Part shown: positions 1 through 25,248 of the stretch, piece after piece
Layout: each line of letters begins with the position of its first letter
Position numbering within the stretch: position 1 is the stretch's first letter
IMG/VR virus record: IMGVR_UViG_2700989400_000006
Coordinates: 1 to 25,248 of that record
DNA length: 25,248 nucleotides
Source: a virus
Lineage: Duplodnaviria; Heunggongvirae; Uroviricota; Caudoviricetes
Reading direction: 5' to 3' (one strand)
Translations under genes and position numbers: made by a program
The notes under the pieces: model-generated
The model's input: only the letters and a program-made list of their open reading frames with translations
Databases searched by the model: none
What the model was told of the DNA's origin: nothing

Positions 1-1344
1 TGCACCATTCCGGCGGGTATAGGTTTTATTGATGGCCTCATCCACACGCAGCAGCGTCTGTTCATCGTCGTGGCGACCCATAATAATCTGCCGGTCAATC
101 AGCCAACTTTCCTCACCCGGCCCCCATCCCCATACGCGCATTTCGTAGCGGTCCAGCTGGGAGTCGATACCGGCGGTCAGGTAAGCCACACGGTCAGGAA
201 CGGGCGCTGAATAATGCTCTTTCCGCTCTGCCATCACTTCAGCATCCGGACGTTCGCCAATTTTCGCCTCCCACGTCTCACCGAGCGTGGTGTTTACGAA
301 GGTTTTACGTTTTCCCGTATCCCCTTTCGTTTTCATCCAGTCTTTGACAATCTGCACCCAAGTGGTGAACGGGCTGTACGCCGTCCAGATGTGAAAGGTC
401 ACGCTGTCCGGCGGCTCAATCTCTTCACCGGATGACGAAAACCAGAGAATGCCATCACGGGTCCAGATCCCGGTCTTTTCGCAGATATAACGGGCATCAG
501 TAAAGTCCAGCTCCTGCTGACGGATGACGCAGGCATTATGCTCGCAGAGATAAAACACGCTGGAGGGATCATCCGGCGTCCATTTGAGGCCAAACGGCGT
601 CTCTTTATCGCCAAATTTAAGGTACTGCTCCTCCCCGCAGTGCGGGCAGGCAACATGAAAACGCATAAAATGCGGGGATTCACTGGCTGCACGCTCAATC
701 TGGCAGGTGCCTCTCACTTTGGGGGTGGAGCCACGGATGGACTTTGGCCAGACCGAGCCTTCAATACGTTTGTCGCCAAGGAACGTCGGAGAGCCTTCCT
801 GTTCAATATCCTCATCAAAGGCAGCAAGTTCATCATAACCCGCCACATCCACCGACTTTTCACGGTAGTTTTTTGCCGCTTTACCGCCCAGGCACCAGAA
901 GCCACGACCATTGGAAAAACGCTTCATGGTGAGCGTGTTATCCCGGTGCTTTTTGCCATACCACGGAGCCAGCGCCAGCAGCAACGGAATATCGCGGATG
1001 GTCGGCTCAACGTGGGTTTTCATAAAGTTCTCGGCATCACCATCCGTCGGCAACCAGATAAGTGTGTTGCGCTGCTTATGCTCTATGAAGTAGGCATAAA
1101 CACCCAACAGCATTTTGGAATAACCAACACGGGCAGACTTCACCACATTCACCTCGCGGATGTAGTCGCTGCCCATCGCATTCATGATGGCCCGCTGAAA
1201 GGGCAGTGTTTCCCAGCGCCCTTCCTGGTATGCGGATTCTTTCGGGAGATAGTAATTAGCATCCGCCCATTCAACGGGGGTCATTGGCAATGGTCTTTTC
1301 AGGACTGAGAGACCCGCCTTCACTGCCAATACGAAATTATTCAT
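1..1344 (-). CDS. Terminase large subunit (lambda gpA-like), N-terminal 448 codons; 3' end runs off the window start
   Basis: Reverse-strand frame opens with ATG at 1344-1342 and is open to position 1. Translation (MNNFVLAVKAGLSVLKRPLPMTPVEWADANYYLPKESAYQEGRWETLPFQRAIMNAMGSDYIREVNVVKSARVGYSKML...NKTYTRRNGA) matches my recollection of lambda gpA almost residue for residue after the first ~20 aa. Missing from the ORF track because no stop lies in the window. The listed plus ORF 538..1308 is its antisense shadow. Confidence 0.9.
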   Translation of the reverse strand, partial: MNNFVLAVKAGLSVLKRPLPMTPVEWADANYYLPKESAYQEGRWETLPFQRAIMNAMGSDYIREVNVVKSARVGYSKMLLGVYAYFIEHKQRNTLIWLPTDGDAENFMKTHVEPTIRDIPLLLALAPWYGKKHRDNTLTMKRFSNGRGFWCLGGKAAKNYREKSVDVAGYDELAAFDEDIEQEGSPTFLGDKRIEGSVWPKSIRGSTPKVRGTCQIERAASESPHFMRFHVACPHCGEEQYLKFGDKETPFGLKWTPDDPSSVFYLCEHNACVIRQQELDFTDARYICEKTGIWTRDGILWFSSSGEEIEPPDSVTFHIWTAYSPFTTWVQIVKDWMKTKGDTGKRKTFVNTTLGETWEAKIGERPDAEVMAERKEHYSAPVPDRVAYLTAGIDSQLDRYEMRVWGWGPGEESWLIDRQIIMGRHDDEQTLLRVDEAINKTYTRRNGA

Positions 1345-1867
1345 CTGTATTTCTGTAATACTCATCCGCAAATTCCTTCATTTTTTCAGCGGACTCAACG
1401 CATTTATTAGCCCCCTTCGCAACCAGCTCTTTTAGATAAGCCAATTGTCTGCCTGTCAATTCAGGGAATTTTCTTTGCATCGAAAGCGGAATACTGTCCA
1501 AAACAGATGCCAGTTCTCCGGATAACCGGGACAGGGCAAAAATAGAGAAAGCTGTATCAATCACCTTATGCTCTGCAACCTGGTTTTTTAACCGCTGAGC
1601 AATAGCCTGTTCTTCCGTCAGGTTAACCCTGGCCTGAAGTAGCCTTTCCTCAAGATCATTTTCACCACCTGAAGATTTCTGGTTTTGTTGACGTCGCTCG
1701 CGATCTATCTCCAGTACAGTTTTAACGTCATAGAAAACCTCTCTCCCCCGGCGCTCAACAGGAGGAACACCCCATTTATCAAATGCCTGTACTGAGATAC
1801 CGATGGAGGAGGCCATGTCGCTTTTATTCAATAAAAAGGCCACAGCCCCTCCATAAACCACCGGCAA
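1337..1867 (-). CDS. Terminase small subunit (Nu1-like)
   Basis: 176-aa ORF immediately downstream of cos on the phage strand, stop overlapping the large-subunit ATG (ATGA). C-terminal two thirds (VIDTAFSIFALSRLSGELASVLDSIPLSMQRKFPELTG) resemble lambda Nu1 (VVETAFCTFVLSRIAGEIASILDGLPLSVQRRFPELEN); N-terminus looks like the Nu1 winged-HTH. Exact start codon uncertain. Confidence 0.7.
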   Translation of the reverse strand: MPVVYGGAVAFLLNKSDMASSIGISVQAFDKWGVPPVERRGREVFYDVKTVLEIDRERRQQNQKSSGGENDLEERLLQARVNLTEEQAIAQRLKNQVAEHKVIDTAFSIFALSRLSGELASVLDSIPLSMQRKFPELTGRQLAYLKELVAKGANKCVESAEKMKEFADEYYRNTDE

Positions 1868-2048
1868 AAAAGCAATACAACAACCACGTTTTTTGTAAAA
1901 CCCTCTGATTTTACATGCTTTTTCGTATAAGAAAGATCATCAGGTTGTTGTGTTTATTTTTCTTTCTTATTACTTATCAAGTAGATATATCAAACGATAA
2001 AACAACAACCATCACCTCAAAAAAACTCGTAAATAGCGAAAACCCGCG

Positions 2049-2060
2049 AGGTCGCCGCCC
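2049..2060 (-). other. cosN cohesive-end sequence (12-nt, lambda-type) within a cos region spanning roughly 1868-2110
   Basis: Plus strand 2021-2060 is the reverse complement of GGGCGGCGACCTCGCGGGTTTTCGCTATTT, which I recall as the left end of the lambda genome; 2049-2060 = AGGTCGCCGCCC is the complement of the 12-nt cohesive end. The flank at 2061-2100 (CGGATCACCGGAAAGGACCCG) resembles the lambda right-end/cosQ side. Confidence 0.8.
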
Positions 2061-2236
2061 CGTAGCCTGCCGGATCACCGGAAAGGACCCGCAAAACCGA
2101 GAATAAGTATCAATACTATTTGTGATTTGAATGATGCACATCATTGAAACGCCATTCATCCATATACCAGCAGCAGTCGGTGTTGCACTTCGTAACTCTG
2201 TGACTACGGTTATAAAAGCATTGGCAACTTTTGCCA

Positions 2237-2274
2237 CCGGCAAGTCTTCAATGGATTTCCCCTGCCGGTTTTTT
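2237..2274 (+). terminator. Hairpin followed by T-run (CCGGCA...TGCCGG then TTTTTTATTTT)
   Basis: 6-bp stem with a ~20-nt loop followed by T6; seen on the plus strand only. Confidence 0.35.
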
Positions 2275-2370
2275 ATTTTCGTCGATGCATAACATTGCAT
2301 TTACATCAATAGCAGCTATTGTCATTAGTATGTTGCATCGATGCATGGGTGGTATTGGCGGTCTTCGCCG

Positions 2371-2405
2371 ACCGGTTCTGTGTAGCTCCCTATGACCGGT
2401 TTTTT
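2371..2405 (+). terminator. Hairpin followed by T-run (ACCGGT...ACCGGT then TTTTTATTT)
   Basis: Two copies of the palindromic hexamer ACCGGT separated by 18 nt, followed by T5; the CCGGTTTTTTATTT unit is a direct repeat of 2262-2276. Confidence 0.35.
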
Positions 2406-2620
2406 ATTTCTAAGATTACAGAAGCCCTTCACTGTATGAAGGGCTTATGTAACTCTTCTTACTTAGTAATTTTCGCACCTTCCGGTATTTCCATGAGTTG
2501 AGAAAACCTCATACTATCCGACAATAATCATCAATATACGATAAAGACATCTGACCAGATTGCAGTATTAAAAGCACTCATGCAGACTACGCCCCTCATA
2601 TCATATACAAGGGGATACTG

Positions 2621-3031
2621 ATGGCTCAGGTTGCCATTTTTAAAGAAATATTTGATCAAGTGCGGAAAGATTTAAACTGTGACCGGTTTTACTCTGAACT
2701 AAAACGCCACAATGTCTCACATTACATTTACTATTTAGCCACAGGTAATATTCACATTGTATTTGAGAGCGATAACACGGTGTTAATAAAAGGTTTCCAT
2801 GATGTTATTCATGTTAGCTTTTGCAGAGACACGCGACTTATAGAAACTTACCTTCATAAGTTGAAATCAAGAGAAATCACATTTCATGAATACAGGGTAA
2901 ATCTGGCTAAAGCTGGAGTTTTCCGATGGGTTACAAATATCCACGAACACAAAAGATATTACTATACCTTTGACAACTCATTATTGTTTACCGAAAGCAT
3001 CCAGAACACGACTCAAATTTTTCCACGCTAA
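2621..3031 (+). CDS. Hypothetical moron protein, YbcV-like (DUF1398-type as I recall)
   Basis: 136-aa ORF on the strand opposite the late genes, AT-rich, located between cos and bor as ybcV is in E. coli DLP12 (from memory). Confidence 0.5.
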
Positions 3032-3255
3032 ACCATAACGTCCGGTTTGATCCGCCTCAGTAGCCGGCACTCCCACACAGGAGTTACCAGTCGGTGCTGT
3101 GGCCATAGTTAATCTGGGTATACAGTAAAGATACAGCACATCTGGCATACTTTAATAAACATTAACAATATGAGATTTCAACTCATTGTTTAGGTTTTGT
3201 TTAAATTTCCACAAATACGATGCACCAAACTTAAAAACACAACGGGAATCACACG

Positions 3256-3549
3256 ATGAAAAAAACGCTACTCACTTTCACACTGGCGCTGCTTATCTCT
3301 GGATGTGCTCAACAGACGTTTACAGTTGAAAACAAACCTACAACAGTAACACCGAAGGAAACCATCACTCATCATTTCTTCGTTTCAGGAATTGGTCAGA
3401 AGAAAACTGTCGATGCAGCCAAAATTTGTGGTGGCGCAGATAAAGTTGTTAAAACTGAAACCCAGCAAACATTCGTAAATGGATTGCTCGGTTTTATTAC
3501 TTTAGGCATTTATACTCCGCTTGAAGCTCGGGTCTATTGCTCACAATAA
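3256..3549 (+). CDS. bor: Bor lipoprotein (serum-resistance, Iss family)
   Basis: 97-aa ORF MKKTLLTFTLALLISGCAQQTFTVENKP...ITLGIYTPLEARVYCSQ with lipobox LISGC; near-identical to my recollection of lambda Bor; transcribed opposite to the late operon as in lambda. Confidence 0.9.
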   Translation: MKKTLLTFTLALLISGCAQQTFTVENKPTTVTPKETITHHFFVSGIGQKKTVDAAKICGGADKVVKTETQQTFVNGLLGFITLGIYTPLEARVYCSQ

Positions 3550-3558
3550 TTACATGCG

Positions 3559-3586
3559 CTGCCCATCAATATGGGCAGTTTTATTT
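3559..3586 (+). terminator. Intrinsic terminator downstream of bor
   Basis: Perfect 8-bp stem CTGCCCAT/ATGGGCAG with 4-nt loop CAAT followed by TTTTATTT, 10 nt after the bor stop. Confidence 0.65.
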
Positions 3587-3631
3587 ACACTGTTAACCCC
3601 TTGGTTGTTTCAGCCGCCGGGGTTTTACTTG

Positions 3632-3880
3632 TTATTCACTGGTATGAGTACGACATCTGGCCATTTCATTCCGGGCTTTACTGTCGCCGCGACAGATGCA
3701 ACGCATCGTATCGCCGTTCAGCGTAGTGATATAAGCCTCATCCGTTTTCTCTACCTGCAAACATGAAATATTCCCGTTCCGGCAATACTCAATTTTTGCT
3801 GCCAGATGGGTATTACGCGGGTAAAACTCCATACGATACATATCCCCCCAGGACATGCACTTCCTCAACCTGACGACCAT
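3632..3880 (-). CDS. Hypothetical protein (82 aa) downstream of the endolysin; coding status uncertain
   Basis: ORF from the track; no transmembrane segment or lipobox, so not a recognisable spanin. An alternative 33-codon ORF (3813-3914) with a GGAGG Shine-Dalgarno overlaps in another frame. Confidence 0.3.
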   Translation of the reverse strand: MVVRLRKCMSWGDMYRMEFYPRNTHLAAKIEYCRNGNISCLQVEKTDEAYITTLNGDTMRCICRGDSKARNEMARCRTHTSE

Positions 3881-3946
3881 CTTCAGTTACCGTAATCTTT
3901 TTCAGTGCGTACATACGTACCTCCGTTCTTTCGTTTTTTGAACAAT

Positions 3947-3967
3947 AAAAAAGCCACCGAAGTGACC
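3947..3967 (-). terminator. Putative intrinsic terminator after the endolysin gene (minus strand)
   Basis: Minus-strand RNA would read GGUCAC-UUCG-GUGGCU (6-bp stem with two G.U pairs, UUCG tetraloop) followed by UUUUUUAUU. The same stem on the plus strand would carry A-C mismatches, so it is strand-specific. Confidence 0.45.
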
Positions 3968-3979
3968 TTTTCGATGAGT

Positions 3980-4534
3980 TTATAAACCAACGCGCTCTTT
4001 CATCCAGCCATAGACAAACGACTCGTTAGCCTCGCGTTTCTCGGCCAGCGCCAGATAACGCTCACCCTGCGTACAGTTCAGGGCTTTCACCAGTACCAGT
4101 TCGCCATCCCTGCCGCGATTTTTCAGATAAGAACGTAACGCATTAATGGTTCGCGGCCCGATCCCCCCGTCTGTAACTATGTCCGGATACAGCATTCCCT
4201 TCTGATTAAACACATTCAGCCAGCGCTGAAGCATTTTTGTGGCTACCGACGGCCCCATGTTTACCCCGGTATCACACAGTTCTGCAGCAATATCAGGAGA
4301 CAGGTTTGCCACCTGGTCAAAACGAGGTCCATACCAATAGTCTGCCTCAAGGATTTCCAGAGCCTGCCCGCGGCTCAAATCACGCATATCACCACGGTAA
4401 CCATGCGCGCGCGCCACTTTTTCAGTAATTCCCCACTTCGTCGCTCCGCCTGTATCGTCAGGATGACTGACATACCCCCCCTCTTTTCCGAGGATTTCAT
4501 CAAAAATTTCATCTCTCGATTTCATATCAGCCAC
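3980..4534 (-). CDS. Endolysin, glycoside hydrolase family 108-like with C-terminal peptidoglycan-binding domain
   Basis: 184-aa ORF; N-terminal motif EILGKEGGYVSHPDDTGGATKWGIT is the GH108 signature as I recall it; no N-terminal hydrophobic (SAR) segment; start overlaps the stop of the upstream membrane-protein gene. Confidence 0.8.
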   Translation of the reverse strand: MADMKSRDEIFDEILGKEGGYVSHPDDTGGATKWGITEKVARAHGYRGDMRDLSRGQALEILEADYWYGPRFDQVANLSPDIAAELCDTGVNMGPSVATKMLQRWLNVFNQKGMLYPDIVTDGGIGPRTINALRSYLKNRGRDGELVLVKALNCTQGERYLALAEKREANESFVYGWMKERVGL

Positions 4535-4805
4535 TCAGGAAAGCAAAAATTTTTGAAACATTACCGCGCGCACGCACTACCATGACACCAAACACCAGGT
4601 TCAGCATCACTACCAGCCAGTCTGCCGGCAACGGATGACCACAGAGATAACTTAACGGCGTTATCGCATACAACAGCATCAGACACCAGGCGCACCACGA
4701 TATCAGCGGTTTGTGTCGGGACTCTTTTCTGCGGTAGAAAAAAAGCGTCAGTACGATAACCGTACATAACGCCGCATTCAGTAATCCTGGAAGATTATTT
4801 GTCAT
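4527..4805 (-). CDS. Lysis-cassette membrane protein (holin/antiholin-like)
   Basis: Start chosen at ATG 4805 (MTNNLPGLLNAALCTVIVLTLFFYRRK...) preceded by GGAGGAGG; the track start 4823 is GTG. Two to three predicted hydrophobic helices; 8-nt overlap with the endolysin start. Confidence 0.5.
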   Translation of the reverse strand: MTNNLPGLLNAALCTVIVLTLFFYRRKESRHKPLISWCAWCLMLLYAITPLSYLCGHPLPADWLVVMLNLVFGVMVVRARGNVSKIFAFLSG

Positions 4806-5187
4806 TACCACCACCTCCTCCACGCTGACGGGAGAACAGACCGGATACCAGTGATGTAATCTCCTGCTGGTGGATGAATGACAGGACTTTTACTGAGAGC
4901 ACCGACACCAGGACCGCACACAACGCATCAACGGAAGCACTGTTAAACCCAATACGTTCCGCCATGTAACCGGCCACACCACGGGCCCCAAGCACACCAA
5001 CAATAAAGGACACCAGAAAATGTGCAGCCACACGCCAGGCTGAAAGTGTCTGCGGCATTGTTGCCACAAATAACGCACCAGCGAACGCACCAAATACAAT
5101 CCCGAAATCCGTCCCGGTAAACAGCCCGAATACCGTCGCCCCGCCGAGCGCCACAGCAGTGCCGGAACCGGATAAGGGTTCAGACAT
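4795..5187 (-). CDS. Holin-like membrane protein (Gly/Ala-rich, ~131 aa)
   Basis: Start chosen at ATG 5187 (MSEPLSGSG...) with AGGAGA 6 nt upstream rather than the track start 5217; several Gly/Ala-rich hydrophobic segments; sits at the head of the endolysin module. Confidence 0.55.
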   Translation of the reverse strand: MSEPLSGSGTAVALGGATVFGLFTGTDFGIVFGAFAGALFVATMPQTLSAWRVAAHFLVSFIVGVLGARGVAGYMAERIGFNSASVDALCAVLVSVLSVKVLSFIHQQEITSLVSGLFSRQRGGGGGNDK

Positions 5188-5272
5188 ATTTATTCTCCTG
5201 TAAATAAAAAGGACCATCAGCGGCCCTAAAAAACTTTATCAAAGGTACCCGCAGATACCTTTTGTAGGCTGT

Positions 5273-5425
5273 TTATTCAGATTTGCGAAGTAAAGGCCAG
5301 AGTAAGACCGTTACCATCGCCACCAGCACACCATCAGCCAGTACCGACATCAGCCATCCAGTGAAATCCACTGCCACTACCAGAAACAACAGGATGGCAG
5401 CCAGCACAAGGCCCGCACTTTTCAC
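5273..5425 (-). CDS. Small hydrophobic peptide (50 aa), possible membrane peptide of the lysis module
   Basis: GTG start overlapping the TGA stop of the TerB-like gene (GTGA); translation VKSAGLVLAAILLFLVVAVDFTGWLMSVLADGVLVAMVTVLLWPLLRKSE is almost entirely hydrophobic. Below the ORF-track size cut-off. Confidence 0.3.
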   Translation of the reverse strand: MKSAGLVLAAILLFLVVAVDFTGWLMSVLADGVLVAMVTVLLWPLLRKSE

Positions 5426-5847
5426 AGATACTGCTCCAGTGGTAACTGAAGCGCCTGTGCAATTTTCTTGAGCTGCGCTTCTTCATCCGGACCAATGCCA
5501 TCCTGATCAGCGATATCCAGACAGAGGCAAAGCACGTCAACCGCCTCAGTTGTCCCCGCCACATCAGCCAGCTCACGCAATGCATGCGCATTCGCACTAC
5601 GCGGTGACGCTTCATAACGGGCGCGGATATTGGCGCTCATCTGGGCAATCTCACCAGAGAACGGTGCAAAAGCAGGAAGCGCAGCAATAGTTTTCTCCAG
5701 TACTGCGATTTCTTTCGCATCGCAGGTGCCGTCGGCATATGCAATGGAATATGCGCCCCAGACGGTCGCCTCCACCGCATCACGGTTCTCCATCTTCTTC
5801 ACTTCTGTGATGGCCTTGCGGGTTTTCTTTTTGAAAATACCTAACAT
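5422..5847 (-). CDS. TerB-like (tellurite-resistance TerB fold) protein
   Basis: 141-aa ORF; C-terminal DIADQDGIGPDEEAQLKKIAQALQLP resembles the acidic helix motif of TerB-family proteins as I recall them. Confidence 0.55.
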   Translation of the reverse strand: MLGIFKKKTRKAITEVKKMENRDAVEATVWGAYSIAYADGTCDAKEIAVLEKTIAALPAFAPFSGEIAQMSANIRARYEASPRSANAHALRELADVAGTTEAVDVLCLCLDIADQDGIGPDEEAQLKKIAQALQLPLEQYL

Positions 5848-5981
5848 CGTGACTTTTCCTTTGCGTAGACGAGCCTGCGCCAGATGGTTACCAGTCCACA
5901 GTGAAAGTCACACTGACAATCCCGTAAGCACCTCCTGAAAGGCTCTGTGTTTTTGATGTGCGCCAGGTGTGGCTCAGATAC

Positions 5982-6005
5982 AAAAAAAGCTCGCCGTAGC
6001 GAGCT
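5982..6005 (-). terminator. Intrinsic terminator (minus strand) after the 92-aa gene
   Basis: Minus-strand RNA: AGCUCGC-UACG-GCGAGCU (perfect 7-bp stem) followed by UUUUUU; 24 nt downstream of the stop at 6029. Confidence 0.6.
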
Positions 6006-6028
6006 AACAGAAAATATGAAGCATGTTT

Positions 6029-6307
6029 TTATCCACGAAGTATGACGTTGAATTCATCCATACCGACACGGCTGGCTATCTCGTTGTATTCCTCAACAAG
6101 AGCCAGCAATTCTGAATTAGCAGCCATGAACTCTTCAAAAACCTTATGGATGGCATCACTGTTTAATAAAACAATGTTCTTTCCTGAAAGGCGATCAGGG
6201 GTAGAAAATATAACTGTCAAACGACTAAAGGCCCTGGCTCGTTCAGCATTAACATCCTCAATACGCTGCAACAAGCTGGAGCACCTGGAAATATCATCAA
6301 TATTCAC
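6029..6307 (-). CDS. Hypothetical protein (92 aa)
   Basis: ORF from the track, co-oriented with the late operon and followed by a strong intrinsic terminator; no recognisable motif. Confidence 0.5.
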   Translation of the reverse strand: MNIDDISRCSSLLQRIEDVNAERARAFSRLTVIFSTPDRLSGKNIVLLNSDAIHKVFEEFMAANSELLALVEEYNEIASRVGMDEFNVILRG

Positions 6308-6827
6308 TCTACTCCTGTCATCTGGATGATAATCATTTCACGGAGAGAAGCACTCAGAAGTACCACTGAAGTATAACTGGTGACCAGCTGCTTACACATC
6401 TGTTGCCATCCTGCTGATGATAAGTCGATATTAACCCTTCTGTCTATAAACGAAACAAAGGATAAGTTCAGGTTTTAAACACACTGCCAGGATAAAGTAT
6501 TGTATACAGTATAGAAGAGCGTTATTGAATGACATAAAAAACCAGACCTAATCCCTTATCCGGAAGATATATCAAATAAACGGGGAAAATGTATTAAGAT
6601 GGCGTTCCTATTCTCTCCATCCCTGATGTCCACGTAACTCGTTATAGAATCAGAACGCCATCTGAATACACAGAAAAAAAGCTGGCTTCACACCCTCCTG
6701 CATGTGTGAACGCAGTGCCCGACCACGTGCTTTCGCAACCAGCGAAAATCAGTTTTAAATACCGAAAAACGATAAGAATATATCAGAACTTCCAAGCATC
6801 CTGCTTGGCTTAGATATTAATCGAGGA

Positions 6828-7913
6828 TTAGCTCCTGTTCTTATCTAATTGTGCATTTCGCAATTTATCGTTCAGCACCAATATTTCACCAACTGTTTGT
6901 TCAAAACGCCCGGACTCAAGTTCAACCCCAATCGTGCGACGCCCCAATCCCATTGCTGCTTTTATTGTTGCCCCCGATCCCATAAAAAAATCCGCAACCA
7001 CATCCCCCGGACGACTGCTGGCAGAAATTATCTGACGCAACATATCCGCCGGTTTTTCGCAGGGATGCTTACCCGGATAATACTGTACGGGCTTATGCGT
7101 CCAGACATCCGTATAAGGAACGGCGGCCGATACAGAAAAATAACGCCGCAGAGATTTGTATTCCTCAAGCAGACTGGCATATTGCCGGTTCAGTTCACTG
7201 TATGTGCTGACCAGCAGTTGGTGTGGCGTTGCCAGCTCCCCACGCTGGTGTTTTTCTTCTGCAACACGCGCGAACAGCGCCTGCAGTTTTCTGTAATCAG
7301 CTTCGTTCGGTAACTGCCACTGACTGGTACCAAACCAGTGCGACACCATGTTTTTCTTTCCGGTGGCTTCCGCTATCTGTTTGGACGTTATTCCCAGTGA
7401 TTCACGCGCATCACGAAAGTAAAAAATCAGCGGGGCCATGACGTGTTGTTTAAGCTCGCGCTCCTTTGCCGCATAGCCGGCATTTTTTGGCTGATATGGC
7501 CACTGATAATGTTCGGCAAACAGAATGCGCTCTGTTGCCGGGAAATACGCCCGCAGGCTTTCTTTGTTGCACCCGTTCCAGCGTCCGGACGGCTTCGCCC
7601 AGATAATGTGGTTCAGCACATTAAAGCGCTCACGCATCATGATTTCGATATCAGATGCCAGGCGATGACCACAAAACAGGTAAAGACTTCCGGCAGGCTT
7701 CAGTACCCGCCAGAACTGAGCCAGACACTGGTCCAGCCATTTTAGGTAATCATCGTCGCCCTTCCACTGGTTATCCCAGCCCTCGGGCTTCACTTTAAAA
7801 TATGGCGGGTCTGTGACTATAAGATCGACAGAGTTTTCCGATAAGGTCTGGATAAATTCCAGGCAATCAGTGTTGATTAACTCACAACTGGATATTTTTA
7901 CAGTATTAGCCAT
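6828..7913 (-). CDS. DNA methyltransferase, N6-adenine/N4-cytosine class
   Basis: 361-aa ORF with the catalytic DPPY motif (LIVTDPPYF) near the N-terminus and a glycine-rich AdoMet-binding motif near the C-terminus (FFMGSGAT); this order is typical of the N6_N4 methyltransferase family. Confidence 0.9.
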   Translation of the reverse strand: MANTVKISSCELINTDCLEFIQTLSENSVDLIVTDPPYFKVKPEGWDNQWKGDDDYLKWLDQCLAQFWRVLKPAGSLYLFCGHRLASDIEIMMRERFNVLNHIIWAKPSGRWNGCNKESLRAYFPATERILFAEHYQWPYQPKNAGYAAKERELKQHVMAPLIFYFRDARESLGITSKQIAEATGKKNMVSHWFGTSQWQLPNEADYRKLQALFARVAEEKHQRGELATPHQLLVSTYSELNRQYASLLEEYKSLRRYFSVSAAVPYTDVWTHKPVQYYPGKHPCEKPADMLRQIISASSRPGDVVADFFMGSGATIKAAMGLGRRTIGVELESGRFEQTVGEILVLNDKLRNAQLDKNRS

Positions 7914-8063
7914 AGATCAATAAGCACTTCTCTGATAGGCTCATACCGCTTTTGCGCAAAGCAGATGGGCCTGAGGTTTGCTTGTGACCTCAACACATGA
8001 GCAGATGGCTGGCAGGTGCCGCTAACACCCACCAGCCGCCCATTACCACAAAGTAAAAAGCCT

Positions 8064-8261
8064 TCACTGCGGAAGGCGTCTGTAACAACCGAACTGATAA
8101 TCTGCCAGACCCGCCATCACAAGCTGGGTCAGTATTAACTGGCAGCGTTCGCGTGAAAGGTAAGTATTCTGCGCAATTTCCCCAACTGTTGCCGGTTCAG
8201 TGACGCTTAATTCATTAAACACCACTCTGGCTGTTTCGGTCATATCCTGCTGTTTTAGCAT
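8064..8261 (-). CDS. Hypothetical small protein (65 aa), possible winged-helix fold
   Basis: ORF from the track; the segment TVGEIAQNTYLSRERCQLILTQLVMAGL looks like a helix-turn-helix recognition unit. Weak evidence. Confidence 0.4.
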   Translation of the reverse strand: MLKQQDMTETARVVFNELSVTEPATVGEIAQNTYLSRERCQLILTQLVMAGLADYQFGCYRRLPQ

Positions 8262-8435
8262 GTCTTTTTCTCTTTATTGGTTAACGTGACATACCAATAA
8301 CTCTTGTCGAAAAAGCCAGCAAGCTGAAAGACCGGTATTAATAACCACCAGCACATTTTATGTACCACACCATTTTTCTGGCATAAAAAAACCGCTCAAT
8401 GCCGGGCAGTAAAAATCTTCATTACTCAAGAAATT

Positions 8436-9149
8436 TTAACGCACTCTGATAGTATTAATTTCAAAATCATTAATATTTCCGCTATTAAATATAACGAATT
8501 TCTTACCCCCACTCCTGTATGATTTCGATAACACCAGACGATCATCATAACGCGCAATAATGTAATACCATACATTCTCATAGTGGATCGCCTGATATTC
8601 CCTCTTAAACTGTGGTTTGTACCAACCGGCAATAAGAGAGAATGCCCAGAAATAAATCATAAACCCAGCCATCATGAACTCAATTCGGTGATGGCGAATA
8701 AAAGACATTTCCGAAAAACATTTGACTGAAACAAGTCTTCTTCCAGACCTGACAAAAAGCGTGATTGTAAAGGCAGCAAGAATGCAGAAAATCAGTACAT
8801 CTGGCTCAACATGCTGATGAATTACCGAAAACTCCAGAACAGGTGGAATAAAAAGCAGCAATATCGCGAGAAAAAGCCGGATAAAACTCAAATTTTGTAT
8901 ATTGCGCTTTTGTTTTATGCCCAAAAAGAAAACAATACCAACTCCCCATCCAATAAGGAATATAACGATAACTGTCACAGCATAAAACAAACTTCGTGCA
9001 ACATCATCGACACCAGCCCCGACAACCCACCATGGAAAGCCATAGTAAAATGAAGTACCCCATCCATAGAAATAAGCGCTTCCCCATCCTAGACAGCCCA
9101 TATAAGCAACAAAAAGTGAAGAGTTTCTGAGCAGAGCACTGTCATTCAT
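8436..9149 (-). CDS. Integral membrane protein (237 aa) encoded on an AT-rich moron
   Basis: Four to five hydrophobic, Trp/Tyr/Phe-rich segments in the first ~170 aa followed by a soluble C-terminal tail; first gene downstream of the tR'-like terminator; hand counts on sampled 60-nt lines give ~27% G+C. Confidence 0.6.
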   Translation of the reverse strand: MNDSALLRNSSLFVAYMGCLGWGSAYFYGWGTSFYYGFPWWVVGAGVDDVARSLFYAVTVIVIFLIGWGVGIVFFLGIKQKRNIQNLSFIRLFLAILLLFIPPVLEFSVIHQHVEPDVLIFCILAAFTITLFVRSGRRLVSVKCFSEMSFIRHHRIEFMMAGFMIYFWAFSLIAGWYKPQFKREYQAIHYENVWYYIIARYDDRLVLSKSYRSGGKKFVIFNSGNINDFEINTIRVR

Positions 9150-9291
9150 AGTAACACCATTAACAACTCAAAAATATCAACACATATTACATAACAAATT
9201 GGATTCCATGCAGTCAAGGGGCGTCATTGATGGAGAAAGTATTGGCACAATCGTCATCACGTTTAATGTCTATGCCATTTTTTGGGGGGAT

Positions 9292-9313
9292 AAAAAACCC
9301 ACTCGGTCGCGGG
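9292..9313 (-). terminator. tR'-like intrinsic terminator downstream of the Q-like gene
   Basis: Minus-strand RNA: AAAA-CCCGC-GACCGA-GUGGG-UUUUUUAU (5-bp stem with one G.U pair, then U6), about 70 nt downstream of the pR'-like promoter. Confidence 0.55.
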
Positions 9314-9367
9314 TTTTACTAGCTTTGCCATCACGTATAAAAACGGCAAAATATCAGATTTACACGA

Positions 9368-9396
9368 AATATATGCGTTTTAATCTACTTTTGCAA
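9368..9396 (-). promoter_or_regulatory. pR'-like late promoter (sigma70 -35 TTGCAA, 17-bp spacer, -10 TATATT)
   Basis: Read on the minus strand 8 nt after the TAG stop of the Q-like gene: TTGCAA-aagtagattaaaacgca-TATATT. Position and the downstream terminator mirror the lambda Q-pR'-tR' arrangement. Confidence 0.5.
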
Positions 9397-9403
9397 TACT
9401 TTG

Positions 9404-10075
9404 CTATGAAAATGCCGCCTTTTGTTTTGAACGTGTTCTCTCCACTAACAATAAAGCTTCACTATCCAGCCGATGAAAAATGTGTTTCATTGCAACCCAG
9501 TGACCAGTAAATGTCTTGGACCAGTTTTTGGTTGTTACTCCCACCAGTAACGCCAGTTCCTGGTATTCGTAACCTTCCCCACCAAAAAGCTCAGCTTTTA
9601 CCGCCTGCGCCGCCAACCAGATCAACGTCTTCAGGCGCACCAGAGTTTTTCCTGCAATTTTTCTGGTACCGGATTGAGCATTAAATTCAGTCCACGCCCA
9701 CTGCGTTATCGCGATCTGATGCTCCCAGCAAATGCTACCGCTGTAACACCACAGCAGCCAGGCTTTATGATGTTCTTCAAGAGACAGAACGGCGCGTCGC
9801 CATGATGATGTCGAAAACTCAACCGGACTGACCAGGGCAATTGATGAACCTTTCGCCAGCGATTGCTTTCCCGGGATCGGTGGATTATCCAGCGTTACTA
9901 TTTTTCCAGTGACCTTATCGCGGTACCGGATTTTTTTACGTCTGTAACGCCCTGTATTGAACATGGCATTCTCCTGCCAGGCTTCAAGCTGACCTTTTGT
10001 TGCTCCACTCAAATCAGCGGTGGCGATCGTGAGCTGCTCACGCACAAACTGTAAATACTGGTTATTCATGCGCAC
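9404..10075 (-). CDS. Putative late-gene antiterminator (Q-like, non-lambda family)
   Basis: 223-aa ORF directly downstream of rusA and directly upstream of the pR'/tR'-like elements. No lambda-type zinc finger; the assignment rests mainly on position. Confidence 0.5.
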   Translation of the reverse strand: MRMNNQYLQFVREQLTIATADLSGATKGQLEAWQENAMFNTGRYRRKKIRYRDKVTGKIVTLDNPPIPGKQSLAKGSSIALVSPVEFSTSSWRRAVLSLEEHHKAWLLWCYSGSICWEHQIAITQWAWTEFNAQSGTRKIAGKTLVRLKTLIWLAAQAVKAELFGGEGYEYQELALLVGVTTKNWSKTFTGHWVAMKHIFHRLDSEALLLVERTRSKQKAAFS

Positions 10076-10428
10076 TCCAGTTCTGTGATTTTTATCCCCA
10101 GCCGACCACCGGGAACAACCTGACCGCGCATAATATTAACTTCATCAAACTGCTCGTCGTCGATAAGCAGTCCCGCATGTGTCAGTGCATCCAGTGGTGC
10201 TTTCAGAATATTGTCCAGGTCACGACGGCGCTTATCCGGTGGCTCTGCAATAATTTTTATTGCCAGCCTTCCGGACAGATTTAATTTCAGCCGCTGCTGG
10301 CGAACAATAAGCGCCACATCCCGGCGATAACGCTCCCCTGCTTTTGATACAAAATATGTGCTGCCACGACGACGCCAGTAGGTATTTACCGTCGGCGGGT
10401 AAGGCAAAACAAATTCTATCCCCATCAA
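10066..10428 (-). CDS. rusA: Holliday-junction resolvase RusA
   Basis: 120-aa ORF MMGIEFVLPYPPTVNTYWRRRG...EPPDKRRRDLDNILKAPLDALTHAGLLIDDEQF; the DKRRRDLDN motif and length match RusA as I recall it. Confidence 0.9.
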   Translation of the reverse strand: MMGIEFVLPYPPTVNTYWRRRGSTYFVSKAGERYRRDVALIVRQQRLKLNLSGRLAIKIIAEPPDKRRRDLDNILKAPLDALTHAGLLIDDEQFDEVNIMRGQVVPGGRLGIKITELECA

Positions 10429-10437
10429 TAACCTCTT

Positions 10438-11487
10438 TTATCCGAGCACGCCGGTTGCAAAGGCGTGATCAAGAAAACGAAAAATTAAATCAACCTGAGA
10501 ACCATGCTTTTCTTCGAACGCCAACGGATCTGCATGAAGCTCGTTATGATGTTTACGACACAACGGTAACGTGAAAATATCGTGGGCCTTTGTTCCCATT
10601 CCGCCCTGACCATGACCTATCAGGTGATGGGGATCGTCAGCTGGCTTACCACAGCACGCACACGACTGTGTCTTTACCCAGCGTGTGTATTTCTCATTTA
10701 CCCAACGGCGACGTTTAGGTCGCTTCATGAAAGATTCCGGGGACTCAGGATCAACGGCGATGCTTACCACCGCCTTTTCCTGTGGTGAGTTTTGTTGCTG
10801 GTGGACGTGAGGCGGTAGCGCAATATTTTTTGTGCGCTGCTTCAGTATGCTGGTGGCTGTCTGTTCTCCCGGTACGATGTCGCTCTCGCGATACACAGAG
10901 AGGATTTTTTCCACCGGTAATCCCAACGAACGACGTGATACTGCCTCAGGTAGAGCATCCACCATCTGATTGCAAACCGCCCACCAGGATAATTCAGCCA
11001 GCGATAATTCCCGCTCCTGCGTGCCATTCATTGCGTGACGTATAACCTCAAGCATCCAGGCTGTCAGATTTTGTTGAGCAAGTTGCTCGAGTGATTCCGA
11101 TGTCTGGTCGCGCAGCTGGTTGTCGCAGTGCCAGCACAATACCATCGCGCCGGTACCGTAACGGTGAATAACGGTTTCACTATGGTGGTAATCACCATGA
11201 GGCCACTGGCAGGATTTGACATGGCGCAGTAACCAGTCAGACAGTGCACCAGCGCCGCCAGCAGCACGAATCACTCGTTTGTTACTGAAAAACGGCAGTA
11301 ATGATTTATCCTCCGCCAGCGGCTGGCGAACGGTAGGGACGACTCCGGACGGCAGACCGCGCATGCTTTTTGGTTCCGGCTCCACCAGTACTCTGTCGTT
11401 ATGGAATACCGACATTGATTCACGGCCTGGCTTAACGATAACCACCCCGAGTTCCGGTACCGGAACAGGTCGAAGTAATACCCGCAC
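10438..11487 (-). CDS. DUF968-family phage protein (YdfU-like) with C-terminal Cys/His cluster
   Basis: 349-aa ORF, GTG start after GGAGG; C-terminus SCACCGKPADDPHHLIGHGQGG...LCRKHHNELH suggests a zinc-binding or HNH-like module; size and position match Qin YdfU as I recall. Confidence 0.65.
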   Translation of the reverse strand: MRVLLRPVPVPELGVVIVKPGRESMSVFHNDRVLVEPEPKSMRGLPSGVVPTVRQPLAEDKSLLPFFSNKRVIRAAGGAGALSDWLLRHVKSCQWPHGDYHHSETVIHRYGTGAMVLCWHCDNQLRDQTSESLEQLAQQNLTAWMLEVIRHAMNGTQERELSLAELSWWAVCNQMVDALPEAVSRRSLGLPVEKILSVYRESDIVPGEQTATSILKQRTKNIALPPHVHQQQNSPQEKAVVSIAVDPESPESFMKRPKRRRWVNEKYTRWVKTQSCACCGKPADDPHHLIGHGQGGMGTKAHDIFTLPLCRKHHNELHADPLAFEEKHGSQVDLIFRFLDHAFATGVLG

Positions 11488-11488
11488 G

Positions 11489-11899
11489 TTACCTCCAGAT
11501 CCGTTGCTGGAATGTGCGGGACTGACGCGGTGGGCGTTCGGAATAAGGAAGCCTGACGTAGATTATCCAGTGACGATAATCGGGGCTGAGGGCTTTCTTA
11601 ATCTCGTATCCGCGTCTGCGGTAGCAATGAATTAACCATTCAGCCTGTTCTTCAGTGCATGGAGAATGCTGGAACCAGTCCGATTTGAATGCGTGAAAAC
11701 GCCGTCCGCACCTTCTGGCAAAGACGGTAGAATCATCAGAATTGTGTAATTTGGTATCGTGCGCCATCGGTTGTCTCTGCTGGCGCAGCAGGTGCCAGTT
11801 GTTCAGGCTGGCGTATAAAGTATAAATAAACTGGTTCCAGTGTAAAGCCCCTACATTAATGAAATAAAAATCAAACAACAGATTGCTGGGATAAAACAC
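11489..11899 (-). CDS. Hypothetical phage protein (nin-region); true start may be internal
   Basis: ORF from the track, stop adjacent to the DUF968 start; the first ~45 codons are AT-rich with no clear Shine-Dalgarno. Confidence 0.4.
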   Translation of the reverse strand: MFYPSNLLFDFYFINVGALHWNQFIYTLYASLNNWHLLRQQRQPMAHDTKLHNSDDSTVFARRCGRRFHAFKSDWFQHSPCTEEQAEWLIHCYRRRGYEIKKALSPDYRHWIIYVRLPYSERPPRQSRTFQQRIWR

Positions 11900-12226
11900 A
11901 ACGCTTATTATTAAAAGCGATTAGATAAATTAAATTTTAATGTTATGCAAATTTGCCAGATCACCATAATATCTCGTTTGAAACCACCGAAATAACAACC
12001 ATATCAATATTGATTATGTTAAAGCGAGTAAATATGGAAAACAACAAATCTGCACATTACGCTCCTTTTTTATCTGTGATACTTTTTGTTTTATGCTGTG
12101 TGTGGGCATTATTTTTATAAAAATATTTACAGATAAAATAAACCCGCCGAATCAAGTTAAGTGTGGGTGCATTGAGGATGCCTGACTCATCAGAGGTGGC
12201 GAGGGATTTCTCCCTCGCCTGGTCTC

Positions 12227-12382
12227 TTACTCCTCAGGTTCGTAAGCTGTGAAGACAGCGACCTCCGTCTGGCCGGTTCGGATTCGTACCTCGCAGAGGT
12301 CTTTCCTCGTTACCAGTGCCGTCACTATGACGGTTAAACAGATGACGATCAGGGCGATTAACATCGCCTTTTGCTGCTTCAT
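12227..12382 (-). CDS. hokD: Hok/Gef-family type I toxin (51 aa)
   Basis: MKQQKAMLIALIVICLTVIVTALVTRKDLCEVRIRTGQTEVAVFTAYEPEE matches my recollection of E. coli HokD (RelF). A perfect 9-bp hairpin (12198-12219) follows the stop, consistent with the folded 3' end of hok-type mRNAs. Confidence 0.9.
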   Translation of the reverse strand: MKQQKAMLIALIVICLTVIVTALVTRKDLCEVRIRTGQTEVAVFTAYEPEE

Positions 12383-12439
12383 AGCCTGCTTCTCCTTGCC
12401 TTTCGGCACGTAAGAGGCTAACCTAGATTTGCCGTTCAT
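12227..12439 (-). CDS. Mok-like upstream reading frame containing hok (70 aa, same frame)
   Basis: In-frame N-terminal extension MNGKSRLASYVPKGKEKQA preceding the Hok methionine, as in chromosomal mokC/hokC pairs (from memory). Confidence 0.5.
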   Translation of the reverse strand: MNGKSRLASYVPKGKEKQAMKQQKAMLIALIVICLTVIVTALVTRKDLCEVRIRTGQTEVAVFTAYEPEE

Positions 12440-12949
12440 AGATTGAGCCTCAGATTAATGTTAAACGTCTTGCAGGACGCGTAATGTTAACTGGGGCTTT
12501 TCTCTATCTGCCTTTGGTGTTCATGCCTGAGGCAGATAGCCTCAAGCACCCGCAGCAATTCTACTTAACTCCCGTCACCTCGCCAATATAAAATCAATCA
12601 GAAAGGCGATCCGTAAGAACAACAGCAAGACAATAAATTGCCATTACAGCCGCAATAGCTAGCGCACATTTGAGAACCAGCACGACAACCTCCTGTATTG
12701 GACGTACACCAATTCTGATAAATATGAGGCTGTCTCATCATTGATTCAATATAACTATTGGGTATAGTTTCTGTGATTTTGTTCTGTAGAAATGGAACAC
12801 AACAACCAGTCACCACCAGCACTTCTTTAAATACGCCAAGTCCGACGCAAGCTAACCTTCTAGTCCGCTTTGAGCGAAGAGCGGACATTGCTAACAGCAT
12901 CCTGTGTGAATCATTACGATCAAATCGATGACTAGATAAGTACAAACCG

Positions 12950-12978
12950 GAAAAGGGGCCTACTGACGAAGTAGGCCT
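12950..12978 (-). terminator. Intrinsic terminator of the three-gene cassette
   Basis: Minus-strand RNA: GGCCUACU-UCGUC-AGUAGGCC (perfect 8-bp stem) followed by CCUUUUCCGGUUU, starting 17 nt after the stop of the last cassette gene. Confidence 0.6.
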
Positions 12979-12994
12979 GAGTTCCTTATATATT

Positions 12995-13651
12995 TCACAA
13001 AATTCTGAGAGTTTCTAAGATGGATAAAAGTGTTGGAAGCTGACTCTCTCTCACACGGAATCTACCCGTCCTAGATAATTCCGTTTCAATTCCGTTAACG
13101 AAGAAATGTACGGAATCAAAAACGGCCGAACTATTCATGTATTTATTCTGATAAATTTCTTGGAGATTCTTTGAGCTTACTATTTTTGTCTTTGCTAAAG
13201 TAAAAGGATCAACAGAGATATTAGATAGAGACATGGATTTTATCTTGATGTCAAAGCCCTCAGAAAGACCATTTACAATTTTTCTCAGATCAAATTCTAC
13301 TGGTCTCAAGCCACTATCTTCACCAAATAGTTTTTGCACCATAGTATAAGGCACTTTCATACTTAATGGAGGATTAGTGGCATATAGTATGATTTTTTTC
13401 CCTTGTCTGACGCCAAAGTCCACATTTAAGTAAGTTGCTATTTCAACCTCTGAACGCTCGCCATTAGCATATTCTAAGCTTTGCTTGCTAATGCTTCTCA
13501 TGGTAAATCTTAGTTTAAGCACTTCAGAGTTATTAATGATTTGAAAACCATATCCTTTATCTTCATCATAGAGGTTGTCATTTACTTTATGTAATAACTC
13601 ACTTTTAGTTATATCCTTTTCTGCTTTATAAATTTTTACCTTTATCATCAT
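12995..13651 (-). CDS. Cassette gene C: uncharacterized protein (~218 aa), third gene of the AT-rich three-gene operon
   Basis: Start chosen at ATG 13651 (MMIKVKIYKAEKD...) with AGGAGG 6 nt upstream, overlapping the TGA of gene B as ATGA; the track start 13678 is TTG. No motif I recognise. Confidence 0.75.
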   Translation of the reverse strand: MMIKVKIYKAEKDITKSELLHKVNDNLYDEDKGYGFQIINNSEVLKLRFTMRSISKQSLEYANGERSEVEIATYLNVDFGVRQGKKIILYATNPPLSMKVPYTMVQKLFGEDSGLRPVEFDLRKIVNGLSEGFDIKIKSMSLSNISVDPFTLAKTKIVSSKNLQEIYQNKYMNSSAVFDSVHFFVNGIETELSRTGRFRVRESQLPTLLSILETLRIL

Positions 13652-14895
13652 CCAGCCTCCTGATTCAAAGTCTCGCAAGACATAGCTTTCGTTACTGGGT
13701 ATCGCTTGGTATGCTCTTCGATAATAAAGTCATTAATCAAAAATATTTTATCTTCTAATTGTTTCATGACTTGATCAAAGTCTGCGTCACTGAGTTTTTC
13801 TCTCTCTGCGGATGCAGAGTTGCTTTCTTTGTATAACGCTCTGAATTTTATATTTTTCCCAAGATATTTATCATCGAAACTAAGTTCAAAAGTTATAGTA
13901 TGATTCTTAACTACTGAGGAAAATGACTTCCATCGAATTAAGCTTCGATAAAACCCATCACTGCACAGTTCCTTAATTTGAGGTGCGTTCACTAATGATA
14001 GGCCATCATACGCGGCATTGTTAATGTTAAAAGTTAGGTTTTCATCATCGTCAGATGCCATTTCCTGATTATTAATGTCATCATCATTTTCGTTATCTGT
14101 AGAAGGTGAAATCTTGTTTAATAACTCTTGTGTTTCTTCGTTATTATTTCCTTCGAGATTATCTCCATTAATATCCAGAGATGTTTTTATTCTGCTTACT
14201 CTAACCTTTTCAAGACCAGCATATTCAAGTCCTGTTTTTTTATAATTTCCATCAAAATCATAAAGATGAACAGCAAAAATATTCCTAAGATCTGTATCAA
14301 CGATACTTGATAAATCTATTTCGTTGACAACTATGTTGTTACAAACTGTTGATGAATATGTATCAATTATTTGCTTGAGAATTTCTGAAATGCGTGGCGT
14401 ATAGTTATATCTTACTGAAACATATCCTTTTTTTACTATAAAAACTATACTCCCACTGTACAATTTTTTCTGCTGAAACTTACCCCTTCTAAAATCAAAC
14501 TCAGTATAATCAATAGATATATGATAGGTTTGCAAGCCTGAGTAATGATCAATTTTCTCATGCCCTAGCAACTTGGGTCTATTTTCTTTCACTTTGTTTA
14601 CAACGTCATAGAGTTTCTCTATATCAAATTCTTCATATATACGTTTTACTGAGAAGACGTCTTGGCTGGGTTTGGTTGCCAGTTTATCTTGTACTTCTCT
14701 GATGTGATTATATGAAAATGGCAGGTCTGATAATTTTTCTATCAATACCTCTTTTGATAAGTTAGATGGGAAAATTATCCCTCTATTGAAGGCGATTTTC
14801 CTTAATGTAACATCTGTGATTTTTGCACTGTTAGAGTGGAGGGCGGTATAAATGTCACTTTCGTTTGAAAACAACGTAGCTTGATATTTATTCAT
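13648..14895 (-). CDS. Cassette gene B: uncharacterized protein (415 aa) with a central acidic low-complexity linker
   Basis: ATG 14895 lies 10 nt after the gene A stop with AGGAG in between. Residues ~240-285 (NNNEETQELLNKISPSTDNENDDDINNQEMASDDDENL) form an Asn/Asp/Glu-rich linker between two halves. No Walker A/B or other motif I recognise. Confidence 0.8.
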   Translation of the reverse strand: MNKYQATLFSNESDIYTALHSNSAKITDVTLRKIAFNRGIIFPSNLSKEVLIEKLSDLPFSYNHIREVQDKLATKPSQDVFSVKRIYEEFDIEKLYDVVNKVKENRPKLLGHEKIDHYSGLQTYHISIDYTEFDFRRGKFQQKKLYSGSIVFIVKKGYVSVRYNYTPRISEILKQIIDTYSSTVCNNIVVNEIDLSSIVDTDLRNIFAVHLYDFDGNYKKTGLEYAGLEKVRVSRIKTSLDINGDNLEGNNNEETQELLNKISPSTDNENDDDINNQEMASDDDENLTFNINNAAYDGLSLVNAPQIKELCSDGFYRSLIRWKSFSSVVKNHTITFELSFDDKYLGKNIKFRALYKESNSASAEREKLSDADFDQVMKQLEDKIFLINDFIIEEHTKRYPVTKAMSCETLNQEAG

Positions 14896-14905
14896 GTCAT
14901 ACTCC

Positions 14906-15997
14906 TTATGAAAAGTGACATTTTCTATTCACCTGCTTGCTGGCAACCTGGTACTCAAATATAGATAGCTTTTGATTAACAAAAGGAATGGATACTATTT
15001 TTTCCTTTAACGTTTCTATATGAGATTGAGTGAAAGAATATATTCCTATGTAATCATTAATGGCGGATTGCAAATGAATGCTTGAGTGTGATGAGAACGG
15101 AGTTATAACAAATATTTTGTTAAATTGATTGAGTAATTGATAGTTAAATATATACTCTAAAAGAAATATAAAGTGGTTACTGGAATCAATCTCTTCCTTC
15201 CAGAATATATTCAATATTTTATTTCTTATTCTATCGCCACCATCATTTCTAATATATTCGTGTTCATATGAGTAAAAAATCATCCCAGATGTTATCATTT
15301 CAATTGTGGCTGGAAGGATTTTCCCTTTCGTTGCTATTTTATTATGTTTGTCAGGGTAAAAATATGTACAGTTCTCTATCTCAGGAATTTTTTGCCATAA
15401 CATATTTGTTTCTTGTGTTACTTTGTCAGTAATTCCTCTTCTAGTCTCGATGTGTTCTGTAACATCTAGTAAAAATCTGATCATAGTTGGGTCAAAAACG
15501 GCAATCACAGAGTTCTCTGGAAAATCATAACTTGCTGTGGCTGCTCCATTTAATTTCTCAATTAAATCAGAGTCATATTTATTGTCATGATTATATATAA
15601 AAAGTAGGCCGTTAACTTGATATTTCTCATTTGTGCTGTCAACAAATAGACGCCGCCACTCAGGACTTCTTGGCGCGCAAGCTACCTGTTGTGATAAACT
15701 TCGTACAGTGTTCAATATTGATTTTGTACCGTCAAGCGTGCTGGCACAATAAGATTTTAAATCTGTTTGTATATACTGAGTTATATCTGAATAAGGATCT
15801 TTATATTTGAAGACTACATCCGTAGGATGAGTTTTTTTTGGGTTTTCAGATAAAAGTTGTTTAGCGTTTAGATGAGATCTCAAACAACAGTCCCAACTTA
15901 TATCCGTTGTATTTTGGGTTTTCCAGCCTAACTCATCAAAAATTCTACTGGAAATGATACCTGCAATCTCATCAATATTCTTAGTTTCGCCGCCCAC
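14906..15997 (-). CDS. Cassette gene A: uncharacterized protein (363 aa), first gene of the operon
   Basis: GTG start at 15997 preceded by GGAGGA; no in-frame ATG upstream. The N-terminal ~90 aa carry a pattern compatible with, but not diagnostic of, a PD-(D/E)xK nuclease core (FDE ... HPTDVVF ... IQTDLK). Confidence 0.7.
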   Translation of the reverse strand: MGGETKNIDEIAGIISSRIFDELGWKTQNTTDISWDCCLRSHLNAKQLLSENPKKTHPTDVVFKYKDPYSDITQYIQTDLKSYCASTLDGTKSILNTVRSLSQQVACAPRSPEWRRLFVDSTNEKYQVNGLLFIYNHDNKYDSDLIEKLNGAATASYDFPENSVIAVFDPTMIRFLLDVTEHIETRRGITDKVTQETNMLWQKIPEIENCTYFYPDKHNKIATKGKILPATIEMITSGMIFYSYEHEYIRNDGGDRIRNKILNIFWKEEIDSSNHFIFLLEYIFNYQLLNQFNKIFVITPFSSHSSIHLQSAINDYIGIYSFTQSHIETLKEKIVSIPFVNQKLSIFEYQVASKQVNRKCHFS

Positions 15998-16287
15998 GCT
16001 TCCTCCATAGTTCGTTGTTTTATCTAGTGAAGATCTGATTCATGGTTTTCCAAGCCCATGCGCAAAACAATTAATCAAGTAAGAATAATCTTAATCAATT
16101 TAATCTTTTTTATTTGAATCATCAAGAGCCCCATTACTGATAGGCATCAGTTGGTGGTATCTCTGCTCAAGCTTCAGTAAAATCTGGTTTGCTACTTCCG
16201 CTCCTGGCACAAAGCGGACAACCGCGCTAGCTCTACCCTGTGCCACAAAATGTCAATTTGCATCTGAACTAATGCACTTTAATCTCG

Positions 16288-16710
16288 TCACTTCAGTAAA
16301 TACCGAACATCCCCCTGATAAAACGACAATATGCGCTGCATAACTTCGCTTTTACGACACTCAGTACAAATCATATTATGACGCCTGTCGTAACGACGTA
16401 TTTCTCCATCAGGTAATGACCAGATAAGGTCCGGATCAACCGCAGATGGTTTCTTCAGCTTTGCCCTTGAGAGCTTTTTACGGGCATTTTGCCAGTCCTT
16501 ACGCGCCTGTTCAGACGGGAATAACCCGTAACCAGAGTTGTATACATCGCCACTGGCAACCAGCTCTCTGGCCAGAACGTTCATCAGATATCTTGTTGCC
16601 CCAGTTTTAGTTTCCAGTTGTCGTAACGTCTCGCGCCCACTCTGGCGTACGAGTTCAACAACCTGCCCTTTAATTTTTTCCCGCTCTTCTTGTGTAAAAA
16701 CTTTTGCCAC
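16288..16710 (-). CDS. Hypothetical phage protein (140 aa) downstream of the replication gene
   Basis: ORF from the track; basic C-terminal half (RKKLSRAKLKK) and a possible helix-turn-helix (LRQLETKTGATRYLMNVLARELVASG). Confidence 0.5.
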   Translation of the reverse strand: MAKVFTQEEREKIKGQVVELVRQSGRETLRQLETKTGATRYLMNVLARELVASGDVYNSGYGLFPSEQARKDWQNARKKLSRAKLKKPSAVDPDLIWSLPDGEIRRYDRRHNMICTECRKSEVMQRILSFYQGDVRYLLK

Positions 16711-16750
16711 AAGCCCTCCTGAAAATTACCTCATGACCAGAAATTAACAC

Positions 16751-17827
16751 TTACCCCCTGAAGCCCGGCGGAATTTCGTTATCCGGTTCAGAAATATGAT
16801 TCACACAACGCTGGTTGTTCGTGCCGCTTACCGGGAGCAACCAGGGATTCTCAAAATTCCGGTCCGGTCCAAAAAACGTCGTCGCTCGCTGAACAAATTC
16901 CGTTCCCGTTTTCCCGGTAGCCGCCAAGTATCTTGCGTAACGCCTCACGCCATCCAGCATGGCCTCTGGTGGCACCCCCTCGCGTAATCTGGCCTTCCAG
17001 GCACTGAAAGCGGATTTCTTCGGGTTTGCCCCAGCACGCAACGGGTACTCCCGCCAGACCTGTTCGAACACATCCGGATAATCCACTCGTCCCACAGACT
17101 GCCCGGTGTTTTCCGGGACTACCCGATCGGCTTCCCGCTGAATGGCGGAATCGGCTTCGGGCTGCTGCAGTTGGTGTGATTGCTCCGGTCTTGCGGTCAT
17201 CACCTGCTGCACAGCGCCCGAATCGGCTTTCAGCGCATACGCTGAATCGGCTTCCGGTGTCGTGCCTGCTGGCTGACCAGGATTGACGGTCTGAACATCC
17301 CCTGCCTGGTTCGTGGCGTTTTTTACGCCATGGACCATAGTGTTTTGATCTTCTTGATCTGTATCTTTATCTGTATCTTTATCTGTCGTGACTCGTCGTG
17401 ACATGTGCGTGACATTTCGTGACGCGCCGTGACAATCGCCATTTTGTTCCCGCTTTCTTTCCCTCTCTCGCTGCGCCCTCTTGCGCTCTGCAGGAGATTT
17501 TGCGGTTTGCGAAATATTGCCGTTGTCCTCTTTAAGCACCTGGCGTTTTTCCCATCCAGTGATTAAATCACCATCAAGTACCCGCCCCTGCATCGTCTGC
17601 AAAATTGAATCAATTACCTCTTCTGTCACGTCGAGCGCACTTGCCAAATCTTCTGTCGTGACATCAATGTGACCTCGCGTGACATTTCGTGACGCGCTCA
17701 CCAGGAGGTGGATATACACTGCCATCACTGTTGCAATTGGCTGCCCTGACACCCTGGCAATTGTTCGCCACTTAGGGTCATTTGGCATGTCATGCCATAA
17801 TCTGAGCCAGGCGTTAGCCATACTCAC
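16751..17827 (-). CDS. Replication initiation / replisome-organizer protein (lambda O analogue) with internal iterons
   Basis: 358-aa ORF downstream of the Cro-like/YdaT-like pair; N-terminus MANAWLRLWHDMPNDPKWRTIARVSGQPIATV resembles phage replication-protein N-terminal domains; the gene contains two clusters of phased CGTGAC repeats, as ori-lambda lies inside O. Confidence 0.65.
   Translation of the reverse strand: MSMANAWLRLWHDMPNDPKWRTIARVSGQPIATVMAVYIHLLVSASRNVTRGHIDVTTEDLASALDVTEEVIDSILQTMQGRVLDGDLITGWEKRQVLKEDNGNISQTAKSPAERKRAQRERERKREQNGDCHGASRNVTHMSRRVTTDKDTDKDTDQEDQNTMVHGVKNATNQAGDVQTVNPGQPAGTTPEADSAYALKADSGAVQQVMTARPEQSHQLQQPEADSAIQREADRVVPENTGQSVGRVDYPDVFEQVWREYPLRAGANPKKSAFSAWKARLREGVPPEAMLDGVRRYARYLAATGKTGTEFVQRATTFFGPDRNFENPWLLPVSGTNNQRCVNHISEPDNEIPPGFRG
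17385..17433. repeat. Iteron cluster 1: five copies of (G/T)CGTGAC at 10-11-bp spacing
   Basis: CGTGAC at 17387, 17397, 17408, 17418, 17428 (helically phased); flanked on the lower-coordinate side by an AT-rich tandem repeat (TATCTGTATCTTTA, 17355-17385). Confidence 0.6.
17625..17693. repeat. Iteron cluster 2: four direct copies of (C/T)GTGAC plus one inverted copy
   Basis: Direct copies at 17657, 17668 (TGTGAC), 17678, 17688 and an inverted GTCACG at 17625; the 21-bp block GCGTGACATTTCGTGACGCGC occurs in both clusters (17408-17428 and 17678-17698). Confidence 0.6.
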
Positions 17828-17892
17828 CTCTTTTGATACCGAATCTTTTTACTCACAAATTGCCGGAAGTGATCCGGTATGAATATTGCGAG

Positions 17893-18318
17893 TCAATGCA
17901 CAGCCACAATATTTCCTGCAGGGCCACCACGATTCATCTGGTTGAAACCAGCGATCGCCACTGCGACAAAATCATCAGCGTCTCTCACCAGTCGTTCCCG
18001 CGTCTCCACTAGTTCCCGAAAATATGCTGAGCTATGACTGCGCATTCGGGCCACCAGCAGAGGTGGCATTGCTTTTTCGATAGCTGGTAACAACGCCTGA
18101 ATTTTTTTAACCGCATCAGGGGTGTCTTTCTCCACCCAGCGGAAAATTTTCTGAGTATTGCGAGCCAGGGCTTCCGGATGGTTGTCGTCATACAGTTCCG
18201 GGAACGTCATTCCCAGCTCGAAATACGCTTTGGTAATTTTCGCAGCCGGTACTTTTTCGCCGTCCGGATGCGCCCAGGCATTCATCGCCATGCGGATGTG
18301 TTCATGCTTGATTTTCAT
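17893..18318 (-). CDS. YdaT-like protein (CII-position gene of Rac-type immunity regions)
   Basis: 141-aa ORF whose start overlaps the Cro-like gene stop; size and position match Rac YdaT as I recall; no sequence check possible. Confidence 0.5.
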   Translation of the reverse strand: MKIKHEHIRMAMNAWAHPDGEKVPAAKITKAYFELGMTFPELYDDNHPEALARNTQKIFRWVEKDTPDAVKKIQALLPAIEKAMPPLLVARMRSHSSAYFRELVETRERLVRDADDFVAVAIAGFNQMNRGGPAGNIVAVH

Positions 18319-18569
18319 GAATCAACTCCCATCAGCTTTTTCGTAGTAGTTTTATTCCTGCCAATAGTTAAAATTGCATCGGCAGAAAATAATCCGTTTG
18401 ATGCAAGAGCGATTTTTTCAGCGTAATTTGTTTCGCCGGTATATTCTGTGCGAGGCAATTTTCCGTTATCCATCCATTTATAGATTGCTCTTTGGCTGAC
18501 ACCACAAACGTCGGCCACAACAGCAACGCGAACAGTTTTGATTACATCTTCAAGTGTTTTCTGGTTCAT
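18315..18569 (-). CDS. Cro-like HTH regulator (YdaS/DicC-position)
   Basis: 84-aa ORF divergent from the repressor gene; HTH segment VCGVSQRAIYKWMDNGKLP. Confidence 0.65.
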   Translation of the reverse strand: MNQKTLEDVIKTVRVAVVADVCGVSQRAIYKWMDNGKLPRTEYTGETNYAEKIALASNGLFSADAILTIGRNKTTTKKLMGVDS

Positions 18570-18648
18570 ATCACCCTCACAGTGTGAACTTTAAGTACAT
18601 GCTATAACAGAACTGACAGTACATTCAAGAGCGAATATCATTGAACTT
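18570..18648. promoter_or_regulatory. Divergent promoter/operator region between the Cro-like gene and the repressor gene
   Basis: 79-bp intergenic region between divergent start codons; contains two direct AGTACAT motifs (18594-18600, 18618-18624); the same motif family recurs downstream of the repressor gene at 19144-19184. Confidence 0.5.
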
Positions 18649-19068
18649 ATGGTTCATGAAGATAAAGCGCGTAAAGAGTTCGCCAGTAGGCTTGCGCTAG
18701 CCTGTGAAAACGCTGGTTATGAACAACATGGAAGGCAGGCAGAAATTGCCCGTCGAATGAAATTAACACCAAAAGCGGTTAGCAAATGGTTTAATGGCGA
18801 AACAATTCCTCGCCGGGAGAAATTAAGGGAATTAGCAACACTAATAGGAACAACACCAACCTATCTTTTGGGAGAGGATACAGAAGAAAGTGGACAGGTA
18901 CGTTTCTATCAGGAGTTAAATCCAAGACAAAAAATCATCATTGACCTTCTGGACGAGCTCCCTGACAGTGAGACAGATGAACTTTTAAAAACTCTTGAAG
19001 AGAAAAAACAGAAGTACAATGCAATTTACGAAGAGTTAGCACGAAAGAAAAAACAAAAAGCCTCTTAA
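18649..19068 (+). CDS. Prophage repressor, XRE-family HTH (DicA/RacR-type, no S24 peptidase domain)
   Basis: 139-aa ORF with N-terminal HTH (RQAEIARRMKLTPKAVSKWFNGE) and charged helical C-terminus; too short for a LexA-like autocleavage domain; divergent from the Cro-like gene. Confidence 0.8.
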   Translation: MVHEDKARKEFASRLALACENAGYEQHGRQAEIARRMKLTPKAVSKWFNGETIPRREKLRELATLIGTTPTYLLGEDTEESGQVRFYQELNPRQKIIIDLLDELPDSETDELLKTLEEKKQKYNAIYEELARKKKQKAS

Positions 19069-19362
19069 ACCAGCATAAATCCGGTAGCGCCTTCCTCCGG
19101 GTTTGTGCTTCACTTTATCCCATCTCATTTTTTTACACACAAAATGTACTAAAAGTACTTTACAACAATGAACGCAAAGTACATTATATACCTGCCACCC
19201 ACCCCGCCCCACAGAATGCAGGGTAATACTTCGAGTTACCAGGCAGTGGTCAGGGGTTAAGTAGCCAGCCCGAGGCGTAAGAACATGACGGCAGGGTTCA
19301 ACTTTAACTATGCAGCAGGTTTTTGTTCCGCCACCCCGGCGTTAAGGGGAAATGAGGTCAGC

Positions 19363-19515
19363 ATGGATACTATCGATCTTGGCAACAGCGAATCTCTGGT
19401 ATGTGGCGTGTTCCCCAACCAGGACGGTACGTTCACCGCGATGACATATACCAAAAGCAAAACGTTTAAAACCGAAACTGGCGCGCATCGCTGGTTAGCC
19501 AGAAACACTGACTGA
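19363..19515 (+). CDS. Small phage protein (YdfA-like, ~50 aa)
   Basis: Start chosen at ATG 19363 (MDTIDLGNSESLVCGVFPNQDGTF...) with GAGGT upstream; resembles the small first gene of the Qin dicB operon as I recall. Confidence 0.45.
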   Translation: MDTIDLGNSESLVCGVFPNQDGTFTAMTYTKSKTFKTETGAHRWLARNTD

Positions 19516-19526
19516 TGAGGTTGACT

Positions 19527-19916
19527 ATGGAATTTAAAGAGTTACCAAAAGAAATCCAAGAAATTGCAGCACATACACTTCGTCAACGTCTGAACGAAGT
19601 TGCATTAGAAGCTGAAACGAAAAAAGACATTGATAATATGGCTCGTAATGTGCGCGATGCGTTTACCGGACTGTATTCTGTTTCTGTTGAGGGCAATAAC
19701 ATTCCTGACGAACAGGAAGAGAGTACAGACCCCCACAAATTCTGGAAATCTGTAGAGGTCATTGCAAAAGCCAAACTACTGGAACTTAACAACTTATATC
19801 ATCGTGAGAATGATGGTCGTCAATCTTTGCATCATCAGGGAGTCGCCACCCTGATAGCTCTAACGAAAGAGCAAGGCGAATATCATCCAGTGGCATTAAA
19901 CGACACTGTGAAATAG
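19527..19916 (+). CDS. Hypothetical phage protein (129 aa)
   Basis: Start chosen at ATG 19527 (MEFKELPKEIQ...) with GAGG 6 nt upstream; the track start 19515 overlaps the previous stop. Confidence 0.5.
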   Translation: MEFKELPKEIQEIAAHTLRQRLNEVALEAETKKDIDNMARNVRDAFTGLYSVSVEGNNIPDEQEESTDPHKFWKSVEVIAKAKLLELNNLYHRENDGRQSLHHQGVATLIALTKEQGEYHPVALNDTVK

Positions 19917-20437
19917 TCCATCCATGTTTACGGGATAGATAAAGATATATCGCTTCGAAACCATCGACATGGTTTGGATAGCCTTCCTCAGCAGCAAGGT
20001 TATCCCCAAAACATTCAAGAATATAATTTAAACGCGCTGTTTAATAATGAATCTTCCAGCGAGTCTGATTTAGTTTGCTGACCATTTTAATTTTATCCTC
20101 CATTGAGGTTACTGGTTGAGAATGGAGACCACACGTGACAGCGCGTGGTCGTGCGCCGGACACGGATAAGAATCCGGCACAAACAGTTTACTGAAAGGAT
20201 ATATCCCTGAAAAGTCAGGGCATAACGCGAAAGCGCACGGCGAAGTCATTCCTCCCTTTGTTGTGTACTACTGACATCTTCGTCTGTGCGCTTCCGGTTG
20301 TGGCAATCCGCGAAATGGCGCGGCGGTAAGTATGGCGGGGTTATTCCTTCCCCGTTGAGGACACCGGGTTGTCAGGTTGACCATACGCTTAAGTGGCAAC
20401 CCCGCTGCAACGCCCTCTGTTATCAATTTTCTGGTGA

Positions 20438-20495
20438 CGTTTGGCGGTATCAGTTTTACTCCGTGACTGCTCTGCCGCCCTTTTTAAAGTGAATT
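20438..20495 (+). ncRNA. dicF: DicF small RNA (ftsZ-targeting sRNA of the dicB operon)
   Basis: TTTCTGGTGACGTTTGGCGGTATCAGTTTTACTCCGTGACTGCTCTGCCGCCC followed by TTTTT matches the 53-nt DicF sequence as I recall it, including the terminal GC-rich stem and U-tail; it sits upstream of dicB as in Qin. Confidence 0.8.
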
Positions 20496-20668
20496 TTGTG
20501 ATGCGGTGAATGCGGCTCAGCGCACGCGGAACAGTTAAAAAGGCCAGTTGACTTCCGTATTGGTTCTTATGGGTGGGTTCTCTGTATCCGGCGTTAATTA
20601 TTAACTGGTTAACGTCACCTGGAGGCACCAGGCACCGCATCACAAAATTCATTGTTGAGGATGCGATA

Positions 20669-20851
20669 ATGGAAACGTTATTACCAAACGTCAATACGTC
20701 TGAAGGTTGTTTTGAAATTGGTGTCAGAATCAGTAACCCTGTATTTACTGAAGATGCCATTAATAAGAGAAAACACGAACGGGAGCTATTAAATCAAATA
20801 TGCATTGTTTCAATGCTGGCCCGTTTACGCCTGATGCAAAAAGGACGCTGA
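20669..20851 (+). CDS. dicB: Cell-division inhibitor DicB
   Basis: 60-aa ORF METLLPNVNTSEGCFEIGVRISNPVFTEDAINKRKHERELLNQICIVSMLARLRLMQKGR closely matches my recollection of E. coli DicB; GAGGA upstream of the ATG. Confidence 0.85.
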   Translation: METLLPNVNTSEGCFEIGVRISNPVFTEDAINKRKHERELLNQICIVSMLARLRLMQKGR

Positions 20852-20853
20852 CA

Positions 20854-21057
20854 ATGAATACAGTATTTGCACTCGTTCTGACAGTTTTTCTTAATACAGG
20901 CGAGCCAGTCGATCTTGTTATTGGTATACATGACTCAATGAAAGAATGCATGGCTGCCGCAGCGGAACAGAAAATTCCCGGCAACTGTTATCCGGTTGAT
21001 AAAGTTATTCGCATGGACAATAACGAAATCCCGGCAGGACTTAAAACAGCACCGTAA
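20854..21057 (+). CDS. YdfD-like small protein (67 aa, N-terminal hydrophobic segment)
   Basis: Start chosen at ATG 20854 (MNTVFALVLTVFLNTGEP...) with AAGGA upstream, immediately after dicB as ydfD is in Qin (from memory). Confidence 0.5.
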   Translation: MNTVFALVLTVFLNTGEPVDLVIGIHDSMKECMAAAAEQKIPGNCYPVDKVIRMDNNEIPAGLKTAP

Positions 21058-21137
21058 TTAATATCCGGTTTCATTTTTATATGCCAGCAATGGCAGGGAT
21101 TTGTTCACCCTTAAATCTGTAATGAGGTTAAAACAAA

Positions 21138-23609
21138 ATGAGTAAAGTCTTTATTTGCGCCGCCATTCCGGACGAACAGGCAATAAAGGAAGAAGGTGCA
21201 GTCGCTGTAGCCACTGCCATTGAAGCCGGCGACGAACGCCGCGCCCGAGCCAAATTTACCTGGCAATTCCTGGAGCAATATCCGGCTGCTCAGGACTGCG
21301 CTTATAAATTTCTTGTCTGCGAGGATAAACCCGGCATGCCCCGCCCTGCCATCGACTCCTGGGATACCGAATATATGCTGGAAAACCGCTGGGATGAGGA
21401 AGGCGCTTCCTTTGTCCCGGTCGAACCAGAATCCGATCCGATGAACGTCAATTTTGACAAGCTGTCCCCTGAAGTACAGAACGCGGTCCTGGTTAAGTTC
21501 GACACATGTGAAAACATCACCGTTGATATGGTTATTAGCGCACAGGAATTGTTGCAGGAAGACATGGCAACATTCGACGGACATATCGTTGAAGCGTTGA
21601 TGAAAATGCCAGAAGTTAACGCCATGTATCCGGAGCTTAAGTTGCACGCCATTGGGTGGGTTAAGCATAAATGTATTCCTGGTGCTAAATGGCCCGAAAT
21701 TCAGGCAGAGATGCGCATCTGGAAAAAACGTCGCGAAGGTGAACGCAAGGAAACCGGAAAATACACGTCTGTTGTTGATCTCGCCCGCGCCAGAGCCAAT
21801 CAACAGTACACTGACAATTCAACAGGAAAAATCAGCCCGGTCATTGCTGCCACTCATCGCGAATACAAGCAGACATGGAAAACACTGGATGACGAACTGG
21901 CCTACGCTCTCTGGCCTGGTGATGTGGATGCCGGAAACATTGACGGCAGCATCCATCGCTGGGCAAAAAATGAAGTTATCGACAACGACCGCGAAGACTG
22001 GAAGCGTATCTCGGCATCAATGCGCAAACAGCCTGATGCCCTTCGCTACGACCGCCAGACTATTTTTGGCCTTGTCCGTGAACGTCCGATCGACATTCAC
22101 AAAGACCCTGTGACACTGAACAAATACATTACTGAATACCTGACTACAAAGGGCGTGTTTGAAGATGAAGGAAGAAATCAGAGCGCAACTGATACTCTCT
22201 CGTCGCCAGTACCAGAAACTGATGCAGTGGAAACGGCAATTCCGGACAACGAAAAAACCGAATGCAAAGTGGAAGTCGAACCATCTGTAGAGCGTGAGGG
22301 GCCGTTCTACTTCCTCTTCACCGACAAGGATGGCGAAAAATATGGTCGCGCAAACAAACTTTCTGGTCTGAATAAGGCGCTGACTGCAGGGGCTACTGAA
22401 ATCACGAAAGAAGAATATTTTGCCCGTAAAAACGGTACATACTCAGGTTCACAACAAAATACTGGTGCATCTGACACGACCGCACAACCAGAGCCGGTAA
22501 AAGTTACCGCTGACGAAGTAAACAAAATTATGCAGGCAGCCAATATCAGCCAGCCTGACGCCGATAAGTTGCTTGCTGTATCACGTGGTGAATTTGTTGC
22601 AGGGATTAGCGACCCGAATGATCCGAAATGGGTGAAGGGGATTGAAACCCGCGATTCAGTGAATCAGAACCAGCAAGAAACGGAACAGAACGACCAGAAA
22701 GCAGAACAAAACAGCCCAAATGCGTTACAAAACGAGCCAGAAACGAAACAACCTGAGCCAGTAGCGCAACAGGAAGCGGAAAAAGTCTGCACCGCATGCG
22801 GTCAGACCGGCGGCGGCAACTGCCCTGATTGTGGTGCGGTGATGGGCGACGCAACATACCAGGAAACATTCGATGAAGAGAATCAGGTTGAAGTTCAGGA
22901 AAATGATCCGGAGGAAATGGAAGGCGCTGAACATCCACACAAGGAGAATGCTGGCAGCGCTCAGGACCACGCCAGCAATAATGAAACTGGCGAGACGGCA
23001 GATCCCTTAATTGCGGTGAACGGTCATCACGTTATCACATCCACCAGCAGGACGTGTGACCATCTAATGATCGACCTTGAAACCATGGGAAAAAATCCTG
23101 ATGCCCCGATTATCTCAATAGGTGCAATATTTTTCGATCCGCAAACCGGAGATATGGGACCGGAATTTAGTAAGACTATCGATCTGGAAACTGCTGGCGG
23201 AGTCATTGATCGGGACACCATTAAATGGTGGCTTAAGCAATCACGCGAAGCGCAATCTGCCATTATGACCGATGAAATCCCGTTAGATGATGCACTGTTA
23301 CAATTGCGGGAATTTATCGACGAAAACTCCGGTGAATTTTTTGTTCAGGTCTGGGGAAATGGAGCCAACTTCGACAACACGATTTTGCGCCGTTCATACG
23401 AACGGCAGGGGATCCCCTGCCCGTGGCGTTACTACAACGATCGCGATGTACGCACAATCGTTGAGCTGGGGAAAGCCATAGACTTCGATGCCAGAACGGC
23501 TATTCCATTCGAAGGTGAGCGCCATAATGCACTTGATGACGCCCGTTACCAGGCAAAATACGTTTCAGTTATCTGGCAAAAACTGATCCCGAGTCAGGCT
23601 GATTCTTAA
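21138..23609 (+). CDS. Large phage exonuclease (823 aa) with central CxxC-CxxC zinc ribbon and C-terminal DEDDh-type 3'-5' exonuclease domain
   Basis: C-terminal motifs MIDLETMG (Exo I), WGNGANFDNTIL (Exo II) and HNALDDARYQAKY (Exo III, His type); central CTACGQTGGGNCPDCG; acidic/Gln-rich linker before it. The antisense ORF 21111..21803 is rejected. Confidence 0.75.
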   Translation: MSKVFICAAIPDEQAIKEEGAVAVATAIEAGDERRARAKFTWQFLEQYPAAQDCAYKFLVCEDKPGMPRPAIDSWDTEYMLENRWDEEGASFVPVEPESDPMNVNFDKLSPEVQNAVLVKFDTCENITVDMVISAQELLQEDMATFDGHIVEALMKMPEVNAMYPELKLHAIGWVKHKCIPGAKWPEIQAEMRIWKKRREGERKETGKYTSVVDLARARANQQYTDNSTGKISPVIAATHREYKQTWKTLDDELAYALWPGDVDAGNIDGSIHRWAKNEVIDNDREDWKRISASMRKQPDALRYDRQTIFGLVRERPIDIHKDPVTLNKYITEYLTTKGVFEDEGRNQSATDTLSSPVPETDAVETAIPDNEKTECKVEVEPSVEREGPFYFLFTDKDGEKYGRANKLSGLNKALTAGATEITKEEYFARKNGTYSGSQQNTGASDTTAQPEPVKVTADEVNKIMQAANISQPDADKLLAVSRGEFVAGISDPNDPKWVKGIETRDSVNQNQQETEQNDQKAEQNSPNALQNEPETKQPEPVAQQEAEKVCTACGQTGGGNCPDCGAVMGDATYQETFDEENQVEVQENDPEEMEGAEHPHKENAGSAQDHASNNETGETADPLIAVNGHHVITSTSRTCDHLMIDLETMGKNPDAPIISIGAIFFDPQTGDMGPEFSKTIDLETAGGVIDRDTIKWWLKQSREAQSAIMTDEIPLDDALLQLREFIDENSGEFFVQVWGNGANFDNTILRRSYERQGIPCPWRYYNDRDVRTIVELGKAIDFDARTAIPFEGERHNALDDARYQAKYVSVIWQKLIPSQADS

Positions 23610-23681
23610 TGTTCAACTGTCGCCGGTTGTGACTGGTATTCTGCAACCGGCGCTCGTCTGATGTAAGAGATAAAGAAATCG

Positions 23682-23933
23682 ATGAGCGAAGTAATCATGA
23701 TTGTCTCTCCCGGCAAATGGGTATCCGAAGAGCAGTTAATTGCGCTGAAAGGAATAAAAAAAGGTACGTTAAAAAAGGCCCGGGAAAAATCGTTTATGGA
23801 AGGAAGGGAATATAAGCATGTCGCTCATGACGGTATGCCATGGGATAACAGTCCATGCTTTTACAACCTGGAAGAAATTGATCGCTGGATTGAGCGCCAG
23901 GCATCAGCGAGACCAAGACGTCATCTTACTTGA
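23682..23933 (+). CDS. Excisionase-like / small DNA-binding protein upstream of int
   Basis: 83-aa ORF directly upstream of and co-oriented with the integrase gene; no sequence check possible. Confidence 0.45.
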   Translation: MSEVIMIVSPGKWVSEEQLIALKGIKKGTLKKAREKSFMEGREYKHVAHDGMPWDNSPCFYNLEEIDRWIERQASARPRRHLT

Positions 23934-23952
23934 CTAAAAGCCACACTAACTA

Positions 23953-25248
23953 ATGAGAGAAGTTGAAATGAAATATCCGACAGGCGTGGAAAACCATGGA
24001 GGGAAATTACGTATCTGGTTTGTTTATAAAGGCGTAAGAGTCAGGGAAAATCTGGGGGTTCCTGACACAGCAAAAAACAGGCGCGTTGCAGGTGAACTAC
24101 GCTCCTCTGTTTGTTACGCAATAAAAACTGGTGTTTTCGACTATGCAAAACAGTTTCCCTCCTCACGCAATCTGGAAAAATTTGGTGAGGCCCGACAAGA
24201 TTTAACCATAAAAGAACTGGCTGAAAAATTTCTGGCACTGAAAGAAACTGAAGTCGCCAAAGCATCACTCAACACATACCGTGCCGTCATCAAAAATATC
24301 CTGAGCATAATCGGTGAAAAAAATCTTGCCTCATCGATTAATAAAGAAAAATTACTGGAGGTTCGTAAAGAGCTACTGACTGGATACCAGATCCCCAAAA
24401 GTAACTATATTGTTACACAACCAGGGAGATCGGCTGTAACTGTAAATAATTACATGACAAATCTTAACGCCGTGTTCCAGTTTGGTGTTGATAACGGTTA
24501 CCTGGCAGATAATCCGTTTAAGGGGATCTCGCCATTAAAGGAATCAAGAACCATTCCTGATCCTCTTTCACGGGAGGAATTTATCCGTCTTATCGACGCC
24601 TGCAGAAATCAGCAGGCCAAAAATTTATGGTGTGTTTCTGTTTATACAGGCATTCGCCCTGGTGAACTGTGTGCGCTTGGGTGGGAGGACATAGATCTGA
24701 AAAATGGAACAATGATGATCAGGAGAAATTTAGCAAAAGATCGTTTTACGGTACCGAAAACACAGGCTGGTACCAATCGGGTAATTCACCTTATCAAGCC
24801 TGCAATCGACGCTCTCAGGAGTCAGATGACACTAACGAGGCTGAGCAAAGAACATATTATTGACGTTCACCTCAGAGAGTTCGGCAGAACAGAAAAACAA
24901 AAATGCACCTTTGTTTTTCAACCTGAAGTGTCAGCGAGAGTAAAAAATTATGGTGACCATTTTACCGTTGACTCAATAAGGCAGATGTGGGACGCAGCGA
25001 TAAAGCGCGCTGGCCTCCGCCACCGCAAATCATATCAGTCGAGACATACTTATGCCTGCTGGTCGTTGACAGCCGGTGCCAACCCGGCATTCATAGCAAA
25101 CCAGATGGGACATGCAGATGCGCAAATGGTGTTTCAGGTATACGGGAAATGGATGTCTGAAAACAATAATGCACAGGTAGCCCTGTTAAATACACAGCTA
25201 AGCGAGTTTGCCCCAACCATGCCCCAAAACGAGGTGGTGAAAAATTAA
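23953..25248 (+). CDS. Tyrosine recombinase (phage integrase)
   Basis: 431-aa ORF whose stop codon is the last three bases of the window. The C-terminal domain carries the conserved Arg (TGIRPGELCAL), the H-x-x-R box (SRHTYACWSL) and a candidate catalytic Tyr (VFQVYGKW). The start may be the downstream ATG at 23968 (MKYPTG...). Confidence 0.9.
   Translation: MREVEMKYPTGVENHGGKLRIWFVYKGVRVRENLGVPDTAKNRRVAGELRSSVCYAIKTGVFDYAKQFPSSRNLEKFGEARQDLTIKELAEKFLALKETEVAKASLNTYRAVIKNILSIIGEKNLASSINKEKLLEVRKELLTGYQIPKSNYIVTQPGRSAVTVNNYMTNLNAVFQFGVDNGYLADNPFKGISPLKESRTIPDPLSREEFIRLIDACRNQQAKNLWCVSVYTGIRPGELCALGWEDIDLKNGTMMIRRNLAKDRFTVPKTQAGTNRVIHLIKPAIDALRSQMTLTRLSKEHIIDVHLREFGRTEKQKCTFVFQPEVSARVKNYGDHFTVDSIRQMWDAAIKRAGLRHRKSYQSRHTYACWSLTAGANPAFIANQMGHADAQMVFQVYGKWMSENNNAQVALLNTQLSEFAPTMPQNEVVKN

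Follow-up and report, generated by a model that had tools for sequence, protein, structure and literature searches.

The window, the whole 25,248-nucleotide stretch of DNA analyzed here, contains the late region from an almost complete lambda-like E. coli prophage, and its lysis cassette consists of two genes of holin families and a gene for a soluble muramidase, with no recognizable spanin gene after them. The best explanation, to which we assign a probability of roughly 0.7, is that a lysis cassette of the phiP27/Rac-SA53 type lost its spanins through a recombination joint, with cargo now occupying their slot. Such mosaicism is ordinary among phages and does not amount to a new lysis mechanism. 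An earlier note on this DNA had likewise recognized no spanin in the cassette and had left three options, namely, that an upstream membrane protein supplies the function, that an unrecognized gene does so, or that the function is absent. The last is the best supported of the three; absence is demonstrable only for recognizable kinds of spanin.

Lysis genes and the moron upstream of them

The features of the cassette and its flanks, in the order of late transcription, are as follows.

5988..6005, minus strand: terminator-like hairpin upstream of the TerB/TciB pair (7-bp stem with 5 G-C pairs, then a T run)
5422..5847, minus strand: TerB/TciA-like gene, a moron (141 aa; PF05099 TerB, E 4e-7; phrog_632, E 3e-65)
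5273..5425, minus strand: DUF3927/TciB-like peptide (50 aa; PF13064, E 1e-13; phrog_1470, E 8e-22)
5210..5227, minus strand: terminator-like hairpin separating the TciB-like gene from holin 1
4795..5187, minus strand: holin 1, Phage_holin_8 family (130 aa, 3-4 hydrophobic segments; PF16931, phrog_198)
4527..4805, minus strand: holin 2, Phage_holin_3_7 family (92 aa, 3 transmembrane domains [TMDs]; PF05449, phrog_217)
3980..4525, minus strand: soluble endolysin, GH108 plus PG_binding_3 (181 aa; PF05838, PF09374)
3954..3977, minus strand: terminator-like hairpin directly 3' of the endolysin stop codon
3632..3914, minus strand: frameshifted 93-aa gene, phrog_33497 (the 33-codon and 82-aa ORFs of the earlier note combined)
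3844..3849, minus strand: G6 homopolymer run causing the frameshift (G5 in intact copies; alignment with locus L007)
1337..1843, minus strand: terminase small subunit (terS), the next late gene and the far end of the possible spanin interval (RefSeq annotation of the 99.9%-identical L001)

The real lysis genes are those of the Phage_holin_8 protein, the Phage_holin_3_7 protein, and the soluble GH108/PG_binding_3 muramidase. The earlier note had counted three membrane proteins in the cassette and had left their families to an HMM search; all three ORFs exist, but two of them belong there, and both of these, which lie directly upstream of the endolysin, match holin models. The first, which had been described as a 131-aa membrane protein, is indeed present on the minus strand with 130 or 131 codons and matches PF16931 at an E value of 3e-22 (79.5 bits; cut-off, 26.4) and the holin family phrog_198 at 2e-39; its RefSeq product name is "putative holin." Its ATG at 5187, preceded by AGGAGAA, comes after the hairpin at 5210..5227. 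Holin 2 matches PF05449 (E 4e-21; 75.2 bits; cut-off, 25.4) and the holin family phrog_217 (E 2e-35). Counted from an upstream GTG, it has 98 aa, and hydropathy places the TMDs of this longer ORF at about 13-29, 39-60, and 67-83. It shares 11 nt with the end of holin 1, and the holin genes abut the endolysin; the overlap with the endolysin start that had been reported for this protein (then given as 93 aa) holds only if the endolysin begins at the GTG at 4534, but with the ATG at 4525 chosen by RefSeq, there is a gap of 1 nt. With a family match, multiple TMDs, and a position beside the endolysin, both proteins are predicted holins, and it is from position and family name that we infer timed formation of holes in the inner membrane. 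A literature search found no experimental paper on Phage_holin_8 or Phage_holin_3_7, and to our knowledge neither family has been tested for hole formation.

The endolysin was correctly assigned to the GH108 type: its catalytic domain matches PF05838 (Glyco_hydro_108) at 2e-25 (89.6 bits; cut-off, 21.2), and its second domain matches PF09374 (PG_binding_3) at 1e-24 (87 bits; cut-off, 24.6). Neither a signal nor a SAR segment was found in it. The protein aligns end to end with Sen1395 of Salmonella (PDB 6v3z; E 4e-103, residues 2-179), a solved and active endolysin to which it is ~85% identical, and matches PDB 6v40 at 2e-83. Sen1395 is an active muramidase (PMC6996933), and roughly 85% identity makes the same activity probable for the window endolysin. 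The hairpin that follows the stop codon is kept in L007, where, as read from the alignment, two substitutions change G-U pairs to G-C; the GGAGG and ATG of the next gene come after it.

The third membrane protein of the earlier description, a 50-aa hydrophobic peptide, exists as an ORF (5273-5425) with two hydrophobic segments by hydropathy, but the lysis role proposed for it does not hold, given its match to DUF3927 and phrog_1470. Its start overlaps the stop of the TerB gene by 4 nt (ATGA), and it is the translationally coupled partner of the TerB/TciA-like gene, whose phrog_632 match denotes tellurite resistance and whose RefSeq product is a TerB family protein. Because of this coupling and the terminator-like hairpins on both flanks, the pair is a moron rather than a part of the lysis cassette. 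The order of a TerB protein followed by a DUF3927 peptide with two TMDs is that of a TciA/TciB-type moron like the tci locus of P1.

Between the two cassette alleles that occur in a spanin-less context, dN/dS for the holins and the endolysin is 0.06 to 0.13, a signal that may date back to spanin-bearing ancestors. These values indicate that the lysis genes are not decaying and that two diverged alleles of the cassette are under purifying selection. They also bear on the idea that the prophage is a decaying, noninducible remnant in which the missing spanin is one lesion of several and has no bearing on lysis. The frameshift in the 93-aa gene, to which an insertion is added in L011, would fit that idea, as would the side-tail-fiber gene, which is a pseudogene. 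The side-tail-fiber gene is, however, the only such case among the lambda-like genes, as those for head, tail, terminase, holin, and endolysin are all annotated as intact in RefSeq, and in strain Ceylon31, the 93-aa gene is intact beside the same joint; together with the low dN/dS, this makes a remnant quite unlikely. Laboratory lambda (PaPa) likewise has a defective side-tail-fiber gene. The insertion site of the prophage in a 99.9%-identical genome is ydfJ, which we take to be the Qin site.

The gene after the endolysin and the search for a spanin

Downstream of the endolysin, the earlier note had reported an 82-aa ORF and an alternative 33-codon ORF, neither with a transmembrane segment or lipobox. 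Lipobox and TMD scans confirmed the lack of both, but the two ORFs are halves of one split gene rather than alternatives, because both match phrog_33497, a family of 95 positions, the 33-aa ORF (3813-3914) at positions 1-25 and the 82-aa ORF (3632-3880) at positions 22-94. One additional G (G5 to G6) breaks the frame; RefSeq lists the 93-aa gene as a pseudogene ("frameshifted"), and intact homologues occur in L007 and L063. Since eight other assemblies (L001, L002, and L009-L014) have the same G6 and Ceylon31 combines the joint with an intact gene, the alignments indicate that the frameshift is real and later than the joint. In L011, the gene also has an insertion of ~2.1 kb, and L014 breaks off there as well, close to where its contig ends. 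A programmed frameshift at G6 was considered unlikely, as intact homologues have G5 and one carrier also has the insertion.

The AlphaFold model of the 93-aa protein (pLDDT, 85.5) is a soluble fold of seven strands and one helix, with no structural neighbor at an E value of 0.1 or better in the PDB or BFVD, and the protein has no Pfam match. The product is roughly neutral, beta rich, and soluble, and its homologues fall into 26 clusters, of which all those with a named source come from Enterobacterales. A zinc finger was rejected, as only one Cys is invariant. A role as a lysis factor was rejected as well, the gene being a pseudogene here and its product being without a Pfam match or structural neighbor.

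The scans for spanins covered all ORFs of at least 20 aa, from every start codon, on both strands of the whole window, and used regular expressions and hydropathy on the translated ORFs as filters for strict and relaxed lipoboxes and for N-terminal TMDs. No o-spanin (signal peptide plus lipobox Cys) was found in the whole window. The sole lipobox ORF in the 25 kb is Bor, which was rejected as an o-spanin substitute because it lies on the strand opposite to the late genes and coexists with Rz/Rz1 in lambda. For an i-spanin, the minus strand from the endolysin to terS offers no ORF with a TMD at its N terminus; the only embedded candidates, at 4890-5099 and 5334-5615, are out of frame inside holin 1 and TerB and have no lipoprotein partner, and the first has no PHROG match. 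A unimolecular spanin of the T1 gp11 type was likewise not found, as no lipobox ORF occurs anywhere on the late strand. A spanin hidden in other frames was therefore rejected, with Bor and a few spurious out-of-frame ORFs as the only yield; a search for embedded lipoprotein ORFs in all frames, of the kind that the earlier note had proposed for 3590-3980, gave none on the late strand, and no Rz/Rz1 pair emerged.

Homology searches agreed. PHROG and Pfam scans of the ORFs in the interval gave no convincing spanin-family match. In tblastn (word size, 2; E up to 100), eleven queries were used, comprising seven spanin proteins of four kinds (lambda, epsilon15, mEp390, and YpM41) and four small P27-type membrane protein or lipoprotein candidates; nothing among the matches listed was convincing, the best (E 0.005) falling at 21927-22007 in an unrelated 823-aa ORF. 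The RefSeq annotation of the whole prophage (NZ_CP038859.1, a 99.9%-identical genome) names no lysis or spanin gene beyond the holins and the endolysin. The earlier finding that the cassette has no recognizable spanin thus survived all of these searches. As positive controls, the spanin pair of the Yersinia phage vB_YpM_41 scored phrog_1026 and phrog_1275 at about 1e-32, the pair of a Salmonella prophage matched phrog_214 and phrog_3001 plus PF23793 (LysC), and the lipobox filter picked out the lipoproteins, known or candidate, of vB_YpM_41, phiP27, the Salmonella prophage, and the plasmid pMS21199B, four in all. The ORF at 2981-3148 has a weak match (E 0.002) to phrog_6954, labeled "Rz-like spanin." It was rejected: the phrog_6954 member in phage phi296 shows neither a TMD nor a lipobox, and the similarity does not extend beyond a conserved stretch of DNA upstream of bor, which takes in the position of the annotated HK630 bor promoter. 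The family is probably mislabeled. In principle, type I membrane proteins, inner-membrane lipoproteins, and outer-membrane proteins could also be spanin parts (Kongari et al., PMC6139136).

That the absence is an artifact of sequencing, assembly, or ORF calling is hardly credible. Homopolymer runs are error prone, and o-spanins are frequently missing from annotation (PMC6139136), as in pMS21199B; however, the sequence, including G6, is identical in the eight other assemblies, and the scans took every ORF and start codon independently of existing annotation.

The mosaic joint and spanin-bearing relatives

To the left of the 93-aa gene, the following features come next.

3595..3624, no strand assigned: hairpin ending the P27-like module, with the joint just to its left
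3581..3592, minus strand: Rz remnant, the last three codons plus stop, lambda-type (alignment to HK630)
3558..3579, plus strand: bor terminator hairpin (9-bp stem, then a T run)
3256..3549, plus strand: Bor outer-membrane lipoprotein (PF06291, E 2e-30; phrog_260, E 6e-56)
2621..3031, plus strand: DUF1398 (YdfO/YbcV-like) gene of the lambda/DLP12-type bor module (PF07166, E 1e-42; RefSeq DUF1398 family protein)

At about 3593/3594, the P27-like lysis module gives way to a lambda-type bor module. Homology to L007 stops at this point and homology to lambda-type phages starts there, with a megablast limit of 3592, and phage matches to window positions 3200-3592 end within annotated Rz genes. Of Rz, just the final 12 nt are left, reading CAG TGT AAA TAA compared with CAG TGC AGA TAG in lambda, and the joint would therefore have removed the lambda-type Rz/Rz1. 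These homologies indicate that the spanins were lost by mosaic recombination and that the joint, which the earlier note had missed, is the cause of their absence. At least 13 E. coli genomes share the spanin-less layout. When viral contigs were searched with a single protein, only near-identical loci were returned.

The same order of Phage_holin_8, Phage_holin_3_7, and GH108 genes is found in vB_YpM_41, whose endolysin is 81% identical, and in ~48-kb E. coli plasmids such as pMS21199B. There, in contrast to the window, a 92-aa i-spanin overlaps the endolysin stop and is itself overlapped with a 69-aa o-spanin with the lipobox LIASC (phrog_1026 and phrog_1275), so that the slot which holds a terminator and a moron in the window holds a spanin pair. 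The o-spanin of pMS21199B was left unannotated. Spanins lie directly downstream of the endolysin in 85 E. coli genomes, the best among the matches listed being the ~48-kb plasmids, and a Salmonella prophage with an 84%-identical endolysin also has an i-/o-spanin pair directly downstream. The ancestral state was thus probably one with spanins directly after the endolysin. In the more distant mEp390 and epsilon15, the same two holin families adjoin canonical spanins, and in CharmingMan, a TerB/TciB pair upstream of the cassette and a Phage_holin_3_7-type holin stand beside a canonical spanin. Because of these neighbors, neither the holins nor TerB/TciB are spanin replacements in those phages, and a spanin function for an upstream membrane protein is disfavored.

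The reading of loss by recombination is as follows. The full cassettes carry an overlapped i-/o-spanin pair after the endolysin, whereas the E. coli chromosomal lineage has a terminator and cargo in that slot, the cargo being the 93-aa soluble protein (now a pseudogene) here and LT-II toxin genes or an MscS-type mechanosensitive channel gene elsewhere. In this prophage, the cargo segment is joined to a lambda/DLP12-type bor-DUF1398 segment with its 12 nt of Rz, and the joint also left out a 51-aa lipoprotein kept further downstream in some P27-like relatives. If the cassette works like canonical holin-endolysin systems, its holins would permeabilize the inner membrane at a programmed moment and so let out the cytoplasmic muramidase to degrade the murein; the third step, disruption of the outer membrane, would have no dedicated gene. 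Lysis may consequently end with fragile spherical cells, to be completed only by shear, by low divalent cations, or by spanins from a co-induced lambdoid prophage.

Recurrence in at least 13 genomes and the two selected alleles count against plain loss, in that they hint that the phage copes well without spanins; an unrecognized factor could also explain them. Such a factor might be a noncanonical disruptor of the outer membrane in or near the cassette (a holin, the TciB-like peptide, the 93-aa protein, or a cationic peptide like phiKT gp28) that completes lysis without spanins. The same recurrence and selective maintenance would fit it, and no spanin can be identified in ~13% of the phages that infect Gram-negative hosts, for which alternative routes have been proposed (PMC6139136). 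We nevertheless regard a disruptor as improbable, since the holin families and TerB/TciB adjoin canonical spanins in the relatives above and the 93-aa gene is broken here and in L011, its product being of a neutral, soluble kind. A scan by charge and hydrophobic moment for disruptins of the phiKT gp28 kind, a group without a family model, gave no free-standing candidate in 207 late-strand ORF/start combinations between 1867 and 10100; the only candidate was a 47-aa ORF (5637-5780; net charge, +12) out of frame inside TerB. Short cationic peptides with an ATG and a Shine-Dalgarno sequence on the late strand were limited to the holin itself and one out-of-frame ORF in TerB.

Spanin function could also be supplied in trans by Rz/Rz1 of lambdoid or cryptic prophages co-induced by the SOS response, which would make the loss phenotypically silent and is compatible with loss by recombination. 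Lambda-type bor segments, which adjoin Rz in phage records, are present in 3690 of 5426 E. coli genomes; 2 to 5 matching places occur in each of the carrier genomes. Cryptic-prophage spanins are, however, usually silent unless their own Q-dependent late transcription operates, and supply in trans is accordingly held to be unlikely. About as unlikely is a broader proposal, that the chromosomal E. coli P27-like lineage (this prophage, phiP27, the LT-II phages, and relatives) lyses efficiently without a canonical spanin through an unrecognized outer-membrane route. In some members, the 51-aa lipoprotein with tiny membrane partners may provide such a route; a property of the holin pair may be another. 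If so, the freed slot after the endolysin would have become a hot spot for cargo (LT-II toxins, the MscS-type channel, and the 93-aa protein).

Comparison with other lysis systems

The closest systems are the Stx2e phage phiP27 and the LT-II prophages Rac-SA53 and SerU-LTIIb, which share the adjacent overlapping holins (holin 2 is 67 to 75% identical), also have no Rz-like spanin after the endolysin, and carry cargo genes in that slot. The LT-II phages share the GH108 endolysin as well (83 to 89% identical) and have toxin genes where the window has the 93-aa pseudogene followed by the lambda-type bor module. phiP27 differs in its unrelated 127-aa endolysin, a putative peptidase-M15-like protein as read from its sequence, and keeps the 51-aa lipoprotein that is absent from the window. 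Kongari et al. named this lipoprotein the o-spanin of phiP27 (PMC6139136); the i-spanin call for the same phage is doubtful. In the phiP27 type, small TMD proteins of PHROGs 7528, 4493/1115, and 4906 accompany the lipoprotein. This call, the unannotated o-spanins of pMS21199B, and phrog_6954 are flagged here as annotation problems. Since the same spanin-less cassette releases LT-II enterotoxins and sits in phiP27, the need for spanins bears on how toxins leave the cell.

With the lambda arrangement S-R-Rz/Rz1-bor (also the rzp-rzo-bor-ybcV arrangement of the DLP12/Qin type), the window shares homology at 87% across bor, its terminator, the intergenic spacer, and the final 12 nt of Rz, and bor is oriented the same way with respect to the late operon. 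Unrelated genes stand in the window in place of S, R, Rz, and Rz1; what remains is three codons and the stop of Rz. Sen1395 and TtsA (PDB 6v3z and 6v40) have the same two-domain layout of GH108 plus PG_binding_3 as the window endolysin. TtsA serves the nonlytic export of typhoid toxin, whereas the window gene belongs to a phage late operon, behind two holins. The four substrate-groove residues of the window protein (V117, G121, E165, and N167) match neither the set of Sen1395 (D/R/E/D) nor that of TtsA (I/Q/Q/N).

Like the spanin-less phages of Kongari et al. [quoted passage not shown] Those phages mostly have other hosts or are large virulent phages, whereas the window comes from a lambdoid coliphage with spanin-bearing near relatives, and it is these relatives that make the loss traceable to a specific recombination joint. 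The cassette would be a clean case of a lambdoid phage losing the third lysis step by module exchange, with the joint mapped to within a few bases, the stump of Rz visible, and spanin-bearing sister cassettes available for comparison, and it offers a genetically tractable E. coli system for the experiment that Kongari et al. proposed on spanin-less phages.

Organization of the lysis cassette

The cassette lies on the minus strand and is built around a three-gene holin-holin-muramidase unit. All of its family assignments passed curated Pfam cut-offs and had strong PHROG matches, and RefSeq makes identical gene calls on an E. coli chromosome with 99.9% identity.

Elements of the lysis region, in the direction of late transcription
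6005-5988, minus: terminator-like hairpin, the first element
5847-5422, minus: TerB-family gene (Pfam and PHROG)
5425-5273, minus: DUF3927/TciB-like two-TMD peptide, 50 aa; start overlaps the TerB stop
5227-5210, minus: second terminator-like hairpin, between the TciB-like and Phage_holin_8 genes
5187-4795, minus: Phage_holin_8 gene (Pfam and PHROG)
4805-4527, minus: Phage_holin_3_7 gene; 11-nt overlap with the Phage_holin_8 gene
4525-3980, minus: GH108 plus PG_binding_3 endolysin (Pfam and PHROG)
3977-3954, minus: third hairpin, followed by a GGAGG Shine-Dalgarno motif
3914-3632, minus: 93-codon gene, after the GGAGG motif

The earlier note had counted the 50-aa peptide as a member of the lysis cassette. 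It is instead the partner of TerB, in a pair that is bracketed by terminator-like hairpins and matches PHROG families labelled tellurite resistance and TciB-like, and on sequence grounds it is not a lysis protein. Phage CharmingMan likewise carries a TerB/TciB pair upstream of a cassette, there with an annotated spanin. Out of frame inside TerB is a 47-aa amphipathic open reading frame (5637-5780, minus; net charge, +12) with an ATG start and a Shine-Dalgarno-like motif, which is the sole cationic-peptide candidate on the late strand and is probably spurious.

The GH108 identification of the endolysin held. The protein aligns end to end with Sen1395 (PDB 6v3z; E value, 4e-103; roughly 85% identity) and with 6v40. 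Sen1395 hydrolyzes ordinary peptidoglycan, and its overexpression halts growth (PMC6996933). At groove residues 117/121/165/167, which are proposed determinants of substrate specificity, the window endolysin has V/G/E/N, Sen1395 has D/R/E/D, and TtsA has I/Q/Q/N; the window set is mostly uncharged, like that of TtsA, which is specific for LD-crosslinked peptidoglycan. In the endolysins of loci L005 and L007, positions 117 and 121 are D and R. A GH108 homolog with 56% identity in Pseudescherichia vulneris (L026 1112-4561), with no phage genes nearby, sits beside a 702-aa chitinase-like protein and a small regulator-like gene, a layout reminiscent of holin/endolysin-dependent chitinase secretion loci.

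Search for a spanin

The earlier description of a cassette with no recognizable spanin was borne out by lipobox, N-terminal-TMD, tblastn, and PHROG scans and by the prophage annotation. Open reading frames of at least 20 aa were enumerated from every ATG, GTG, or TTG start on both strands. The lipobox filter, applied strictly to 1800-6000 and in relaxed form to the whole window, returned only Bor, on the opposite strand, and thus no embedded lipoprotein in any late-strand frame, including the 3590-3980 region that the note had proposed to search. No late-strand frame between the endolysin and terS had an N-terminal TMD, and tblastn with the lambda, epsilon15, mEp390, and vB_YpM_41 spanins and P27-type candidates gave nothing convincing among the matches listed. 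As positive controls, the vB_YpM_41 and Salmonella spanin pairs scored 1e-24 to 1e-37 against PHROG spanin families and were recovered by the lipobox filter. In the rest of the prophage, read from a near-identical genome, the head and tail module contained no lysis gene. Judged from sequence, a spanin is missing from the window, as every test run indicates.

Among the remaining small frames, a PHROG scan gave one weak match, to phrog_6954 "Rz-like spanin" (2981-3148, minus). It was rejected, as the phi296 member (L065 604-849) has neither a TMD nor a lipobox and lies partly over a conserved stretch upstream of bor; the family name probably reflects a misannotation that has been propagated. An unannotated frame of ~107 aa upstream of terS (1977-2300, minus; L005 1138-1470) is conserved between prophages, had no PHROG match, and may be conserved noncoding DNA, e.g., a cos or packaging region.

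The recombination joint and the frameshifted 93-aa gene

P27-like homology spans the 93-aa gene and its hairpin and ends at ~3594. Leftward of 3592 the sequence is lambda type: it keeps the final 12 nt of Rz (CAG TGT AAA TAA) and continues with the bor terminator, bor, and DUF1398. Therefore, the joint excluded both the lambda Rz/Rz1 pair and the P27-type lipoprotein. The prophage (NZ_CP038859.1 1693440-1716500) is inserted in ydfJ, the Qin site, and its lambda-like head and tail gene set is complete, with only the side-tail-fiber gene marked as a pseudogene.

Downstream of the endolysin, the earlier note had reported an 82-aa frame and an alternative 33-codon frame, neither with a TMD or lipobox; the latter observation stands, whereas the two frames are one broken gene. 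In a PHROG search, the 33-aa frame matched positions 1 to 25 of phrog_33497 and the 82-aa frame matched positions 22 to 94. The G run at 3844-3849 is G6 in the window and in eight other assemblies versus G5 in the intact 93-aa homolog of E. coli locus L007, and the gene carries a frameshift flag in RefSeq. An intact 93-aa gene occurs in the same neighborhood in strain Ceylon31; therefore, the frameshift is younger than the gene arrangement. In assembly L011, a ~2.1-kb insertion lies inside the already frameshifted gene at about window position 3704 (L011 6105/8229), and L014 ends at that point (L014 6105), near its contig end.

The 93-aa family is a small one of 26 clusters. Wherever a source is named, it belongs to Enterobacterales; all named clusters are called hypothetical, and none of the 26 has a Pfam domain. 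A confident model (pLDDT, 85.5) combines seven strands with a helix at the C terminus; neither PDB nor BFVD contained a meaningful structural neighbor. The protein lacks both a TMD and a signal peptide, is close to neutral in charge, and resembles neither a spanin nor a disruptin.

The window and Ceylon31 share an identical bor, and their 93-aa proteins, once the window copy is repaired, differ at one residue; the holins and endolysin differ at 6 to 13% of nucleotides, with dN/dS of 0.06 to 0.13. Thus, two lysis-gene alleles circulate on the same spanin-less backbone, both kept intact, which argues against simple decay; dN/dS does not date the selection.

Predicted lysis without a spanin, and related cassettes

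Without shear, and with the outer membrane stabilized by divalent cations, lambda spanin mutants become rounded and lyse poorly. In the window, Q-dependent late transcription would read through the three hairpins. The endolysin has no N-terminal hydrophobic segment by hydropathy and therefore should need holin-made holes to reach the wall; the holins would open the inner membrane and the muramidase would destroy the wall. With no spanin, the outer membrane would then have to give way passively, unless Rz/Rz1 of a resident prophage induced at the same time opened it. The spanin absence is real, has an explanation, and is of modest interest. Its particular feature is that the loss can be traced to a recombination joint where a stump of Rz remains, on which we found no paper.

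In chromosomal E. coli lambdoid prophages, cargo occupies the position directly after the endolysin: LT-IIa and LT-IIb toxin genes in Rac-SA53 and SerU-LTIIb and a mechanosensitive (MscS-type) channel gene in ETEC1730. In phiP27, D217-5, and bR_120, small genes are found there and only a 51-aa lipoprotein is kept, 0.5 to 0.9 kb downstream. This lipoprotein belongs to phrog_7528, has a mature part of 30 aa, and is conserved across loci L004 (phiP27), L005, L007, L015, and L024; its gene segment has matches in 340 E. coli genomes. Kongari et al. (PMC6139136) list a TTG-start 64-aa frame as the phiP27 i-spanin (L004 2257-2451, minus). That call looks doubtful because the frame has no PHROG match and is antisense to a 90-aa frame (L004 2195-2467, plus) matching phrog_36812 (E value, 5e-20). 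In some relatives, small membrane proteins (L005 2511-2866, L007 2783-2956) belonging to phrog_4493/1115 (C-terminal TMD) and phrog_4906 (44 aa) lie just upstream of the lipoprotein and could be its partners.

The holin8, holin3_7, GH108 order recurs in Yersinia phage vB_YpM_41, whose endolysin is 81% identical. Unlike the window, this phage has a 92-aa i-spanin overlapping the endolysin stop, followed by an overlapped 69-aa o-spanin. Its lysis segment matches ~48-kb E. coli plasmids at 99.9% identity (L064 2821-3223 in plasmid pMS21199B; L019 3820-4222) and is contiguous in 85 E. coli genomes; the pMS21199B annotation calls the i-spanin hypothetical and omits the overlapped o-spanin. A Salmonella prophage, with an endolysin 84% identical to that of the window, has an overlapped LysB/LysC-like pair. 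A Salmonella prophage region (L022) is nearly matched, in endolysin and o-spanin, by a contig labelled Vagococcus sp. WN89Y (L021), a Gram-positive genus, likely through contamination or mislabelling. The more distant phages mEp390 and epsilon15 share the holin pair, and in both the endolysin is immediately followed by spanins. The window cassette is a member of this known type and an instance of a known absence, as no spanin could be identified in ~13% of phages infecting Gram-negative hosts (PMC6139136).

Follow-up and report, generated by a model that had tools for sequence, protein, structure and literature searches.

A predicted inner-membrane protein gene of the TfpB/STM1630 family in a cassette behind the Q-controlled terminator of a lambdoid prophage

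From sequence comparisons, the 237-aa protein encoded on the minus strand of the window (the whole 25,248-nucleotide stretch of viral DNA that was analysed) is a member of the known but uncharacterised TfpB/STM1630 family (PF27470), and its gene is the sole cargo of a ~0.9-kb cassette inserted exactly behind the Q-controlled tR' terminator of a lambdoid E. coli prophage. Family identity and cassette architecture as described here may be stated with very high confidence. Since the family is known but uncharacterised, the gene is considered a common prophage passenger without a proven anti-phage role. The best explanation as a whole, which joins the architecture to dual expression and to protection of the host envelope, is tentative and falls somewhat short of probable. 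Coordinates are collected in Table 1.

Table 1. Features in and around the membrane-protein cassette
Feature	Position	Strand	Basis
Antiterminator Q gene, 223 aa, PF06323; marks the start of the late operon	9404–10075	−	Pfam E = 3.6e-90; phrog_304
pR'-like sigma-70 promoter, TTGCAA-17 nt-TATATT; starts 8 nt past the Q stop codon	9368–9396	−	Consensus scan
tR'-like intrinsic terminator; 9-bp stem, 6-nt loop, U6 run	9292–9317	−	Fold of a 51-nt segment, −13.7 kcal/mol
Membrane-protein cassette, 892 bp	8394–9285	−	blastn of L034 against the window
Promoter-like block; −35 TTGACT (9217–9212), 18-nt spacer, TG-n-TATGTA (9196–9188)	9188–9217	−	Alignments
CDS, TfpB/STM1630 family (PF27470) predicted inner-membrane protein, 237 aa	8436–9149	−	ORF list, homologues, hydropathy, AF2, hhalign, dN/dS
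T-run remnant, degenerate copy of the terminator 3' half	8379–8393	−	Alignment to the L034 terminator T-run
Winged-helix (TrmB-like) ORF, 65 aa	8064–8261	−	Weak Pfam TrmB match, E = 0.0026; phrog_331
N6/N4 DNA methyltransferase, 361 aa; context only	6828–7913	−	PF01555 E = 3.4e-43; PADLOC MTase_II

Architecture and expression of the cassette

The original prediction, made from the letters of the DNA, was of a 237-aa protein encoded by the first gene of the late transcript, behind a tR'-like terminator. Both parts agree with the analysis. The gene is an ATG-started ORF, preceded by a weak SD sequence (GGTG, 9158–9155), and it is the first ORF downstream of a pR'-like promoter and a tR'-like hairpin that both lie 3' of a PF06323 Q gene. 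The pR'-like block is kept in phage 434, SS17 and E. albertii in alignments, and by analogy with the lambdoid pR' we infer that it serves as the late promoter. The phage 434 record annotates a terminator at the position equivalent to that of the hairpin. The gene does lie behind tR'; however, it does not directly adjoin the methylase, since the 65-aa winged-helix ORF intervenes. The next hairpin after the membrane gene is terminator-like and is found at 8060–8077.

The boundaries of the cassette were obtained from the syntenic prophage of strain P13-6 (L034), from which it is missing. This prophage shares the DUF968-RusA-Q genes and the 65-aa gene (frameshifted there) with the window. Homology stops at 9286 and restarts at 8393, and the two junctions have 15 nt in common. 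Because prophages without the membrane gene also carry the 65-aa ORF, the latter is placed outside of the cassette. An imperfect direct repeat, GGGTTTTTTATCCCC (9300–9286) and GGTTTTTTTATGCCA (8393–8379), flanks the insert and corresponds to the T-run half of the terminator. Folding of 8370–8425 gave no stable terminator hairpin 3' of the membrane gene (−7.5 kcal/mol, z = +0.56).

In lambdoid comparative genomics, a moron is a discrete, dispensable and independently expressed insert. The description of the locus as an AT-rich moron encoding a multi-pass membrane protein is largely upheld: the insert is present or absent as a unit between collinear phages, its G+C content is unlike that of its flanks, it carries a conserved promoter-like block and it occupies a Q-adjacent slot. 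Its extent is that given in Table 1 and not 8262–9291, and in place of a terminator of its own there is only the T-run remnant after the gene. The AT-richness is likewise moderate. The predicted value of ~27% G+C was not reproduced, as 8262–9291 measured 38.4% and only a single 60-nt line (8442–8501) falls to 22%. The CDS has 38.9% G+C, compared to 45.1% for the window and 48–49% for the flanking genes (Q, the winged-helix gene and the methylase), so that the cassette, at 38.4–38.9%, differs from its flanks modestly.

Within the cassette, an exact match to TTGACN-N14-TTGTTATG is present in 73 of 80 IMG/VR phage loci and is always positioned 39–41 nt 5' of the start codon. The spacer between the two boxes exists in 12 variants while both boxes and their spacing are kept, and the block is retained on an ETEC plasmid without an upstream Q. 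A stricter consensus scan did not call this block, and its −10-like hexamer is weak and without the canonical final T. Judged from this conservation, the cassette's own promoter is somewhat more probably active than silent. The conserved sigma-70-like block (TTGACT-N18-TGtTATGTA) would then probably provide low expression in the lysogen, and Q-antiterminated read-through from pR' would probably provide very high expression late in lytic growth. Such dual control, by an internal promoter and by pR' read-through, is likely by comparison with the Q-dependent morons that carry stx and LT-II, which occupy the same slot between Q/tR' and the lysis genes. The products differ in that stx and LT-II encode secreted toxins and the window gene encodes a predicted membrane protein.

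Position alone might suggest a purely late function, in which the Q-dependent product tunes lysis timing, or stops progeny from injecting into a dying cell, and has no role in the lysogen. Besides being first in the Q-dependent transcript, the gene is separated from the downstream late genes by no stable terminator, and in phage 434 and prophage Sp3 it is found ~1–3 kb upstream of a holin. This explanation is nevertheless very improbable. Intact and selectively maintained homologues are found far from lysis genes and outside of phages, the gene is missing from otherwise similar phages, and the internal promoter-like block is conserved. Furthermore, no holin, antiholin or spanin family was matched in Pfam or PHROGs, and a protein of 237 aa with five transmembrane (TM) helices is unlike holins. 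A holin or lysis reading was rejected on its lack of a holin match, its length and the location of the window's holin-like ORFs ~3.2 kb downstream of the gene; one of these (4795–5217) is PF16931 and the other (4527–4823) matches, by position, a 'phage holin family protein' annotated in a near-identical genome. The protein was also checked for homology to lysis or virion-associated membrane proteins, which would have contradicted the original prediction, and none was identified.

The homologues of the protein form more than 100 clusters at 90% identity and the gene has an overall dN/dS of 0.12–0.19, which indicates purifying selection. A chance ORF was rejected on these two observations, and the alignments support a gene that is real, conserved and selectively maintained. 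Residues 1–55 have omega values of 0.02–0.10, and segments 108–160 and 211–237 evolve fast with omega up to ~1.1 in close pairs, although values for segments this short are noisy. It is thus hardly credible that the gene lacks a function, or is decaying, and persists only as a hitch-hiker in a recombination hot spot. Several copies (ABU 83972, Avibacterium, M. lacunata and others) are indeed truncated or frameshifted, and phage-borne copies have no reported phenotype; nevertheless, dN/dS is ~0.15, the N-terminal third is under the strong constraint given above, the upstream block is held at a fixed spacing and conservation extends over the full length of the protein across proteobacterial families.

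Family membership and predicted topology

The two checks proposed with the original prediction, a homology search and a topology prediction, were both informative. With respect to the first, all 104 homologues carry a precomputed PF27470 (TfpB) assignment, and the PGAP label at a locus of 97.6% DNA identity is 'STM1630 family protein'. An hhalign comparison with Moraxella bovis TfpB was full-length (99.6% probability, E = 2e-24, 228 columns, 28% identity). Salmonella members, the STM1630 group, are 46–48% identical to the window protein, and the identity of the Salmonella member as STM1630 was checked against a published deletion-primer sequence. Conservation is collinear across proteobacterial families, and the window protein fits the family layout: a length of ~230–260 aa, five TM helices and, after them, a short C-terminal domain rich in beta structure. 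The family motif, W-x2-AY-x-YGWG-x3-YYG-x-PWW...ARSL, is held by residues 22–54 in columns that are invariant or nearly so. This N-terminal motif is conserved from Escherichia to Moraxella and Neisseria, which is unusual for arms-race proteins and runs against an exclusion role.

Scans of the protein against NCBIfam and a Pfam-A copy without the PF27470 model returned no family, and the matches from a weak-match Pfam scan of 30 members, DUF2070 (6 members, best E = 0.36) and bPH_10 (2 members), were dismissed as noise. A sequence profile search of the PDB produced 0 matches at E ≤ 10, and therefore no relative with a solved structure, and a Foldseek search of BFVD found nothing at E ≤ 0.001. 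The 'TfpB' described from Acinetobacter, which is presumably a PilB-like ATPase, was set aside as it shares the name only.

With respect to topology, an AF2 model calculated from an alignment to which distant members had been added (pLDDT = 82.5, pTM = 0.75) contains five hydrophobic helices at residues 10–36, 47–81, 88–111, 116–136 and 155–181, and a beta-rich tail of ~55 aa with five strands at 184–235. An earlier model from a shallow alignment was poor (pLDDT = 64). Hydropathy and the collinear alignment of 30 members also give five TM helices and a short C-terminal beta domain. The four to five aromatic-rich helices and soluble C-terminal tail of the original prediction are therefore recovered, with five helices and a combined F/W/Y content of 19.8%. 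Loops 78–90 and 134–156 are rich in K+R, consistent with the cytoplasm, and loops 37–53 and 109–117 are acidic, consistent with the periplasm. The protein is thus predicted to have its N-terminus in and its C-terminus out, with 184–235 forming a small periplasmic beta domain. An enzymatic activity is improbable, as the family has no invariant acidic, His or Cys residue.

Genomic settings and previously studied relatives

Relatives of the gene were identified by blastn in 1197 of 5426 complete E. coli genomes. On 68 of 80 phage contigs, the gene is found 211–283 bp behind a Q of one of two unrelated types with variable downstream neighbours, and the Q-adjacent position recurs in phage 434, Sakai Sp3, HM670 and a Stx2j prophage. 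The copies from phage 434 (CPT_434_68 or gp68, a 'putative membrane protein') and O157:H7 Sakai Sp3 (ECs0816) occupy the orthologous position after a Q82-like Q and a terminator, encode proteins with 56% identity to the window protein and have the same promoter-like block. They differ in being annotated with a 9-residue N-terminal extension and in what follows: DUF3927/TciB and a NanS-p esterase or holin, compared to the winged-helix gene and methylase of the window. Further copies lie beside the toxin genes stx2j, stxAB and eltAB (LT), the last on an ETEC plasmid, on the EIEC pINV plasmid, near iroB in ABU 83972 and next to sseJ in Salmonella. Others are found at the end of a P2-like prophage, adjoining umuDC and SRAP, and in an icd-adjacent island beside an AAA_23/AAA_21 gene pair. 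Pasteurellaceae and Neisseriaceae have solitary chromosomal genes, Aggregatibacter has several paralogues per genome, and truncated copies exist in Avibacterium, Spirabiliibacterium and Moraxella. From these comparisons, the accessory, cargo-like behaviour of the window gene is echoed in the other settings of the family.

The family takes its name from TfpB of M. bovis and M. lacunata, which is encoded in the tfpQ/tfpI inversion segment. TfpB is of a similar length class (261 vs 237 aa) and shares with the window protein both the N-terminal motif and a C-terminal YY(I/V)L...L(I/V)L beta region. The settings are very different: tfpB lies between inverted pilin gene segments beside the Piv recombinase, and the window gene lies behind a phage Q and tR', with Q, the winged-helix gene and the methylase as its neighbours and no type IV pilin gene or invertible segment beside it. 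To our knowledge, the function of TfpB itself was never established, and no open-access paper on the subject was found. That the founding member resides in a pilin locus and not in a phage does not favor exclusion.

The Moraxella setting raises an explanation in which the protein is an accessory or modulator of type IV filaments, binding a pilin, a pseudopilin or the assembly platform, and altering or disabling the type IV pili, competence pilus or T2SS pseudopilus of the lysogen. Purely as conjecture, the conserved Glu5 of prepilins could be the partner of Arg52, an invariant residue where TM2 meets the periplasm; Arg52 is not kept, however, in the most distant subfamily. The full-length homology to M. 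bovis TfpB is in line with this explanation, as is the position of the Moraxella gene within the inversion segment, where in one phase it has the orientation of the expressed pilin. Chromosomal relatives cluster in Moraxellaceae, Neisseriaceae and Pasteurellaceae, which are type IV pilus-bearing and naturally competent families, and an N_methyl (prepilin-type) gene is found three genes downstream of one distant member. In opposition, tfpB is frameshifted in M. lacunata and M. equi, and in Pasteurellaceae, Neisseriaceae, Salmonella and E. coli the gene lies apart from pilus genes. Since it is seen only in Moraxella, pilin linkage characterises that genus rather than the family as a whole. E. 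coli seldom expresses type IV pili, and no lambdoid coliphage is known to use them. With these points taken together, a filament role is unlikely.

A further comparison may be made with the FimB-like proteins TfpX, TfpY and TfpZ of Pseudomonas aeruginosa, Dichelobacter and Neisseria, which are also small polytopic inner-membrane proteins with a periplasmic C-terminal domain. Although apparently unrelated, they share this general layout and interact with pilins (PMC11841053), which offers some encouragement to the filament explanation. As in the window protein's family, their conservation is concentrated in the TM helices while the C-termini vary, and, like the window gene, their gene sits just past a terminator, which in their case attenuates its expression (PMC11841053). 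Compared by description, they have three TM helices and a larger alpha/beta periplasmic domain (PMC11841053) where the window protein has five TM helices and a ~55-aa beta domain. A profile search of 1.84 billion representatives identified 71 clusters, and because every full-length member that was retrieved and aligned has the TfpB layout, no FimB-like protein is evident among these.

In Salmonella Typhimurium, STM1630 lies between steB and sseJ as a single-gene islet with its own promoter, on the chromosome and not in a prophage. It has been examined only in virulence and motility screens and has no defined function. The possibility that its promoter and the E. coli cassette block align was dismissed, as the mapped −10 is ~200 nt upstream and of unrelated sequence. 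The Salmonella orthologue is co-regulated with SPI-2 genes and was reported as attenuated in animal transposon screens, with no phage phenotype reported, an observation that sits poorly with exclusion.

The same gene suggests that the family may instead serve lysogenic conversion or host association, as an envelope protein that is not anti-phage but aids survival in an animal host, for instance when the envelope or membrane is stressed, and is kept beside toxin and effector genes. STM1630 clusters with a SPI-2/PhoP-type virulence regulon, and transposon screens in calves and chickens reported its mutants as attenuated. Strain 4/74 expresses the gene, and does so more strongly than D23580 in infected macrophages; in ST313 it is silenced by SNPs in the −10 of its promoter. 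Copies next to sseJ, eltAB, stx2j and stxAB, on pINV and near iroB (ABU 83972) fit the same pattern. Proximity to toxins is more simply explained, however, by the Q-to-lysis 'moron slot' that lambdoid phages and their remnants share. Clean STM1630 deletions had neither a growth defect nor a significant defect in macrophage replication, and hypermotility in one screen may be a polar effect. A host-association role is consequently on the unlikely side.

Possible function and significance

The original prediction suggested superinfection exclusion or abortive infection. HK97 gp15, P22 SieA and T4 Imm represent the exclusion model: they are inner-membrane proteins of small size whose genes are dispensable to the phage and expressed in the lysogen. 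The window protein has no sequence relationship to them (PHROG, PADLOC) and its gene occupies a different genomic slot. PADLOC returned 0 families at E ≤ 0.1, and the PHROG matches (phrog_1521, 14371, 17164 and 3985) are all of unknown function. From searches of PADLOC, PHROGs, Pfam, the PDB and BFVD, neither sequence nor fold resembles a known exclusion, abortive-infection or defence protein. Literature searches found no experiment on any phage-borne member, and no report of reduced plating or DNA entry. Superinfection exclusion, or an exclusion-type function, is therefore plausible but unsupported; like abortive infection, it is speculation, and it is doubtful as it stands.

In mechanistic terms, the near-invariant, aromatic and Gly-rich TM1-loop-TM2 module (W22..AY.YGWG...YYG.PWW.V..G.D..ARSL) would dock on a conserved inner-membrane or periplasmic partner. 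Specificity would come from the TM4/cytoplasmic loop, which evolves fast, together with the tip of the periplasmic beta domain. The likeliest pay-off for the phage would be protection of the host at the level of the envelope by blocking DNA entry of superinfecting phages, both in the lysogen and late in infection.

A broader and quite improbable proposal is that TfpB/STM1630 proteins are an unrecognised class of mobile inner-membrane 'gatekeepers'. The invariant aromatic TM1-loop-TM2 module, with Arg52, would dock on a conserved envelope machine, for instance a DNA-entry channel or the N-terminal helix of a type IV (pseudo)pilin, and the phage would place the protein under Q control to shut that machine, so that competitors are excluded or pili disabled. 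If true, the ORF of the Moraxella pilin switch, STM1630 and the gene that adjoins stx and LT in E. coli pathogens would be linked functionally.

As a single locus, the gene is an ordinary prophage passenger, and its value is as a tractable entry to a widespread and uncharacterised family that is common and medically well placed, with no member of defined function. Three items that have been studied separately, Moraxella tfpB, Salmonella STM1630 and the 'first late gene' of lambdoid phages, are one family, and hypotheses of exclusion, pilus modulation and envelope fitness may be cross-tested among them. For such work, the cassette offers a defined candidate expression unit, composed of pR'/tR' read-through and a conserved internal promoter-like block.

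The late-region cassette

The window, an E. coli lambdoid prophage, is 99.9% identical to the genome of strain MB07081 across the queried stretch 8000–9450, and its features are collected in the table. The promoter-like site and hairpin that follow the antiterminator gene Q form the pR'/tR' arrangement of lambdoid phages, and in the curated record for phage 434 the position equivalent to the hairpin is marked as a terminator. The stretch from the hairpin to the start codon (ATG, 9149) contains no other minus-strand ORF of at least 40 aa; therefore the membrane gene is the first gene of the late transcript, as had been proposed. The original prediction was largely right about the anatomy of the region and wrong about its base composition. 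The block 8262–9291, said to contain about 27% G+C, measures 38.4%, and only one 60-nt line reaches 22%. The coding sequence has 38.9% G+C, compared to 45.1% for the window and 48–49% for the adjacent genes.

Features of the prophage discussed in the text
Feature	Position	Strand	Remark
N6/N4 DNA methylase gene	6828–7913	minus	
Terminator-like hairpin	8060–8077		overlaps stop codon of the 65-aa ORF
Winged-helix ORF, 65 aa	8064–8261	minus	TrmB-like; phrog_331
Membrane-protein ORF, 237 aa	8436–9149	minus	
tR'-like hairpin	9292–9317	minus	9-bp stem and U6 run
pR'-like promoter-like site	9396–9368	minus	TTGCAA-17-TATATT; starts eight bases past Q stop codon
Antiterminator Q gene, PF06323 type	9404–10075	minus	
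RusA gene	10066–10428	minus	
DUF968 gene	10438–11487	minus	
ORF, 70 aa	12227–12439		
sok antitoxin RNA	12377–12551	minus	Rfam, 111.7 bits; adjoins the 70-aa ORF
Three consecutive ORFs	12995–15997	minus	363, 415 and 227 aa
DicF antisense RNA	20429–20480	plus	Rfam, 76.7 bits
ORF, 823 aa	21138–23609	plus	early-left region

A prophage of strain P13-6 has the DUF968, RusA, Q and 65-aa genes and lacks the membrane gene. Its homology to the window ends at 9286 and picks up again at 8393, with fifteen bases common to both junctions (GGGTTTTTTATCCCC, 9300–9286; GGTTTTTTTATGCCA, 8393–8379); the insert is therefore 892 bp in length (8394–9285). These exact boundaries are new. The insert sits precisely at the tR' T-run, leaving behind it a degenerate copy of the terminator 3' half that has lost the ability to fold into a stable hairpin (z = +0.56). 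The cassette resembles a moron, a discrete prophage add-on gene, in its insertion as a unit and its base composition; it has no terminator of its own.

From tR' to the start codon, alleles encoding proteins with only 56% identity are mostly divergent. The single conserved island is TTGAC(T/G), 14 variable bases and TTGTTATG (window 9217–9188). The exact pattern is present in 73 of 80 IMG/VR phage contigs, always 39–41 nt before the start codon and with 12 different spacer sequences, and six of the other seven contigs are one base off. Such a pair of conserved boxes, kept at constant spacing while the bases between them vary, looks like a promoter, and the block can be read as a −35 (TTGACT) and an extended −10 (TG-n-TATGTA) with a spacer of 18 nt. 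An ETEC plasmid and a prophage remnant, neither with an intact Q/pR' upstream, retain the block as well. A stricter promoter scan did not call the block, whose −10 is without the canonical last T. Judged from its sequence, this conserved internal block, also a new point of this analysis, is moderately likely to be an active promoter.

The TTGTTATG box ends in ATG (window 9183–9190; comparison locus L002, about 4960–5000). In window-type alleles this ATG directly precedes TAA, giving a start-stop, while in 434-type alleles it starts an in-frame 14-codon N-terminal extension (MSCKPMLSSCIGVV-MKDG...). Since no Shine-Dalgarno sequence precedes it, the ATG is read as part of the promoter-like block; it may alternatively mark a regulatory mini-ORF.

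The membrane protein and its family

Hydropathy and AlphaFold2 both give five transmembrane helices (residues 10–36, 47–81, 88–111, 116–136 and 155–181). The AlphaFold2 model is confident (pLDDT = 82.5, pTM = 0.75), and also contains a short amphipathic stretch (142–153) and a five-strand beta domain (184–235). A usable model required distant relatives in the alignment; a first calculation from a shallow alignment was poor. This topology and an aromatic content of 19.8% bear out the expectation of an aromatic-rich, multi-pass membrane protein with a C-terminal tail. Three Lys/Arg residues are found in loop 78–90 and six in loop 134–156, and loops 37–53 and 109–117 are acidic. By the positive-inside rule, the N-terminus would be cytoplasmic and the C-terminal domain periplasmic. 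No resembling structure was found among solved or viral predicted structures.

Against five alleles, dN/dS is 0.12–0.19, and the gene is thus maintained by selection; that it is a functionless passenger is very improbable. Residues 1–55 are the most constrained (omega 0.02–0.10). Residues 108–160 and 211–237 have an omega of about 0.6–1.1 in the closest pairs, values that are noisy for such short segments. The family as a whole has no invariant Asp, Glu, His or Cys, suggesting a binding rather than a catalytic role.

The protein belongs to Pfam family PF27470, named TfpB, by sequence, architecture and motif. The precomputed family assignment is found on every homologue, and the NCBI pipeline labels the same locus in some genomes "STM1630 family protein". 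The family is small, with only 71 clusters at 50% identity among 1.84 billion representatives. When each species was represented by a single genome, relatives turned up in Escherichia, Salmonella, many Pasteurellaceae, Conchiformibius and four Moraxella species; an enterobacterial subfamily, seen in Klebsiella electrica and Mangrovibacter, is highly divergent. Moraxella tfpB, Salmonella STM1630, phage 434 gp68 and the copies adjacent to stx and LT genes are one family, a unification that is new. A 3-kb "Veillonella sp." MAG contig (JAIITD010000172.1) carries a 434-type allele with lambdoid NinI/Q-like ORFs and most likely comes from Escherichia, having been binned there as a contaminant.

A profile-to-sequence comparison with M. 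bovis TfpB gave 99.6% probability (E = 2e-24, 228 columns). In M. bovis, two inverted pilin gene segments flank a 261-aa ORF, and in M. equi and M. lacunata the ORF adjoins a Piv-type recombinase and a pilin gene. This is the classical tfpQ/tfpI inversion region, the internal ORF of which was named tfpB. One assembly of M. lacunata NCTC10359 holds the inversion region in both orientations, with tfpB in the same direction as the full pilin gene on one contig (L026) and opposed on the other (L027); this 195-aa ORF aligns to residues 1–141 only and is therefore frameshifted. The Moraxella locus would suit an accessory or modulator of type IV filaments, a role considered rather unlikely. The window gene is not linked to a pilin gene as the founding member is. 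Its product differs in architecture from the TfpX/Y/Z (FimB-like) pilin accessory proteins. In the literature, neither an open-access functional study of Moraxella tfpB nor any report on phage-borne copies was found.

The Salmonella member adjoins sseJ and agrees with the published STM1630 deletion-primer sequence. STM1630 groups with the SPI-2/PhoP-type regulon; in macrophage infection, strain D23580 expresses it less than 4/74 does, and in ST313 two −10 SNPs silence it. Attenuation has been reported for it from transposon screens in calves and chickens; clean deletions have neither a growth nor a macrophage-replication defect. One screen found a hypermotile phenotype, and a follow-up study cautioned that some motility effects there may be polar, arising from the resistance cassette. 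These data would favor an envelope factor for host association, a role likewise considered rather unlikely for the phage gene.

Genomic neighbors and other prophage features

Relatives were detected by blastn in 1197 of 5426 complete E. coli genomes. In 68 of 80 phage contigs (the best 80 of 188), a Q gene ends 211–283 bp upstream, of the PF06323 type in 45 and of an unrelated 273-aa type in 23. The downstream neighbor varies (wHTH gene, DUF3927, holin, TerB or stx). What the gene is linked to is therefore the pR'/tR' junction rather than any downstream partner, and its near-obligate position behind Q of whichever type is another new point of this analysis. The 65-aa ORF is the most frequent downstream neighbor (39 of 80 phage contigs); it also occurs, frameshifted, in a prophage without the membrane gene.

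Copies include gp68 of phage 434, ECs0816 of the O157 Sakai prophage Sp3, and one in HM670 with the order Q, family gene, tRNAs, holin. In the Shiga-toxin prophage of E. coli 2012C-4221 (L046 435–3714), the gene lies between Q and tRNA-Ile/stx2j. In another Shiga-toxin prophage (L111 2162–5714), a 260-aa ORF in the Q position is followed by stxAB and immediately by the family gene. These positions place the gene within the toxin's Q-dependent transcription unit. An LT/STb plasmid of ETEC1721 (L043 1486–4213) carries a 74% identical copy beside eltAB, about 870 bp upstream of eltA and divergently oriented, with the promoter-like block kept and Q absent; it appears to be left over from a phage late region that flanks the LT genes. 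The remaining copies outside prophages, between IS elements on EIEC pINV, as a pseudogene near iroB in ABU 83972, and in Salmonella, likewise appear to be relics of the same slot in phages.

The distant enterobacterial members adjoin a SRAP (YedK-like) gene in both contexts examined (L036–L038 1703–6741; L039 5262–8403): a P2-like prophage end with adjoining umuDC-like genes, and an icd-adjacent island with a gene pair encoding an AAA_23/AAA_21 ATPase and a 167-aa protein. Among Pasteurellaceae and Neisseriaceae, the gene stands alone between apparent housekeeping genes. Aggregatibacter genomes each have several paralogues, and truncation is frequent in the Avibacterium and Spirabiliibacterium copies.

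Elsewhere in the prophage, three early-region ORFs without a Pfam match correspond in order to PADLOC Hp1, Hp2 and Hp3 (E = 8e-41, 1e-10 and 4e-11) and to PHROGs of unknown function, a candidate three-gene defense system. In MB07081, near-identical in the late region, the corresponding interval is annotated differently, with a zeta-toxin-family gene (L001 17011–18759). The sok RNA and 70-aa ORF are a hok/sok-type toxin–antitoxin module. DicF, with dicB annotated about 0.75 kb beyond the early-region ORFs of the near-identical genome (L001 25046–25234), is a Qin/Kim-type immunity-region feature. The 823-aa ORF has a C-terminal Rv2179c-like 3'–5' exoribonuclease domain (E = 2.4e-67) and an N-terminal part of about 640 aa without assignment.

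Possible function

The membrane gene may be under dual control, as stx is: its own promoter would serve the lysogen, and read-through governed by Q would express it late in infection. A purely late-lytic role appears improbable. The product would be a non-catalytic membrane adaptor combining an invariant, periplasm-facing aromatic module with variable specificity segments, and its benefit would lie at the envelope. Searches found no membership in a described exclusion, defense or holin family. Superinfection exclusion, raised by the original prediction and here placed at the level of entry, is tentatively the single most likely pay-off, since inner-membrane exclusion and abortive-infection proteins are common among dispensable prophage membrane genes and since the TfpB family behaves as sporadic cargo in several prophage types and has fast-evolving segments. 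The filament and host-association roles follow closely behind exclusion. The membrane gene is real but ordinary prophage cargo from a recognized family.

Follow-up and report, generated by a model that had tools for sequence, protein, structure and literature searches.

A probable phage 82-type late-gene control region downstream of the Q gene in a lambdoid Escherichia coli prophage

The segment running from 9396 to 9292 on the minus strand of the window (the whole 25,248-nucleotide stretch of DNA analyzed here) is very probably the late-gene control region of a lambdoid Escherichia coli prophage of the phage 82 type. [quoted passage not shown] The system is of a classical, already known and well-studied kind, and the value of the example lies in an intact late switch of the phage 82 type, carried by a common E. 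coli prophage, in which promoter, pause, and terminator can be annotated to the base. The original prediction had proposed a pR'-like promoter and a tR'-like terminator working on the logic of phage lambda. The present analysis supports that proposal and identifies the cis-acting region as a homologue of the phage 82-type pR'.

The antiterminator gene lies at 9404 to 10069 on the minus strand and encodes 221 amino acids when read from its ATG, ending at a TAG stop codon at 9406-9404; a program-made ORF listing starts the same gene at an upstream GTG, giving 223 amino acids. The product matches Pfam family PF06323 (Phage_antiter_Q) with an E value of 3.6e-90 and 301.9 bits, against a cutoff of 25, and the alignment is full-length, with residues 6 to 221 covering positions 1 to 216 of the 220-position profile. 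It also matches phrog_304 (anti-termination protein Q-like) with an E value of 9e-106 and shares 77.5% amino acid identity with the Q protein of phage 82 (X92588), and RefSeq lists the identical 221-amino-acid ORF under the name antitermination protein Q. PF06323 corresponds to the Q82 family; Q proteins fall into three families unrelated to one another (PMC9388147), and lambda Q belongs to a different one, PF03589. The ORF contains no conserved cysteines; the Q82 family lacks them, and a member without a lambda-type zinc finger is therefore nothing unusual. The earlier assignment of this protein as a Q in spite of the missing zinc finger was thus borne out: both profile collections place the 223-amino-acid protein among antiterminators and not in a family of another kind, and the comparison with Q82-family sequences that had been suggested as a check found both the protein and the adjoining cis-acting region to be homologous to the phage 82 type. 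A PDB sequence search returned no solved structure for a relative of this Q, and no NCBIfam model matched it. The gene order, all on the minus strand, is DUF968, RusA, Q, promoter and terminator, cargo genes, holins, endolysin, and terminase. Q therefore closes the early-right (nin/rusA) region and immediately precedes the late promoter, and the control site is located, as in phage 82, between rusA and other nin-type genes on one side and the lysis genes on the other.

The predicted late promoter, of the sigma-70 type, follows directly on the 3' end of Q, at 9396-9368 on the minus strand. Its -35 element, TTGCAA (9391-9396), and its -10 element, TATATT (9368-9373), were both found by promoter scan and are separated by a 17-bp spacer, AAGTAGATTAAAACGCA (9374-9390). 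The -35 element is nearly invariant in relatives from many genera, where it is TTGCAA and only rarely TTGAAA, TTGTAA, or TTGCRG; the -10 element of relatives is TATATT, CATATT, or TACATT. A promoter of this composition right after Q was part of the original prediction and is indeed present, although the gap between the Q stop codon and the -35 element is 7 nt and not the 8 nt given at the time. Taken by themselves, the hexamers are no better than chance, with a consensus match of 9 out of 12 and six such sites detected in 2.5 kb compared with 5.1 expected. Since the hexamers prove nothing alone, the case for a late promoter is carried by context and conservation. The composite of the -35 element, the -10 element, and the downstream motif TGATAT, searched with up to three mismatches, occurs once in 25 kb, compared with 0.02 occurrences expected. 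Transcription is predicted to start at 9361, at the A that opens AAATCTG, give or take about 3 nt. This start reproduces the published numbering of the phage 82 promoter (PMC5001585), and the Rfam isrJ model, to which we return below, begins 3 nt upstream of it.

The Q-binding element (QBE) lies between the -35 and -10 elements (PMC4914094), and the spacer of the window promoter is the presumed QBE. The window shares with phage 82 not only the Q family but also TTGCAA at -35, the sequence AAA-(C/G)T(G/A)GATTAA in the spacer, and an AAA start; only a few bases differ between the window spacer and AACTGGATTAAAAATCA, the spacer of the 82-like phage PhiR47_2. In relatives, the spacer also encodes the final residues of Q and the Q stop codon. 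It is nevertheless kept in the Salmonella prophage Gifsy-1, in which the promoter does not overlap Q.

The most diagnostic part of the region is the pause element TG-n-TATTTT-GCC at +6 to +17, which was absent from the original prediction. At the phage 82 pR', transcription starts at AAA, a -10-like pause element with an extended -10 motif begins at +9, GCC occupies +15 to +17, an AT-rich stretch covers +18 to +25, and the polymerase pauses at +25/+26 (PMC5001585). With the start at 9361, the window transcript begins AAATCTGATATTTTGCCGTTTTTAT, and the initial transcribed region reads AAATCTGATATTTTGCC-GTTTTTAT. Every published positional feature of the 82 pR' is matched in it, including AAA at +1 to +3: an extended -10 TG at +6/+7 (9356-9355), a -10-like TATTTT at +9 to +14 (9353-9348), a GCC discriminator at +15 to +17 (9347-9345), and the AT-rich tract GTTTTTAT at +18 to +25 (9344-9337), all on the minus strand. 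On this position-by-position match to the 82 pR' (PMC5001585), 9337 to 9356 on the minus strand is predicted to be a sigma-70-dependent pause element, with the pause itself at +25/+26 (9337/9336), where the base at +25 is a U. The TG-extended TATTTT at +6 to +14, the GCC, and the AT-rich sequence as far as +25 are thus common to the window and phage 82, and by analogy Q loading in the window would depend on this element.

To place the window among its relatives, one genome per species was scanned, which gave 66 Q82-family loci from about 25 enterobacterial genera, including Escherichia, Citrobacter, Enterobacter, Klebsiella, Kluyvera, and the Cronobacter-group genera. In nearly all 66 loci the module is found at a constant offset after the Q match and has the same layout: TTGCAA or a close variant, 17 bp, a -10 element, and then (A/T)AAT(C/T)TGATAT. 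The promoter pattern was matched in 59 loci, and by eye most of the others have the same module with small variants. Most of the 66 also have TGATAT itself at an unchanging distance, and its variants, such as CAGATAT and TGATAC, are few. The layout is also kept in Q82-family phages of Enterobacter, Klebsiella, and Cronobacter, whose proteins have 52 to 67% identity. Sequence for phage 82 itself (X92588) reaches only to the Q stop codon, within the spacer at about -18, and PhiR47_2, whose Q is 97% identical to that of phage 82, stands in for it beyond this point; promoter, start site, and AAATCTGATATTTTGCC are identical between PhiR47_2 and the window. In all four of the sequences that span the region (the window, PhiR47_2, and two close E. 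coli relatives), AAATCTGATATTTTGCC is invariant, as are TTGCAA and TATATT, while the terminators differ. A module this stereotyped (TTGCAA, 17 bp, a -10 element, and TGATAT at +6) offers a means of annotating late promoters throughout the Enterobacteriaceae. In some E. coli and Shigella flexneri copies (loci L093, L094, L095, and L151, at about 1860-1990) the module has decayed, with TGATAC in place of TGATAT, one base lost near the -10 element, and an altered A-run close to the 3' end of Q, and these copies are probably remnants of cryptic prophages.

The intrinsic terminator, equivalent to tR' or t82, lies at 9292 to 9317 on the minus strand and reads AAAACCCGC-GACCGA-GUGGGUUUU, with a run of six T residues ending at 9292. 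RNA folding gives a hairpin at 9317-9294 with a 9-bp stem, a 6-nt loop, and an energy of -12.3 kcal/mol; a simple terminator scan had missed it because stem extension ran into the U-tract, and RNA folding was used instead. A terminator some 70 nt downstream had been predicted, and the hairpin and T6 at 9317-9292 do end about 70 nt after the predicted start, so that at the level of sequence the promoter is followed shortly downstream by an intrinsic terminator. Phage 82-type regions likewise have a terminator within about 70 to 80 nt, although its hairpin sequence differs from that of the window. All 59 loci with a matched promoter pattern, the window included, have a hairpin followed by a T-run, and the relatives use at least 10 different stem sequences. 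The presence of terminators everywhere, with many different stems, indicates selection on structure and not on sequence. At 9301, in the 3' arm of the stem, the window has GTGGG where its closest relatives have GCGGG (minus strand), a private change of a G-C to a G.U pair that is absent from all of the related loci compared that have the same terminator type. The terminator energy is -12.3 kcal/mol in the window, compared with -14.2 kcal/mol in the closest relatives, a loss of about 2 kcal/mol that still falls inside the spread of natural variants, one of which has -11.9.

The predicted terminated leader RNA is about 68 to 70 nt long (9292-9361, minus strand). Upstream of the terminator it contains a leader hairpin, hairpin 1, which RNA folding places at +11 to +39 (9323-9351, minus strand) with the arms UUUUGCCGUU and GAUGGCAAAG. 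The leader folds with -22.2 kcal/mol (z = -3.58); all 200 shuffled sequences were less stable. Counterparts of hairpin 1 with other sequences, such as GUCG-C/G-CGAC, UGCCA/UGGCA, and CUGCC/GGCGG, occur in the Rfam isrJ model and in the majority of long leaders; the shortest leaders have none. Across the family, leaders are 51 to 119 nt long with a median of 75 nt, and that of the window is 70 nt. The original prediction had described the region as a shorter format of the lambda logic; compact it is, but the compact format is the norm of the Q82 family and not a novelty of this prophage. A search of full-text literature with the leader sequence returned unrelated papers only.

For promoter activity, pausing, Q loading, and read-through we rely on the phage 82 literature, from which the following course of events would be expected. 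The sigma-70 promoter TTGCAA-17-TATATT would fire constitutively, starting at about 9361. Sigma-70 would be retained and would re-bind at TG-A-TATTTT (+6 to +14, followed by GCC and the AT-rich tract), causing the polymerase to stall at about +25. A Q82-family protein, if present, would bind to the site in the spacer and pass from there to the stalled polymerase, which would then no longer respond to terminators. If Q is lacking, transcription would terminate at the hairpin and U6 (+45 to +70) and release an RNA of about 70 nt, whereas with Q the polymerase would read through this terminator and later ones into the cargo, holin, endolysin, and packaging genes. The same logic governs Q, pR', qut, 6S RNA, and tR' in lambda, in which a constitutive late promoter, a sigma-70-dependent promoter-proximal pause, a Q site within the promoter, a terminator ignored by Q-modified polymerase, and a short by-product RNA are likewise combined. 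The details are different in lambda: the pause is at +16/17 and comes from an element at +1 to +6, and the leader is about 194 nt long compared with about 70 nt in the window.

IsrJ is a 74-nt RNA of Salmonella that has been experimentally mapped (PMC2330248) and is expressed in lysogens under all conditions tested (bioRxiv 10.1101/787010). In a permissive scan, the whole Rfam isrJ model (RF01393) aligned to 9364-9293 of the window with 18.8 bits (E value, 0.34), short of the gathering threshold of 37 bits. Above-threshold isrJ matches (57 to 73 bits) occur directly after the Q82-family genes of ENT1, CobraSix, and ST11-VIM1phi8.1. The IsrJ of Gifsy-1 itself, which scores 100 bits, is preceded by TTGCAAAACTGGATTAAAACGGCTATATT-TTATGT-AAATCTGATAT, a promoter of the 82 type. 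In genomic context and in promoter, the arrangement in the window is homologous to that of Gifsy-1, and the likeness extends to the promoter sequence TTGCAAAACTGGATTAAAACGGCTATATT, the first 14 nt of the RNA (AAAUCUGAUAU...), the similar length, the two hairpins of which the second is the terminator, and the association with a Q82-family gene. The two differ in the sequences of hairpin 1 and the terminator, and in Gifsy-1 the promoter is 0.85 kb from Q, behind an inserted module comprising isrK, a c4-like RNA, and an anti-repressor gene (in our Gifsy-1 locus, L086 at 1898-2821, matches to isrK, c4-a1b1, and C4 antisense RNA, together with anrP, lie between AntQ and the promoter). Directly downstream of Q, the Gifsy-1 sequence could not be aligned with the others; the inserted isrK/c4/anrP module explains this.

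Judged by sequence, then, the leader RNA appears to be a diverged relative of Salmonella IsrJ. Rfam IsrJ corresponds to the leader RNA of the Q82-type late module, which makes it the equivalent, in phages of the 82 type, of lambda 6S RNA, a connection not stated in the literature that we found mentioning IsrJ. An RNA described as a Salmonella "virulence sRNA" is thereby connected with the 6S-type by-product known classically from Q control, and because IsrJ has been mapped, there is experimental evidence from a homologue for both promoter activity and termination. A review-style passage assigns an antitermination-regulated promoter to IsrK (PMC7547250); our comparison suggests that in Gifsy-1 the late leader under Q control is IsrJ and not IsrK, whose locus would be a c4/ant immunity module resembling that of P1/P7.

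The IsrJ link also bears on whether the short RNA could have a function of its own. It might be a constitutive, Hfq-binding sRNA of the IsrJ family that acts in trans on host or prophage genes, which would add to the late-switch reading. A precedent is StxS of the Shiga-toxin phages, a pR'-tR' RNA with a trans-acting function (PMC7547250), which like the predicted window RNA is a short product of constitutive termination at tR' after a Q-controlled late promoter. StxS differs in Q family and in sequence and is processed from a longer leader, and Hfq binding and targets (rpoS and stx1B) have been demonstrated for it. The full-length alignment of isrJ at 9364-9293, the above-threshold isrJ matches at the same position after Q82-family genes, the StxS precedent (PMC7547250), the effect of IsrJ on Salmonella invasion and effector translocation (PMC2330248), and the retention of hairpin 1 with differing sequences in most long leaders would all suit such a role. 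The alignment score of the window RNA is nonetheless well below threshold, and the part that it has in common with IsrJ is mostly pause element and terminator, which the Q switch already explains. Moreover, the middle of the RNA varies by lineage and some leaders, of 51 to 53 nt, lack hairpin 1, which argues against a conserved seed. We therefore consider it rather unlikely that the RNA is a functional trans-acting regulator; the fuller form of the proposal, in which IsrJ-family RNAs are generally pR'-tR' leaders and the RNA of about 70 nt is a diverged member acting in trans in E. coli lysogens, as StxS and IsrJ reportedly do, is to our minds equally doubtful.

The end of Q in the window differs from that of phage 82. 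The Q proteins of phage 82 and of most relatives are 229 residues long, and their final codons (...AK(L/V)(D/N)-stop) cross the -35 element into the spacer. The window has TAG (9406-9404) where relatives have CAG or AAG, which removes eight codons, and it is because of this lineage-specific early amber codon that the promoter sits after the Q stop codon, with no overlap of the -35 element. The same TAG is found in 36 of 81 close loci, which comprise 23 distinct ORFs without internal stops and show a pN/pS of 0.16; in many members of this lineage the old downstream stop codon has already mutated. A RefSeq genome with 99.9% identity across the Q region has the TAG as well, and Q is annotated there as a normal 221-amino-acid gene. 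The amber codon is a lineage trait and not a private lesion, and the shortened Q is under purifying selection. In a second lineage, the Q stop codon comes one codon later than in the window, still before the -35 element, and the AntQ protein of Gifsy-1, which has a different C terminus, is active (PMC4825925). Together with selection in the TAG lineage, these two observations suggest that the last eight residues of Q82, encoded where the gene overlaps the -35 element, are dispensable, and from its sequence the shortened Q looks functional. The amber codon was considered as a Q-inactivating nonsense mutation and rejected as the main reading on this population evidence.

A broader form of that idea is that the whole region is a dead relic, in which a Q inactivated by the amber codon belongs to a defective prophage with a decaying promoter and terminator. 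Decay of the module, with TGATAC for TGATAT and a damaged Q A-run, does occur in some E. coli and Shigella relatives, and the window shows a Q eight codons short of phage 82 and a private weakening change in its terminator. However, the abundance of the amber lineage, its freedom from internal stops and its pN/pS speak for a gene that is maintained, and the lost tail looks dispensable by the criteria of the second early-stop lineage and the active Gifsy-1 AntQ (PMC4825925). In addition, the promoter and pause elements of the window are all intact, as are its holin, endolysin, and terminase ORFs. We regard a dead relic as improbable, and an intact phage 82-type switch as the reading to be preferred. 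That the hairpin merely terminates the early-right operon and that TTGCAA and TATATT are a chance resemblance, as the chance-level 9/12 hexamers and the position of the hairpin just after the last early gene would allow, is very improbable indeed, given that hexamers, spacing, and TGATAT are kept across genera while their flanks diverge and that the Gifsy-1 promoter, 0.85 kb from Q, still makes the mapped IsrJ.

Similarity of high identity to related phages ends exactly at 9292, which indicates a single mosaic unit made up of Q, promoter, and terminator that moves as a whole. The terminator is followed by tRNA genes or lysis genes in relatives and by a membrane-protein gene in the window, where the junction immediately after the terminator (9278-9289) is marked by CCCCCCAAAAAA. 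Every gene from 9149 to beyond 1337 is on the minus strand. The co-oriented genes that the promoter would serve, at 3980 to 9149 on that strand, were identified from Pfam, PHROGs, and the RefSeq annotation of a near-identical genome and encode, in order, a 237-amino-acid membrane protein, a 65-amino-acid ORF, a DNA methyltransferase, a 92-amino-acid ORF, a TerB-like protein, two holins, and a GH108 endolysin, after which comes the gene for terminase Nu1; the downstream holin, endolysin, and terminase ORFs are intact. In this the window differs from phage 82, since cargo (membrane protein, methyltransferase, and TerB-like genes) and not lysis genes comes after the terminator. A terminator scan found further terminator-like hairpins on the minus strand between the cargo cassettes and before the lysis genes, at 8077-8060, 6005-5988, and 5227-5210, and a fourth after the endolysin gene, at 3954-3977.

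With at least three further terminator-like hairpins before the lysis genes, transcription from the late promoter would need a processive antiterminator to reach them, and the extra hairpins are consistent with inserted cassettes that brought their own terminators and with processive antitermination. The original prediction held that every gene from the membrane-protein gene to the endolysin gene is Q-dependent. For the distal genes, the intervening terminator-like hairpins support Q dependence as a reasonable inference; the claim is less secure for the inserted cargo genes, which may be served by separate promoters.

The first gene after the terminator, at 8436-9149 on the minus strand, encodes the 237-amino-acid predicted membrane protein, which belongs to phrog_1521, a group of unknown function, and has no Pfam or NCBIfam match. 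In two Klebsiella phages, another small RNA gene occupies the cargo slot after tR': Rfam matches to STnc100 (80 to 85 bits) lie downstream of the late terminator, beside tRNA genes, at 2601-2762 in L089 and 2069-2261 in L090. Elsewhere in the window, a match to the Rfam sok antitoxin RNA (111.7 bits) at 12377-12551 on the minus strand, in the early region, indicates a hok/sok-type toxin-antitoxin locus, and a partial hokD is annotated at this site in the near-identical RefSeq genome. On the plus strand, 20429-20480 matches the Rfam DicF RNA with 76.7 bits, from which it follows that the prophage, like Qin, carries a cell-division inhibitor RNA of the dicB-operon type.

Follow-up and report, generated by a model that had tools for sequence, protein, structure and literature searches.

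Integrons (IntI, attI, attC) hold small cassettes, mostly of one to a few genes and many of them with defence functions, and a tyrosine recombinase gene adjoins their first site, pointing away from it. In heterospecific lox/FRT exchange and in the pdif (Xer) modules of Acinetobacter plasmids, two recombination sites in inverted orientation enclose a module; the sites have inverted arms and 6-8-bp cores, and since the cores differ, like recombines with like. In addition, the Z/fun locus of P2-like phages is variable, and a 2004 study by Nilsson, Karlsson and Haggard-Ljungquist reportedly, by its title, proposed site-specific recombination linking P2-like phages and pathogenic enterobacteria. 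We know of no description of natural cassette exchange of the lox/FRT or pdif type in phages. As for defence cargo, the closest described systems are 3HP (Rst_3HP, 'HP + HP + HP'), found at the P2 gpA-gpQ hotspot and active against P1 when tested (PMC9122126), and GAPS4, a DNase triggered by DNA breaks (Mahata et al., bioRxiv 10.1101/2025.09.07.674715). The hotspot papers of 2022 and 2026 (including PMC13586616) call the mechanism of such exchanges unknown and make no mention of the lambdoid slot, site grammar, switch point, defence content or recombinase presented below. The lambdoid slot, the two-core grammar, the mapping of the switch point, the defence content and the candidate recombinase are derived here.

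The window, that is, the whole stretch of 25,248 nucleotides analysed (IMG/VR record IMGVR_UViG_2700989400_000006), is part of a Rac/Qin-type lambdoid prophage (Table 1). We propose that it contains a docking slot for exchangeable cassettes, situated between the replication module, with the DUF977 gene at its end, and the hok/sok-rem-ydfU-rusA-Q module. The slot holds three co-oriented genes with a GC content of 0.30-0.37, versus 0.44-0.58 in the flanks, and is bounded by two 24-bp sites, termed L and R. The initial annotation had placed a three-gene cassette right next to hok, within a variable segment of 12180-16290. The genes do lie upstream of hok, but they do not abut it, as the complete sok/mok leader and about 310 bp intervene. 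The variable segment is corrected to 12863-16219. Homology to loci with alternative cargo is lost at 12878-12911 and regained at 16191-16197.

Table 1. Features in and around the cassette slot, in coordinates of the window.
Feature	Position	Strand	Evidence
YdfU-like DUF968/HNH gene, conserved left backbone	10438..11487	-	Pfam DUF968 E 1.4e-76; PHROG 96
Small conserved backbone gene at the rem position	11489..11899	-	PHROG 1212 E 1.5e-35
hok toxin gene (HokD)	12227..12382	-	Pfam HOK_GEF E 3e-23; 51/51 aa identical to K-12 HokD
Complete hok leader with mok/sok region (type I antitoxin)	12377..12551	-	Rfam sok RF01794, 111.7 bits, E 1e-25, full model length
L site, left boundary of the cassette	12863..12886	+	GTCCGCTTT GAGCGA AGAGCGGAC; 6-bp core 12872-12877
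Hp3-like gene of the predicted 3HP cassette	12995..13678	-	PADLOC Hp3 E 4.2e-11; PHROG 5850
Hp2-like gene of the predicted 3HP cassette	13648..14895	-	PADLOC Hp2 E 9.6e-11, N-terminal half only; PHROG 6531
Hp1-like gene	14906..15997	-	N-terminal GAPS4a-type PD-(D/E)xK nuclease domain, H57-P-T-D60 ... D79-L-K81
R site, right boundary of the cassette	16196..16219	+	TTCCGCTCC TGGCAC AAAGCGGAC; 6-bp core 16205-16210
DUF977 / Ren-like gene, conserved right backbone	16288..16710	-	Pfam DUF977 E 4.9e-29; PHROG 142, Ren-like exclusion protein
Replication initiation / replisome organiser gene, right backbone	16751..17827	-	PHROG 3729 E 5.6e-258

The three-gene cassette is present in 11 of 5,426 complete E. 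coli genomes, and hok in thousands of them. Among 38 loci having both the hok/sok and the DUF977 flanks, 12 different slot contents were found, the alternatives including AbiH, type I CBASS, a 269-aa gene, a 333+320-aa pair and a 1123-aa gene, several of which are recognised defence genes. In these loci, flank homology always ends 1 bp before L and restarts right after R. Both the YdfU-like gene and the DUF977 gene are retained in the loci with alternative cargo. With hok on one side and DUF977 on the other, the slot holds alternative defence cargoes in relatives, and it is therefore a real defence hotspot. Moreover, the 3.36-kb cassette recurs with 97-99.8% identity at the G/FI position in a P2-like prophage, in an ICE-like island and in a Rac remnant. 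Judging from this distribution, the three genes are mobile cargo and not core of the lineage. The earlier suggestion that the interval between hok and the replication genes carries variable cargo, as a defence hotspot would, is therefore supported: no fewer than 12 cargoes besides the three genes occur there, AbiH and type I CBASS among them, and the opposite case, with the three genes fixed as a core part of this phage lineage, is excluded. No excised circle and no truly empty slot were found.

The hok side of the slot can be compared with Qin of E. coli K-12, from which the toxin-antitoxin idea had come. The hok product is identical to Qin HokD, and the order relB-relE-hokD given in the initial annotation is correct: the minus strand of Qin in MG1655 reads ydfT(Q)-ydfU-rem-hokD-relE-relB. 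The relBE-hokD locus (relBEF) shares with the window the ydfU-rem-hokD backbone, besides HokD itself, and foreign cargo upstream of hok. It differs in lacking the sok/mok leader and the L site, and its relBE has no L/R bounds. Homology between the window and Qin ends at 12396, 14 bp upstream of the hok start codon, and therefore relBE has replaced the sok leader in Qin; sok was not detected in K-12 by Rfam. In addition, relE starts 71 bp upstream of hokD, with no L site in between. Thus, the slot is variable as claimed, but relBE, which abuts hok without an L site, is not a clean allele of it. The right-hand junction is not comparable because Qin lost its replication genes, and the L/R-type cassette of Qin is flxA, the neighbour of relBE. 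In ST95-type strains, queH likewise occupies the region without an L site. Some changes in the region, such as relBE in Qin and queH in these strains, thus bypass the L/R sites.

Each site consists of inverted 9-bp arms (GTCCGCTnn / nnAGCGGAC, the 7-bp arms being GTCCGCT/AGCGGAC) around a 6-bp core, GAGCGA in L and TGGCAC in R. L and R represent one element in opposite orientations, apart from two core positions at which they differ. The arm pattern matches exactly twice in the window, both times at a cassette boundary, with 0.05 matches expected. The longest inverted repeat of the region, 46 nt, pairs the L region with the R region, and conservation reaches a few bases past the 24-bp sites. 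In 1.33 Mb of related loci, the arm pattern occurs 282 times with a spacer of 10, 21 times with a spacer of 7 and 0-5 times at the other spacings tried, and the cores are bimodal (GTGCCA 145, GAGCGA 92); the viral loci were retrieved by the R pattern, so R is present in them by construction, and only L sites, spacing, grammar and arm segregation are independent observations there. L-to-R pairs number 90, spaced 0.5-5.9 kb, and R-to-L pairs 36, the closest of which, at distances of 40-42 bp (median 42), represent junctions within arrays. The L/R pairs delimit 90 cassettes in 53 sequence clusters, with 1-4 genes each, for the most part defence genes. Examples in lambdoid and P2-like phages are K-12 flxA and P2 fun(Z); other cassettes lie in ICEs, on plasmids and in the CFT073 island. 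Their cargo families include PD-T7-1, PD-T7-5, PDC-S systems, CBASS, DRT, ThsB, Pycsar, DarTG, Tmn, AbiH, HEPN and GmrSD. Dozens of defence cassettes from unrelated phages and genomic islands thus have these bounds, a hint at how the genes may be shuffled.

By homology, the present cargo is a divergent 3HP system (Rousset 2022). PADLOC models of Hp1, Hp2 and Hp3 match the three genes in order, and gene number, order and co-orientation are those of tested 3HP, with similar product sizes (363, 415 and 218-227 aa from Hp1 to Hp3). The RefSeq start of the Hp3-like gene at 13651 gives 218 aa and a 4-bp overlap with the stop of the gene upstream. The Hp3-like protein has 22% identity to tested Hp3 over 206 aa (E 2e-12) and the Hp2-like protein 25% to tested Hp2 over 204 aa (E 7e-12), and the window Hp1 and Hp2 exceed the 3HP family models by 30 and 56 aa, respectively. 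The three proteins have no match in NCBIfam or in Pfam as scanned here, and promoter or terminator signals above chance were not found in the cassette. Both the tested system and the window cassette are phage-borne and lie in a hotspot, but the tested one is at the gpA-gpQ locus whereas the copies compared here are in the lambdoid slot and at G/FI. Rousset et al. reported no predicted domain for 3HP; in contrast, Hp1 carries a PD-(D/E)xK nuclease domain, Pfam PF26115, in common with GAPS4. Its fold is of the PD-(D/E)xK type, its HPxD...DLK motif is invariant, and this non-canonical motif (HPxD...DxK) is equivalent to HGxD-SxK of GAPS4. GAPS4 consists of two genes (a+b) or a fused one and forms a 2:2 complex, whereas the window cassette has three genes; triggering by DNA breaks is described for GAPS4, which the cassette resembles in its Hp1 nuclease domain. 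Hp1 is thus likely to be a DNA-degrading effector, with Hp2 and Hp3 most likely its partner or sensor subunits, and the cassette probably protects the lysogen against other phages, as judged only from homology to tested 3HP and GAPS4. One may argue that the three genes are a selfish or other moron, such as a nuclease-based addiction or exclusion module serving the prophage, since identity to tested proteins is low, the window variant is known from sequence alone, and non-defence cargo of the slot family includes an iron-uptake operon, dehydrogenases and queH. We consider this unlikely, given the ordered matches to all three 3HP models, the protection against P1 by the family member tested, a nuclease domain of the type of GAPS4a, a known anti-phage DNase, and the fact that recognised defence genes are the most frequent matches among the sister cassettes.

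How such cargo is exchanged was addressed with two sets of comparisons, one cargo across several contexts and one context across several cargoes. At both L and R, site positions 1-9 and 16-24 segregate with opposite partners, the outer arms tracking the context and the inner arms the cargo, and positions 10-15 are invariant; the same-cargo/different-context pairs were only 18 (L) and 26 (R), from few cassette kinds. This segregation of arms around invariant cores points to site-specific exchange. Cassettes would be swapped by reciprocal recombination within the cores, L x L and R x R, and the present cassette, presumed to be a three-gene operon of the 3HP family, would span 12872-16210. Such exchange would carry one cassette between lambdoid phages, P2-like phages, ICEs, plasmids and pathogenicity islands. 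Because the L and R cores differ, it resembles recombinase-mediated cassette exchange with heterospecific lox sites. Site architecture and the occurrence of one module in different contexts are common to lox/FRT, pdif and L/R cassettes, although the L/R sequences are unrelated to dif or lox and their enzyme is a candidate only. As for P2-like phages, fun(Z) of P2 is flanked by R and L sites, and the variable Z/fun locus is the exact place of the three-gene cassette in one P2-like prophage.

The candidate enzyme is a 200-aa protein of the Phage_integrase family (E 1.8e-18) with the catalytic domain only. In three loci (L004, L022 and L109), 40 bp separate its gene from an L site, with transcription directed away from the site, and in two of them (L022 and L109) it is within the same lambdoid slot as the window cassette. 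An L-type motif stands about 40 bp upstream of its start codon in every Enterobacterales locus with upstream sequence read, L/R arrays flank it in most of these loci, and the CFT073 island has the same arrangement. The gene is found in 753-912 of 5,426 E. coli genomes, and the sites delimit its conserved module on either side. It is absent from most slots, and its adjacency to L sites is a correlation; since the window encodes no recombinase of this family, the enzyme, which we infer to be the candidate for exchange, would have to act in trans. The adjoining recombinase gene recalls integrons, and many L/R arrays have no recombinase, comparable to CALINs. Nevertheless, the 200-aa protein stays below every integron-integrase threshold, and each cassette has two different 24-bp sites of double-strand type and not one folded attC. 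Also unlike integron cassettes, those between L and R occur in either gene orientation, are carried by phages, ICEs and islands, and take along about 200 bp upstream of their genes, leaving room for a promoter of their own. A slot for exchangeable cassettes, exchange at the L/R cores, a candidate recombinase in trans and defence cargo of the 3HP family would together be the probable explanation of the locus.

Lambdoid mosaicism through homologous recombination is established, and cargo might turn over solely in this way through long conserved flanks, ydfU-rem-hok on one side and DUF977 with the replication genes on the other, the palindromes being incidental, for example as operators or insulators. 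The flanks of alternative-cargo loci are indeed 92-99% identical over more than 2 kb, and the prophage has an 823-aa ORF where the record of a close relative annotates an exonuclease. However, P2-like phages, an ICE-like island and pathogenicity islands have no flanking genes in common, and homologous recombination cannot have put one cassette into all of them with identical end points. It also leaves unexplained both the R-gap-L arrays and the switch between context and cargo inside an invariant 6-bp core at either end. As the sole mechanism it is already weakened, and we regard it as an unlikely one.

Red/RecET recombineering needs only about 35-50 bp, and the cassette ends (about 30-45 bp including the sites) could serve as short homology arms for Red-beta/RecT annealing, a natural recombineering without a dedicated site-specific recombinase. 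The 46-nt inverted repeat and the slight excess of conservation over 24 bp are consistent with this, and the mechanism of such exchanges is called unknown in the hotspot literature cited above (PMC13586616). Nevertheless, different cassettes and contexts share just the 6-bp core and degenerate 7-bp arms, far below useful homology, and annealing predicts scattered switch points whereas the switch seen is confined to positions 10-15. Moreover, inverted arms, an asymmetric 6-bp core and two discrete core types are the architecture of tyrosine-recombinase core sites, and a tyrosine recombinase gene adjoins the sites. Annealing is thus an improbable substitute for exchange at the cores. Least of all do we expect the cassettes to be non-autonomous transposons with L and R as terminal inverted repeats for a transposase acting in trans: the ends are inverted copies of one element and one unit occurs in unrelated contexts, but this reading is already contradicted by arm segregation, for a transposase would move the whole repeat, and no target-site duplication is visible at the junctions, all cassettes of one phage lineage occupy exactly one position, and DDE transposase domains were matched in just 1 of 75 cargo proteins each.

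In the left backbone, the RefSeq CDS at the rem position is shorter (279 nt) than the reading frame listed in Table 1, and in relatives a hypothetical protein is annotated at this place.

Upstream of hok lie three tightly packed, co-oriented genes, which the initial annotation took to be an AT-rich cassette and whose GC content is indeed 0.30-0.37, against 0.44-0.58 in the flanks. The backbone on the left of the cassette comprises a Q-like antiterminator, RusA, DUF968/YdfU and a small gene at the rem position, and that on the right DUF977/Ren-like, replication initiator, cII-like and cro-like genes and a repressor, a gene set that identifies a Rac/Qin-type lambdoid prophage. Among 5,426 complete E. 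coli genomes, 11 carry at least 80% of the region 12180-16290 and 4,764 match part of it, and a search with both flanks (10438-18318) recovered many genomes in which the backbone is about 94-96% identical and the interval from hok to the DUF977 gene is different. Tabulating that interval, as the initial annotation had suggested, gave 12 contents of 1.0-5.4 kb in 38 loci with both flanks. Alternative cargoes include AbiH with a 463-aa gene (L007), a SMODS cyclase with a 2TM/SLATT effector, i.e. a type I CBASS (L008; PADLOC E 4.6e-144 and 9.9e-85), a single 269-aa gene (L009) and a 333+320-aa pair (L002, L010); the pair, the 463-aa gene and the 269-aa gene received no family from PADLOC or NCBIfam scans. 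In addition, the same cassette occurs with 97-99.8% identity in a P2-like prophage, an ICE-like island and a Rac remnant, the P2-like copy (strain MDK9L1) lying between the tail-fibre-assembly gene G and the tail-sheath gene FI. The three genes are thus variable, mobile cargo and not a conserved core of the phage lineage, which supports the reading of this slot as a defence hotspot.

Features of the window and of the comparison loci discussed in the text
Feature	Locus	Coordinates	Strand	Match or composition
hok	window	12227-12382	minus	Pfam HOK_GEF, E 3e-23
sok/mok leader of hok, full length	window	12377-12551	minus	Rfam RF01794, 111.7 bits (gathering score 59)
115-aa ORF	window	12598-12945	minus	0 matches in Pfam, PADLOC, PHROGs
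L element	window	12863-12886		GTCCGCT TTGAGCGAAG AGCGGAC; inverted 7-bp arms, 10-nt middle
Hp3	window	12995-13651 (or to 13678)	minus	PADLOC E 4.2e-11
Hp2	window	13648-14895	minus	PADLOC E 9.6e-11 (residues 8-213 only)
Hp1	window	14906-15997	minus	PADLOC E 7.6e-41
R element	window	16196-16219		TTCCGCT CCTGGCACAA AGCGGAC; inverted 7-bp arms, 10-nt middle
AT-rich stretches	window	2250-3250, 8250-9250		GC 0.36-0.40
237-aa ORF	window	8436-9149	minus	hydrophobic-rich
Region searched for sok leader at K-12 hokD	L001	9000-9400		no match to Rfam RF01794
R-type and L-type sites around flxA, flipped	L001	9982-10005, 10973-10996 (NC_000913.3 ~1645981-1646995)
Start-codon hairpin of the recombinase	L004	5962-6000		ACTCAAATCTCC-N9-GGAGATTTGAGT
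MSI001 prophage region	L006	1-10330
A20 interval from hok/sok to DUF977	L210	664-935
queH	L211	1621-2400		epoxyqueuosine reductase
CFT073 island array	L212	6199-16210
R site and degenerate L at fun(Z)	L214 (NC_001895)	15335-15358, 17432-17455		1 mismatch (R), 4 mismatches (L)

The hok gene is present as first annotated, and its product is identical to HokD of K-12 over 51 of 51 residues. A Hok-family ORF with an upstream mok/sok leader makes up a complete hok/sok type I toxin-antitoxin locus in the window. The order relB-relE-hokD given by the initial annotation is right as well: Qin of MG1655 reads ydfT(Q)-ydfU-rem-hokD-relE-relB on one strand. The suggestion that relBE is an alternate cargo of the slot holds only in so far as relBE does lie upstream of hokD in Qin, for it replaces the sok leader and falls outside the slot bounded by the L and R elements. 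In particular, the homology between Qin and the window stops at 12396, 14 bp ahead of the hok start codon, and hokD of K-12 has no sok/mok leader because relE begins 71 bp upstream. Thus, the hokD locus of K-12 is truncated and joined to relBE, whereas the window represents the intact state. In strain MSI001, a single prophage region contains hokD, a relE pseudogene, relB, ydfV interrupted by IS3, flxA and ydfW. Beyond these lie a fragment of ISEsa1, another hok leader that lacks its hok gene, the three-gene cassette and DUF977. The region is a composite of two prophages, one resembling Qin and the other the window, that meet at insertion sequences, and both relBE and the cassette are in it. 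Between hok and the cassette genes, a 115-aa ORF runs across the flank of the hok leader and the L element; it is most likely spurious.

What bounds the slot is a pair of 24-bp elements, L (core GAGCGA) and R (core TGGCAC). BLAST homology to loci with other cargo ends at 12878-12911 and restarts at 16191-16197, and the P2 and ICE copies of the cassette have 12862/3-16219 in common. The two elements are the only matches to the arm pattern in the 25-kb window, where 0.05 would be expected, and no inverted repeat in the region is longer than the one they make up with the adjoining sequence. Elements of this kind bound all alternative cargoes, and they also stand between consecutive units in the ICE-like island and the CBASS locus. 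An empty slot was not seen among the loci examined; the best candidate, A20, retains 272 bp from hok/sok to DUF977 and proved to be a deletion remnant of the AbiH cassette, with both sites and the cassette ends kept and the interior deleted. The same region is taken up by queH in ST95-type genomes such as O18 and IHE3034, where the L site is absent and the R site half present; this gene seems to have entered through another kind of event, an illegitimate one. Changes that bypass the L and R sites therefore exist here, as relBE and queH illustrate.

The position of exchange was mapped by comparing pairs of loci with the same cargo in different contexts (18 and 26 pairs, from a handful of cassette kinds) and pairs with different cargo in the same context. 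At the L site, positions 1-9 vary with context only, positions 10-15 are invariant, and positions 16-24 and beyond vary with cargo only; at the R site, positions 1-9 vary with cargo only, positions 10-15 are again invariant, and positions 16-24 and beyond vary with context only. All lambdoid slots read GTCCGCTTT|GAGCGA|... and ...|TGGCAC|AAAGCGGACaacc, and nearly all P2 slots read GTCTGCTTT|GAGCGA|... and ...|TGGCAC|AGAGCGGACtgtc, the outer R arm of the three-gene cassette in a P2 slot being ATAGCGGAC, whereas each cargo has inner arms of its own. This segregation of the arms around an invariant core indicates that each site is a hybrid joined inside the 6-bp core. The layout is that of a tyrosine-recombinase core site, 9+6+9 with the arm spacing fixed at 10 nt and the switch confined to positions 10-15, and such hybrids would be the trace expected of reciprocal site-specific recombination by a tyrosine recombinase. 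With two mismatches among the six core positions of L and R, and with the sites in opposite orientation, L should pair with L and R with R. Two exchanges, L with L and R with R, would then replace one cassette by another, and integration of an excised circle would stack cassettes, although no circular intermediate was seen among the loci examined. Homologous or annealing exchange is disfavoured because 6 bp is insufficient and because its switch points would scatter. Movement as a DDE transposon or MITE fares worse, since transposition would carry whole repeats and create duplications, yet the outer arms stay with the context and the junctions show no target-site duplication. Other functions were considered for the sites and rejected: no T-run follows them as in an intrinsic terminator, the arms lack the covariation of hairpins kept by base pairing (e.g. 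GTCTGCT opposite AGCGGAC), and their sequences, which we take to be unlike REP/ERIC repeats and hix/gix/dif sites, led us to reject those readings too.

Among known site-specific cassette systems, the slot may be likened to integrons and to Xer-dependent modules. An integron has one attC per cassette, with the consensus boxes RYYYAAC and GTTRRRY, whereas here two sites of the form GTCCGCTnn-core-nnAGCGGAC, with cores GAGCGA and TGGCAC, flank the cargo. Nor does the window encode an IntI-type integrase or any other recombinase, and its cassette is a single one. Arrays of L and R sites beside a recombinase are found in the ICE-like island (L004), two viral contigs (L022, L109), the CFT073 island and Enterobacterales loci. 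In the ICE-like island, a 200-aa protein of the Phage_integrase family (E 1.8e-18) is encoded 40 bp from L and transcribed away from it, and the same gene, at 96-98% identity, has the same placement by L in the two viral contigs, inside a slot of the hok/DUF977 type. In all Enterobacterales loci whose upstream sequence was read, an L-type site with the outer arm GTCCCTw precedes the recombinase, and most of these loci have L/R arrays around it. The recombinase is present in 753-912 of the 5,426 complete E. coli genomes (~15%), including CFT073 and Nissle 1917, and the conserved module in E. coli spans a degenerate R site to an L site. Relatives at least 60% identical occur in at least 547 species across Proteobacteria, several with GTCCGCT-like motifs upstream. 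Its R...HxxR...H...Y residues can be read by eye; it falls below every curated family threshold and has no PDB relative by sequence. Integron-integrase models give two of three family members 19-25 bits against cut-offs of 265-435, and the E. coli copy no match. From this correlation, the weakest step of our argument, the 200-aa protein is the putative enzyme of L/R exchange. As no member of its family is encoded in the window, the candidate enzyme would act in trans, much as integron arrays without an integrase presumably rely on one from another locus. Two other candidates were discarded: YdfW ('intK') of K-12 is unrelated, and the pseudogene recombinase beside the CBASS cassette lies outside the 200-aa family.

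Two further observations concern this gene. A perfect 12-bp hairpin overlaps the recombinase start codon in the ICE-like island and in Enterobacterales loci L130-L144; it is conserved together with the gene and may serve its translational control. Moreover, of five Pseudomonas/Stutzerimonas homologues (~63% identity; L162, L159, L169, L173, L184), four have TGGCCGGTTAGCGMC about 50-90 bp upstream, L169 keeping just GGTTAGCGACC, and the GTCCGCT arm before this segment is recognisable in L162 only (GTCCGCTTCTGGCCGGTTAGCGAC), which hints that site and enzyme may be conserved jointly far past Enterobacterales.

To assess how far the sites are spread, IMG/VR was scanned for the exact R-type pattern, which gave at least 119 viral contigs, and these loci were pooled with the earlier ones (1.33 Mb together). 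With its halves exactly 10 nt apart, the arm pair was counted 282 times, compared with 21 for a distance of 7 nt and 0-5 for any other spacing tried. The hexamers at the centre are of two kinds, GTGCCA (R type; 145, at least 119 of them by construction, as the loci were chosen by the R pattern) and GAGCGA (L type; 92, none by construction), and intermediates between them are rare. An L site is followed by an R site 0.5-5.9 kb on in 90 pairs, and the 36 R-to-L pairs include closely spaced ones (closest 40-42 bp apart, median 42), which indicates arrays built as [L cargo R]-gap-[L cargo R]. The 90 cassettes form 53 sequence clusters, each with one to four genes and mostly AT-rich. Their proteins match PD-T7-1, PD-T7-5, several PDC-S candidates, DRT reverse transcriptase, ThsB, Pycsar, DarTG, Tmn, AbiH, HEPN, GmrSD, RelA/SpoT and CBASS cyclases with E1-E2 and nuclease effectors; a few metabolic genes are also among the cargo, and many proteins examined have no family assignment. 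A second lambdoid lineage carries cassettes at the same relative position, from ydfU to the replication genes, and the P2 G/FI locus has at least 17 contents in 27 loci.

Familiar genes appear among the cargo as well. In K-12, flxA lies between R-type and L-type sites, which makes it a cassette of the same system, and the annotated ydfV frame contains its R-type site, so ydfV may be a junction artefact. Phage P2 itself carries an R site and a degenerate L site at fun(Z), its classical lysogenic-conversion gene, which blocks T5. In the genomic (pathogenicity) island of CFT073, the array includes a 5.7-kb cassette of a TonB-dependent receptor and an ABC iron-uptake operon. After it come a gene of 269 aa, the 200-aa recombinase together with a member of the ETEC_3214 family, and a gene of 366 aa. 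The iron-uptake cassette shows that L/R cargo is not limited to defence.

As for the cargo of the window, its genes follow the order Hp1-Hp2-Hp3 of the 'HP + HP + HP' (3HP) anti-phage system, with 10 bp between the first two and an overlap of 4 bp between the last two, and PADLOC recognises them in that order. By BLASTP against the tested proteins in the supplement of PMC9122126, the second protein has 25% identity to Hp2 (E 7e-12) and the third 22% to Hp3 (E 2e-12), which makes the cargo a divergent member of the 3HP family and a putative defence system. The original 3HP was cloned from a P2 hotspot and found to protect against P1, and its authors reported 'no clear predicted domain' (PMC9122126). 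None of the three proteins of the window had a match in our Pfam and NCBIfam scans; PF26115 is present in all 72 clusters of Hp1 homologues, some of which UniRef names 'GAPS4 PD-(D/E)XK nuclease domain'. In 33 sequences, down to 26% identity, H57-P58-x-D60 and L80-K81 of Hp1 are invariant and D79 nearly so, and its AlphaFold2 model (pLDDT 82.7, pTM 0.83) has an alpha-beta-beta-beta-alpha-beta core. Hp1 thus has a PD-(D/E)xK domain of GAPS4a type with an HGxD-SxK-like active site, and GAPS4a, with the motif HGxD-SxK, acts as catalytic subunit in a DNase that DNA breaks trigger (bioRxiv 10.1101/2025.09.07.674715). GAPS4, however, consists of two genes, a and b, or their fusion, whereas the three genes here have the sizes and order of 3HP. 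Judged by sequence and model, Hp1 is a predicted DNA-cutting effector and Hp2 and Hp3 would be partner or sensor subunits. This link to the GAPS4a nuclease fold offers a first mechanistic handle on a system of three hypothetical proteins. The 333+320-aa cargo, considered as a relative of Hp1, is not related, and a promoter and terminator scan of the cassette gave no signal above chance.

The 3HP family, hok/sok and relBE are known already, the latter two as textbook systems. For the mechanism of exchange, one report offers speculation only, proposing recombination at cos ends (PMC9122126), and a 2026 survey lists transposition, homologous and illegitimate recombination as unresolved options (PMC13586616). 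Within the paper library searched, we found no paper with the L/R site sequences, nor one on hokD hotspots or an integron-like system of this kind. We tentatively propose, rating it a little short of an even prospect, that an uncharacterised non-integron exchange system operates in enterobacterial lambdoid and P2-like phages, ICEs, plasmids and islands, with two heterospecific core sites and a widespread recombinase acting in trans. If true, it would be the missing mechanism that moves defence systems between unrelated mobile elements, with the slot by hok as one docking site. The slot comes with a pair of defined 24-bp sites, a switch point located within a 6-bp core and a candidate recombinase, which, if it acts as proposed, could become a natural cassette-exchange tool. 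The L...R grammar also accounts for the classical morons fun(Z) of P2 and flxA of K-12, and provides a cheap, annotation-free way of delimiting cassettes and mining new defence genes.

Two other AT-rich stretches occur in the window, neither with an L or R site nearby at up to three mismatches. One of them holds a 237-aa ORF that adjoins the Q-like gene, and both stretches could be other morons.

Follow-up and report, generated by a model that had tools for sequence, protein, structure and literature searches.

The question raised by this locus was whether the minus-strand frame encoding a Hok-type toxin in the window (the whole stretch of 25,248 nt that was analysed) belongs to a complete RNA-controlled toxin-antitoxin module or is only what is left of one. 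The results obtained supported, with high confidence, its identification as a complete hokD/hokW-type hok/mok/sok type I toxin-antitoxin module, carried by a lambdoid prophage of E. coli within its early-right region (replication to Q). This identity was assigned because the protein family, the leader covariance model, the near-identity to annotated hokD loci, the 93% identity to hokW-sokW and the conserved regulatory pairings pointed to it. On sequence grounds, the locus is an ordinary, already well-known module of this class, in which the terminator is weakened and all of the other expected RNA elements are present.

The coding part of the locus comprised the following features:

12227..12382, minus strand: hok (HokD) toxin ORF, 51 codons plus TAA, with its ATG at 12382 (assigned by Pfam, PHROG and HokD identity)
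12227..12439, minus strand: mok ORF, 70 codons, with its ATG at 12439, in the same frame as hok
12392..12397, minus strand: hok Shine-Dalgarno (SD) sequence AAGGAG, recognized from the sequence (CAAGGAG is conserved in the alignment) and overlapping the opposite-strand Sok -35
12448..12451, minus strand: mok SD sequence GAGG, 8 nt ahead of the mok ATG

A preliminary description of this DNA had proposed a Hok-family ORF inside a longer same-frame mok-like ORF, and this was borne out by the 51-aa Hok found within the 70-aa minus-strand ORF (12227-12439). The Pfam family PF01848 (HOK_GEF) was matched over its full model at residues 25-66 of the mok ORF (E=3e-23), and Hok also matched PHROG 251, “MokW-like host killing” (7.7e-33). 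The protein was identical in 51 of 51 residues (100%) to the HokD adjoining relE in the K-12-type locus, and HokD has been reported to be toxic. A chance ORF or a small membrane peptide other than Hok was excluded by the Pfam and Rfam E-values.

Covariation was tested on an alignment of 44 homologues; the hokC copy L014, which lacks the fbi region, was omitted from alignment A3. The mok ATG was found in 43 of the 44 homologues, always preceded by an SD sequence at a spacing of 6-10 nt, and the frame that it opened was in phase with hok in 30 of them, in the +1 frame in eight and a short ORF of 19 codons in five. Judging from these 30 of 44 homologues, a same-frame mok is normal for the hokD/hokW branch. 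A conserved mok ATG and SD combined with a variable mok frame fits a leader ORF that works by translational coupling.

The whole locus was 99% identical at the DNA level to loci annotated as hokD (RefSeq annotation) in many E. coli chromosomes, and matches to it were found in 4763 of 5426 complete E. coli genomes. The exact allele was not found in public data, where the best whole-locus identity was 99.0%; it was a mosaic (recombinant) of two known types, and its leader and coding sequence were identical to those of an allele annotated as an intact hokD. The prophage gene set was Qin-like (DicF, a DicB homologue position, DUF968, RusA and Q), and the strand of hok was shared with cro, the replication genes, DUF968, rusA and Q; DicF and DicB were the exceptions. 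The HokD sequence, together with a place upstream of DUF968-rusA-Q in a Qin/Rac-like lambdoid prophage, assigned the gene to the hokD (relF) orthologue group. A 29-aa ORF upstream gave zero Pfam, PHROG or PADLOC matches, and it could be compared with only six close relatives. In the RefSeq annotation of the relatives only the toxin ORF is named, and mok, Sok and the mRNA elements are omitted; all of them could be placed here within a few bases.

The transcription unit of hok was delimited as follows:

12558..12586, minus strand: hok/mok promoter, with -35 TTGGCG (12586-12581), a 17-nt spacer and -10 TAGAAT (12563-12558), from a promoter scan
12135..12551, minus strand: predicted full-length hok mRNA, about 417 nt, with an approximate 3' end
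12377..12551, minus strand: hok mRNA leader matching Rfam RF01794 (“sok”), model positions 1-157 of 157

The promoter had nine of 12 matches in the scan, and the same site was found in the 99%-identical locus L001. The predicted transcription start was the G at about 12551, where both the Rfam model and the cross-species homology begin; the homology among the 44 units spanned 12551 to 12165 and ended there. The covariance-model search that had been suggested as a check for a Sok-like RNA confirmed the family (111.7 bits against a gathering score of 59, E = 5.6e-25), but its match lay on the hok-sense strand and did not define the ends of Sok. On the plus strand only a sub-threshold match of 18 bits was obtained, mis-registered at 12493-12617. 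Of the structured leader formerly placed at 12440-12590, the part from 12551 to 12440 was confirmed as transcribed leader, whereas 12552-12590 holds the hok promoter and lies outside it.

The position of this promoter also bears on a different origin of the hok transcript. Since hok is co-oriented with cro, the replication genes, DUF968, rusA and Q, it could be expressed mainly by read-through from pR across the cargo genes, in the manner of hokD/relF as the third gene of relBEF, with Sok and mok being secondary. The K-12-type hokD, which directly follows relE without a leader of its own, and the synthesis of HokW in Sp5 only after RecA-dependent induction are in agreement with such a passenger role. 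Nevertheless, the locus has its own promoter, and its predicted start falls at the point where conservation across genera begins on the 5' side, a boundary that the homologues share while their flanking genes vary. Moreover, the hokW mRNA of Sp5 is already present before induction and does not rise later; it is Sok that disappears. Expression mainly by read-through was judged highly improbable.

The folding of this mRNA was then described by four elements of its ends:

12540..12551, minus strand: tac (translational activator element), GGGUGCUUGAGG, paired to fbi when the folded mRNA is full-length and to ucb when it is truncated
12165..12177, minus strand: fbi (fold-back inhibition element), CCUCAAUGCACCC, forming a 12-bp duplex with tac
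12528..12544, minus strand: 5' metastable hairpin UGAGGC-UAUCU-GCCUCA, supported by covariation, with a role assigned by analogy with R1
12504..12539, minus strand: conserved 5' stem, CUAUCUGCCU / AGGCAGAUAG (helix 2, 99.4% paired, two pairs with double changes)

The 422-nt stretch 12130-12551, which contains the predicted transcript of about 417 nt, had an MFE of -163.2 kcal/mol (z = -6.87 against shuffles), and its 5' end was paired to its 3' end. Among the 44 homologues, the consensus structure of 65 pairs was 96.4% paired, compared with 41-46% when the partners were slid, and it included 22 pairs with double changes, a figure reached by none of 500 shuffles. The 12-bp tac-fbi duplex (-19.8 kcal/mol) was kept in all 44 homologues, with a mean of -20.0 against -9.3 for shuffled fbi, and covaried between U-A and C-G in a 29:11 ratio. 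The tac element aligned with positions G4/C5/T6 of R1, whose mutation abolishes toxicity (PMC9841398); these loss-of-function positions and A70 are conserved here.

The 5' hairpin had been described from the plus strand as TGAGGC-AGATA-GCCTCA near 12536-12552. It is indeed present, but at 12528-12544, about 8 nt lower. In the 44 homologues 95.5% of its cells were paired, and three of its six pairs showed compensatory changes, which none of the 500 shuffles reached. It corresponds to the metastable 5' hairpin of R1-type mRNAs, from which its role is inferred.

Two further elements would allow the mRNA to change its fold:

12493..12499, minus strand: ucb/anti-SD (AAGCCCC), whose partner is the mok SD region in the full-length fold and tac once the folded mRNA is truncated; aligned to A70/G71/C72 of R1
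12414..12419, minus strand: dcb (AGCCUC), partner of the mok SD region in the truncated-mRNA fold

When the 3' end was removed, the computed MFE fold moved from tac/fbi plus ucb/SD to tac/ucb plus SD/dcb, which is the switch described for R1. In the full-length fold the mok SD was sequestered in helix 3, which had five pairs with double changes, and the ucb-SD hairpin covaried in the 44 homologues with five pairs changed on both sides. As to the truncated fold, tac-ucb complementarity was found in 99.3% of the cells and was invariant, and the five outer pairs of the six-pair SD/dcb stem were conserved in 43 of the 44 homologues. These columns being invariant, both pairings are supported by complementarity, and covariation neither supports nor refutes them. 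The inner target hairpin was poorly aligned (69% of cells paired). A U-turn (YUNR) motif in the Sok-target loop is a feature of R1-type hok/sok systems. By eye, the loop predicted here, ACGGCAAA, had no YUNR, and the nearest such sequence was the CUAG of the 3' arm; the loop itself is a prediction.

On the opposite strand, the antitoxin was located as two features:

12396..12424, plus strand: Sok promoter, with -35 TTGCCT (12396-12401), a 17-nt spacer and -10 TAACCT (12419-12424), identical to the sokW promoter
12431..12503, plus strand: predicted Sok antisense RNA, about 71-75 nt, consisting of a single-stranded 5' tail of 14 nt, one long hairpin at 12445-12499 and a tail rich in U; both ends are inferred

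The antisense RNA had been expected on the plus strand around 12385-12470, an interval that covers the Sok promoter but only the 5' half of the RNA as now placed. A generic scan of the sequence missed both the Sok promoter and its terminator because the -10 matches in only three of six positions and the long interrupted hairpin falls outside the scan rules. Therefore, Sok was placed by its identity to sokW and by covariation. The predicted fold reached -26.5 to -28 kcal/mol, and in 25 homologues the hairpin covaried, with five of 13 pairs changed on both sides. It also contained strand-specific U-G pairs, at positions where the hok strand would have C-A mismatches. In the sokW system, mutation of the -10 (primer YO-421) led to the loss of antitoxin activity (PMC8621323).

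Downstream of hok, two structures were found on either side of fbi:

12198..12219, minus strand: 3' stem-loop, GGCGAGGGA-GAAA-UCCCUCGCC, a 9-bp GC-rich stem that begins 8 nt past the TAA stop
12133..12158, minus strand: degenerate intrinsic terminator (AACUUGA-UUCG-GCGGGUU, then UAUUUUAU), recognized from its fold energy relative to the L001-type allele

The first of them, reported earlier as a perfect 9-bp stem following the stop (GGCGAGGGA / TCCCTCGCC, 4-nt loop), was recovered at exactly those positions, and it was supported by covariation (helix 11: 96% of cells paired, four of eight pairs with changes on both sides). By analogy with R1, it probably protects the 3'-processed mRNA. Mutation of the equivalent R1 stem abolished toxicity, for which the authors cite a greater susceptibility to 3'-to-5' exoRNases (PMC9841398). 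Its candidacy as the terminator was rejected, given that no T-run follows it, that conservation extends about 35 nt further and takes in fbi, and that the relatives have a separate terminator past fbi. In the present allele this terminator was reduced to a stem of six pairs, two of them G-U, with -3.0 kcal/mol compared with -11.8 in the closest allele (L001-type). The scan did not call this terminator in the window, while it called it in L001. The weak terminator is a real defect of the allele, though it is no core defining feature of the hok family.

This defect raised the possibility that the locus only looks complete and is in fact silent in function or in decay, as most chromosomal hok loci of K-12 are, so that Hok would never be made natively. 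The 3' segment with the degenerate terminator is identical to that of a lineage in which the hok stop codon has changed from TAA to TTA and the gene carries a pseudogene annotation, so relaxed selection on part of the locus is possible. Likewise, the chromosomal hokA, hokB and hokC tested earlier gave neither post-segregational killing nor rifampicin activation, and hokD survives in K-12 as a leaderless remnant beside relBE. All of this has to be set against a toxin ORF, a mok ATG and SD, both promoters, tac, fbi, ucb, dcb and the 3' stem that are intact and match the consensus of the 44 homologues. The leader and coding sequence are moreover those of the intact hokD allele mentioned above, the nearly identical hokW-sokW is active, and the weakened terminator lies outside the regulatory core, with fbi kept. 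An inactive relic was hence considered unlikely, and a complete module with a damaged terminator is the preferred interpretation.

From sequence elements, complementarity, covariation and homology, we infer the transcription, processing, Sok binding, coupling, toxicity and role of such a module as follows. By homology with R1 hok/sok and Sp5 hokW-sokW, the promoter at 12586-12558 would direct a hok mRNA of about 417 nt from position ~12551, whose 5' end would be kept in the small metastable hairpin (12544-12528) during transcription. In the finished RNA, tac (12551-12540) would pair with fbi (12177-12165), and the mok ribosome-binding site (GAGG, 12451-12448) would be buried against ucb (12499-12493), so the full-length RNA would be neither translated nor bound by Sok. 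Slow trimming of the 3' end as far as the GC-rich stem-loop (12219-12198) would remove fbi, and the tac-ucb and mok SD-dcb (12419-12414) pairings would then form the Sok-target hairpin around the mok start. The plus-strand promoter (12396-12424) would give rise to Sok, a short and unstable antisense RNA (about 71-75 nt) with its start at ~12431. Sok would bind this target and block the translation of mok, and that of hok as well through translational coupling; the duplex would be cut by RNase III. Once the supply of Sok stopped, for instance because the prophage was induced, transcription was shut off or the element was lost, Mok would be translated first and the 51-aa Hok after it, and Hok would enter the inner membrane and kill or lyse the cell.

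A possible role of the module within the prophage is to hasten lysis after induction, which is what hokW-sokW does; alternatively, it may stabilise the prophage or act against superinfecting phage. A tentative and rather doubtful extension would be that antiterminated transcription of the early-right operon (cro, replication genes, cargo, hok, DUF968, rusA, Q), crossing hok in the sense direction after induction and meeting the Sok promoter head-on, silences Sok by transcriptional interference or titration, and that the diversification of mok codons 2-5 avoids cross-talk. These codons, which correspond to the 5' tail of Sok, made up one of the two stretches with the greatest variation in a unit that is conserved elsewhere, and they differed between copies of the same genome. 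If this were true, the silencing of Sok would supply the step that connects RecA-dependent induction with the rapid, unexplained disappearance of sokW reported for Sp5, and the variable tail would keep several prophage copies of hok/sok from cross-talk.

Finally, the locus was compared with known systems. With hokC (gef)/mokC/sokC it shared the same elements, an in-frame mok (MLNTCRVPLTDRKVKEKRA-MKQHK...) and a 12-bp tac-fbi duplex, but the identity was about 75%, the hokC locus has a shorter Sok hairpin without the 18-nt apical extension, and it is found in the core chromosome and not in a prophage. The hokD (relF) of the K-12 Qin cryptic prophage encodes an identical 51-aa protein and has the same 3' stem and fbi. 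Nevertheless, in K-12-type hokD the homology is confined to the part from just ahead of the hok SD onward, relE stops 75 bp short of hok, and the leader, the mok start and the target region are missing, with only the Sok promoter region left. From this comparison, K-12 hokD is a leaderless remnant of the form found here. The value for annotation lies in having the complete form of an element of which E. coli K-12 retains no more than leaderless hokD/relF.

The hok/mok/sok (parB) of R1 and its IncFII relatives shares the architecture seen here: tac comes first and is followed by the metastable hairpin, ucb, the mok SD, mok, dcb, the hok SD, hok, the 3' stem and fbi, and Sok lies antisense to the mok start; tac-fbi is kept by compensatory changes, and G4/C5/T6/A70 are conserved. 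Its sequence is, however, far more diverged than those of the hokD/hokW-type loci, with 76% mean column identity when the present locus, Sp5 hokW and the IncFII copy are aligned three ways. The published identity between the Hok and HokW proteins is 44% (PMC8621323), and HokW is closely related to the HokD protein encoded here. The Sok hairpin is 18 nt longer here than in R1, the Sok -10 is TAACCT instead of TATCCT, and the carrier is a prophage and not a plasmid. Post-segregational stabilisation of a plasmid is for this last reason not the obvious role.

The closest tested relative was hokW-sokW from Sakai prophage 5 (Stx2 phage VT2-Sakai) of E. coli O157:H7, for which the toxin, the antitoxin RNA, the dependence on RNase III/Hfq and the response to induction were shown (Takada et al., 2021; PMC8621323). 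The two loci were about 93% identical in nucleotides across the entire mRNA unit, with 387 nt from the transcription start to fbi in both, and the Sok promoter and the hok SD region were identical. Both have the same extended Sok hairpin (71 complementary nt for sokW, 71-75 nt predicted here), an in-frame mok of 70 codons and a lambdoid prophage as carrier. They differed in the C-terminus of Hok (...FTAYEPEE here, ...FVDYESEK in HokW), in mok codons 2-5 (NGKS here, LNTC there) and in the terminator region. Their positions differed as well: the present locus lies between the replication genes and DUF968-rusA-Q, and that of VT2-Sakai near the end of the record, among the hypothetical-protein ORFs orf71-orf80. 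In that system HokW kills, sokW neutralises it, RNase III cleaves the duplex, and the module aids phage release on induction (PMC8621323).

Nested reading frames and their surrounding signals were located on the minus strand, with an antisense promoter on the plus strand:

12586-12581 and 12563-12558, minus strand: hok promoter from a promoter scan, TTGGCG and TAGAAT with a 17-nt spacer
12439-12227, minus strand: mok ORF, 70 codons
ATG at 12382, minus strand: hok ORF, 51 codons, in the same frame as the 70-codon ORF, encoding MKQQKAMLIALIVICLTVIVTALVTRKDLCEVRIRTGQTEVAVFTAYEPEE
12198-12219, minus strand: 9-bp 3' stem, GGCGAGGGA/TCCCTCGCC, found in the sequence, with four covarying pairs
12396-12401 and 12419-12424, plus strand: Sok promoter, TTGCCT, 17 nt and TAACCT, recognized by identity to the sokW promoter

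The 51-codon protein covered the whole Pfam model PF01848 (Hok/Gef; E=3e-23) and also matched PHROG 251, "MokW-like host killing". The preliminary description had claimed a Hok ORF within a longer mok-like ORF of the same frame, as was indeed found, and this proved to be the commonest arrangement among homologues. For this comparison, 53 Hok loci were collected from Escherichia, Shigella, Kluyvera, Citrobacter, Pseudocitrobacter, Photorhabdus, Pantoea, Erwinia and others, and 44 distinct units, running from the transcription start to the 3' end element fbi and including hokW of Sakai prophage 5 (Sp5) and the IncFII R1-type copy, were aligned. The mok ATG lay 6-10 nt 3' of a GAGG in 43 of the 44. 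Its frame varied, being that of hok in 30 (the window locus, hokW, hokC and the IncFII copy among them) and +1 in 8/44; in 5/44 the ORF had 19 codons and stopped where hok starts. Conservation of the ATG and GAGG without conservation of the frame fits a leader ORF of which the translation matters and not the peptide. Within hok, UACG at 12241-12244 (minus strand) comprises the Tyr47 codon and the following G, and UACGAA was unchanged in all 44 homologues; a preprint describes A-to-I editing by TadA of the hokC, hokD and hokE mRNAs, with Tyr-to-Cys recoding at the equivalent codon, as in hokB.

The hok promoter was one of just two promoter-like sites called in the region and was also called in the 99%-identical relative. 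The start predicted from it, G12551, coincided with the start of the Rfam model and with the 5' edge of cross-genus homology, and on the 3' side conservation stopped sharply after GCACCC at 12165. When all Rfam families were searched, RF01794 ("sok") gave a full-length match on the minus strand at 12551-12377, scoring 111.7 bits (gathering threshold, 59; E=5.6e-25), whereas the plus strand scored only 18 bits, in the wrong register. The consensus of this family opens at the hok mRNA 5' end (GGGUGCUUGA...) and closes three bases beyond the hok AUG. Although named a sok antitoxin, RF01794 is in effect a model of the hok mRNA leader; since it fits the hok-sense strand, the match marks that leader and not the Sok RNA or its ends. 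The covariance-model search proposed earlier for both RNAs thus succeeded for the hok leader and not for Sok.

The RNAalifold consensus of the 44 units was closed by pairing of the 5' end with the 3' end. In this consensus of 65 pairs, 96.4% of the cells were paired, against 41-46% when the partners were slid by 1-3 columns; both-sided changes occurred at 22 pairs (pair 4/427, for instance, was U-A in 29 units, C-G in 11 and U-G in two), and none of 500 shuffles attained the observed values. An alignment-free test of the first 14 and last 17 nt, which hold the 5' end element tac and fbi, gave pairing over about 12 bp in most units and over at least 9 bp in all 44, with a mean of -20.0 kcal/mol against -9.3 kcal/mol for a shuffled 3' end. 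Five pairs covaried in the helix between the mok Shine-Dalgarno sequence (SD; GAGG, 12451-12448) and ucb; ucb and dcb, named as in R1, are alternative partners of tac and the mok SD. The 9-bp stem lay exactly where the preliminary description had put it and corresponds to the 3' stem-loop, whereas the TGAGGC-5 nt-GCCTCA hairpin exists but stands at 12528-12544, about 8 nt lower than had been claimed. Covariation was seen at three of the six pairs of the small 5' hairpin and also in helix 6, a long-range pairing between the region around the hok start and the 3' portion of its coding sequence.

Folding of the full-length window RNA gave tac/fbi and ucb/SD-mok. When it was cut back to 12180-12195, the best fold contained tac/ucb (12551-12544 with 12499-12493) and SD-mok/dcb (12451-12446 with 12419-12414), the latter forming a hairpin around the mok start, which reproduced the switch from full-length to shortened RNA in the R1 scheme (PMC9841398). 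Both of these pairings were kept in about 99% of cells and never varied, so covariation is silent on them. In R1, mutation of G4, C5, T6 or A70 abolishes toxicity (PMC9841398), and these positions align with identical bases in the window.

The Sok promoter stretch was the same as that of sokW, base for base. In the hokW study, the primers for a promoter-less construct changed this same -10 from TAACCT to GAGCCG, and antitoxin activity was lost (PMC8621323). A predicted start at about 12431, some 7 nt past the -10, and a T run at 12498-12505 would give an RNA of 71-75 nt; 71 nt of complementarity were published for sokW (PMC8621323). In the predicted fold (-26.5 to -28 kcal/mol), the 5' tail of 14 nt is free, a single long hairpin occupies 12445-12499 and a U-rich tail follows. 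This hairpin was retained in 25 distinct homologues, 5 of its 13 pairs having changed on both sides. Because several of its U-G pairs would become C-A mismatches on the hok strand, we take this as evidence that the plus-strand RNA itself is under selection. Among eight close hokD/hokW-type units, the 12 nt of mok codons 2-5 (12426-12437), which correspond to the Sok 5' tail, had a mean entropy of 0.80 bits against 0.19 overall and were one of the two most variable stretches; the other was in the 3' stem, at its loop and upper pairs. Copies from the same genome differed at the Sok 5' tail (L003, L004 and L011 of one E. coli; L006, L008 and L012 of one Shigella), and this variation could confer Sok/target specificity among co-resident copies.

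The leader and coding sequence did not differ from those of the hokD allele in strain 90-9281, and below about 12190 the window was identical to a second type, which four IMG/VR contigs and six E. coli genomes carry. In the two genomes of that type examined (loci L061 and L062), the hok stop is lost (TAA to TTA) and the gene is annotated as a pseudogene. The union of a 3' region (12133-12190) from one lineage with the leader and coding sequence of another makes this a mosaic allele and indicates recombination within the locus. The window keeps an intact fbi, 3' stem and stop codon; its 3' segment carries three clustered substitutions on the 5' side of the terminator stem that follows fbi, and this stem goes from -11.8 to -3.0 kcal/mol. 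A terminator scan called this terminator in the 99%-identical relative but not in the window. We see in the weakened terminator the chief ground for doubting that the allele is fully active.

The window covers the early and lysis regions of a prophage that is lambdoid and Qin/Rac-like. Integrase, excisionase, exonuclease, a DicB homologue, DicF, a CI-like repressor, cro, ydaT, replication genes and DUF977 are followed by a cargo region, hok, DUF968, rusA, Q, holins, endolysin and terminase. The neighbouring features considered were:

20429-20480, plus strand: DicF sRNA, full-length match in the Rfam families search (76.7 bits)
14906-15997, 13648-14895 and 12995-13678 (span 12995-15997), minus strand: three co-oriented ORFs directly upstream of hok
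12594-12683, minus strand: 29-codon ORF with a GTG start and AGGAGG 5 nt upstream, encoding the hydrophobic peptide MLVLKCALAIAAVMAIYCLAVVLTDRLSD

In a relative's annotation, the DicB homologue and other Qin-like genes adjoin DicF. The three ORFs matched, in order, the PADLOC models Hp1 (7.6e-41), Hp2 (9.6e-11) and Hp3 (4.2e-11), which represent the protein trio of the "3HP" anti-phage system known from P2/P4 hotspots; they had no Pfam domain, and their PHROG matches were of unknown function only. Relatives carry other cargo at this site, namely DUF5677 (strain 90-9281) or a zeta-toxin gene with hypothetical genes (MB07081, MFDS1022581), which suggests that the interval between the replication genes and hok is a variable slot for defence or moron genes. 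The 29-codon ORF, which ends 8 nt 5' of the hok -35, had no Pfam, PHROG or PADLOC match and is left unannotated in relatives. Six close relatives keep it, T-to-M and R-to-H being the sole changes, and it could encode a small membrane protein or be due to chance.

Other forms of the module were seen among the homologues. The leader was missing from four hok copies, all of which retained the 3' stem and fbi. In L005 (E. coli) and L026 (Kluyvera), relE immediately precedes hok; relE is decayed in L042, and unrelated DNA lies upstream in L044 (Photorhabdus). Tandem complete units, about 180-270 bp apart, occurred in an Enterobacteriaceae gut isolate (L027; 271-654 and 833-1217) and in Photorhabdus temperata (L035; 856-1211 and 1485-1829), the second Photorhabdus copy having an internal deletion in Hok. 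E. coli-like hokD at 90-95% nucleotide identity was found in Acinetobacter idrijaensis (L016, 275 bp), Xanthomonas pisi (L021, 431 bp) and a Candidatus Scatousia MAG (L054); these very short or MAG contigs most likely reflect contamination of non-enterobacterial assemblies.

All the core features of the hok/mok/sok family that can be assessed in silico were found in the window locus. Among accessory features, the terminator is defective, and inspection by eye showed no clear U-turn (YUNR) motif in the predicted Sok-target loop, the nearest sequence being CUAG in the 3' arm. Its mechanism is most likely that of R1; the data show the sequence elements, their complementarity and covariation, and homology, and the remaining steps are inferred. 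A 601-base stretch spanning the locus had matches in 4763 of 5426 complete E. coli genomes, the top ones at 99.0% identity and annotated "hokD: type I toxin-antitoxin system toxin HokD"; phage records label the same element HokD, MokW or gef homologue. The best-studied relative is hokW-sokW of Sp5 (VT2-Sakai), with about 93% identity across the whole unit, and its deletion mutant released about two-fold less phage (PMC8621323). The only direct data on a close relative point to a probable role in lysis and phage release on induction; prophage stabilisation or exclusion of other phages is possible. Since hok points the same way as the early-right operon, antiterminated transcription on induction would run head-on into the Sok promoter. 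Such a collision could account for the disappearance of Sok in Sp5, although there the locus occupies another position in the phage.

The window locus belongs to the hokD/hokW type, a group that is widespread, already annotated and known from experiment, and nothing in it is new in kind. What the analysis adds in practice is the placement of mok, Sok and the mRNA elements at base resolution, features that genome annotation leaves out. In the K-12-type locus, the HokD copy after relE encodes a protein identical to that of the window, but homology begins just 5' of the hok SD, the mRNA leader, mok start and target region being absent and only the Sok promoter region left. The window therefore carries the complete form of the K-12 remnant.

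Follow-up and report, generated by a model that had tools for sequence, protein, structure and literature searches.

Organization and boundaries of the cassette

The window, i.e. the whole stretch of 25,248 nucleotides analysed here (IMG/VR record IMGVR_UViG_2700989400_000006), contains three consecutive minus-strand genes, termed Hp1, Hp2 and Hp3 in the following (Table 1). The ORF listing returned these coupled reading frames exactly where the original prediction had placed them, and both junctions were verified by reading the sequence. The TAA stop codon of Hp1 is separated by 10 nt (ggagtatgac) from the ATG of Hp2, whereas the stop codon of Hp2 and the start codon of Hp3 overlap as ATGA, with AGGAGG upstream.

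Table 1 Features of the cassette (positions in the window)
Feature	Coordinates	Strand	Remarks
Acquired cargo module	12886..16187	.	Whole cassette including its own leader and terminator; 3.3 kb
Terminator-like hairpin	12944..12977	-	8-bp stem, 5-nt loop, interrupted T tract
Hp3 gene (gene C)	12995..13651	-	218 aa
Hp2 gene (gene B)	13648..14895	-	415 aa
Hp2 disordered acidic linker, residues 244-289	14029..14166	-	Net charge -14
Hp2 N-terminal helical module, residues 12-72	14680..14862	-	Weakly HeH/SAP-like
Hp1 gene (gene A)	14906..15997	-	363 aa; GTG start, GGAGGA just before
Hp1 catalytic core, H57-P-T-D60 ... T78-D79-L-K81-S-Y83	15749..15829	-	Predicted from family conservation
Candidate promoter, TTGATG-N16-TTAAAT	16098..16125	-	Within cargo; weak, inferred

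A perfect hairpin of 8 bp (GGCCTACT/AGTAGGCC) that encloses a loop of 5 nt (12977-12957) lies 17 nt behind the last stop codon; its calculated folding energy is -17.7 kcal/mol (z = -2.7). A U-rich tract had been described to follow it; the stem is as predicted, but the T tract (CCTTTTCCGGTTT) is weak. The terminator scan passed over the hairpin, as no more than 4 T are found within the tail window. On the other side, the 290-bp gap upstream of Hp1 (15998-16287) contains no convincing gene, in agreement with the original prediction, but about 100 bp of it (16188-16287) are conserved backbone rather than leader. This assignment follows from a prophage with the same backbone and different cargo (E. 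coli 042, locus L009), to which blastn homology ends at 12885 and restarts at 16188, and which thereby bounds the module. A consensus promoter scan of the leader found no promoter; the candidate in Table 1 lies within the sole upstream block that is conserved between the window and a clade locus of 76% identity (L015). The G+C content amounts to 0.30-0.36 over positions 13001-16000 and 0.42-0.56 in the flanks, so that the cassette is AT-rich as claimed, but the 50-65% ascribed earlier to the flanking genes was wrong.

The cassette occupies a variable prophage slot and is rare

The gene upstream of the cassette was annotated as 'Ren-like exclusion protein' by PHROG, and hok/sok follows on the other side. 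In other E. coli strains the same slot, which runs from this DUF977 (Ren-like) gene to hokD, carries two hypothetical genes, an Sll1717 P-loop ATPase, QueH, an alpha/beta hydrolase or a 5.4-kb block. These replacements support the view that the cassette was acquired horizontally and is cargo of a lambdoid moron slot with variable content, and they document the junction between the Ren-like gene and hok of Qin/Rac-type prophages as a cargo hotspot comparable to those of P2 and P4. The backbone is carried by about 4000 E. coli genomes.

Megablast against a phage collection matched only the 100-bp backbone flank and not the cassette. Among 5426 E. coli genomes 11 contain it; ten of these copies are uninterrupted with at least 97% identity, and the remaining one is broken by ISApl1. 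The clade is present in Enterobacterales, Vibrio, Aeromonas and Shewanella at 37-95% identity, and comprises 2 of at least 150 clusters (50% identity) of the Hp1 family. Relatives elsewhere were found at P2 hotspots, beside integrases and CI repressors, and in an RM island. Conservation of the trio as a unit, proposed earlier as a check, was observed in 73 of 81 loci, in which Hp1, Hp2 and Hp3 are co-stranded and spaced by -104 to +35 nt; in 6 further loci the trio is cut by contig ends.

Homology to the 3HP defence system

All three proteins were matched in order by the PADLOC models of 3HP (PDLC03004/5/6; Rst_3HP in DefenseFinder), with E-values of 7.6e-41 for Hp1, 9.6e-11 for Hp2 and 3.8e-11 for Hp3. 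The scores were low (139, 39 and 41 bits, with an HMM coverage of only 57% for Hp2); the reference 3HP proteins reached 792, 820 and 520 bits and were thereby confirmed as the source of the models. BLASTP against the validated 3HP proteins (Rousset et al. 2022, Table S2A) revealed 33% identity for Hp1 (E 7e-49), 25% for Hp2 (E 7e-12) and 22% for Hp3 (E 2e-12). Judged by these alignments, the cassette is a divergent, prophage-borne member of 3HP, i.e. of an already catalogued system and not of a new kind. The original prediction of a candidate novel system of unknown function had named homology to a known defence system as the result that would speak against it, and because of the PADLOC and pairwise matches this is what was found. 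Its guess at an anti-phage kind, on the other hand, is supported by the homology to proteins with demonstrated protection.

The three genes of the reference system shield E. coli from phage P1, the only one blocked out of eight phages (PMC9122126, Rousset et al. 2022, Cell Host Microbe). They were originally described as 'three hypothetical proteins with no clear predicted domain', and 3HP was still entered as unclassifiable in a 2024 survey. The cassette shares with the reference the gene order, comparable protein sizes (333, 359 and 227 aa in the reference), significant homology of every protein pair and the location in prophage cargo. It differs in the low identity of all three proteins, in Hp2, which aligns to its reference counterpart in the N-terminal half only and has a longer acidic linker, and in the site of insertion, which is the lambdoid Ren-to-hok slot here and a P2 hotspot in the reference.

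Hp1 resembles the nuclease subunit of GAPS4

According to the original prediction none of the proteins carried a recognisable motif or nuclease signature. For Hp1 this was incorrect, as it has the invariant PD-(D/E)xK constellation E4...H57-P-x-D60...D79-L-K81 and its homologs belong to PF26115. The precomputed annotation PF26115 (PDDEXK_GAPS4) was present on all 72 Hp1 homologs; in a direct Pfam scan of Hp1 the family was missed. Among 100 diverse representatives of the Hp1 family E4, H57, D60, K81 and S82 are invariant, with D79 conserved in at least 90%, and the motif HPxD...xD(L/F)K is found in Hp1 as well as in all 150 top family representatives. A PDB sequence-profile search with Hp1 gave no match.

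For comparison with GAPS4, the GAPS4a and GAPS4b sequences of GAPS4_RiKo were transcribed from the residue lists of AF3 mmCIF files, a step that may introduce copying errors; however, viral contigs (L085/L086) yielded the same proteins at 100%. Alignment of Hp1 with GAPS4a_RiKo by hhalign resulted in 96% probability and an E-value of 1-2e-9 over more than 200 columns, and GAPS4a in turn matched the PADLOC Hp1 model (E 2.9e-5). In the alignment D60 of Hp1 corresponds to D49 of GAPS4a, and defence is lost in the GAPS4a D49A mutant (bioRxiv 10.1101/2025.09.07.674715). Going by family conservation and profile alignment, Hp1 is a homolog of GAPS4a-type PD-(D/E)xK nucleases with retained catalytic residues, and it is predicted to be the effector of the system.

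Hp2 is related to GAPS4b over residues 6-305

Hp2 can be classified from profile comparison as a remote GAPS4b homolog over residues 6-305 only. Using 131 Hp2 and 12 GAPS4b sequences, hhalign returned 96.9% probability and an E-value of 1.9e-10, while reversed and shuffled alignments used as controls scored at most 22.5. The comparison with shallow profiles gave no significant match; with increasing profile depth the E-value fell from 0.013 over 1.3e-4 to 1.9e-10, whereas the controls remained flat. Moreover, the Hp2 HMM matched a GAPS4b of Clostridiales directly (E 1.7e-6). Between the C-terminal parts of both proteins no signal was detected, and the C-terminal thirds are not alignable.

The best-conserved stretch common to Hp2 and GAPS4b is the N-terminal helical module, which consists of four helices in the AF2 model and has a pI of 9.05. 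Residues 30-53 gave a weak Pfam HeH match (E 0.15), and HHpred by Rousset placed Ish1/HeH at residues 23-53 of the reference Hp2. The acidic linker had pLDDT values below 50 in the AF2 model. Altogether, structure prediction suggests that Hp2 is composed of this helical module and an RdgC-fold core, and a role as DNA sensor or scaffold is predicted.

Hp3 and the RdgC fold

In predicted structures both Hp2 and Hp3 adopt the RdgC fold. Pfam and NCBIfam scans of the two proteins gave no RdgC match (and nothing useful for Hp1 either), and PDB profile searches with Hp2 and Hp3 gave no match. In comparison with RdgC itself (PDB 2OWL) sequence similarity is absent, with 8-9% identity to Hp2 and Hp3, and Hp3 is shorter by about 80 residues. 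RdgC is a recombination-associated DNA-binding ring and a modulator of RecA, and RdgC-fold proteins bind DNA non-specifically; Hp2 and Hp3 may likewise form rings and bind DNA. Two observations point in this direction, the pI of 9.2 of Hp3 and the ring predicted for GAPS4b.

On the basis of its model, Hp3 is a small basic RdgC-fold protein and a component without a GAPS4 counterpart. An Hp3-like ORF was absent from all 15 GAPS4 loci examined. A derivation of Hp3 from GAPS4b, Hp2 or Hp1, by splitting off or as a paralog, was considered as well and was rejected at the sequence level (hhalign E 0.16-0.6).

Comparison of 3HP with GAPS4

GAPS4 forms a 2:2 complex that becomes active as a DNase in response to nalidixic acid or to a T6SS DNase (Mahata et al., bioRxiv 10.1101/2025.09.07.674715 and the GMT-island paper). 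Its D49A/D59A variants are inactive, so that defence needs the nuclease Asp, and the protection conferred by GAPS4_RiKo is broad. The similarities to the cassette comprise the homology of Hp1 to GAPS4a along the greater part of the protein, including the essential Asp, the homology of Hp2 to GAPS4b across about 250 residues, the order of the genes, with the nuclease first and the partner immediately downstream, and the agreement of the predicted GAPS4b ring with the RdgC fold of Hp2. Sequence homology thus argues for 3HP being a three-subunit relative of the two-gene GAPS4. This relation and the link to RdgC are not stated in the literature searched, and the GAPS4 papers mention neither 3HP nor RdgC.

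There are also clear differences. GAPS4 consists of two genes or a fused single gene, whereas 3HP has Hp3 as third conserved gene. Hp3 is obligatory (73 of 81 loci) while GAPS4 works without it, which points to a genuine difference in function. The active site of GAPS4a reads HGxD...SxK and that of Hp1 HPxD...DxK, therefore regulation or chemistry may differ. Besides, the C-terminal third of Hp2 has no alignable equivalent in GAPS4b, and the restriction of reference 3HP to P1 as opposed to the broad protection by GAPS4_RiKo argues against an identical trigger.

A model for the cassette and its alternatives

Most likely, the cassette encodes a DNA-sensing, nuclease-based abortive defence. In the specific form that we favour and regard as rather probable, this divergent 3HP is a GAPS4-like system in which the DNase Hp1 is held by the RdgC-fold proteins Hp2 and Hp3 and licensed upon infection. 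Hp1 would be the effector, a GAPS4a-type PD-(D/E)xK DNase, while Hp2 and Hp3 would build a ring- or horseshoe-shaped DNA-binding assembly, consisting either of two Hp2 subunits together with Hp3 or of an Hp2-Hp3 heterodimer. Hp1 may be docked on this assembly via the N-terminal helical module of Hp2 and thereby be kept silent. Upon infection, free or broken DNA would be engaged by the assembly, which would then license Hp1 for non-selective DNA degradation; the phage would be stopped, and the infected cell would probably be sacrificed. Activity of this divergent clade, trigger, stoichiometry and the role of Hp3 are points that we infer by analogy.

A 3HP-family defence with a trigger or outcome unlike that of GAPS4 appears unlikely to us but deserves the most attention among the alternatives. 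Here, for example, a phage protein or a replication or recombination intermediate of the P1 type would be sensed, and Hp1 would cut phage DNA only, with survival of the host. The P1-only protection by reference 3HP against the broad one by GAPS4, the additional obligatory subunit Hp3, the deviating active site and the unalignable C-terminal parts of Hp2 and GAPS4b are all consistent with such a scenario. However, both the nuclease and its partner are homologous to GAPS4a and GAPS4b, non-specific DNA binding is typical of RdgC-fold proteins, and nothing found in the analysis pointed to a protein trigger. Much less probable is a recombination or repair accessory, in which the nuclease and two RdgC-like proteins would serve the prophage as modulators of RecA or of host recombination, similar to Orf, Rap and RusA of the nin region. 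RdgC does modulate RecA, RdgC homologs are encoded by lytic as well as temperate phages, and the cassette sits between replication genes and RusA/nin genes; but anti-phage activity has been demonstrated for homologs of the whole trio, and defence by GAPS4 requires the nuclease Asp. In addition, the cassette is rare, AT-rich and self-contained, its slot carries unrelated genes in other strains, and its relatives are located at P2 hotspots, in an RM island and beside integrases and CI repressors; such a pattern is characteristic of defence cargo and not of core recombination genes.

We give the smallest chance to an inactive or decaying cassette with no current function in this host. Although the leader lacks a consensus promoter and one E. 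coli copy is interrupted by ISApl1, none of the three ORFs is disrupted here, Shine-Dalgarno sites and translational coupling are present, the catalytic residues are retained, the other ten E. coli copies are uninterrupted and nearly identical, and the clade has been kept from Enterobacterales to Vibrio, Aeromonas and Shewanella. A toxin-antitoxin reading was set aside, as a small antitoxin-like gene is absent and homologs of each protein occur in defence systems.

Relation to other RdgC-fold systems

The cassette itself is ordinary, being a divergent copy of a catalogued system in a prophage hotspot that is touched by standard defence-finder models. Its comparison, however, ties the first two 3HP proteins to GAPS4a and GAPS4b, which reportedly act as a DNase triggered by DNA breaks, so that the orphan 3HP becomes testable through comparison with GAPS4 and RdgC. 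More tentatively, and with somewhat less than even confidence, we would place 3HP and GAPS4 as separate branches within a single widespread defence superfamily, in which an RdgC-fold ring would sense free DNA ends topologically and license a dedicated PD-(D/E)xK DNase. In 3HP, Hp2 and Hp3 would together form a heteromeric ring by analogy with IML3-CHL4, and this would alter the DNA structure sensed and hence the phages excluded. If true, a mechanism would become available for 3HP for the first time, and the example set by RexA, in which an RdgC-fold protein senses phages, would be extended. The comparison also suggests that DNA binders with the RdgC fold (RexA, GAPS4b, Hp2, Hp3) have been used repeatedly to sense infection. 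The lambda RexA/RexB exclusion system was counted among the closest known systems.

Identification of the cassette as a putative divergent 3HP operon

The three cassette proteins matched the PADLOC models Hp1, Hp2 and Hp3 of the anti-phage system 3HP (Rst_3HP) in gene order (E = 7.6e-41, 9.6e-11 and 3.8e-11). The reference 3HP was cloned from a P2 hotspot (Rousset et al. 2022, PMC9122126); its three validated proteins, with sequences taken from Table S2A of that study, reached 792, 820 and 520 bits against these models and are 33% (Hp1, E = 7e-49), 25% (Hp2, E = 7e-12, aligned over the N-terminal half only) and 22% (Hp3, E = 2e-12) identical to the window proteins. Judged from these homologies, the cassette is a divergent clade of the named and validated 3HP system. 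The original prediction of defence cargo was right in kind, while its suggestion that the system is novel and belongs to no known family is not supported: the PADLOC matches and the homology lead to an already named defence system, an outcome which the prediction itself had listed as refuting novelty. PHROGs placed the proteins in three families, all of unknown function.

Homolog searches returned consecutive locus tags for the trio in Yersinia, Morganella, Vibrio and Shewanella. We fetched 75 viral-contig loci with a 100-sequence Hp1 alignment and analysed them by iteratively built HMMs. In 73/81 loci Hp1, Hp2 and Hp3 share a strand and are spaced by -104 to +35 nt, so the trio is kept as a unit; contig ends cut six loci, and Hp3 was missing in only two, one from Kiritimatiellae, located in an RM/helicase island, and one whose Hp2 is shortened. 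The former (L003, MAG JAFXYO010000005.1, 4968-7110) encodes a 3HP-type Hp1 (HPTD...TDLK) and Hp2, with a PLD-helicase and a type IIG methyltransferase as neighbours; it could stand midway between 3HP with its three genes and GAPS4 with its two, or else be a degraded copy. Relatives adjoin CI repressors or integrases, or sit at prophage ends. An exhaustive profile search with Hp1 found 565 clusters at 50% identity; the window's clade makes up only 2 of the top 150, whose median identity to the window protein is 28%.

The three consecutive ORFs lie exactly where they had been placed (table), and direct reading of the sequence bore out both junctions: genes A and B are separated by 10 nt with GGAG within the gap, and genes B and C share a stop/start overlap (ATGA) with AGGAGG 5' of it. 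The perfect 8-bp hairpin, 17 nt past the last stop, is present (folding energy -17.7 kcal/mol, z = -2.7), but the T tract 3' of it is weak and a consensus scan did not call the terminator; the scan also detected no promoter in the cassette leader. The G+C contrast is real (0.30-0.36 in the cassette vs 0.42-0.56 outside), though smaller than estimated. A short leader ORF is probably not a gene, because it crosses the cargo/backbone boundary at 16187/16188.

Features of the cassette and its surroundings in the window
Feature	Position	Strand	Description
Methyltransferase	6828-7913		stand-alone type II DNA methyltransferase
237-aa ORF	8436-9149	minus	directly downstream of Q antiterminator
hok/sok locus	12227-12551		type I toxin-antitoxin, directly downstream of cassette
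sok RNA	12377-12551	minus	Rfam RF01794, 111.7 bits
Gene C (Hp3)	12995-13651	minus	218 aa
Gene B (Hp2)	13648-14895	minus	415 aa
Gene A (Hp1)	14906-15997	minus	363 aa, GTG start preceded by GGAGGA
Leader ORF	16100-16246		48 aa, GTG start
DUF977 gene	16288-16710		just upstream of cassette; PHROG 142 'Ren-like exclusion protein'
DicF antisense RNA	20429-20480		upstream of dicB; Rfam RF00039, 76.7 bits

Hp1 and Hp2 are related in sequence to the GAPS4 proteins

GAPS4 is a two-gene system of Vibrio GMT islands; its activity is lost in D59A/D49A mutants and weakened by HNH homing endonucleases of phages (bioRxiv 10.1101/2025.09.07.674715). The cassette proteins had been described as lacking any recognisable motif, but all 72 Hp1 homologs, one of them 99% identical, carry PF26115 'PDDEXK_GAPS4' in precomputed tables, and the PD-(D/E)xK residues are conserved. 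A Pfam-A scan of Hp1 returned no family, which should not be over-read because the scanned library apparently did not include the PF26115 model. E4, H57, D60, K81 and S82 are invariant in 100 diverse Hp1 representatives, D79 is kept in at least 90%, and the HPxD...xDLK motif is found in 150/150 top representatives.

For comparison, E. coli RiKo GAPS4a and GAPS4b were transcribed from residue lists in the AlphaFold3 mmCIF of the GAPS4 study; both proteins were recovered at 100% from viral contigs. The Hp1 profile aligned with GAPS4a over more than 200 columns, far past the catalytic core (96% probability, E ~1e-9), with the essential GAPS4a D49 opposite Hp1 D60, and GAPS4a matched the PADLOC Hp1 model (E = 2.9e-5). 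Hp1 is therefore a predicted nuclease related to GAPS4a. The active sites differ: Hp1 has the canonical Asp (D79-x-K81) and GAPS4a Ser-x-Lys.

A first Hp2-GAPS4b comparison, of a shallow profile with one sequence, was negative. The Hp2 profile was then built from 131 sequences of the fetched loci, and GAPS4 loci were gathered from viral contigs and one genome-collection scan (Silvania, a Clostridiales MAG, Desulfobacteraceae, Pseudoalteromonas, Desulfocapsa, Shewanella, Aeromonas and Enterovibrio). E improved with profile depth from 0.013 through 1.3e-4 to 1.9e-10; the final alignment has 252 collinear columns (Hp2 6-305, GAPS4b 5-286; 96.9% probability, score 83). Control scores were 13.6 for the reversed alignment, 14.9 on average and 22.5 at maximum for 39 column shuffles, and 12.3 and 16.6 for Hp3 and Hp1 against GAPS4b. 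A plain Hp2 HMM also matched the Clostridiales GAPS4b (E = 1.7e-6), while the C-terminal thirds did not align. These profile data argue that Hp2 is related to GAPS4b. The systems differ in that 15/15 GAPS4 loci have two genes and 3HP a third, Hp3; no Hp3-like ORF was found in the 15 loci even at E <=10.

Two viral contigs (L085 and L086; IMG/VR UViG_2579779007_000009 and UViG_2623620496_000007, 4001-6074) carry the experimentally studied E. coli GAPS4_RiKo with an identical GAPS4a (100%) in a P2-like prophage. The flanking genes are a 175-aa gene which we take for tail-fibre-assembly and one recognised by eye as tail sheath FI, and the site is presumably the variable locus Z/fun of P2. In that case P2-type hotspots house both GAPS4 and the reference 3HP as cargo.

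The cassette itself is a further divergent 3HP member; what is added is the 3HP-GAPS4 link, with 3HP as a likely relative of GAPS4 that has three subunits and is centred on RdgC-fold proteins. Rst_3HP was still unclassifiable in a 2024 survey, the GAPS4 preprint (bioRxiv 10.1101/2025.09.07.674715) mentions neither 3HP nor RdgC, and the link is not stated in the papers searched.

Predicted folds and putative mechanism

In the Hp2 model (pLDDT 76.8, pTM 0.68) a module of four helices at the N-terminus accompanies a beta-rich core, and residues 244-289 form a disordered acidic linker (net charge -14). The helical module was weakly HeH-like in a Pfam scan, as in the HHpred table of Rousset et al. 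2022. Foldseek against viral models led to phage proteins annotated RdgC. Hp3 is basic (pI 9.2), and profile comparisons detected no sequence relation to Hp1, Hp2 or GAPS4b. In the literature, RdgC forms a dimeric ring for which dsDNA binding through a 30 A pore has been proposed; the fold of RexA, the DNA-binding partner in lambda Rex exclusion, resembles that of RdgC more distantly, and IML3-CHL4 is a heterodimer of the RdgC fold on DNA.

Starting from the homologies, the folds, the catalytic residues and the conserved operon, all observed here, we infer a mechanism, including its trigger, stoichiometry, abortive outcome and Hp3 role, in which Hp1 would be the DNase effector. Hp2, probably with Hp3, may form an RdgC-type DNA-binding ring or horseshoe and hold Hp1 by its N-terminal helical module, mirroring the complex predicted for GAPS4, where GAPS4a is docked on helical domains of a GAPS4b ring. 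Free or broken DNA exposed during infection would license Hp1.

The trigger of 3HP may differ from that of GAPS4, because Hp3 is obligatory, the DxK is canonical and the reference 3HP has a P1-only spectrum; a 3HP-type defence with another trigger or a non-abortive outcome is a serious though unlikely candidate. An accessory module of phage recombination, with a nuclease and RdgC-like proteins near RusA/nin, is improbable given the validated anti-phage phenotypes of homologs and the distribution as hotspot cargo. The ISApl1 insertion in one E. coli copy would fit decaying cargo, but intact ORFs, translational coupling and intact catalytic residues make this very improbable.

The prophage and its cargo slot

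The window is a Qin/Rac-type lambdoid prophage of E. coli. In window order it carries Nu1, lysis genes, an orphan type II methylase, Q, RusA and DUF968, followed by hok with sok RNA, the cassette, the DUF977 gene, the replication initiator, immunity genes and DicF/dicB; DicF upstream of dicB marks it as Qin/Kim-like. E. coli 042 shares the backbone but holds other cargo, and comparison with it delimits the acquired module to 12886-16187. The predicted moron slot is supported, as the site has unrelated cargo in other strains. Cargo elsewhere comprises two hypotheticals, an Sll1717 P-loop ATPase split by IS3, QueH, an alpha/beta hydrolase and a 5.4-kb block. Six strains were compared and each had different cargo at the DUF977-hokD junction (Sll1717 ATPase, QueH, alpha/beta hydrolase, hypotheticals), so the junction looks like an uncatalogued lambdoid cargo hotspot. 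Its conserved right border in every genome examined is hok/sok, with the hokD-like ORF ending at 12227.

The cassette is rare (11/5426 complete E. coli genomes; the DUF977 gene, 4070/5426) and was seen in two prophage types, Rac-type at ttcA and Qin-type adjoining rspB/ynfA. One of the 11 copies (30COLEC, NZ_CP070930.1 2525970-2530378, hit H9) is interrupted by ISApl1 (IS30-family), which suggests occasional inactivation.

Toxin genes of Stx phages sit directly downstream of Q. The 237-aa ORF at this position lies in a second low-G+C stretch (0.39-0.40) and may likewise be a moron; Pfam and PADLOC gave no match, and the one hit was PHROG 1521, a family of unknown function. No restriction gene adjoins the methyltransferase (Pfam N6_N4_Mtase; PADLOC MTase_II, E = 2e-152), which is probably an orphan anti-restriction-type phage methylase.

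What the first reader, a model, noticed from the sequence alone, without database searches (positions are those of the whole stretch)
12995..13651. Cassette gene C: small soluble protein translationally coupled to gene B
The ATGA stop-start overlap with a consensus AGGAGG suggests the two products are made in fixed stoichiometry and may form a complex. The protein has no hydrophobic segment and no motif I recognise. The track start (TTG at 13678) is probably wrong.
Basis: seen in the sequence. Interest (0 to 1): 0.45.

Follow-up and report, generated by a model that had tools for sequence, protein, structure and literature searches.

The report
RdgC-fold third subunit of 3HP defence
Gene C is a real, translationally coupled gene for the third protein (Hp3 type) of a mobile three-gene anti-phage cassette of the known "3HP" kind, and its predicted shape, shared with its upstream partner, is that of the DNA-encircling protein RdgC, which suggests how this poorly understood system may sense DNA.

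Summary
On the minus strand, gene B ends at TGA 13650-13648, an ATG at 13651 gives the ATGA overlap, and AGGAGG lies at 13661-13656. The upstream TTG 13678 has no ribosome-binding site. One correction: the conserved start is the next ATG, 13648 (MIKVK..., 217 aa, TGATG overlap). ATG 13651 is explained by one base difference (TAA versus TGA stop) from the nearest sibling.

Gene C is not an orphan. A, B and C match the PADLOC models Hp1, Hp2 and Hp3 of the 3HP anti-phage system (Rousset 2022; mechanism unknown) as distant relatives. They form a 3.36-kb cassette (12863-16219) found in a Qin-like prophage, an ICE-like island and plasmids.

Best reading, inferred and not shown: B and C pair into an RdgC-like, pseudo-symmetric DNA clamp that controls nuclease A. 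It is a divergent member of a known kind, of moderate interest.

The parts
16197..16219 (-). Left boundary motif of the cassette: the palindrome GTCCGCTTTGTGCCAGGAGCGGA.
   Evidence: Homology to the ICE-like copy (L002) and the IncR plasmid copy (L017) begins here. The gapped motif has 3 hits at two sites in the window against 0 expected. It is also present at the same site in loci L001, L002, L017 and L024.
15998..16196 (-). Upstream leader of the cassette. It presumably holds the cassette's own promoter, which was not identified.
   Evidence: It travels with the three genes in every context examined. The consensus scan found no convincing sigma-70 site on this strand. A GGAGGA lies just before the GTG start of A.
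14906..15997 (-). Gene A, Hp1 type: a predicted PD-(D/E)XK nuclease of the GAPS4 domain family (363 aa, GTG start).
   Evidence: PADLOC Hp1 at 7.6e-41. All homologues carry precomputed PF26115 PDDEXK_GAPS4. H57-P58-x-D60 and D79-L80-K81-S82-Y83 are invariant in 40 sequences.
13648..14895 (-). Gene B, Hp2 type (415 aa). It has N-terminal helices (12-72), an RdgC-like body in two halves (81-235 and 286-398), and a disordered acidic linker (243-281).
13656..13661 (-). Shine-Dalgarno AGGAGG for gene C, inside the last codons of B.
   Evidence: Sequence. Duplex with the anti-SD is -10.3 kcal/mol. An SD-like element at this position is conserved in 19 loci.
12995..13651 (-). Gene C, Hp3 type. It gives 218 aa from ATG 13651 (ATGA overlap) or 217 aa from the conserved ATG 13648 (TGATG overlap). 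The product is a basic, soluble protein of two half-domains with the RdgC/CENP-L fold.
12951..12977 (-). Terminator-like hairpin after C: an 8-bp GGCCUACU/AGUAGGCC stem followed by CCUUUU.
   Evidence: RNA fold of 12940-12994 gives -17.7 kcal/mol. The consensus scan did not list it as a terminator, and its tail has only four consecutive U. It lies inside the mobile unit.
12863..12886 (-). Right boundary motif of the cassette: the palindrome GTCCGCTCTTCGCTCAAAGCGGAC.
   Evidence: Homology to L002 and L017 ends at 12863. The cassette-free genome L024 resumes homology at 12878.

Best explanation
Gene C encodes the Hp3-type third subunit of a three-gene anti-phage cassette of the 3HP kind. The cassette is a 3.36-kb mobile unit inserted between the replication genes and hokD of a Qin-like lambdoid prophage.

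Shown or directly predicted here:
- C is a real gene under purifying selection. It starts at the tandem ATGs 13651/13648, of which the conserved one is 13648. Its ribosome-binding site lies inside the end of B, so it is translated in step with B.
- Its product is a 25-kDa basic soluble protein whose confident model has the two-half-domain RdgC/CENP-L (Iml3) fold.
- B has the same fold, plus an N-terminal helical domain and an acidic linker.
- A is a PD-(D/E)XK nuclease of the GAPS4 domain family with an intact catalytic motif.

Inferred:
- B and C pair side by side through their beta-sheets, as RdgC and RexA homodimers and the Iml3-Chl4 heterodimer do. They would form a pseudo-symmetric basic clamp or horseshoe around DNA.
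- This clamp would be the DNA-sensing part of the system and would hold or license nuclease A. The model is the two-gene GAPS4 system, where a ring of two GAPS4b subunits carries two GAPS4a nucleases and the complex degrades DNA non-selectively once DNA breaks appear.
- Translational coupling would keep B and C equimolar for a 1:1 heterodimer.
- The trigger (DNA ends, breaks or a phage replication intermediate) and the outcome (degradation of phage and host DNA, abortive infection) are guesses by analogy.
For: Family and system:
- PADLOC Hp1, Hp2 and Hp3 hit A, B and C in that order.
- Canonical 3HP genes of P2-like elements score 1e-158 to 1e-248 on the same models.
- DefenseFinder-style notes 'Rst_3HP__Hp1/2/3' sit on a homologous Vibrio phage locus.
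- Rousset 2022 showed that a three-gene, domain-less P2-hotspot system protects against P1; the name 3HP is cited to that paper.

Synteny:
- Every A or C homologue locus examined has the same three genes in the same order.

Mobility:
- The cassette has identical boundaries in a prophage, an ICE-like island and an IncR plasmid.
- It is present in 11 of 5426 complete E. coli genomes. A copy of gene A at 90% identity or more is on 15 plasmids.

Start and coupling.

Fold:
- An independent depositor annotated the third gene of Pseudomonas phage 54-4 as 'RdgC-like'.

Dimerisation and DNA binding as properties of the fold: PMC11077077.

Nuclease:
- PF26115 PDDEXK_GAPS4 on all A homologues.
- Invariant HPxD...DLK motif, matching the HGxD-SxK site whose D59A mutation kills GAPS4.

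GAPS4 ring architecture and DNA-break trigger: bioRxiv 10.1101/2025.09.07.674715.

Charge: C has pI 9.2, and B carries an acidic linker.
Against:
- B and C show no detectable sequence similarity to each other (hhalign probability 0.5%) or to the RdgC Pfam model. The shared fold rests on AF2 models, and B's model is only moderately confident (pLDDT 76, pTM 0.69).
- C is about 85 residues shorter than RdgC. It may lack the tip (finger) domain that closes the RdgC ring; this was not resolved.
- Homology between B and GAPS4b was not tested because no GAPS4b sequence was available. The GAPS4 analogy therefore rests on the shared nuclease domain, on similar subunit sizes and on the published description of a ring.
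- GAPS4 works with a homodimeric ring and no third protein, so C could have a different role.
- The window's proteins are only 22-33% identical to canonical 3HP, and their anti-phage activity is untested.
- The only published phenotype for 3HP is protection against P1. Its mechanism is unknown.
Confidence: 0.55

Rival explanations
1. C acts as its own homodimer, as RdgC and RexA do, while B forms a GAPS4b-like homodimeric ring that carries nuclease A. C would then be a separate module. It might be an inhibitor or gatekeeper that occupies DNA or the nuclease until infection, or a second sensor that widens the trigger range.
For: RdgC and RexA are homodimers. GAPS4 needs only a nuclease plus a ring of two identical b subunits. 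B alone has the N-terminal helical domain that could dock A. C is the fastest-diverging of the three proteins among close relatives: A, B and C are 80, 70 and 58% identical to the Serratia copies.
Against: All loci examined keep C immediately after B, with overlap or a gap of at most 2 nt, which fits equimolar co-assembly best. The Iml3-Chl4 precedent is a large subunit with an N-terminal extension plus a small subunit of the same fold, and this mirrors B (415 aa) and C (217 aa).
Confidence: 0.25
2. C is an RdgC-like recombination modulator that serves the prophage itself, for example by damping RecA or SOS induction. On this view it is not part of a defence machine and merely travels with A and B.
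For: The best structural match is RdgC, a RecA antagonist. The canonical 3HP loci in P2-like elements lie next to a DinI-family RecA-binding gene.
Against: C is never found apart from A and B in the loci examined, which include plasmids, ICE-like islands and non-lambdoid phages. The profile search found only standalone Hp3-sized proteins. There is no sequence match to the RdgC family model. RdgC itself is a conserved chromosomal gene, not mobile cargo (my own knowledge).
Confidence: 0.07
3. The fold match is an artefact of a common alpha/beta (TBP-like or helix-grip) building block. On this view C is an adaptor or chaperone with no DNA-binding role.
Confidence: 0.08
4. Translation of C starts at the upstream TTG 13678 (227 aa), as in the annotation track.
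For: It is the first start codon of the open frame.
Against: There is no SD (-0.1 kcal/mol). The extension lies in B's coding sequence and is not conserved as protein. All but one aligned homologue and PGAP start at the MIKVK methionine(s).
Confidence: 0.03

Closest known systems
3HP anti-phage system (Hp1-Hp2-Hp3; Rousset et al. 2022, P2-like prophage hotspot; PADLOC PDLC03004-6; DefenseFinder 'Rst_3HP')
   Same: Three co-directional, tightly packed genes in the same order. Each protein matches the corresponding HMM and the same PHROGs as canonical members. The genes are carried as cargo of prophages and plasmids. Hp2/Hp3 overlap is also present in the canonical loci (14 nt).
   Different: Only 22% (C) to 33% (A) identity to the canonical proteins. 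The PADLOC Hp2 model covers only the N-terminal half of B. B is 40-55 residues longer, with an expanded acidic linker. This copy sits in a lambdoid (Qin-like) prophage between the replication genes and hokD rather than in the P2 hotspot. Activity of this subfamily is untested.
GAPS4 (GAPS4a nuclease + GAPS4b; Mahata et al. 2024/2025)
   Same: A carries the PDDEXK_GAPS4 domain (PF26115) with the equivalent H-x-x-D...x-K catalytic motif. GAPS4b is described as forming a ring that carries the nucleases on alpha-helical domains, which is what an RdgC-fold protein with an N-terminal helical domain (B) would be expected to do. Canonical Hp1+Hp2 (333+359 aa) is close in size to GAPS4a+b (80.4 kDa per a-b pair).
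   Different: GAPS4 has two genes, or one fused gene, and a 2:2 complex. Here there are always three genes, so the ring would be a heterodimer of two different RdgC-fold proteins. The motif is HPxD...DLK rather than HGxD...SxK. Homology of B or C to GAPS4b was not tested.
RdgC (E. coli recombination-associated DNA-binding ring, PDB 2OWL/2OWY)
   Different: No sequence-level relationship. C is about 85 residues shorter. RdgC is a chromosomal housekeeping homodimer that antagonises RecA and is not part of a nuclease operon.
Iml3-Chl4 / CENP-L-CENP-N kinetochore heterodimer
   Same: Same fold in both partners. One partner is large with an N-terminal extension and the other is small (about 220-245 aa). 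They join by a continuous beta-sheet and bind DNA on a basic inner face. Both rank among the top hits for both B and C.
   Different: It is a eukaryotic structural complex with no nuclease partner. The resemblance is structural analogy or very deep homology only.
Lambda RexA (RexAB exclusion system)
   Different: RexA's partner is the membrane protein RexB, not a nuclease. RexA is a homodimer. The similarity to C is much weaker than that of RdgC.

Membership tests
3HP defence system | Three adjacent co-directional genes in the order Hp1-Hp2-Hp3. | tested here: met
   A 14906-15997, B 13648-14895 and C 12995-13651 all lie on the minus strand. The A-B gap is 10 nt and B and C overlap by 1-4 nt. 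The same order holds in every related locus examined.
3HP defence system | Each protein matches its family model (PADLOC PDLC03004, 03005 and 03006). | tested here: met
   E = 7.6e-41, 9.6e-11 and 3.8e-11. The matches are weak compared with canonical members (1e-158 to 1e-248), and Hp2 matches only residues 8-213 of B. Full-length support comes from PHROGs 7059, 6531 and 5850. Whether PADLOC's or DefenseFinder's own coverage thresholds would call the system was not run.
3HP defence system | Protects bacteria against phage (P1 in the original test). | not testable with these tools
   Only the canonical P2-hotspot system was tested, by Rousset 2022. This subfamily has no experimental data that I could find.
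3HP defence system | Carried as accessory cargo of mobile elements. | tested here: met
   Low-GC island (30-36% against about 50% in the flanks). The same 3.36-kb unit occurs in a prophage, an ICE-like island and plasmids. An empty or alternative-cargo site exists in other E. coli.
RdgC family (Pfam RdgC) | Sequence match to the family model. | tested here: not met
   No Pfam hit at E <= 1 for C, or for eight other Hp3 proteins. No PDB sequence hit with the C profile.
RdgC family (Pfam RdgC) | RdgC three-dimensional fold (centre plus base domains). | tested here: met
RdgC family (Pfam RdgC) | Ring-shaped dimer that binds DNA non-specifically and has a tip (finger) domain. | not testable with these tools
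   No multimer prediction was available. C is shorter than RdgC, so the tip domain may be missing; this was not resolved.
GAPS4 | PD-(D/E)XK nuclease of the GAPS4a type with the conserved H-x-x-D ... x-K site. | tested here: met
   Precomputed PF26115 PDDEXK_GAPS4 on A homologues. H57, D60, D79 and K81 are invariant. The local Pfam copy lacks this model, hence no hit.
GAPS4 | Two-component architecture (GAPS4a + GAPS4b, adjacent or fused). | tested here: not met
   All loci have three genes. No two-gene or fused variant appeared among the relatives of A that were examined.
GAPS4 | Partner homologous to GAPS4b that forms a ring. | not tested
   The GAPS4b sequence (WP_055466294.1) was not obtainable with these tools. 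Only the published description of a ring is available.
RexAB exclusion system | An RdgC-fold sensor paired with the membrane protein RexB. | tested here: not met

The most novel reading that the evidence does not exclude
Hp2 and Hp3 form a bacterial counterpart of the CENP-N/CENP-L (Chl4/Iml3) pair. This would be a pseudo-symmetric heterodimeric RdgC-fold clamp that loads on free DNA ends or breaks and switches on a GAPS4-type nuclease. 3HP would then be the 'heterodimeric-ring' sister of GAPS4, with the conserved acidic linker of Hp2 acting as a DNA-mimicking plug that keeps the clamp closed until DNA displaces it.
Probability: 0.3. Interest if true: 0.65.

Novelty: new member of a known kind. 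Interest (0 to 1): 0.5.

Why it matters
3HP is a validated anti-phage system with no published mechanism, and its proteins are annotated 'hypothetical' in nearly all the records examined here. Three results turn it into a testable model. Hp2 and Hp3 are both predicted to have the RdgC/CENP-L fold. They are translationally coupled across the whole family. Hp1 carries the GAPS4 nuclease domain. Together these suggest a DNA-clamp sensor plus a nuclease effector, and they link two systems (3HP and GAPS4) that the papers examined here treat separately. The model also adds a third bacterial setting, after RdgC and RexA, for a fold otherwise known from eukaryotic kinetochores. For annotation, the work fixes the start codon of this gene and shows that the cassette is a discrete mobile unit shared by prophages, ICE-like islands and clinical Enterobacter and Klebsiella plasmids.

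Tried and rejected
- Pfam and NCBIfam scans of A, B and C found nothing meaningful. The local Pfam copy lacks PF26115.
- Sequence searches of PDB with the C profile and with A found no relatives, so no structure of this family has been solved.
- A profile-profile comparison of B against C found no similarity. The shared fold is visible only in the models.
- Pfam scans of eight other Hp3 proteins for an RdgC match were negative.
- I looked for two-gene (GAPS4-like) relatives of A among plasmid and phage hits; all were three-gene.
- The promoter/terminator consensus scan gave no more promoter-like sites than shuffled sequence and did not list the post-C hairpin, so the cassette's own promoter remains unidentified.
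- Searches for a published 3HP mechanism found only survey papers that list the system.
- Considered and rejected: a toxin-antitoxin pair (no small antitoxin-like partner; three conserved genes), a membrane effector (no hydrophobic segments), and a spurious ORF (dN/dS 0.12, 264 clusters, confident fold).

Full report
**1. The observation**

On the minus strand the sequence reads ...AAT CAG GAG GCT GGA TGA TGA TAA AGG.... Gene B (13648-14895, 415 aa) ends ...NQEAG with stop TGA at 13650-13648. An ATG at 13651-13649 overlaps it as ATGA. A second in-frame ATG follows at 13648-13646, and AGGAGG lies at 13661-13656. The frame stays open to the stop at 12997-12995. So the ATGA overlap and the consensus Shine-Dalgarno are real.

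The protein has no hydrophobic stretch: the maximum 19-residue Kyte-Doolittle mean is 0.72, and the pI is 9.2. It has no Pfam or NCBIfam match.

The AGGAGG hexamer by itself is not unusual, with 10 copies in the window against 7.0 expected. Its placement and conservation are what matter, as shown below.

**2. The start codon**

TTG 13678 is merely the first start codon of the open frame.
- It has no anti-SD pairing (-0.1 kcal/mol, against -10.3 for the ATG pair).
- It lies inside B's coding sequence.
- The nine residues it would add are absent from all but one of the 21 aligned homologues; the exception, P0039, has an unrelated extension of its own.
- RefSeq PGAP calls the gene from the ATG that overlaps B's stop (218 aa, WP_001625142.1).

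The invariant methionine of the family, however, is the second one (M-I/L/V-K-V-K...). It lies 7 nt from AGGAGG, against 4 nt for the first. The nearest single-Met relative reads caggaggctggaTAATGATAAAGG, where the window reads caggaggctggaTGATGATAAAGG (L018). A TAA/TGA stop difference therefore explains the extra upstream ATG. The conserved arrangement is a 1-nt TAATG/TGATG overlap, and the ATGA form is a by-product.

Both ATGs are within reach of a terminating ribosome, so a mixture of M- and MM- N-termini is possible. This is probably unimportant for function.

**3. The gene is real and belongs to a family**

The word-seeded search found 41 clusters (mostly 213-217 aa) in Enterobacterales and Vibrionaceae. 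An exhaustive profile search found 264 clusters at 50% identity, of which nearly all of the 150 listed are standalone proteins of about 210-237 aa. dN/dS against the closest unsaturated relative is 0.12.

**4. What the cassette is**

A, B and C hit PADLOC models Hp1 (7.6e-41), Hp2 (9.6e-11, N-terminal half only) and Hp3 (3.8e-11), in that order. They also hit PHROGs 7059, 6531 and 5850, all of unknown function.

These are the models of the '3HP' system.
- Rousset et al. [quoted passage not shown]
- The name 3HP is cited to that paper (PMC10855318).
- A Vibrio phage record carries the notes Rst_3HP__Hp1/2/3 on a homologous trio.
- Canonical trios in a P2-like Klebsiella phage and in an E. coli P2-like plasmid-prophage lie between the portal and replication genes. 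The Klebsiella trio scores 1e-158 to 1e-248 on the PADLOC models.

The window's proteins are only 22% (C) to 33% (A) identical to those, so this is a divergent subfamily.

Every locus I opened for a relative of A or C has the same three genes in the same order. The loci came from Serratia, Yersinia, Providencia, Photobacterium, several Vibrio, Pseudomonas (including a Pf-like filamentous phage), Ralstonia, Azospirillum and Aliarcobacter.

**5. Mobility and context**

The three genes sit in a low-GC island (30-36% against about 50%) in a Qin-like lambdoid prophage. The neighbours in the identical E. coli record are dicB, ydfD, a replisome organiser, a DUF977 gene, hokD, ydfU and ydfT.

The exact cassette occurs in 11 of 5426 complete E. 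coli genomes. One copy, at 97% identity, is in an ICE-like setting next to IS3 and trb genes. A copy of gene A at 90% identity or more is on 15 Enterobacter, Klebsiella and Citrobacter plasmids.

Homology between these contexts runs from window 12863 to 16219/16223. Both ends coincide with a palindromic motif GTCCGCT-N9-AGCGGA(C) that occurs nowhere else in the window, with 0 expected by chance. In other E. coli the same DUF977-hokD interval holds 233 bp of unrelated DNA, or a QueH gene. The unit therefore carries its own upstream leader and a terminator-like hairpin after C (-17.7 kcal/mol).

**6. Coupling is a family trait**

In 19 loci the B/C junction ranges from a 41-nt overlap to a 2-nt gap, always with a GGAG-type element within about 4-9 nt upstream of the C start. 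The A/B junction is also tight: a 10-nt gap here, with AAGGAG overlapping A's stop, and overlaps in several distant loci.

**7. Structure of C**

With the 41-sequence alignment, AlphaFold2 gives a confident model (pLDDT 92, pTM 0.83). It has two alpha/beta half-domains, at residues 1-110 and 120-217.
- Foldseek against PDB returns Iml3/CENP-L and RdgC at E about 1e-5 and probability 1.0.
- No solved structure is related by sequence, and no Pfam RdgC match exists for C or for eight other Hp3 proteins.
- Independently, the depositor of Pseudomonas phage 54-4 labelled its third gene 'RdgC-like'.

**8. Structure of B**

B and C therefore appear to be structural paralogues, although hhalign sees nothing between them.

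An acidic stretch at the same inter-domain position is present in most Hp2 proteins. It is expanded in this subfamily to a net charge of -13 to -19 per 40 residues.

**9. What the fold implies**

According to the RexA structure paper (PMC11077077):
- RdgC and RexA homodimers and the Iml3-Chl4 heterodimer all join through a continuous side-by-side beta-sheet.
- They bind DNA non-specifically on a basic pore or horseshoe.
- Chl4 is the larger partner with extra N-terminal parts, and Iml3 is the small one.

B (415 aa) and C (217 aa, pI 9.2) reproduce that size relationship.

**10. The effector**

All homologues of A carry precomputed Pfam PF26115, PDDEXK_GAPS4. An alignment of 40 sequences across the family keeps H57-P58-x-D60 and D79-L80-K81-S82-Y83 invariant.

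In GAPS4 (bioRxiv 10.1101/2025.09.07.674715):
- The nuclease GAPS4a has the motif HGxD-SxK, and its D59A mutant is inactive.
- GAPS4a and GAPS4b form a 2:2 complex (SEC-MALS 164 kDa).
- AlphaFold3 predicts two GAPS4b subunits forming a ring, with the nucleases docked on alpha-helical domains of GAPS4b.

That paper mentions neither RdgC nor 3HP.

**11. Most likely mechanism**

Shown or directly predicted: the gene, its start, the coupling, family membership, both folds, and the nuclease motif.

Inferred:
- B and C assemble 1:1 into an RdgC-like pseudo-symmetric DNA clamp.
- A docks on it, perhaps on B's N-terminal helices.
- DNA ends, breaks or a phage intermediate engage the clamp and release nuclease activity.
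- Translational coupling keeps the two ring halves equimolar.

My confidence by step is as follows:

| Claim | Probability |
|---|---|
| C is the Hp3-type component of a 3HP-type cassette | about 0.9 |
| C and B have the RdgC-type fold | about 0.85 |
| B-C heterodimer | about 0.5-0.6 |
| DNA-end or break trigger | about 0.3 |

The main rival is that B forms a GAPS4b-like homodimeric ring and C acts separately as a homodimeric regulator or second sensor.

**12. Limits**

- No multimer prediction could be run.
- B's model is of moderate confidence.
- The cassette's promoter was not identified.
- The anti-phage activity of this subfamily is unmeasured.

**13. Verdict**

The interpretation (coupled, probably complex-forming) is plausible and now has a concrete structural rationale.

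The gene is a divergent member of a known but mechanistically unexplained defence family. Interest is moderate: the gene itself is not a new kind of thing. However, I did not find the predicted pairing of two RdgC-fold proteins with a GAPS4-type nuclease described in the papers searched, and it is directly testable.

Noticed in passing
window 16197-16219 and 12863-12886; also L001, L002, L017, L024: The cassette is bounded on both sides by a 23-24 bp palindromic motif GTCCGCT-N9-AGCGGA(C). The window has 3 hits at two sites against 0 expected. Homology between the prophage, ICE-like and plasmid copies starts and stops at these motifs. A cassette-free E. coli has the left motif, 233 bp of other DNA and half of the right motif at the same site. 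The plasmid copy has an extra motif just downstream. How cargo is exchanged at these hairpins is unknown.
   Followed up: partly
window 12863-16219 site; H48-H51 in E. coli genomes: The interval between the DUF977 replication-region gene and hokD of Qin-like prophages is a variable cargo site. Depending on the genome it holds almost nothing, a QueH (epoxyqueuosine reductase) gene, or the 3HP-like cassette.
   Followed up: partly
window 14051-14170 (B residues 243-281) and Hp2 proteins of loci L003-L023: Hp2 proteins carry an acidic, predicted-disordered stretch between their two RdgC-like halves. It is short in canonical 3HP and expanded in this subfamily to a net charge of -13 to -19 per 40 residues. 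It could be a DNA-mimicking autoinhibitory segment; this is speculative.
   Followed up: partly
window 12227-12439 (-): A hokD-type type I toxin locus lies just downstream of the cassette. The 70-aa ORF contains the Hok peptide MKQQKAMLIALIVICLTVIVTALVTRKDLCEVRIRTGQTEVAVFTAYEPEE. The identical E. coli record annotates it as hokD.
   Followed up: no
window 12598-12945 (-): A 115-aa Cys-rich TTG ORF spans the right cassette boundary (12863). RefSeq does not annotate it in the identical record, and it is probably spurious.
   Followed up: no
window 12995-13003 versus L002 and L017: The window's C ends ...ILETLRIL, whereas the ICE-like and plasmid copies end ...ILETL. This is a three-residue C-terminal extension in the prophage copy.
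   Followed up: no
hit H6, NZ_CP070930.1 (E. coli 30COLEC): In one genome the cassette match is split into two pieces by an IS30-like ISApl1 transposase, so that copy is probably inactivated.
   Followed up: no
gene A, window 14906-15997 (residues C37, H42, C107, N136, D138): Besides the nuclease motif, Hp1 proteins keep C37, H42 and C107 invariant across 40 divergent sequences. This may be a metal-binding or structural site and is not discussed for GAPS4a.
   Followed up: no
L013 (Pseudomonas phage 54-4, Tubulavirales) and L019 (Yersinia island at smpB): 3HP-type trios also ride on a Pf-like filamentous phage of P. aeruginosa. In Yersinia enterocolitica the trio sits in an integrase island next to an Mrr-type restriction gene.
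   Followed up: no

Follow-up and report, generated by a model that had tools for sequence, protein, structure and literature searches.

The window, the whole 25,248-nt stretch of DNA that was analysed, is a lambdoid prophage integrated beside rspB/ynfA, and its RefSeq gene names (rzpQ, rrrQ, nohA, ydfT, ydfU, hokD, dicB) correspond to those of Qin in E. coli K-12. A cassette of three co-oriented genes, referred to here as A, B and C, follows immediately on the prophage's replication genes, in a slot of low GC content (Table 1); at this position, K-12 Qin has relBE beside hokD. The operon is tightly coupled: gene B starts 10 nt past the end of gene A and has an AAGGAG site of its own, and the start of gene C overlaps the stop of gene B. 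For gene C, a program-made open reading frame (12995-13678) opens with a TTG and is nine codons too long at its 5' end; we place the start at the ATG at 13651, because both the homologues (214-216 aa) and RefSeq support it.

Table 1. Features of the cassette and its borders, in window coordinates.
Feature	Position	Strand	Basis or remark
Cargo slot of low GC (~32%), bounded by the hokD side and the DUF977 gene	12912..16196		composition profile; flanks common to L086
Inverted repeat (46 nt, imperfect, hairpin) marking the slot borders, left arm	12850..12895		72% complementary
Same inverted repeat, right arm, opposite border	16187..16232		
Gene A (363 aa), 3HP subunit Hp1	14906..15997	minus	
GTG start codon of gene A	15995-15997	minus	
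GGAGGA ribosome-binding site, 3 nt ahead of the gene A GTG	16001..16006	minus	sequence reading
Hp1 N-terminal nuclease domain (predicted), ~residues 1-140	15578..15997	minus	
D60 codon; Asp of HPTD on beta2, putative metal ligand	15818..15820	minus	invariant 215/215
Codons for D79-L80-K81, (D/E)xK motif on beta3	15755..15763	minus	D79 213/215, K81 215/215
Hp1 C-terminal domain, ~residues 150-363	14909..15550	minus	confidently modelled
Gene B, Hp2, 415 aa	13648..14895	minus	PADLOC PDLC03005
Gene C, Hp3, 218 aa, ATG overlapping the gene B stop (ATGA)	12995..13651	minus	PADLOC PDLC03006; RefSeq coordinates

The cargo between the DUF977 gene and hokD is exchangeable. The complete cassette is present in 11 of 5,426 complete E. 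coli genomes, the flanks in thousands, and a sister E. coli prophage (L086, 1913-4080) has flanks that are 96-98% identical around an unrelated two-gene cargo. Of the two products of that cargo, one (320 aa) has a HEPN-like RNHLVH motif and the other (333 aa) is GNAT-like at its C-terminus; GAPS4 was considered as an identity for this cargo and rejected, and the genes resemble a HEPN-like plus GNAT-like pair. Each arm of the inverted repeat that marks the slot borders holds a GTCCGCT...AGCGGAC hairpin and may serve as a terminator or as a recombination hot spot through which cargo is exchanged. A promoter and terminator scan of the cassette returned nothing above the shuffled background. In E. 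coli 30COLEC, the cassette region is interrupted by an ISApl1 element of the IS30 family.

Gene A had been read from the sequence as opening with a GTG closely preceded by GGAGGA. The site indeed lies only 3 nt ahead of the codon, and the start is supported by its homologues, which open with MGGETKNI or MAETKNI. The same sequence-only reading had described the C-terminal part of the protein as rich in Ile, Phe, Tyr and Asn. Compared with the N-terminal part, residues 151-363 (213 aa) are enriched in Ile (13.1% versus 7.3%) and Phe (7.5% versus 2.7%), but not in Tyr or Asn; the Ile/Phe richness is consistent with the 32% GC of the island.

All three products belong to a catalogued defence system. 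Three adjacent, co-oriented genes match the PADLOC models for 3HP in order: A matches Hp1 (PDLC03004, 7.6e-41), B matches Hp2 (PDLC03005, 9.6e-11) and C matches Hp3 (PDLC03006, 4.2e-11). PHROGs 7059, 6531 and 5850 also match the A, B and C proteins, and trios of other phages fall in the same PHROGs; NCBIfam has no match for any of the three. For gene A, the Pfam family PF26115 (PDDEXK_GAPS4) is on record for all 72 homologues collected by a word-indexed search (identity down to 26%), including the 99% identical P0001, the record being unmarked (E <= 1e-5) for P0064, P0069 and P0072. Several of these homologues bear the UniRef name "GAPS4 PD-(D/E)XK nuclease domain-containing protein", and PGAP names the product of the same gene in one RefSeq genome (WP_001625141.1) "PD-(D/E)XK nuclease domain-containing protein". 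By the family on record for its homologues, gene A is a member of PF26115. It is the catalogued first subunit of 3HP, and the initial guess at a nuclease was correct, but the nuclease domain had already been annotated publicly.

That guess had rested on a short pattern near the N-terminus, an acidic helix followed by a hydrophobic-Asp and a (D/E)xK element, with the caution that it could be due to chance. The caution was well placed: when the gene A protein is shuffled, 46% of the shuffles show a loose D..(D/E)xK arrangement within their first 120 residues, and 9% a stricter E..hD..h(D/E)xK pattern, which requires the Glu and the hydrophobic context. The bare pattern is therefore not beyond chance, and the motif gains significance only through its conservation and through the fold in which it sits. 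In Hp1 the elements are IFDELGW (residues 19-25), HPTD (57-60), VVF (61-63) and IQTDLK (76-81), so that D60 and K81 are separated by the 21 residues originally counted.

Searching 1.84 billion cluster representatives with a profile yielded 582 Hp1 homologues, and residue conservation was counted in an alignment of 215 full-length members. Four residues (H57, D60, K81 and C107) are invariant in that alignment; D79 and S82 are each kept in 213 of the 215 sequences and P58 in 211, and N136, D138, C37 and W25 are close to invariant. The candidate catalytic residues are thus conserved among homologues, and of the proposed E ... hD ... (D/E)xK order the D60, D79 and K81 positions stand. The Glu does not: E22, in the IFDELGW helix, is found in only 76 of the 215 members, and the conserved acidic residue is E4, where that helix begins, found in every one of the 203 sequences without a gap in that column, although residues 1-4 form a low-confidence stretch of the structural model (pLDDT <50). 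The nuclease domain also contains a set of invariant or near-invariant Cys and His residues, C37, H42, H57 and C107 (15677-15888). These four might form a structural metal site, with H57 also part of the HPxD motif.

An AF2 model of Hp1, built from 40 sequences (mean pLDDT 83.2, pTM 0.84), places at the N-terminus a canonical alpha-beta-beta-beta-alpha-beta core of the restriction-endonuclease-like type: alpha1 (3-22), beta1 (26-36), beta2 (56-66), beta3 (73-83), alpha2 (91-110) and beta4 (126-136). D60 lies on the strand 56-66, and D79 and K81 on the strand 73-83. The fold and the conserved motif together bear out the nuclease reading of gene A: the first ~140 residues are a predicted PD-(D/E)xK nuclease domain with the catalytic set D60 and D79-x-K81, the invariant H57 and the conserved E4. 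Searches of PDB sequences with the gene A protein alone or with its profile gave nothing meaningful. A Foldseek comparison of the model with the PDB gave no match at E <= 1e-3, its best credible matches being nuclease domains, and no known fold for the C-terminal domain. The latter is possibly a docking domain for Hp2 and Hp3.

Hp2 and Hp3, the partners of Hp1, are nearly devoid of invariant residues and show no motif of catalytic appearance, and Pfam scans of diverse members of both gave no consistent family. A HeH/LEM domain in Hp2 was considered and rejected, having appeared in one member only (E 0.15). The model of Hp2 (pLDDT 76) shows an N-terminal four-helix domain, an RdgC-like fold with both its centre and base domains, and a disordered acidic linker. 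RdgC is a recombination-associated, ring-forming protein that binds double-stranded DNA without sequence specificity. The similarity is one of fold only, with 7% identity between Hp2 and RdgC, and a search of PDB sequences with the Hp2 profile gave no match and no detectable sequence similarity to RdgC. The linker (residues 241-286; 14038-14175) is long and strongly acidic, rich in Asp, Glu and Asn, in the enterobacterial/Vibrio clade, and some distant homologues have a shorter one or none; it may mimic DNA or act as an autoinhibitory segment. For Hp3, profile searches of PDB sequences returned nothing meaningful, and in profile-profile comparison Hp3 was unrelated to either Hp2 or Hp1. The depositor of Pseudomonas phage 54-4 (OR621021) named its Hp3 homologue "RdgC-like exonuclease", a label that hints at an RdgC-type fold in Hp3 as well as in Hp2.

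The three genes are conserved as a unit. Surveyed with iterated HMMs for A, B and C, they occur in the same order, adjacent or overlapping, at 78 of 83 genome loci and in 54 of 60 IMG/VR viral contigs, that is, at 132 of 143 loci overall, and nearly all exceptions fall at a contig end. The genome loci span Proteobacteria, Verrucomicrobia, Acidobacteria, Myxococcota, Desulfobacterota, Armatimonadetes and others. One locus, from a Kiritimatiellae metagenome-assembled genome (L005, 1-8110), is the sole one that clearly has A and B without C; its Hp1-Hp2 pair directly follows genes for a PLD-helicase and an MmeI/Eco57I-type methyltransferase, in what looks like a defence island. A nucleotide search of a phage collection found no match, and relatives were found at the protein level, among others in temperate phages of Klebsiella and Vibrio. 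The Pf-like filamentous phage 54-4 (Tubulavirales, 13 kb) carries a full Hp1-Hp2-Hp3 cargo (L147, 485-3252). Plasmids of 50-150 kb from Enterobacter, Klebsiella and Citrobacter carry Hp1 copies with ~96% amino-acid identity, which implies exchange of the cassette between prophages and plasmids (or phage-plasmids).

The founding 3HP system, reportedly anti-phage, is said to have been described in phage-inducible chromosomal islands. Like it, the cassette has its three genes adjacent and in the model order on a mobile, phage-associated element, but the carrier here is a Qin-like lambdoid prophage, whereas that of the founding system is a satellite. The enterobacterial/Vibrio clade is also divergent from the seeds of the 3HP models, so that Hp2 and Hp3 match only at ~1e-10 to 1e-11, and Hp2 in this clade is 30-40 aa longer than the seeds, with an acidic insert. 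Papers that report 3HP by way of PADLOC or DefenseFinder describe the system as mostly prophage-borne, a survey among them lists its mechanism under "unknown", and the literature searched stated no mechanism for it.

The relative that has been studied by experiment is GAPS4, whose nuclease subunit, GAPS4a, shares the Pfam family of Hp1 (PF26115, PDDEXK_GAPS4). Near its N-terminus GAPS4a carries an HGxD...SxK version of the PD-(D/E)xK motif, in which D59 is essential for defence; it forms an a2b2 complex with GAPS4b, for which a dimer ring is predicted; and the system degrades host and phage DNA when triggered by DNA breaks that arise from nalidixic acid or a T6SS DNase (Mahata et al., 10.1101/2025.09.07.674715, 10.1101/2023.03.28.534373). 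The motif Asp occupies nearly the same N-terminal position in the two proteins (D59 in GAPS4a, D60 in Hp1), with the preceding His common to both. The cassette is nevertheless not GAPS4 in the strict sense. GAPS4 consists of two genes (or one fused gene), whereas the 3HP family keeps a third, Hp3, in nearly every uncut locus; the motif in Hp1 is HPxD...DxK; and the sole point of contact between Hp2 and GAPS4b is that both are predicted to have ring or ring-like folds. The DNA-break trigger has been shown for GAPS4 only, and the motif difference and the third gene mean that regulation of 3HP may differ. Compared with the RdgC, lambda RexA and Iml3-Chl4 fold class of dimeric DNA binders, Hp2 has an extra N-terminal helical domain and the acidic disordered linker. 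Hachiman (HamA/HamB) and Shedu likewise use PD-(D/E)xK effectors licensed by the sensing of DNA damage or DNA ends; unlike them, the 3HP trio has no helicase or ATPase, it shows no sequence relationship to them, and its sensor would be a passive, clamp-like protein.

We favour, at a probability of about 70%, the reading in which Hp1, encoded by gene A, is the effector nuclease of a 3HP operon carried as prophage cargo, and in which Hp2 is a clamp or sensor that releases Hp1 so that infection is aborted. Under this reading, Hp2, perhaps with Hp3, would act as a DNA clamp or sensor that keeps Hp1 inactive through the Hp1 C-terminal domain. Aberrant DNA arising in infection (free ends, breaks or replication intermediates) would be sensed by the Hp2 clamp; Hp1, once freed, would degrade DNA non-specifically and lead to abortive infection, and the carrier prophage would gain by the exclusion of superinfecting phages. 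Complex formation, the trigger, non-specific cleavage and the abortive outcome are features that we infer for 3HP by analogy with GAPS4. A more specific version, which we put forward tentatively and rather doubt, is that Hp2 and Hp3 both have the RdgC fold and form a hetero-ring or horseshoe clamp like Iml3-Chl4, which, once loaded at DNA ends or breaks, would license Hp1; 3HP would then be a three-component relative of GAPS4.

If Hp1 cut phage DNA only, with Hp2 and Hp3 recognising a sequence, a modification or a phage protein, the system would act in a direct, restriction-like and non-abortive way and the host would survive. We consider this unlikely: the operon carries no methyltransferase or other self-protection gene in any of ~130 loci, the near lack of invariant residues in Hp2 and Hp3 does not suggest sequence-specific recognition or enzyme activity, and GAPS4, a related system, spares neither host nor phage DNA. 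It is very unlikely that the nuclease domain of Hp1 is no DNase at all, being an inert DNA-binding module or an RNase, with the toxic activity elsewhere in the trio, as the conservation of D60, D79 and K81 argues for catalysis, Hp2 and Hp3 offer no catalytic-looking conserved residues to take over that role, and GAPS4 needs its motif Asp, with DNA as the material degraded.

The recombination-associated nature of RdgC, together with the position of the cassette just downstream of the prophage replication genes, would also suit an accessory of phage recombination or replication, in which an RdgC-like RecA modulator and a nuclease work on the phage's own DNA. Such an accessory is nonetheless improbable, for the cassette sits in a variable, low-GC slot in which unrelated gene pairs replace it in sister prophages, the trio is carried by chromosomes, plasmids, siphovirus-type prophages and filamentous phages whose replication systems are unrelated, and its genes match the models of a catalogued anti-phage defence system.

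With 3HP defence as the preferred reading, gene A is a divergent enterobacterial/Vibrio member of a catalogued defence system, and the cassette is a further example of prophage defence cargo in an exchangeable slot. The RdgC-like fold predicted for Hp2 and the hypothetical mechanistic link between 3HP and GAPS4 may be new, neither being mentioned in the literature searched. The placement of Hp1 in the GAPS4 nuclease family and the RdgC fold of the Hp2 model together yield a testable model for 3HP, in which a clamp or sensor would license a non-specific DNase. If Hp2 and Hp3 do form such a clamp, 3HP would point to a wider class of DNA-integrity sensors that combine an RdgC clamp with a PD-(D/E)xK nuclease, linking RdgC, lambda RexA, GAPS4 and 3HP.
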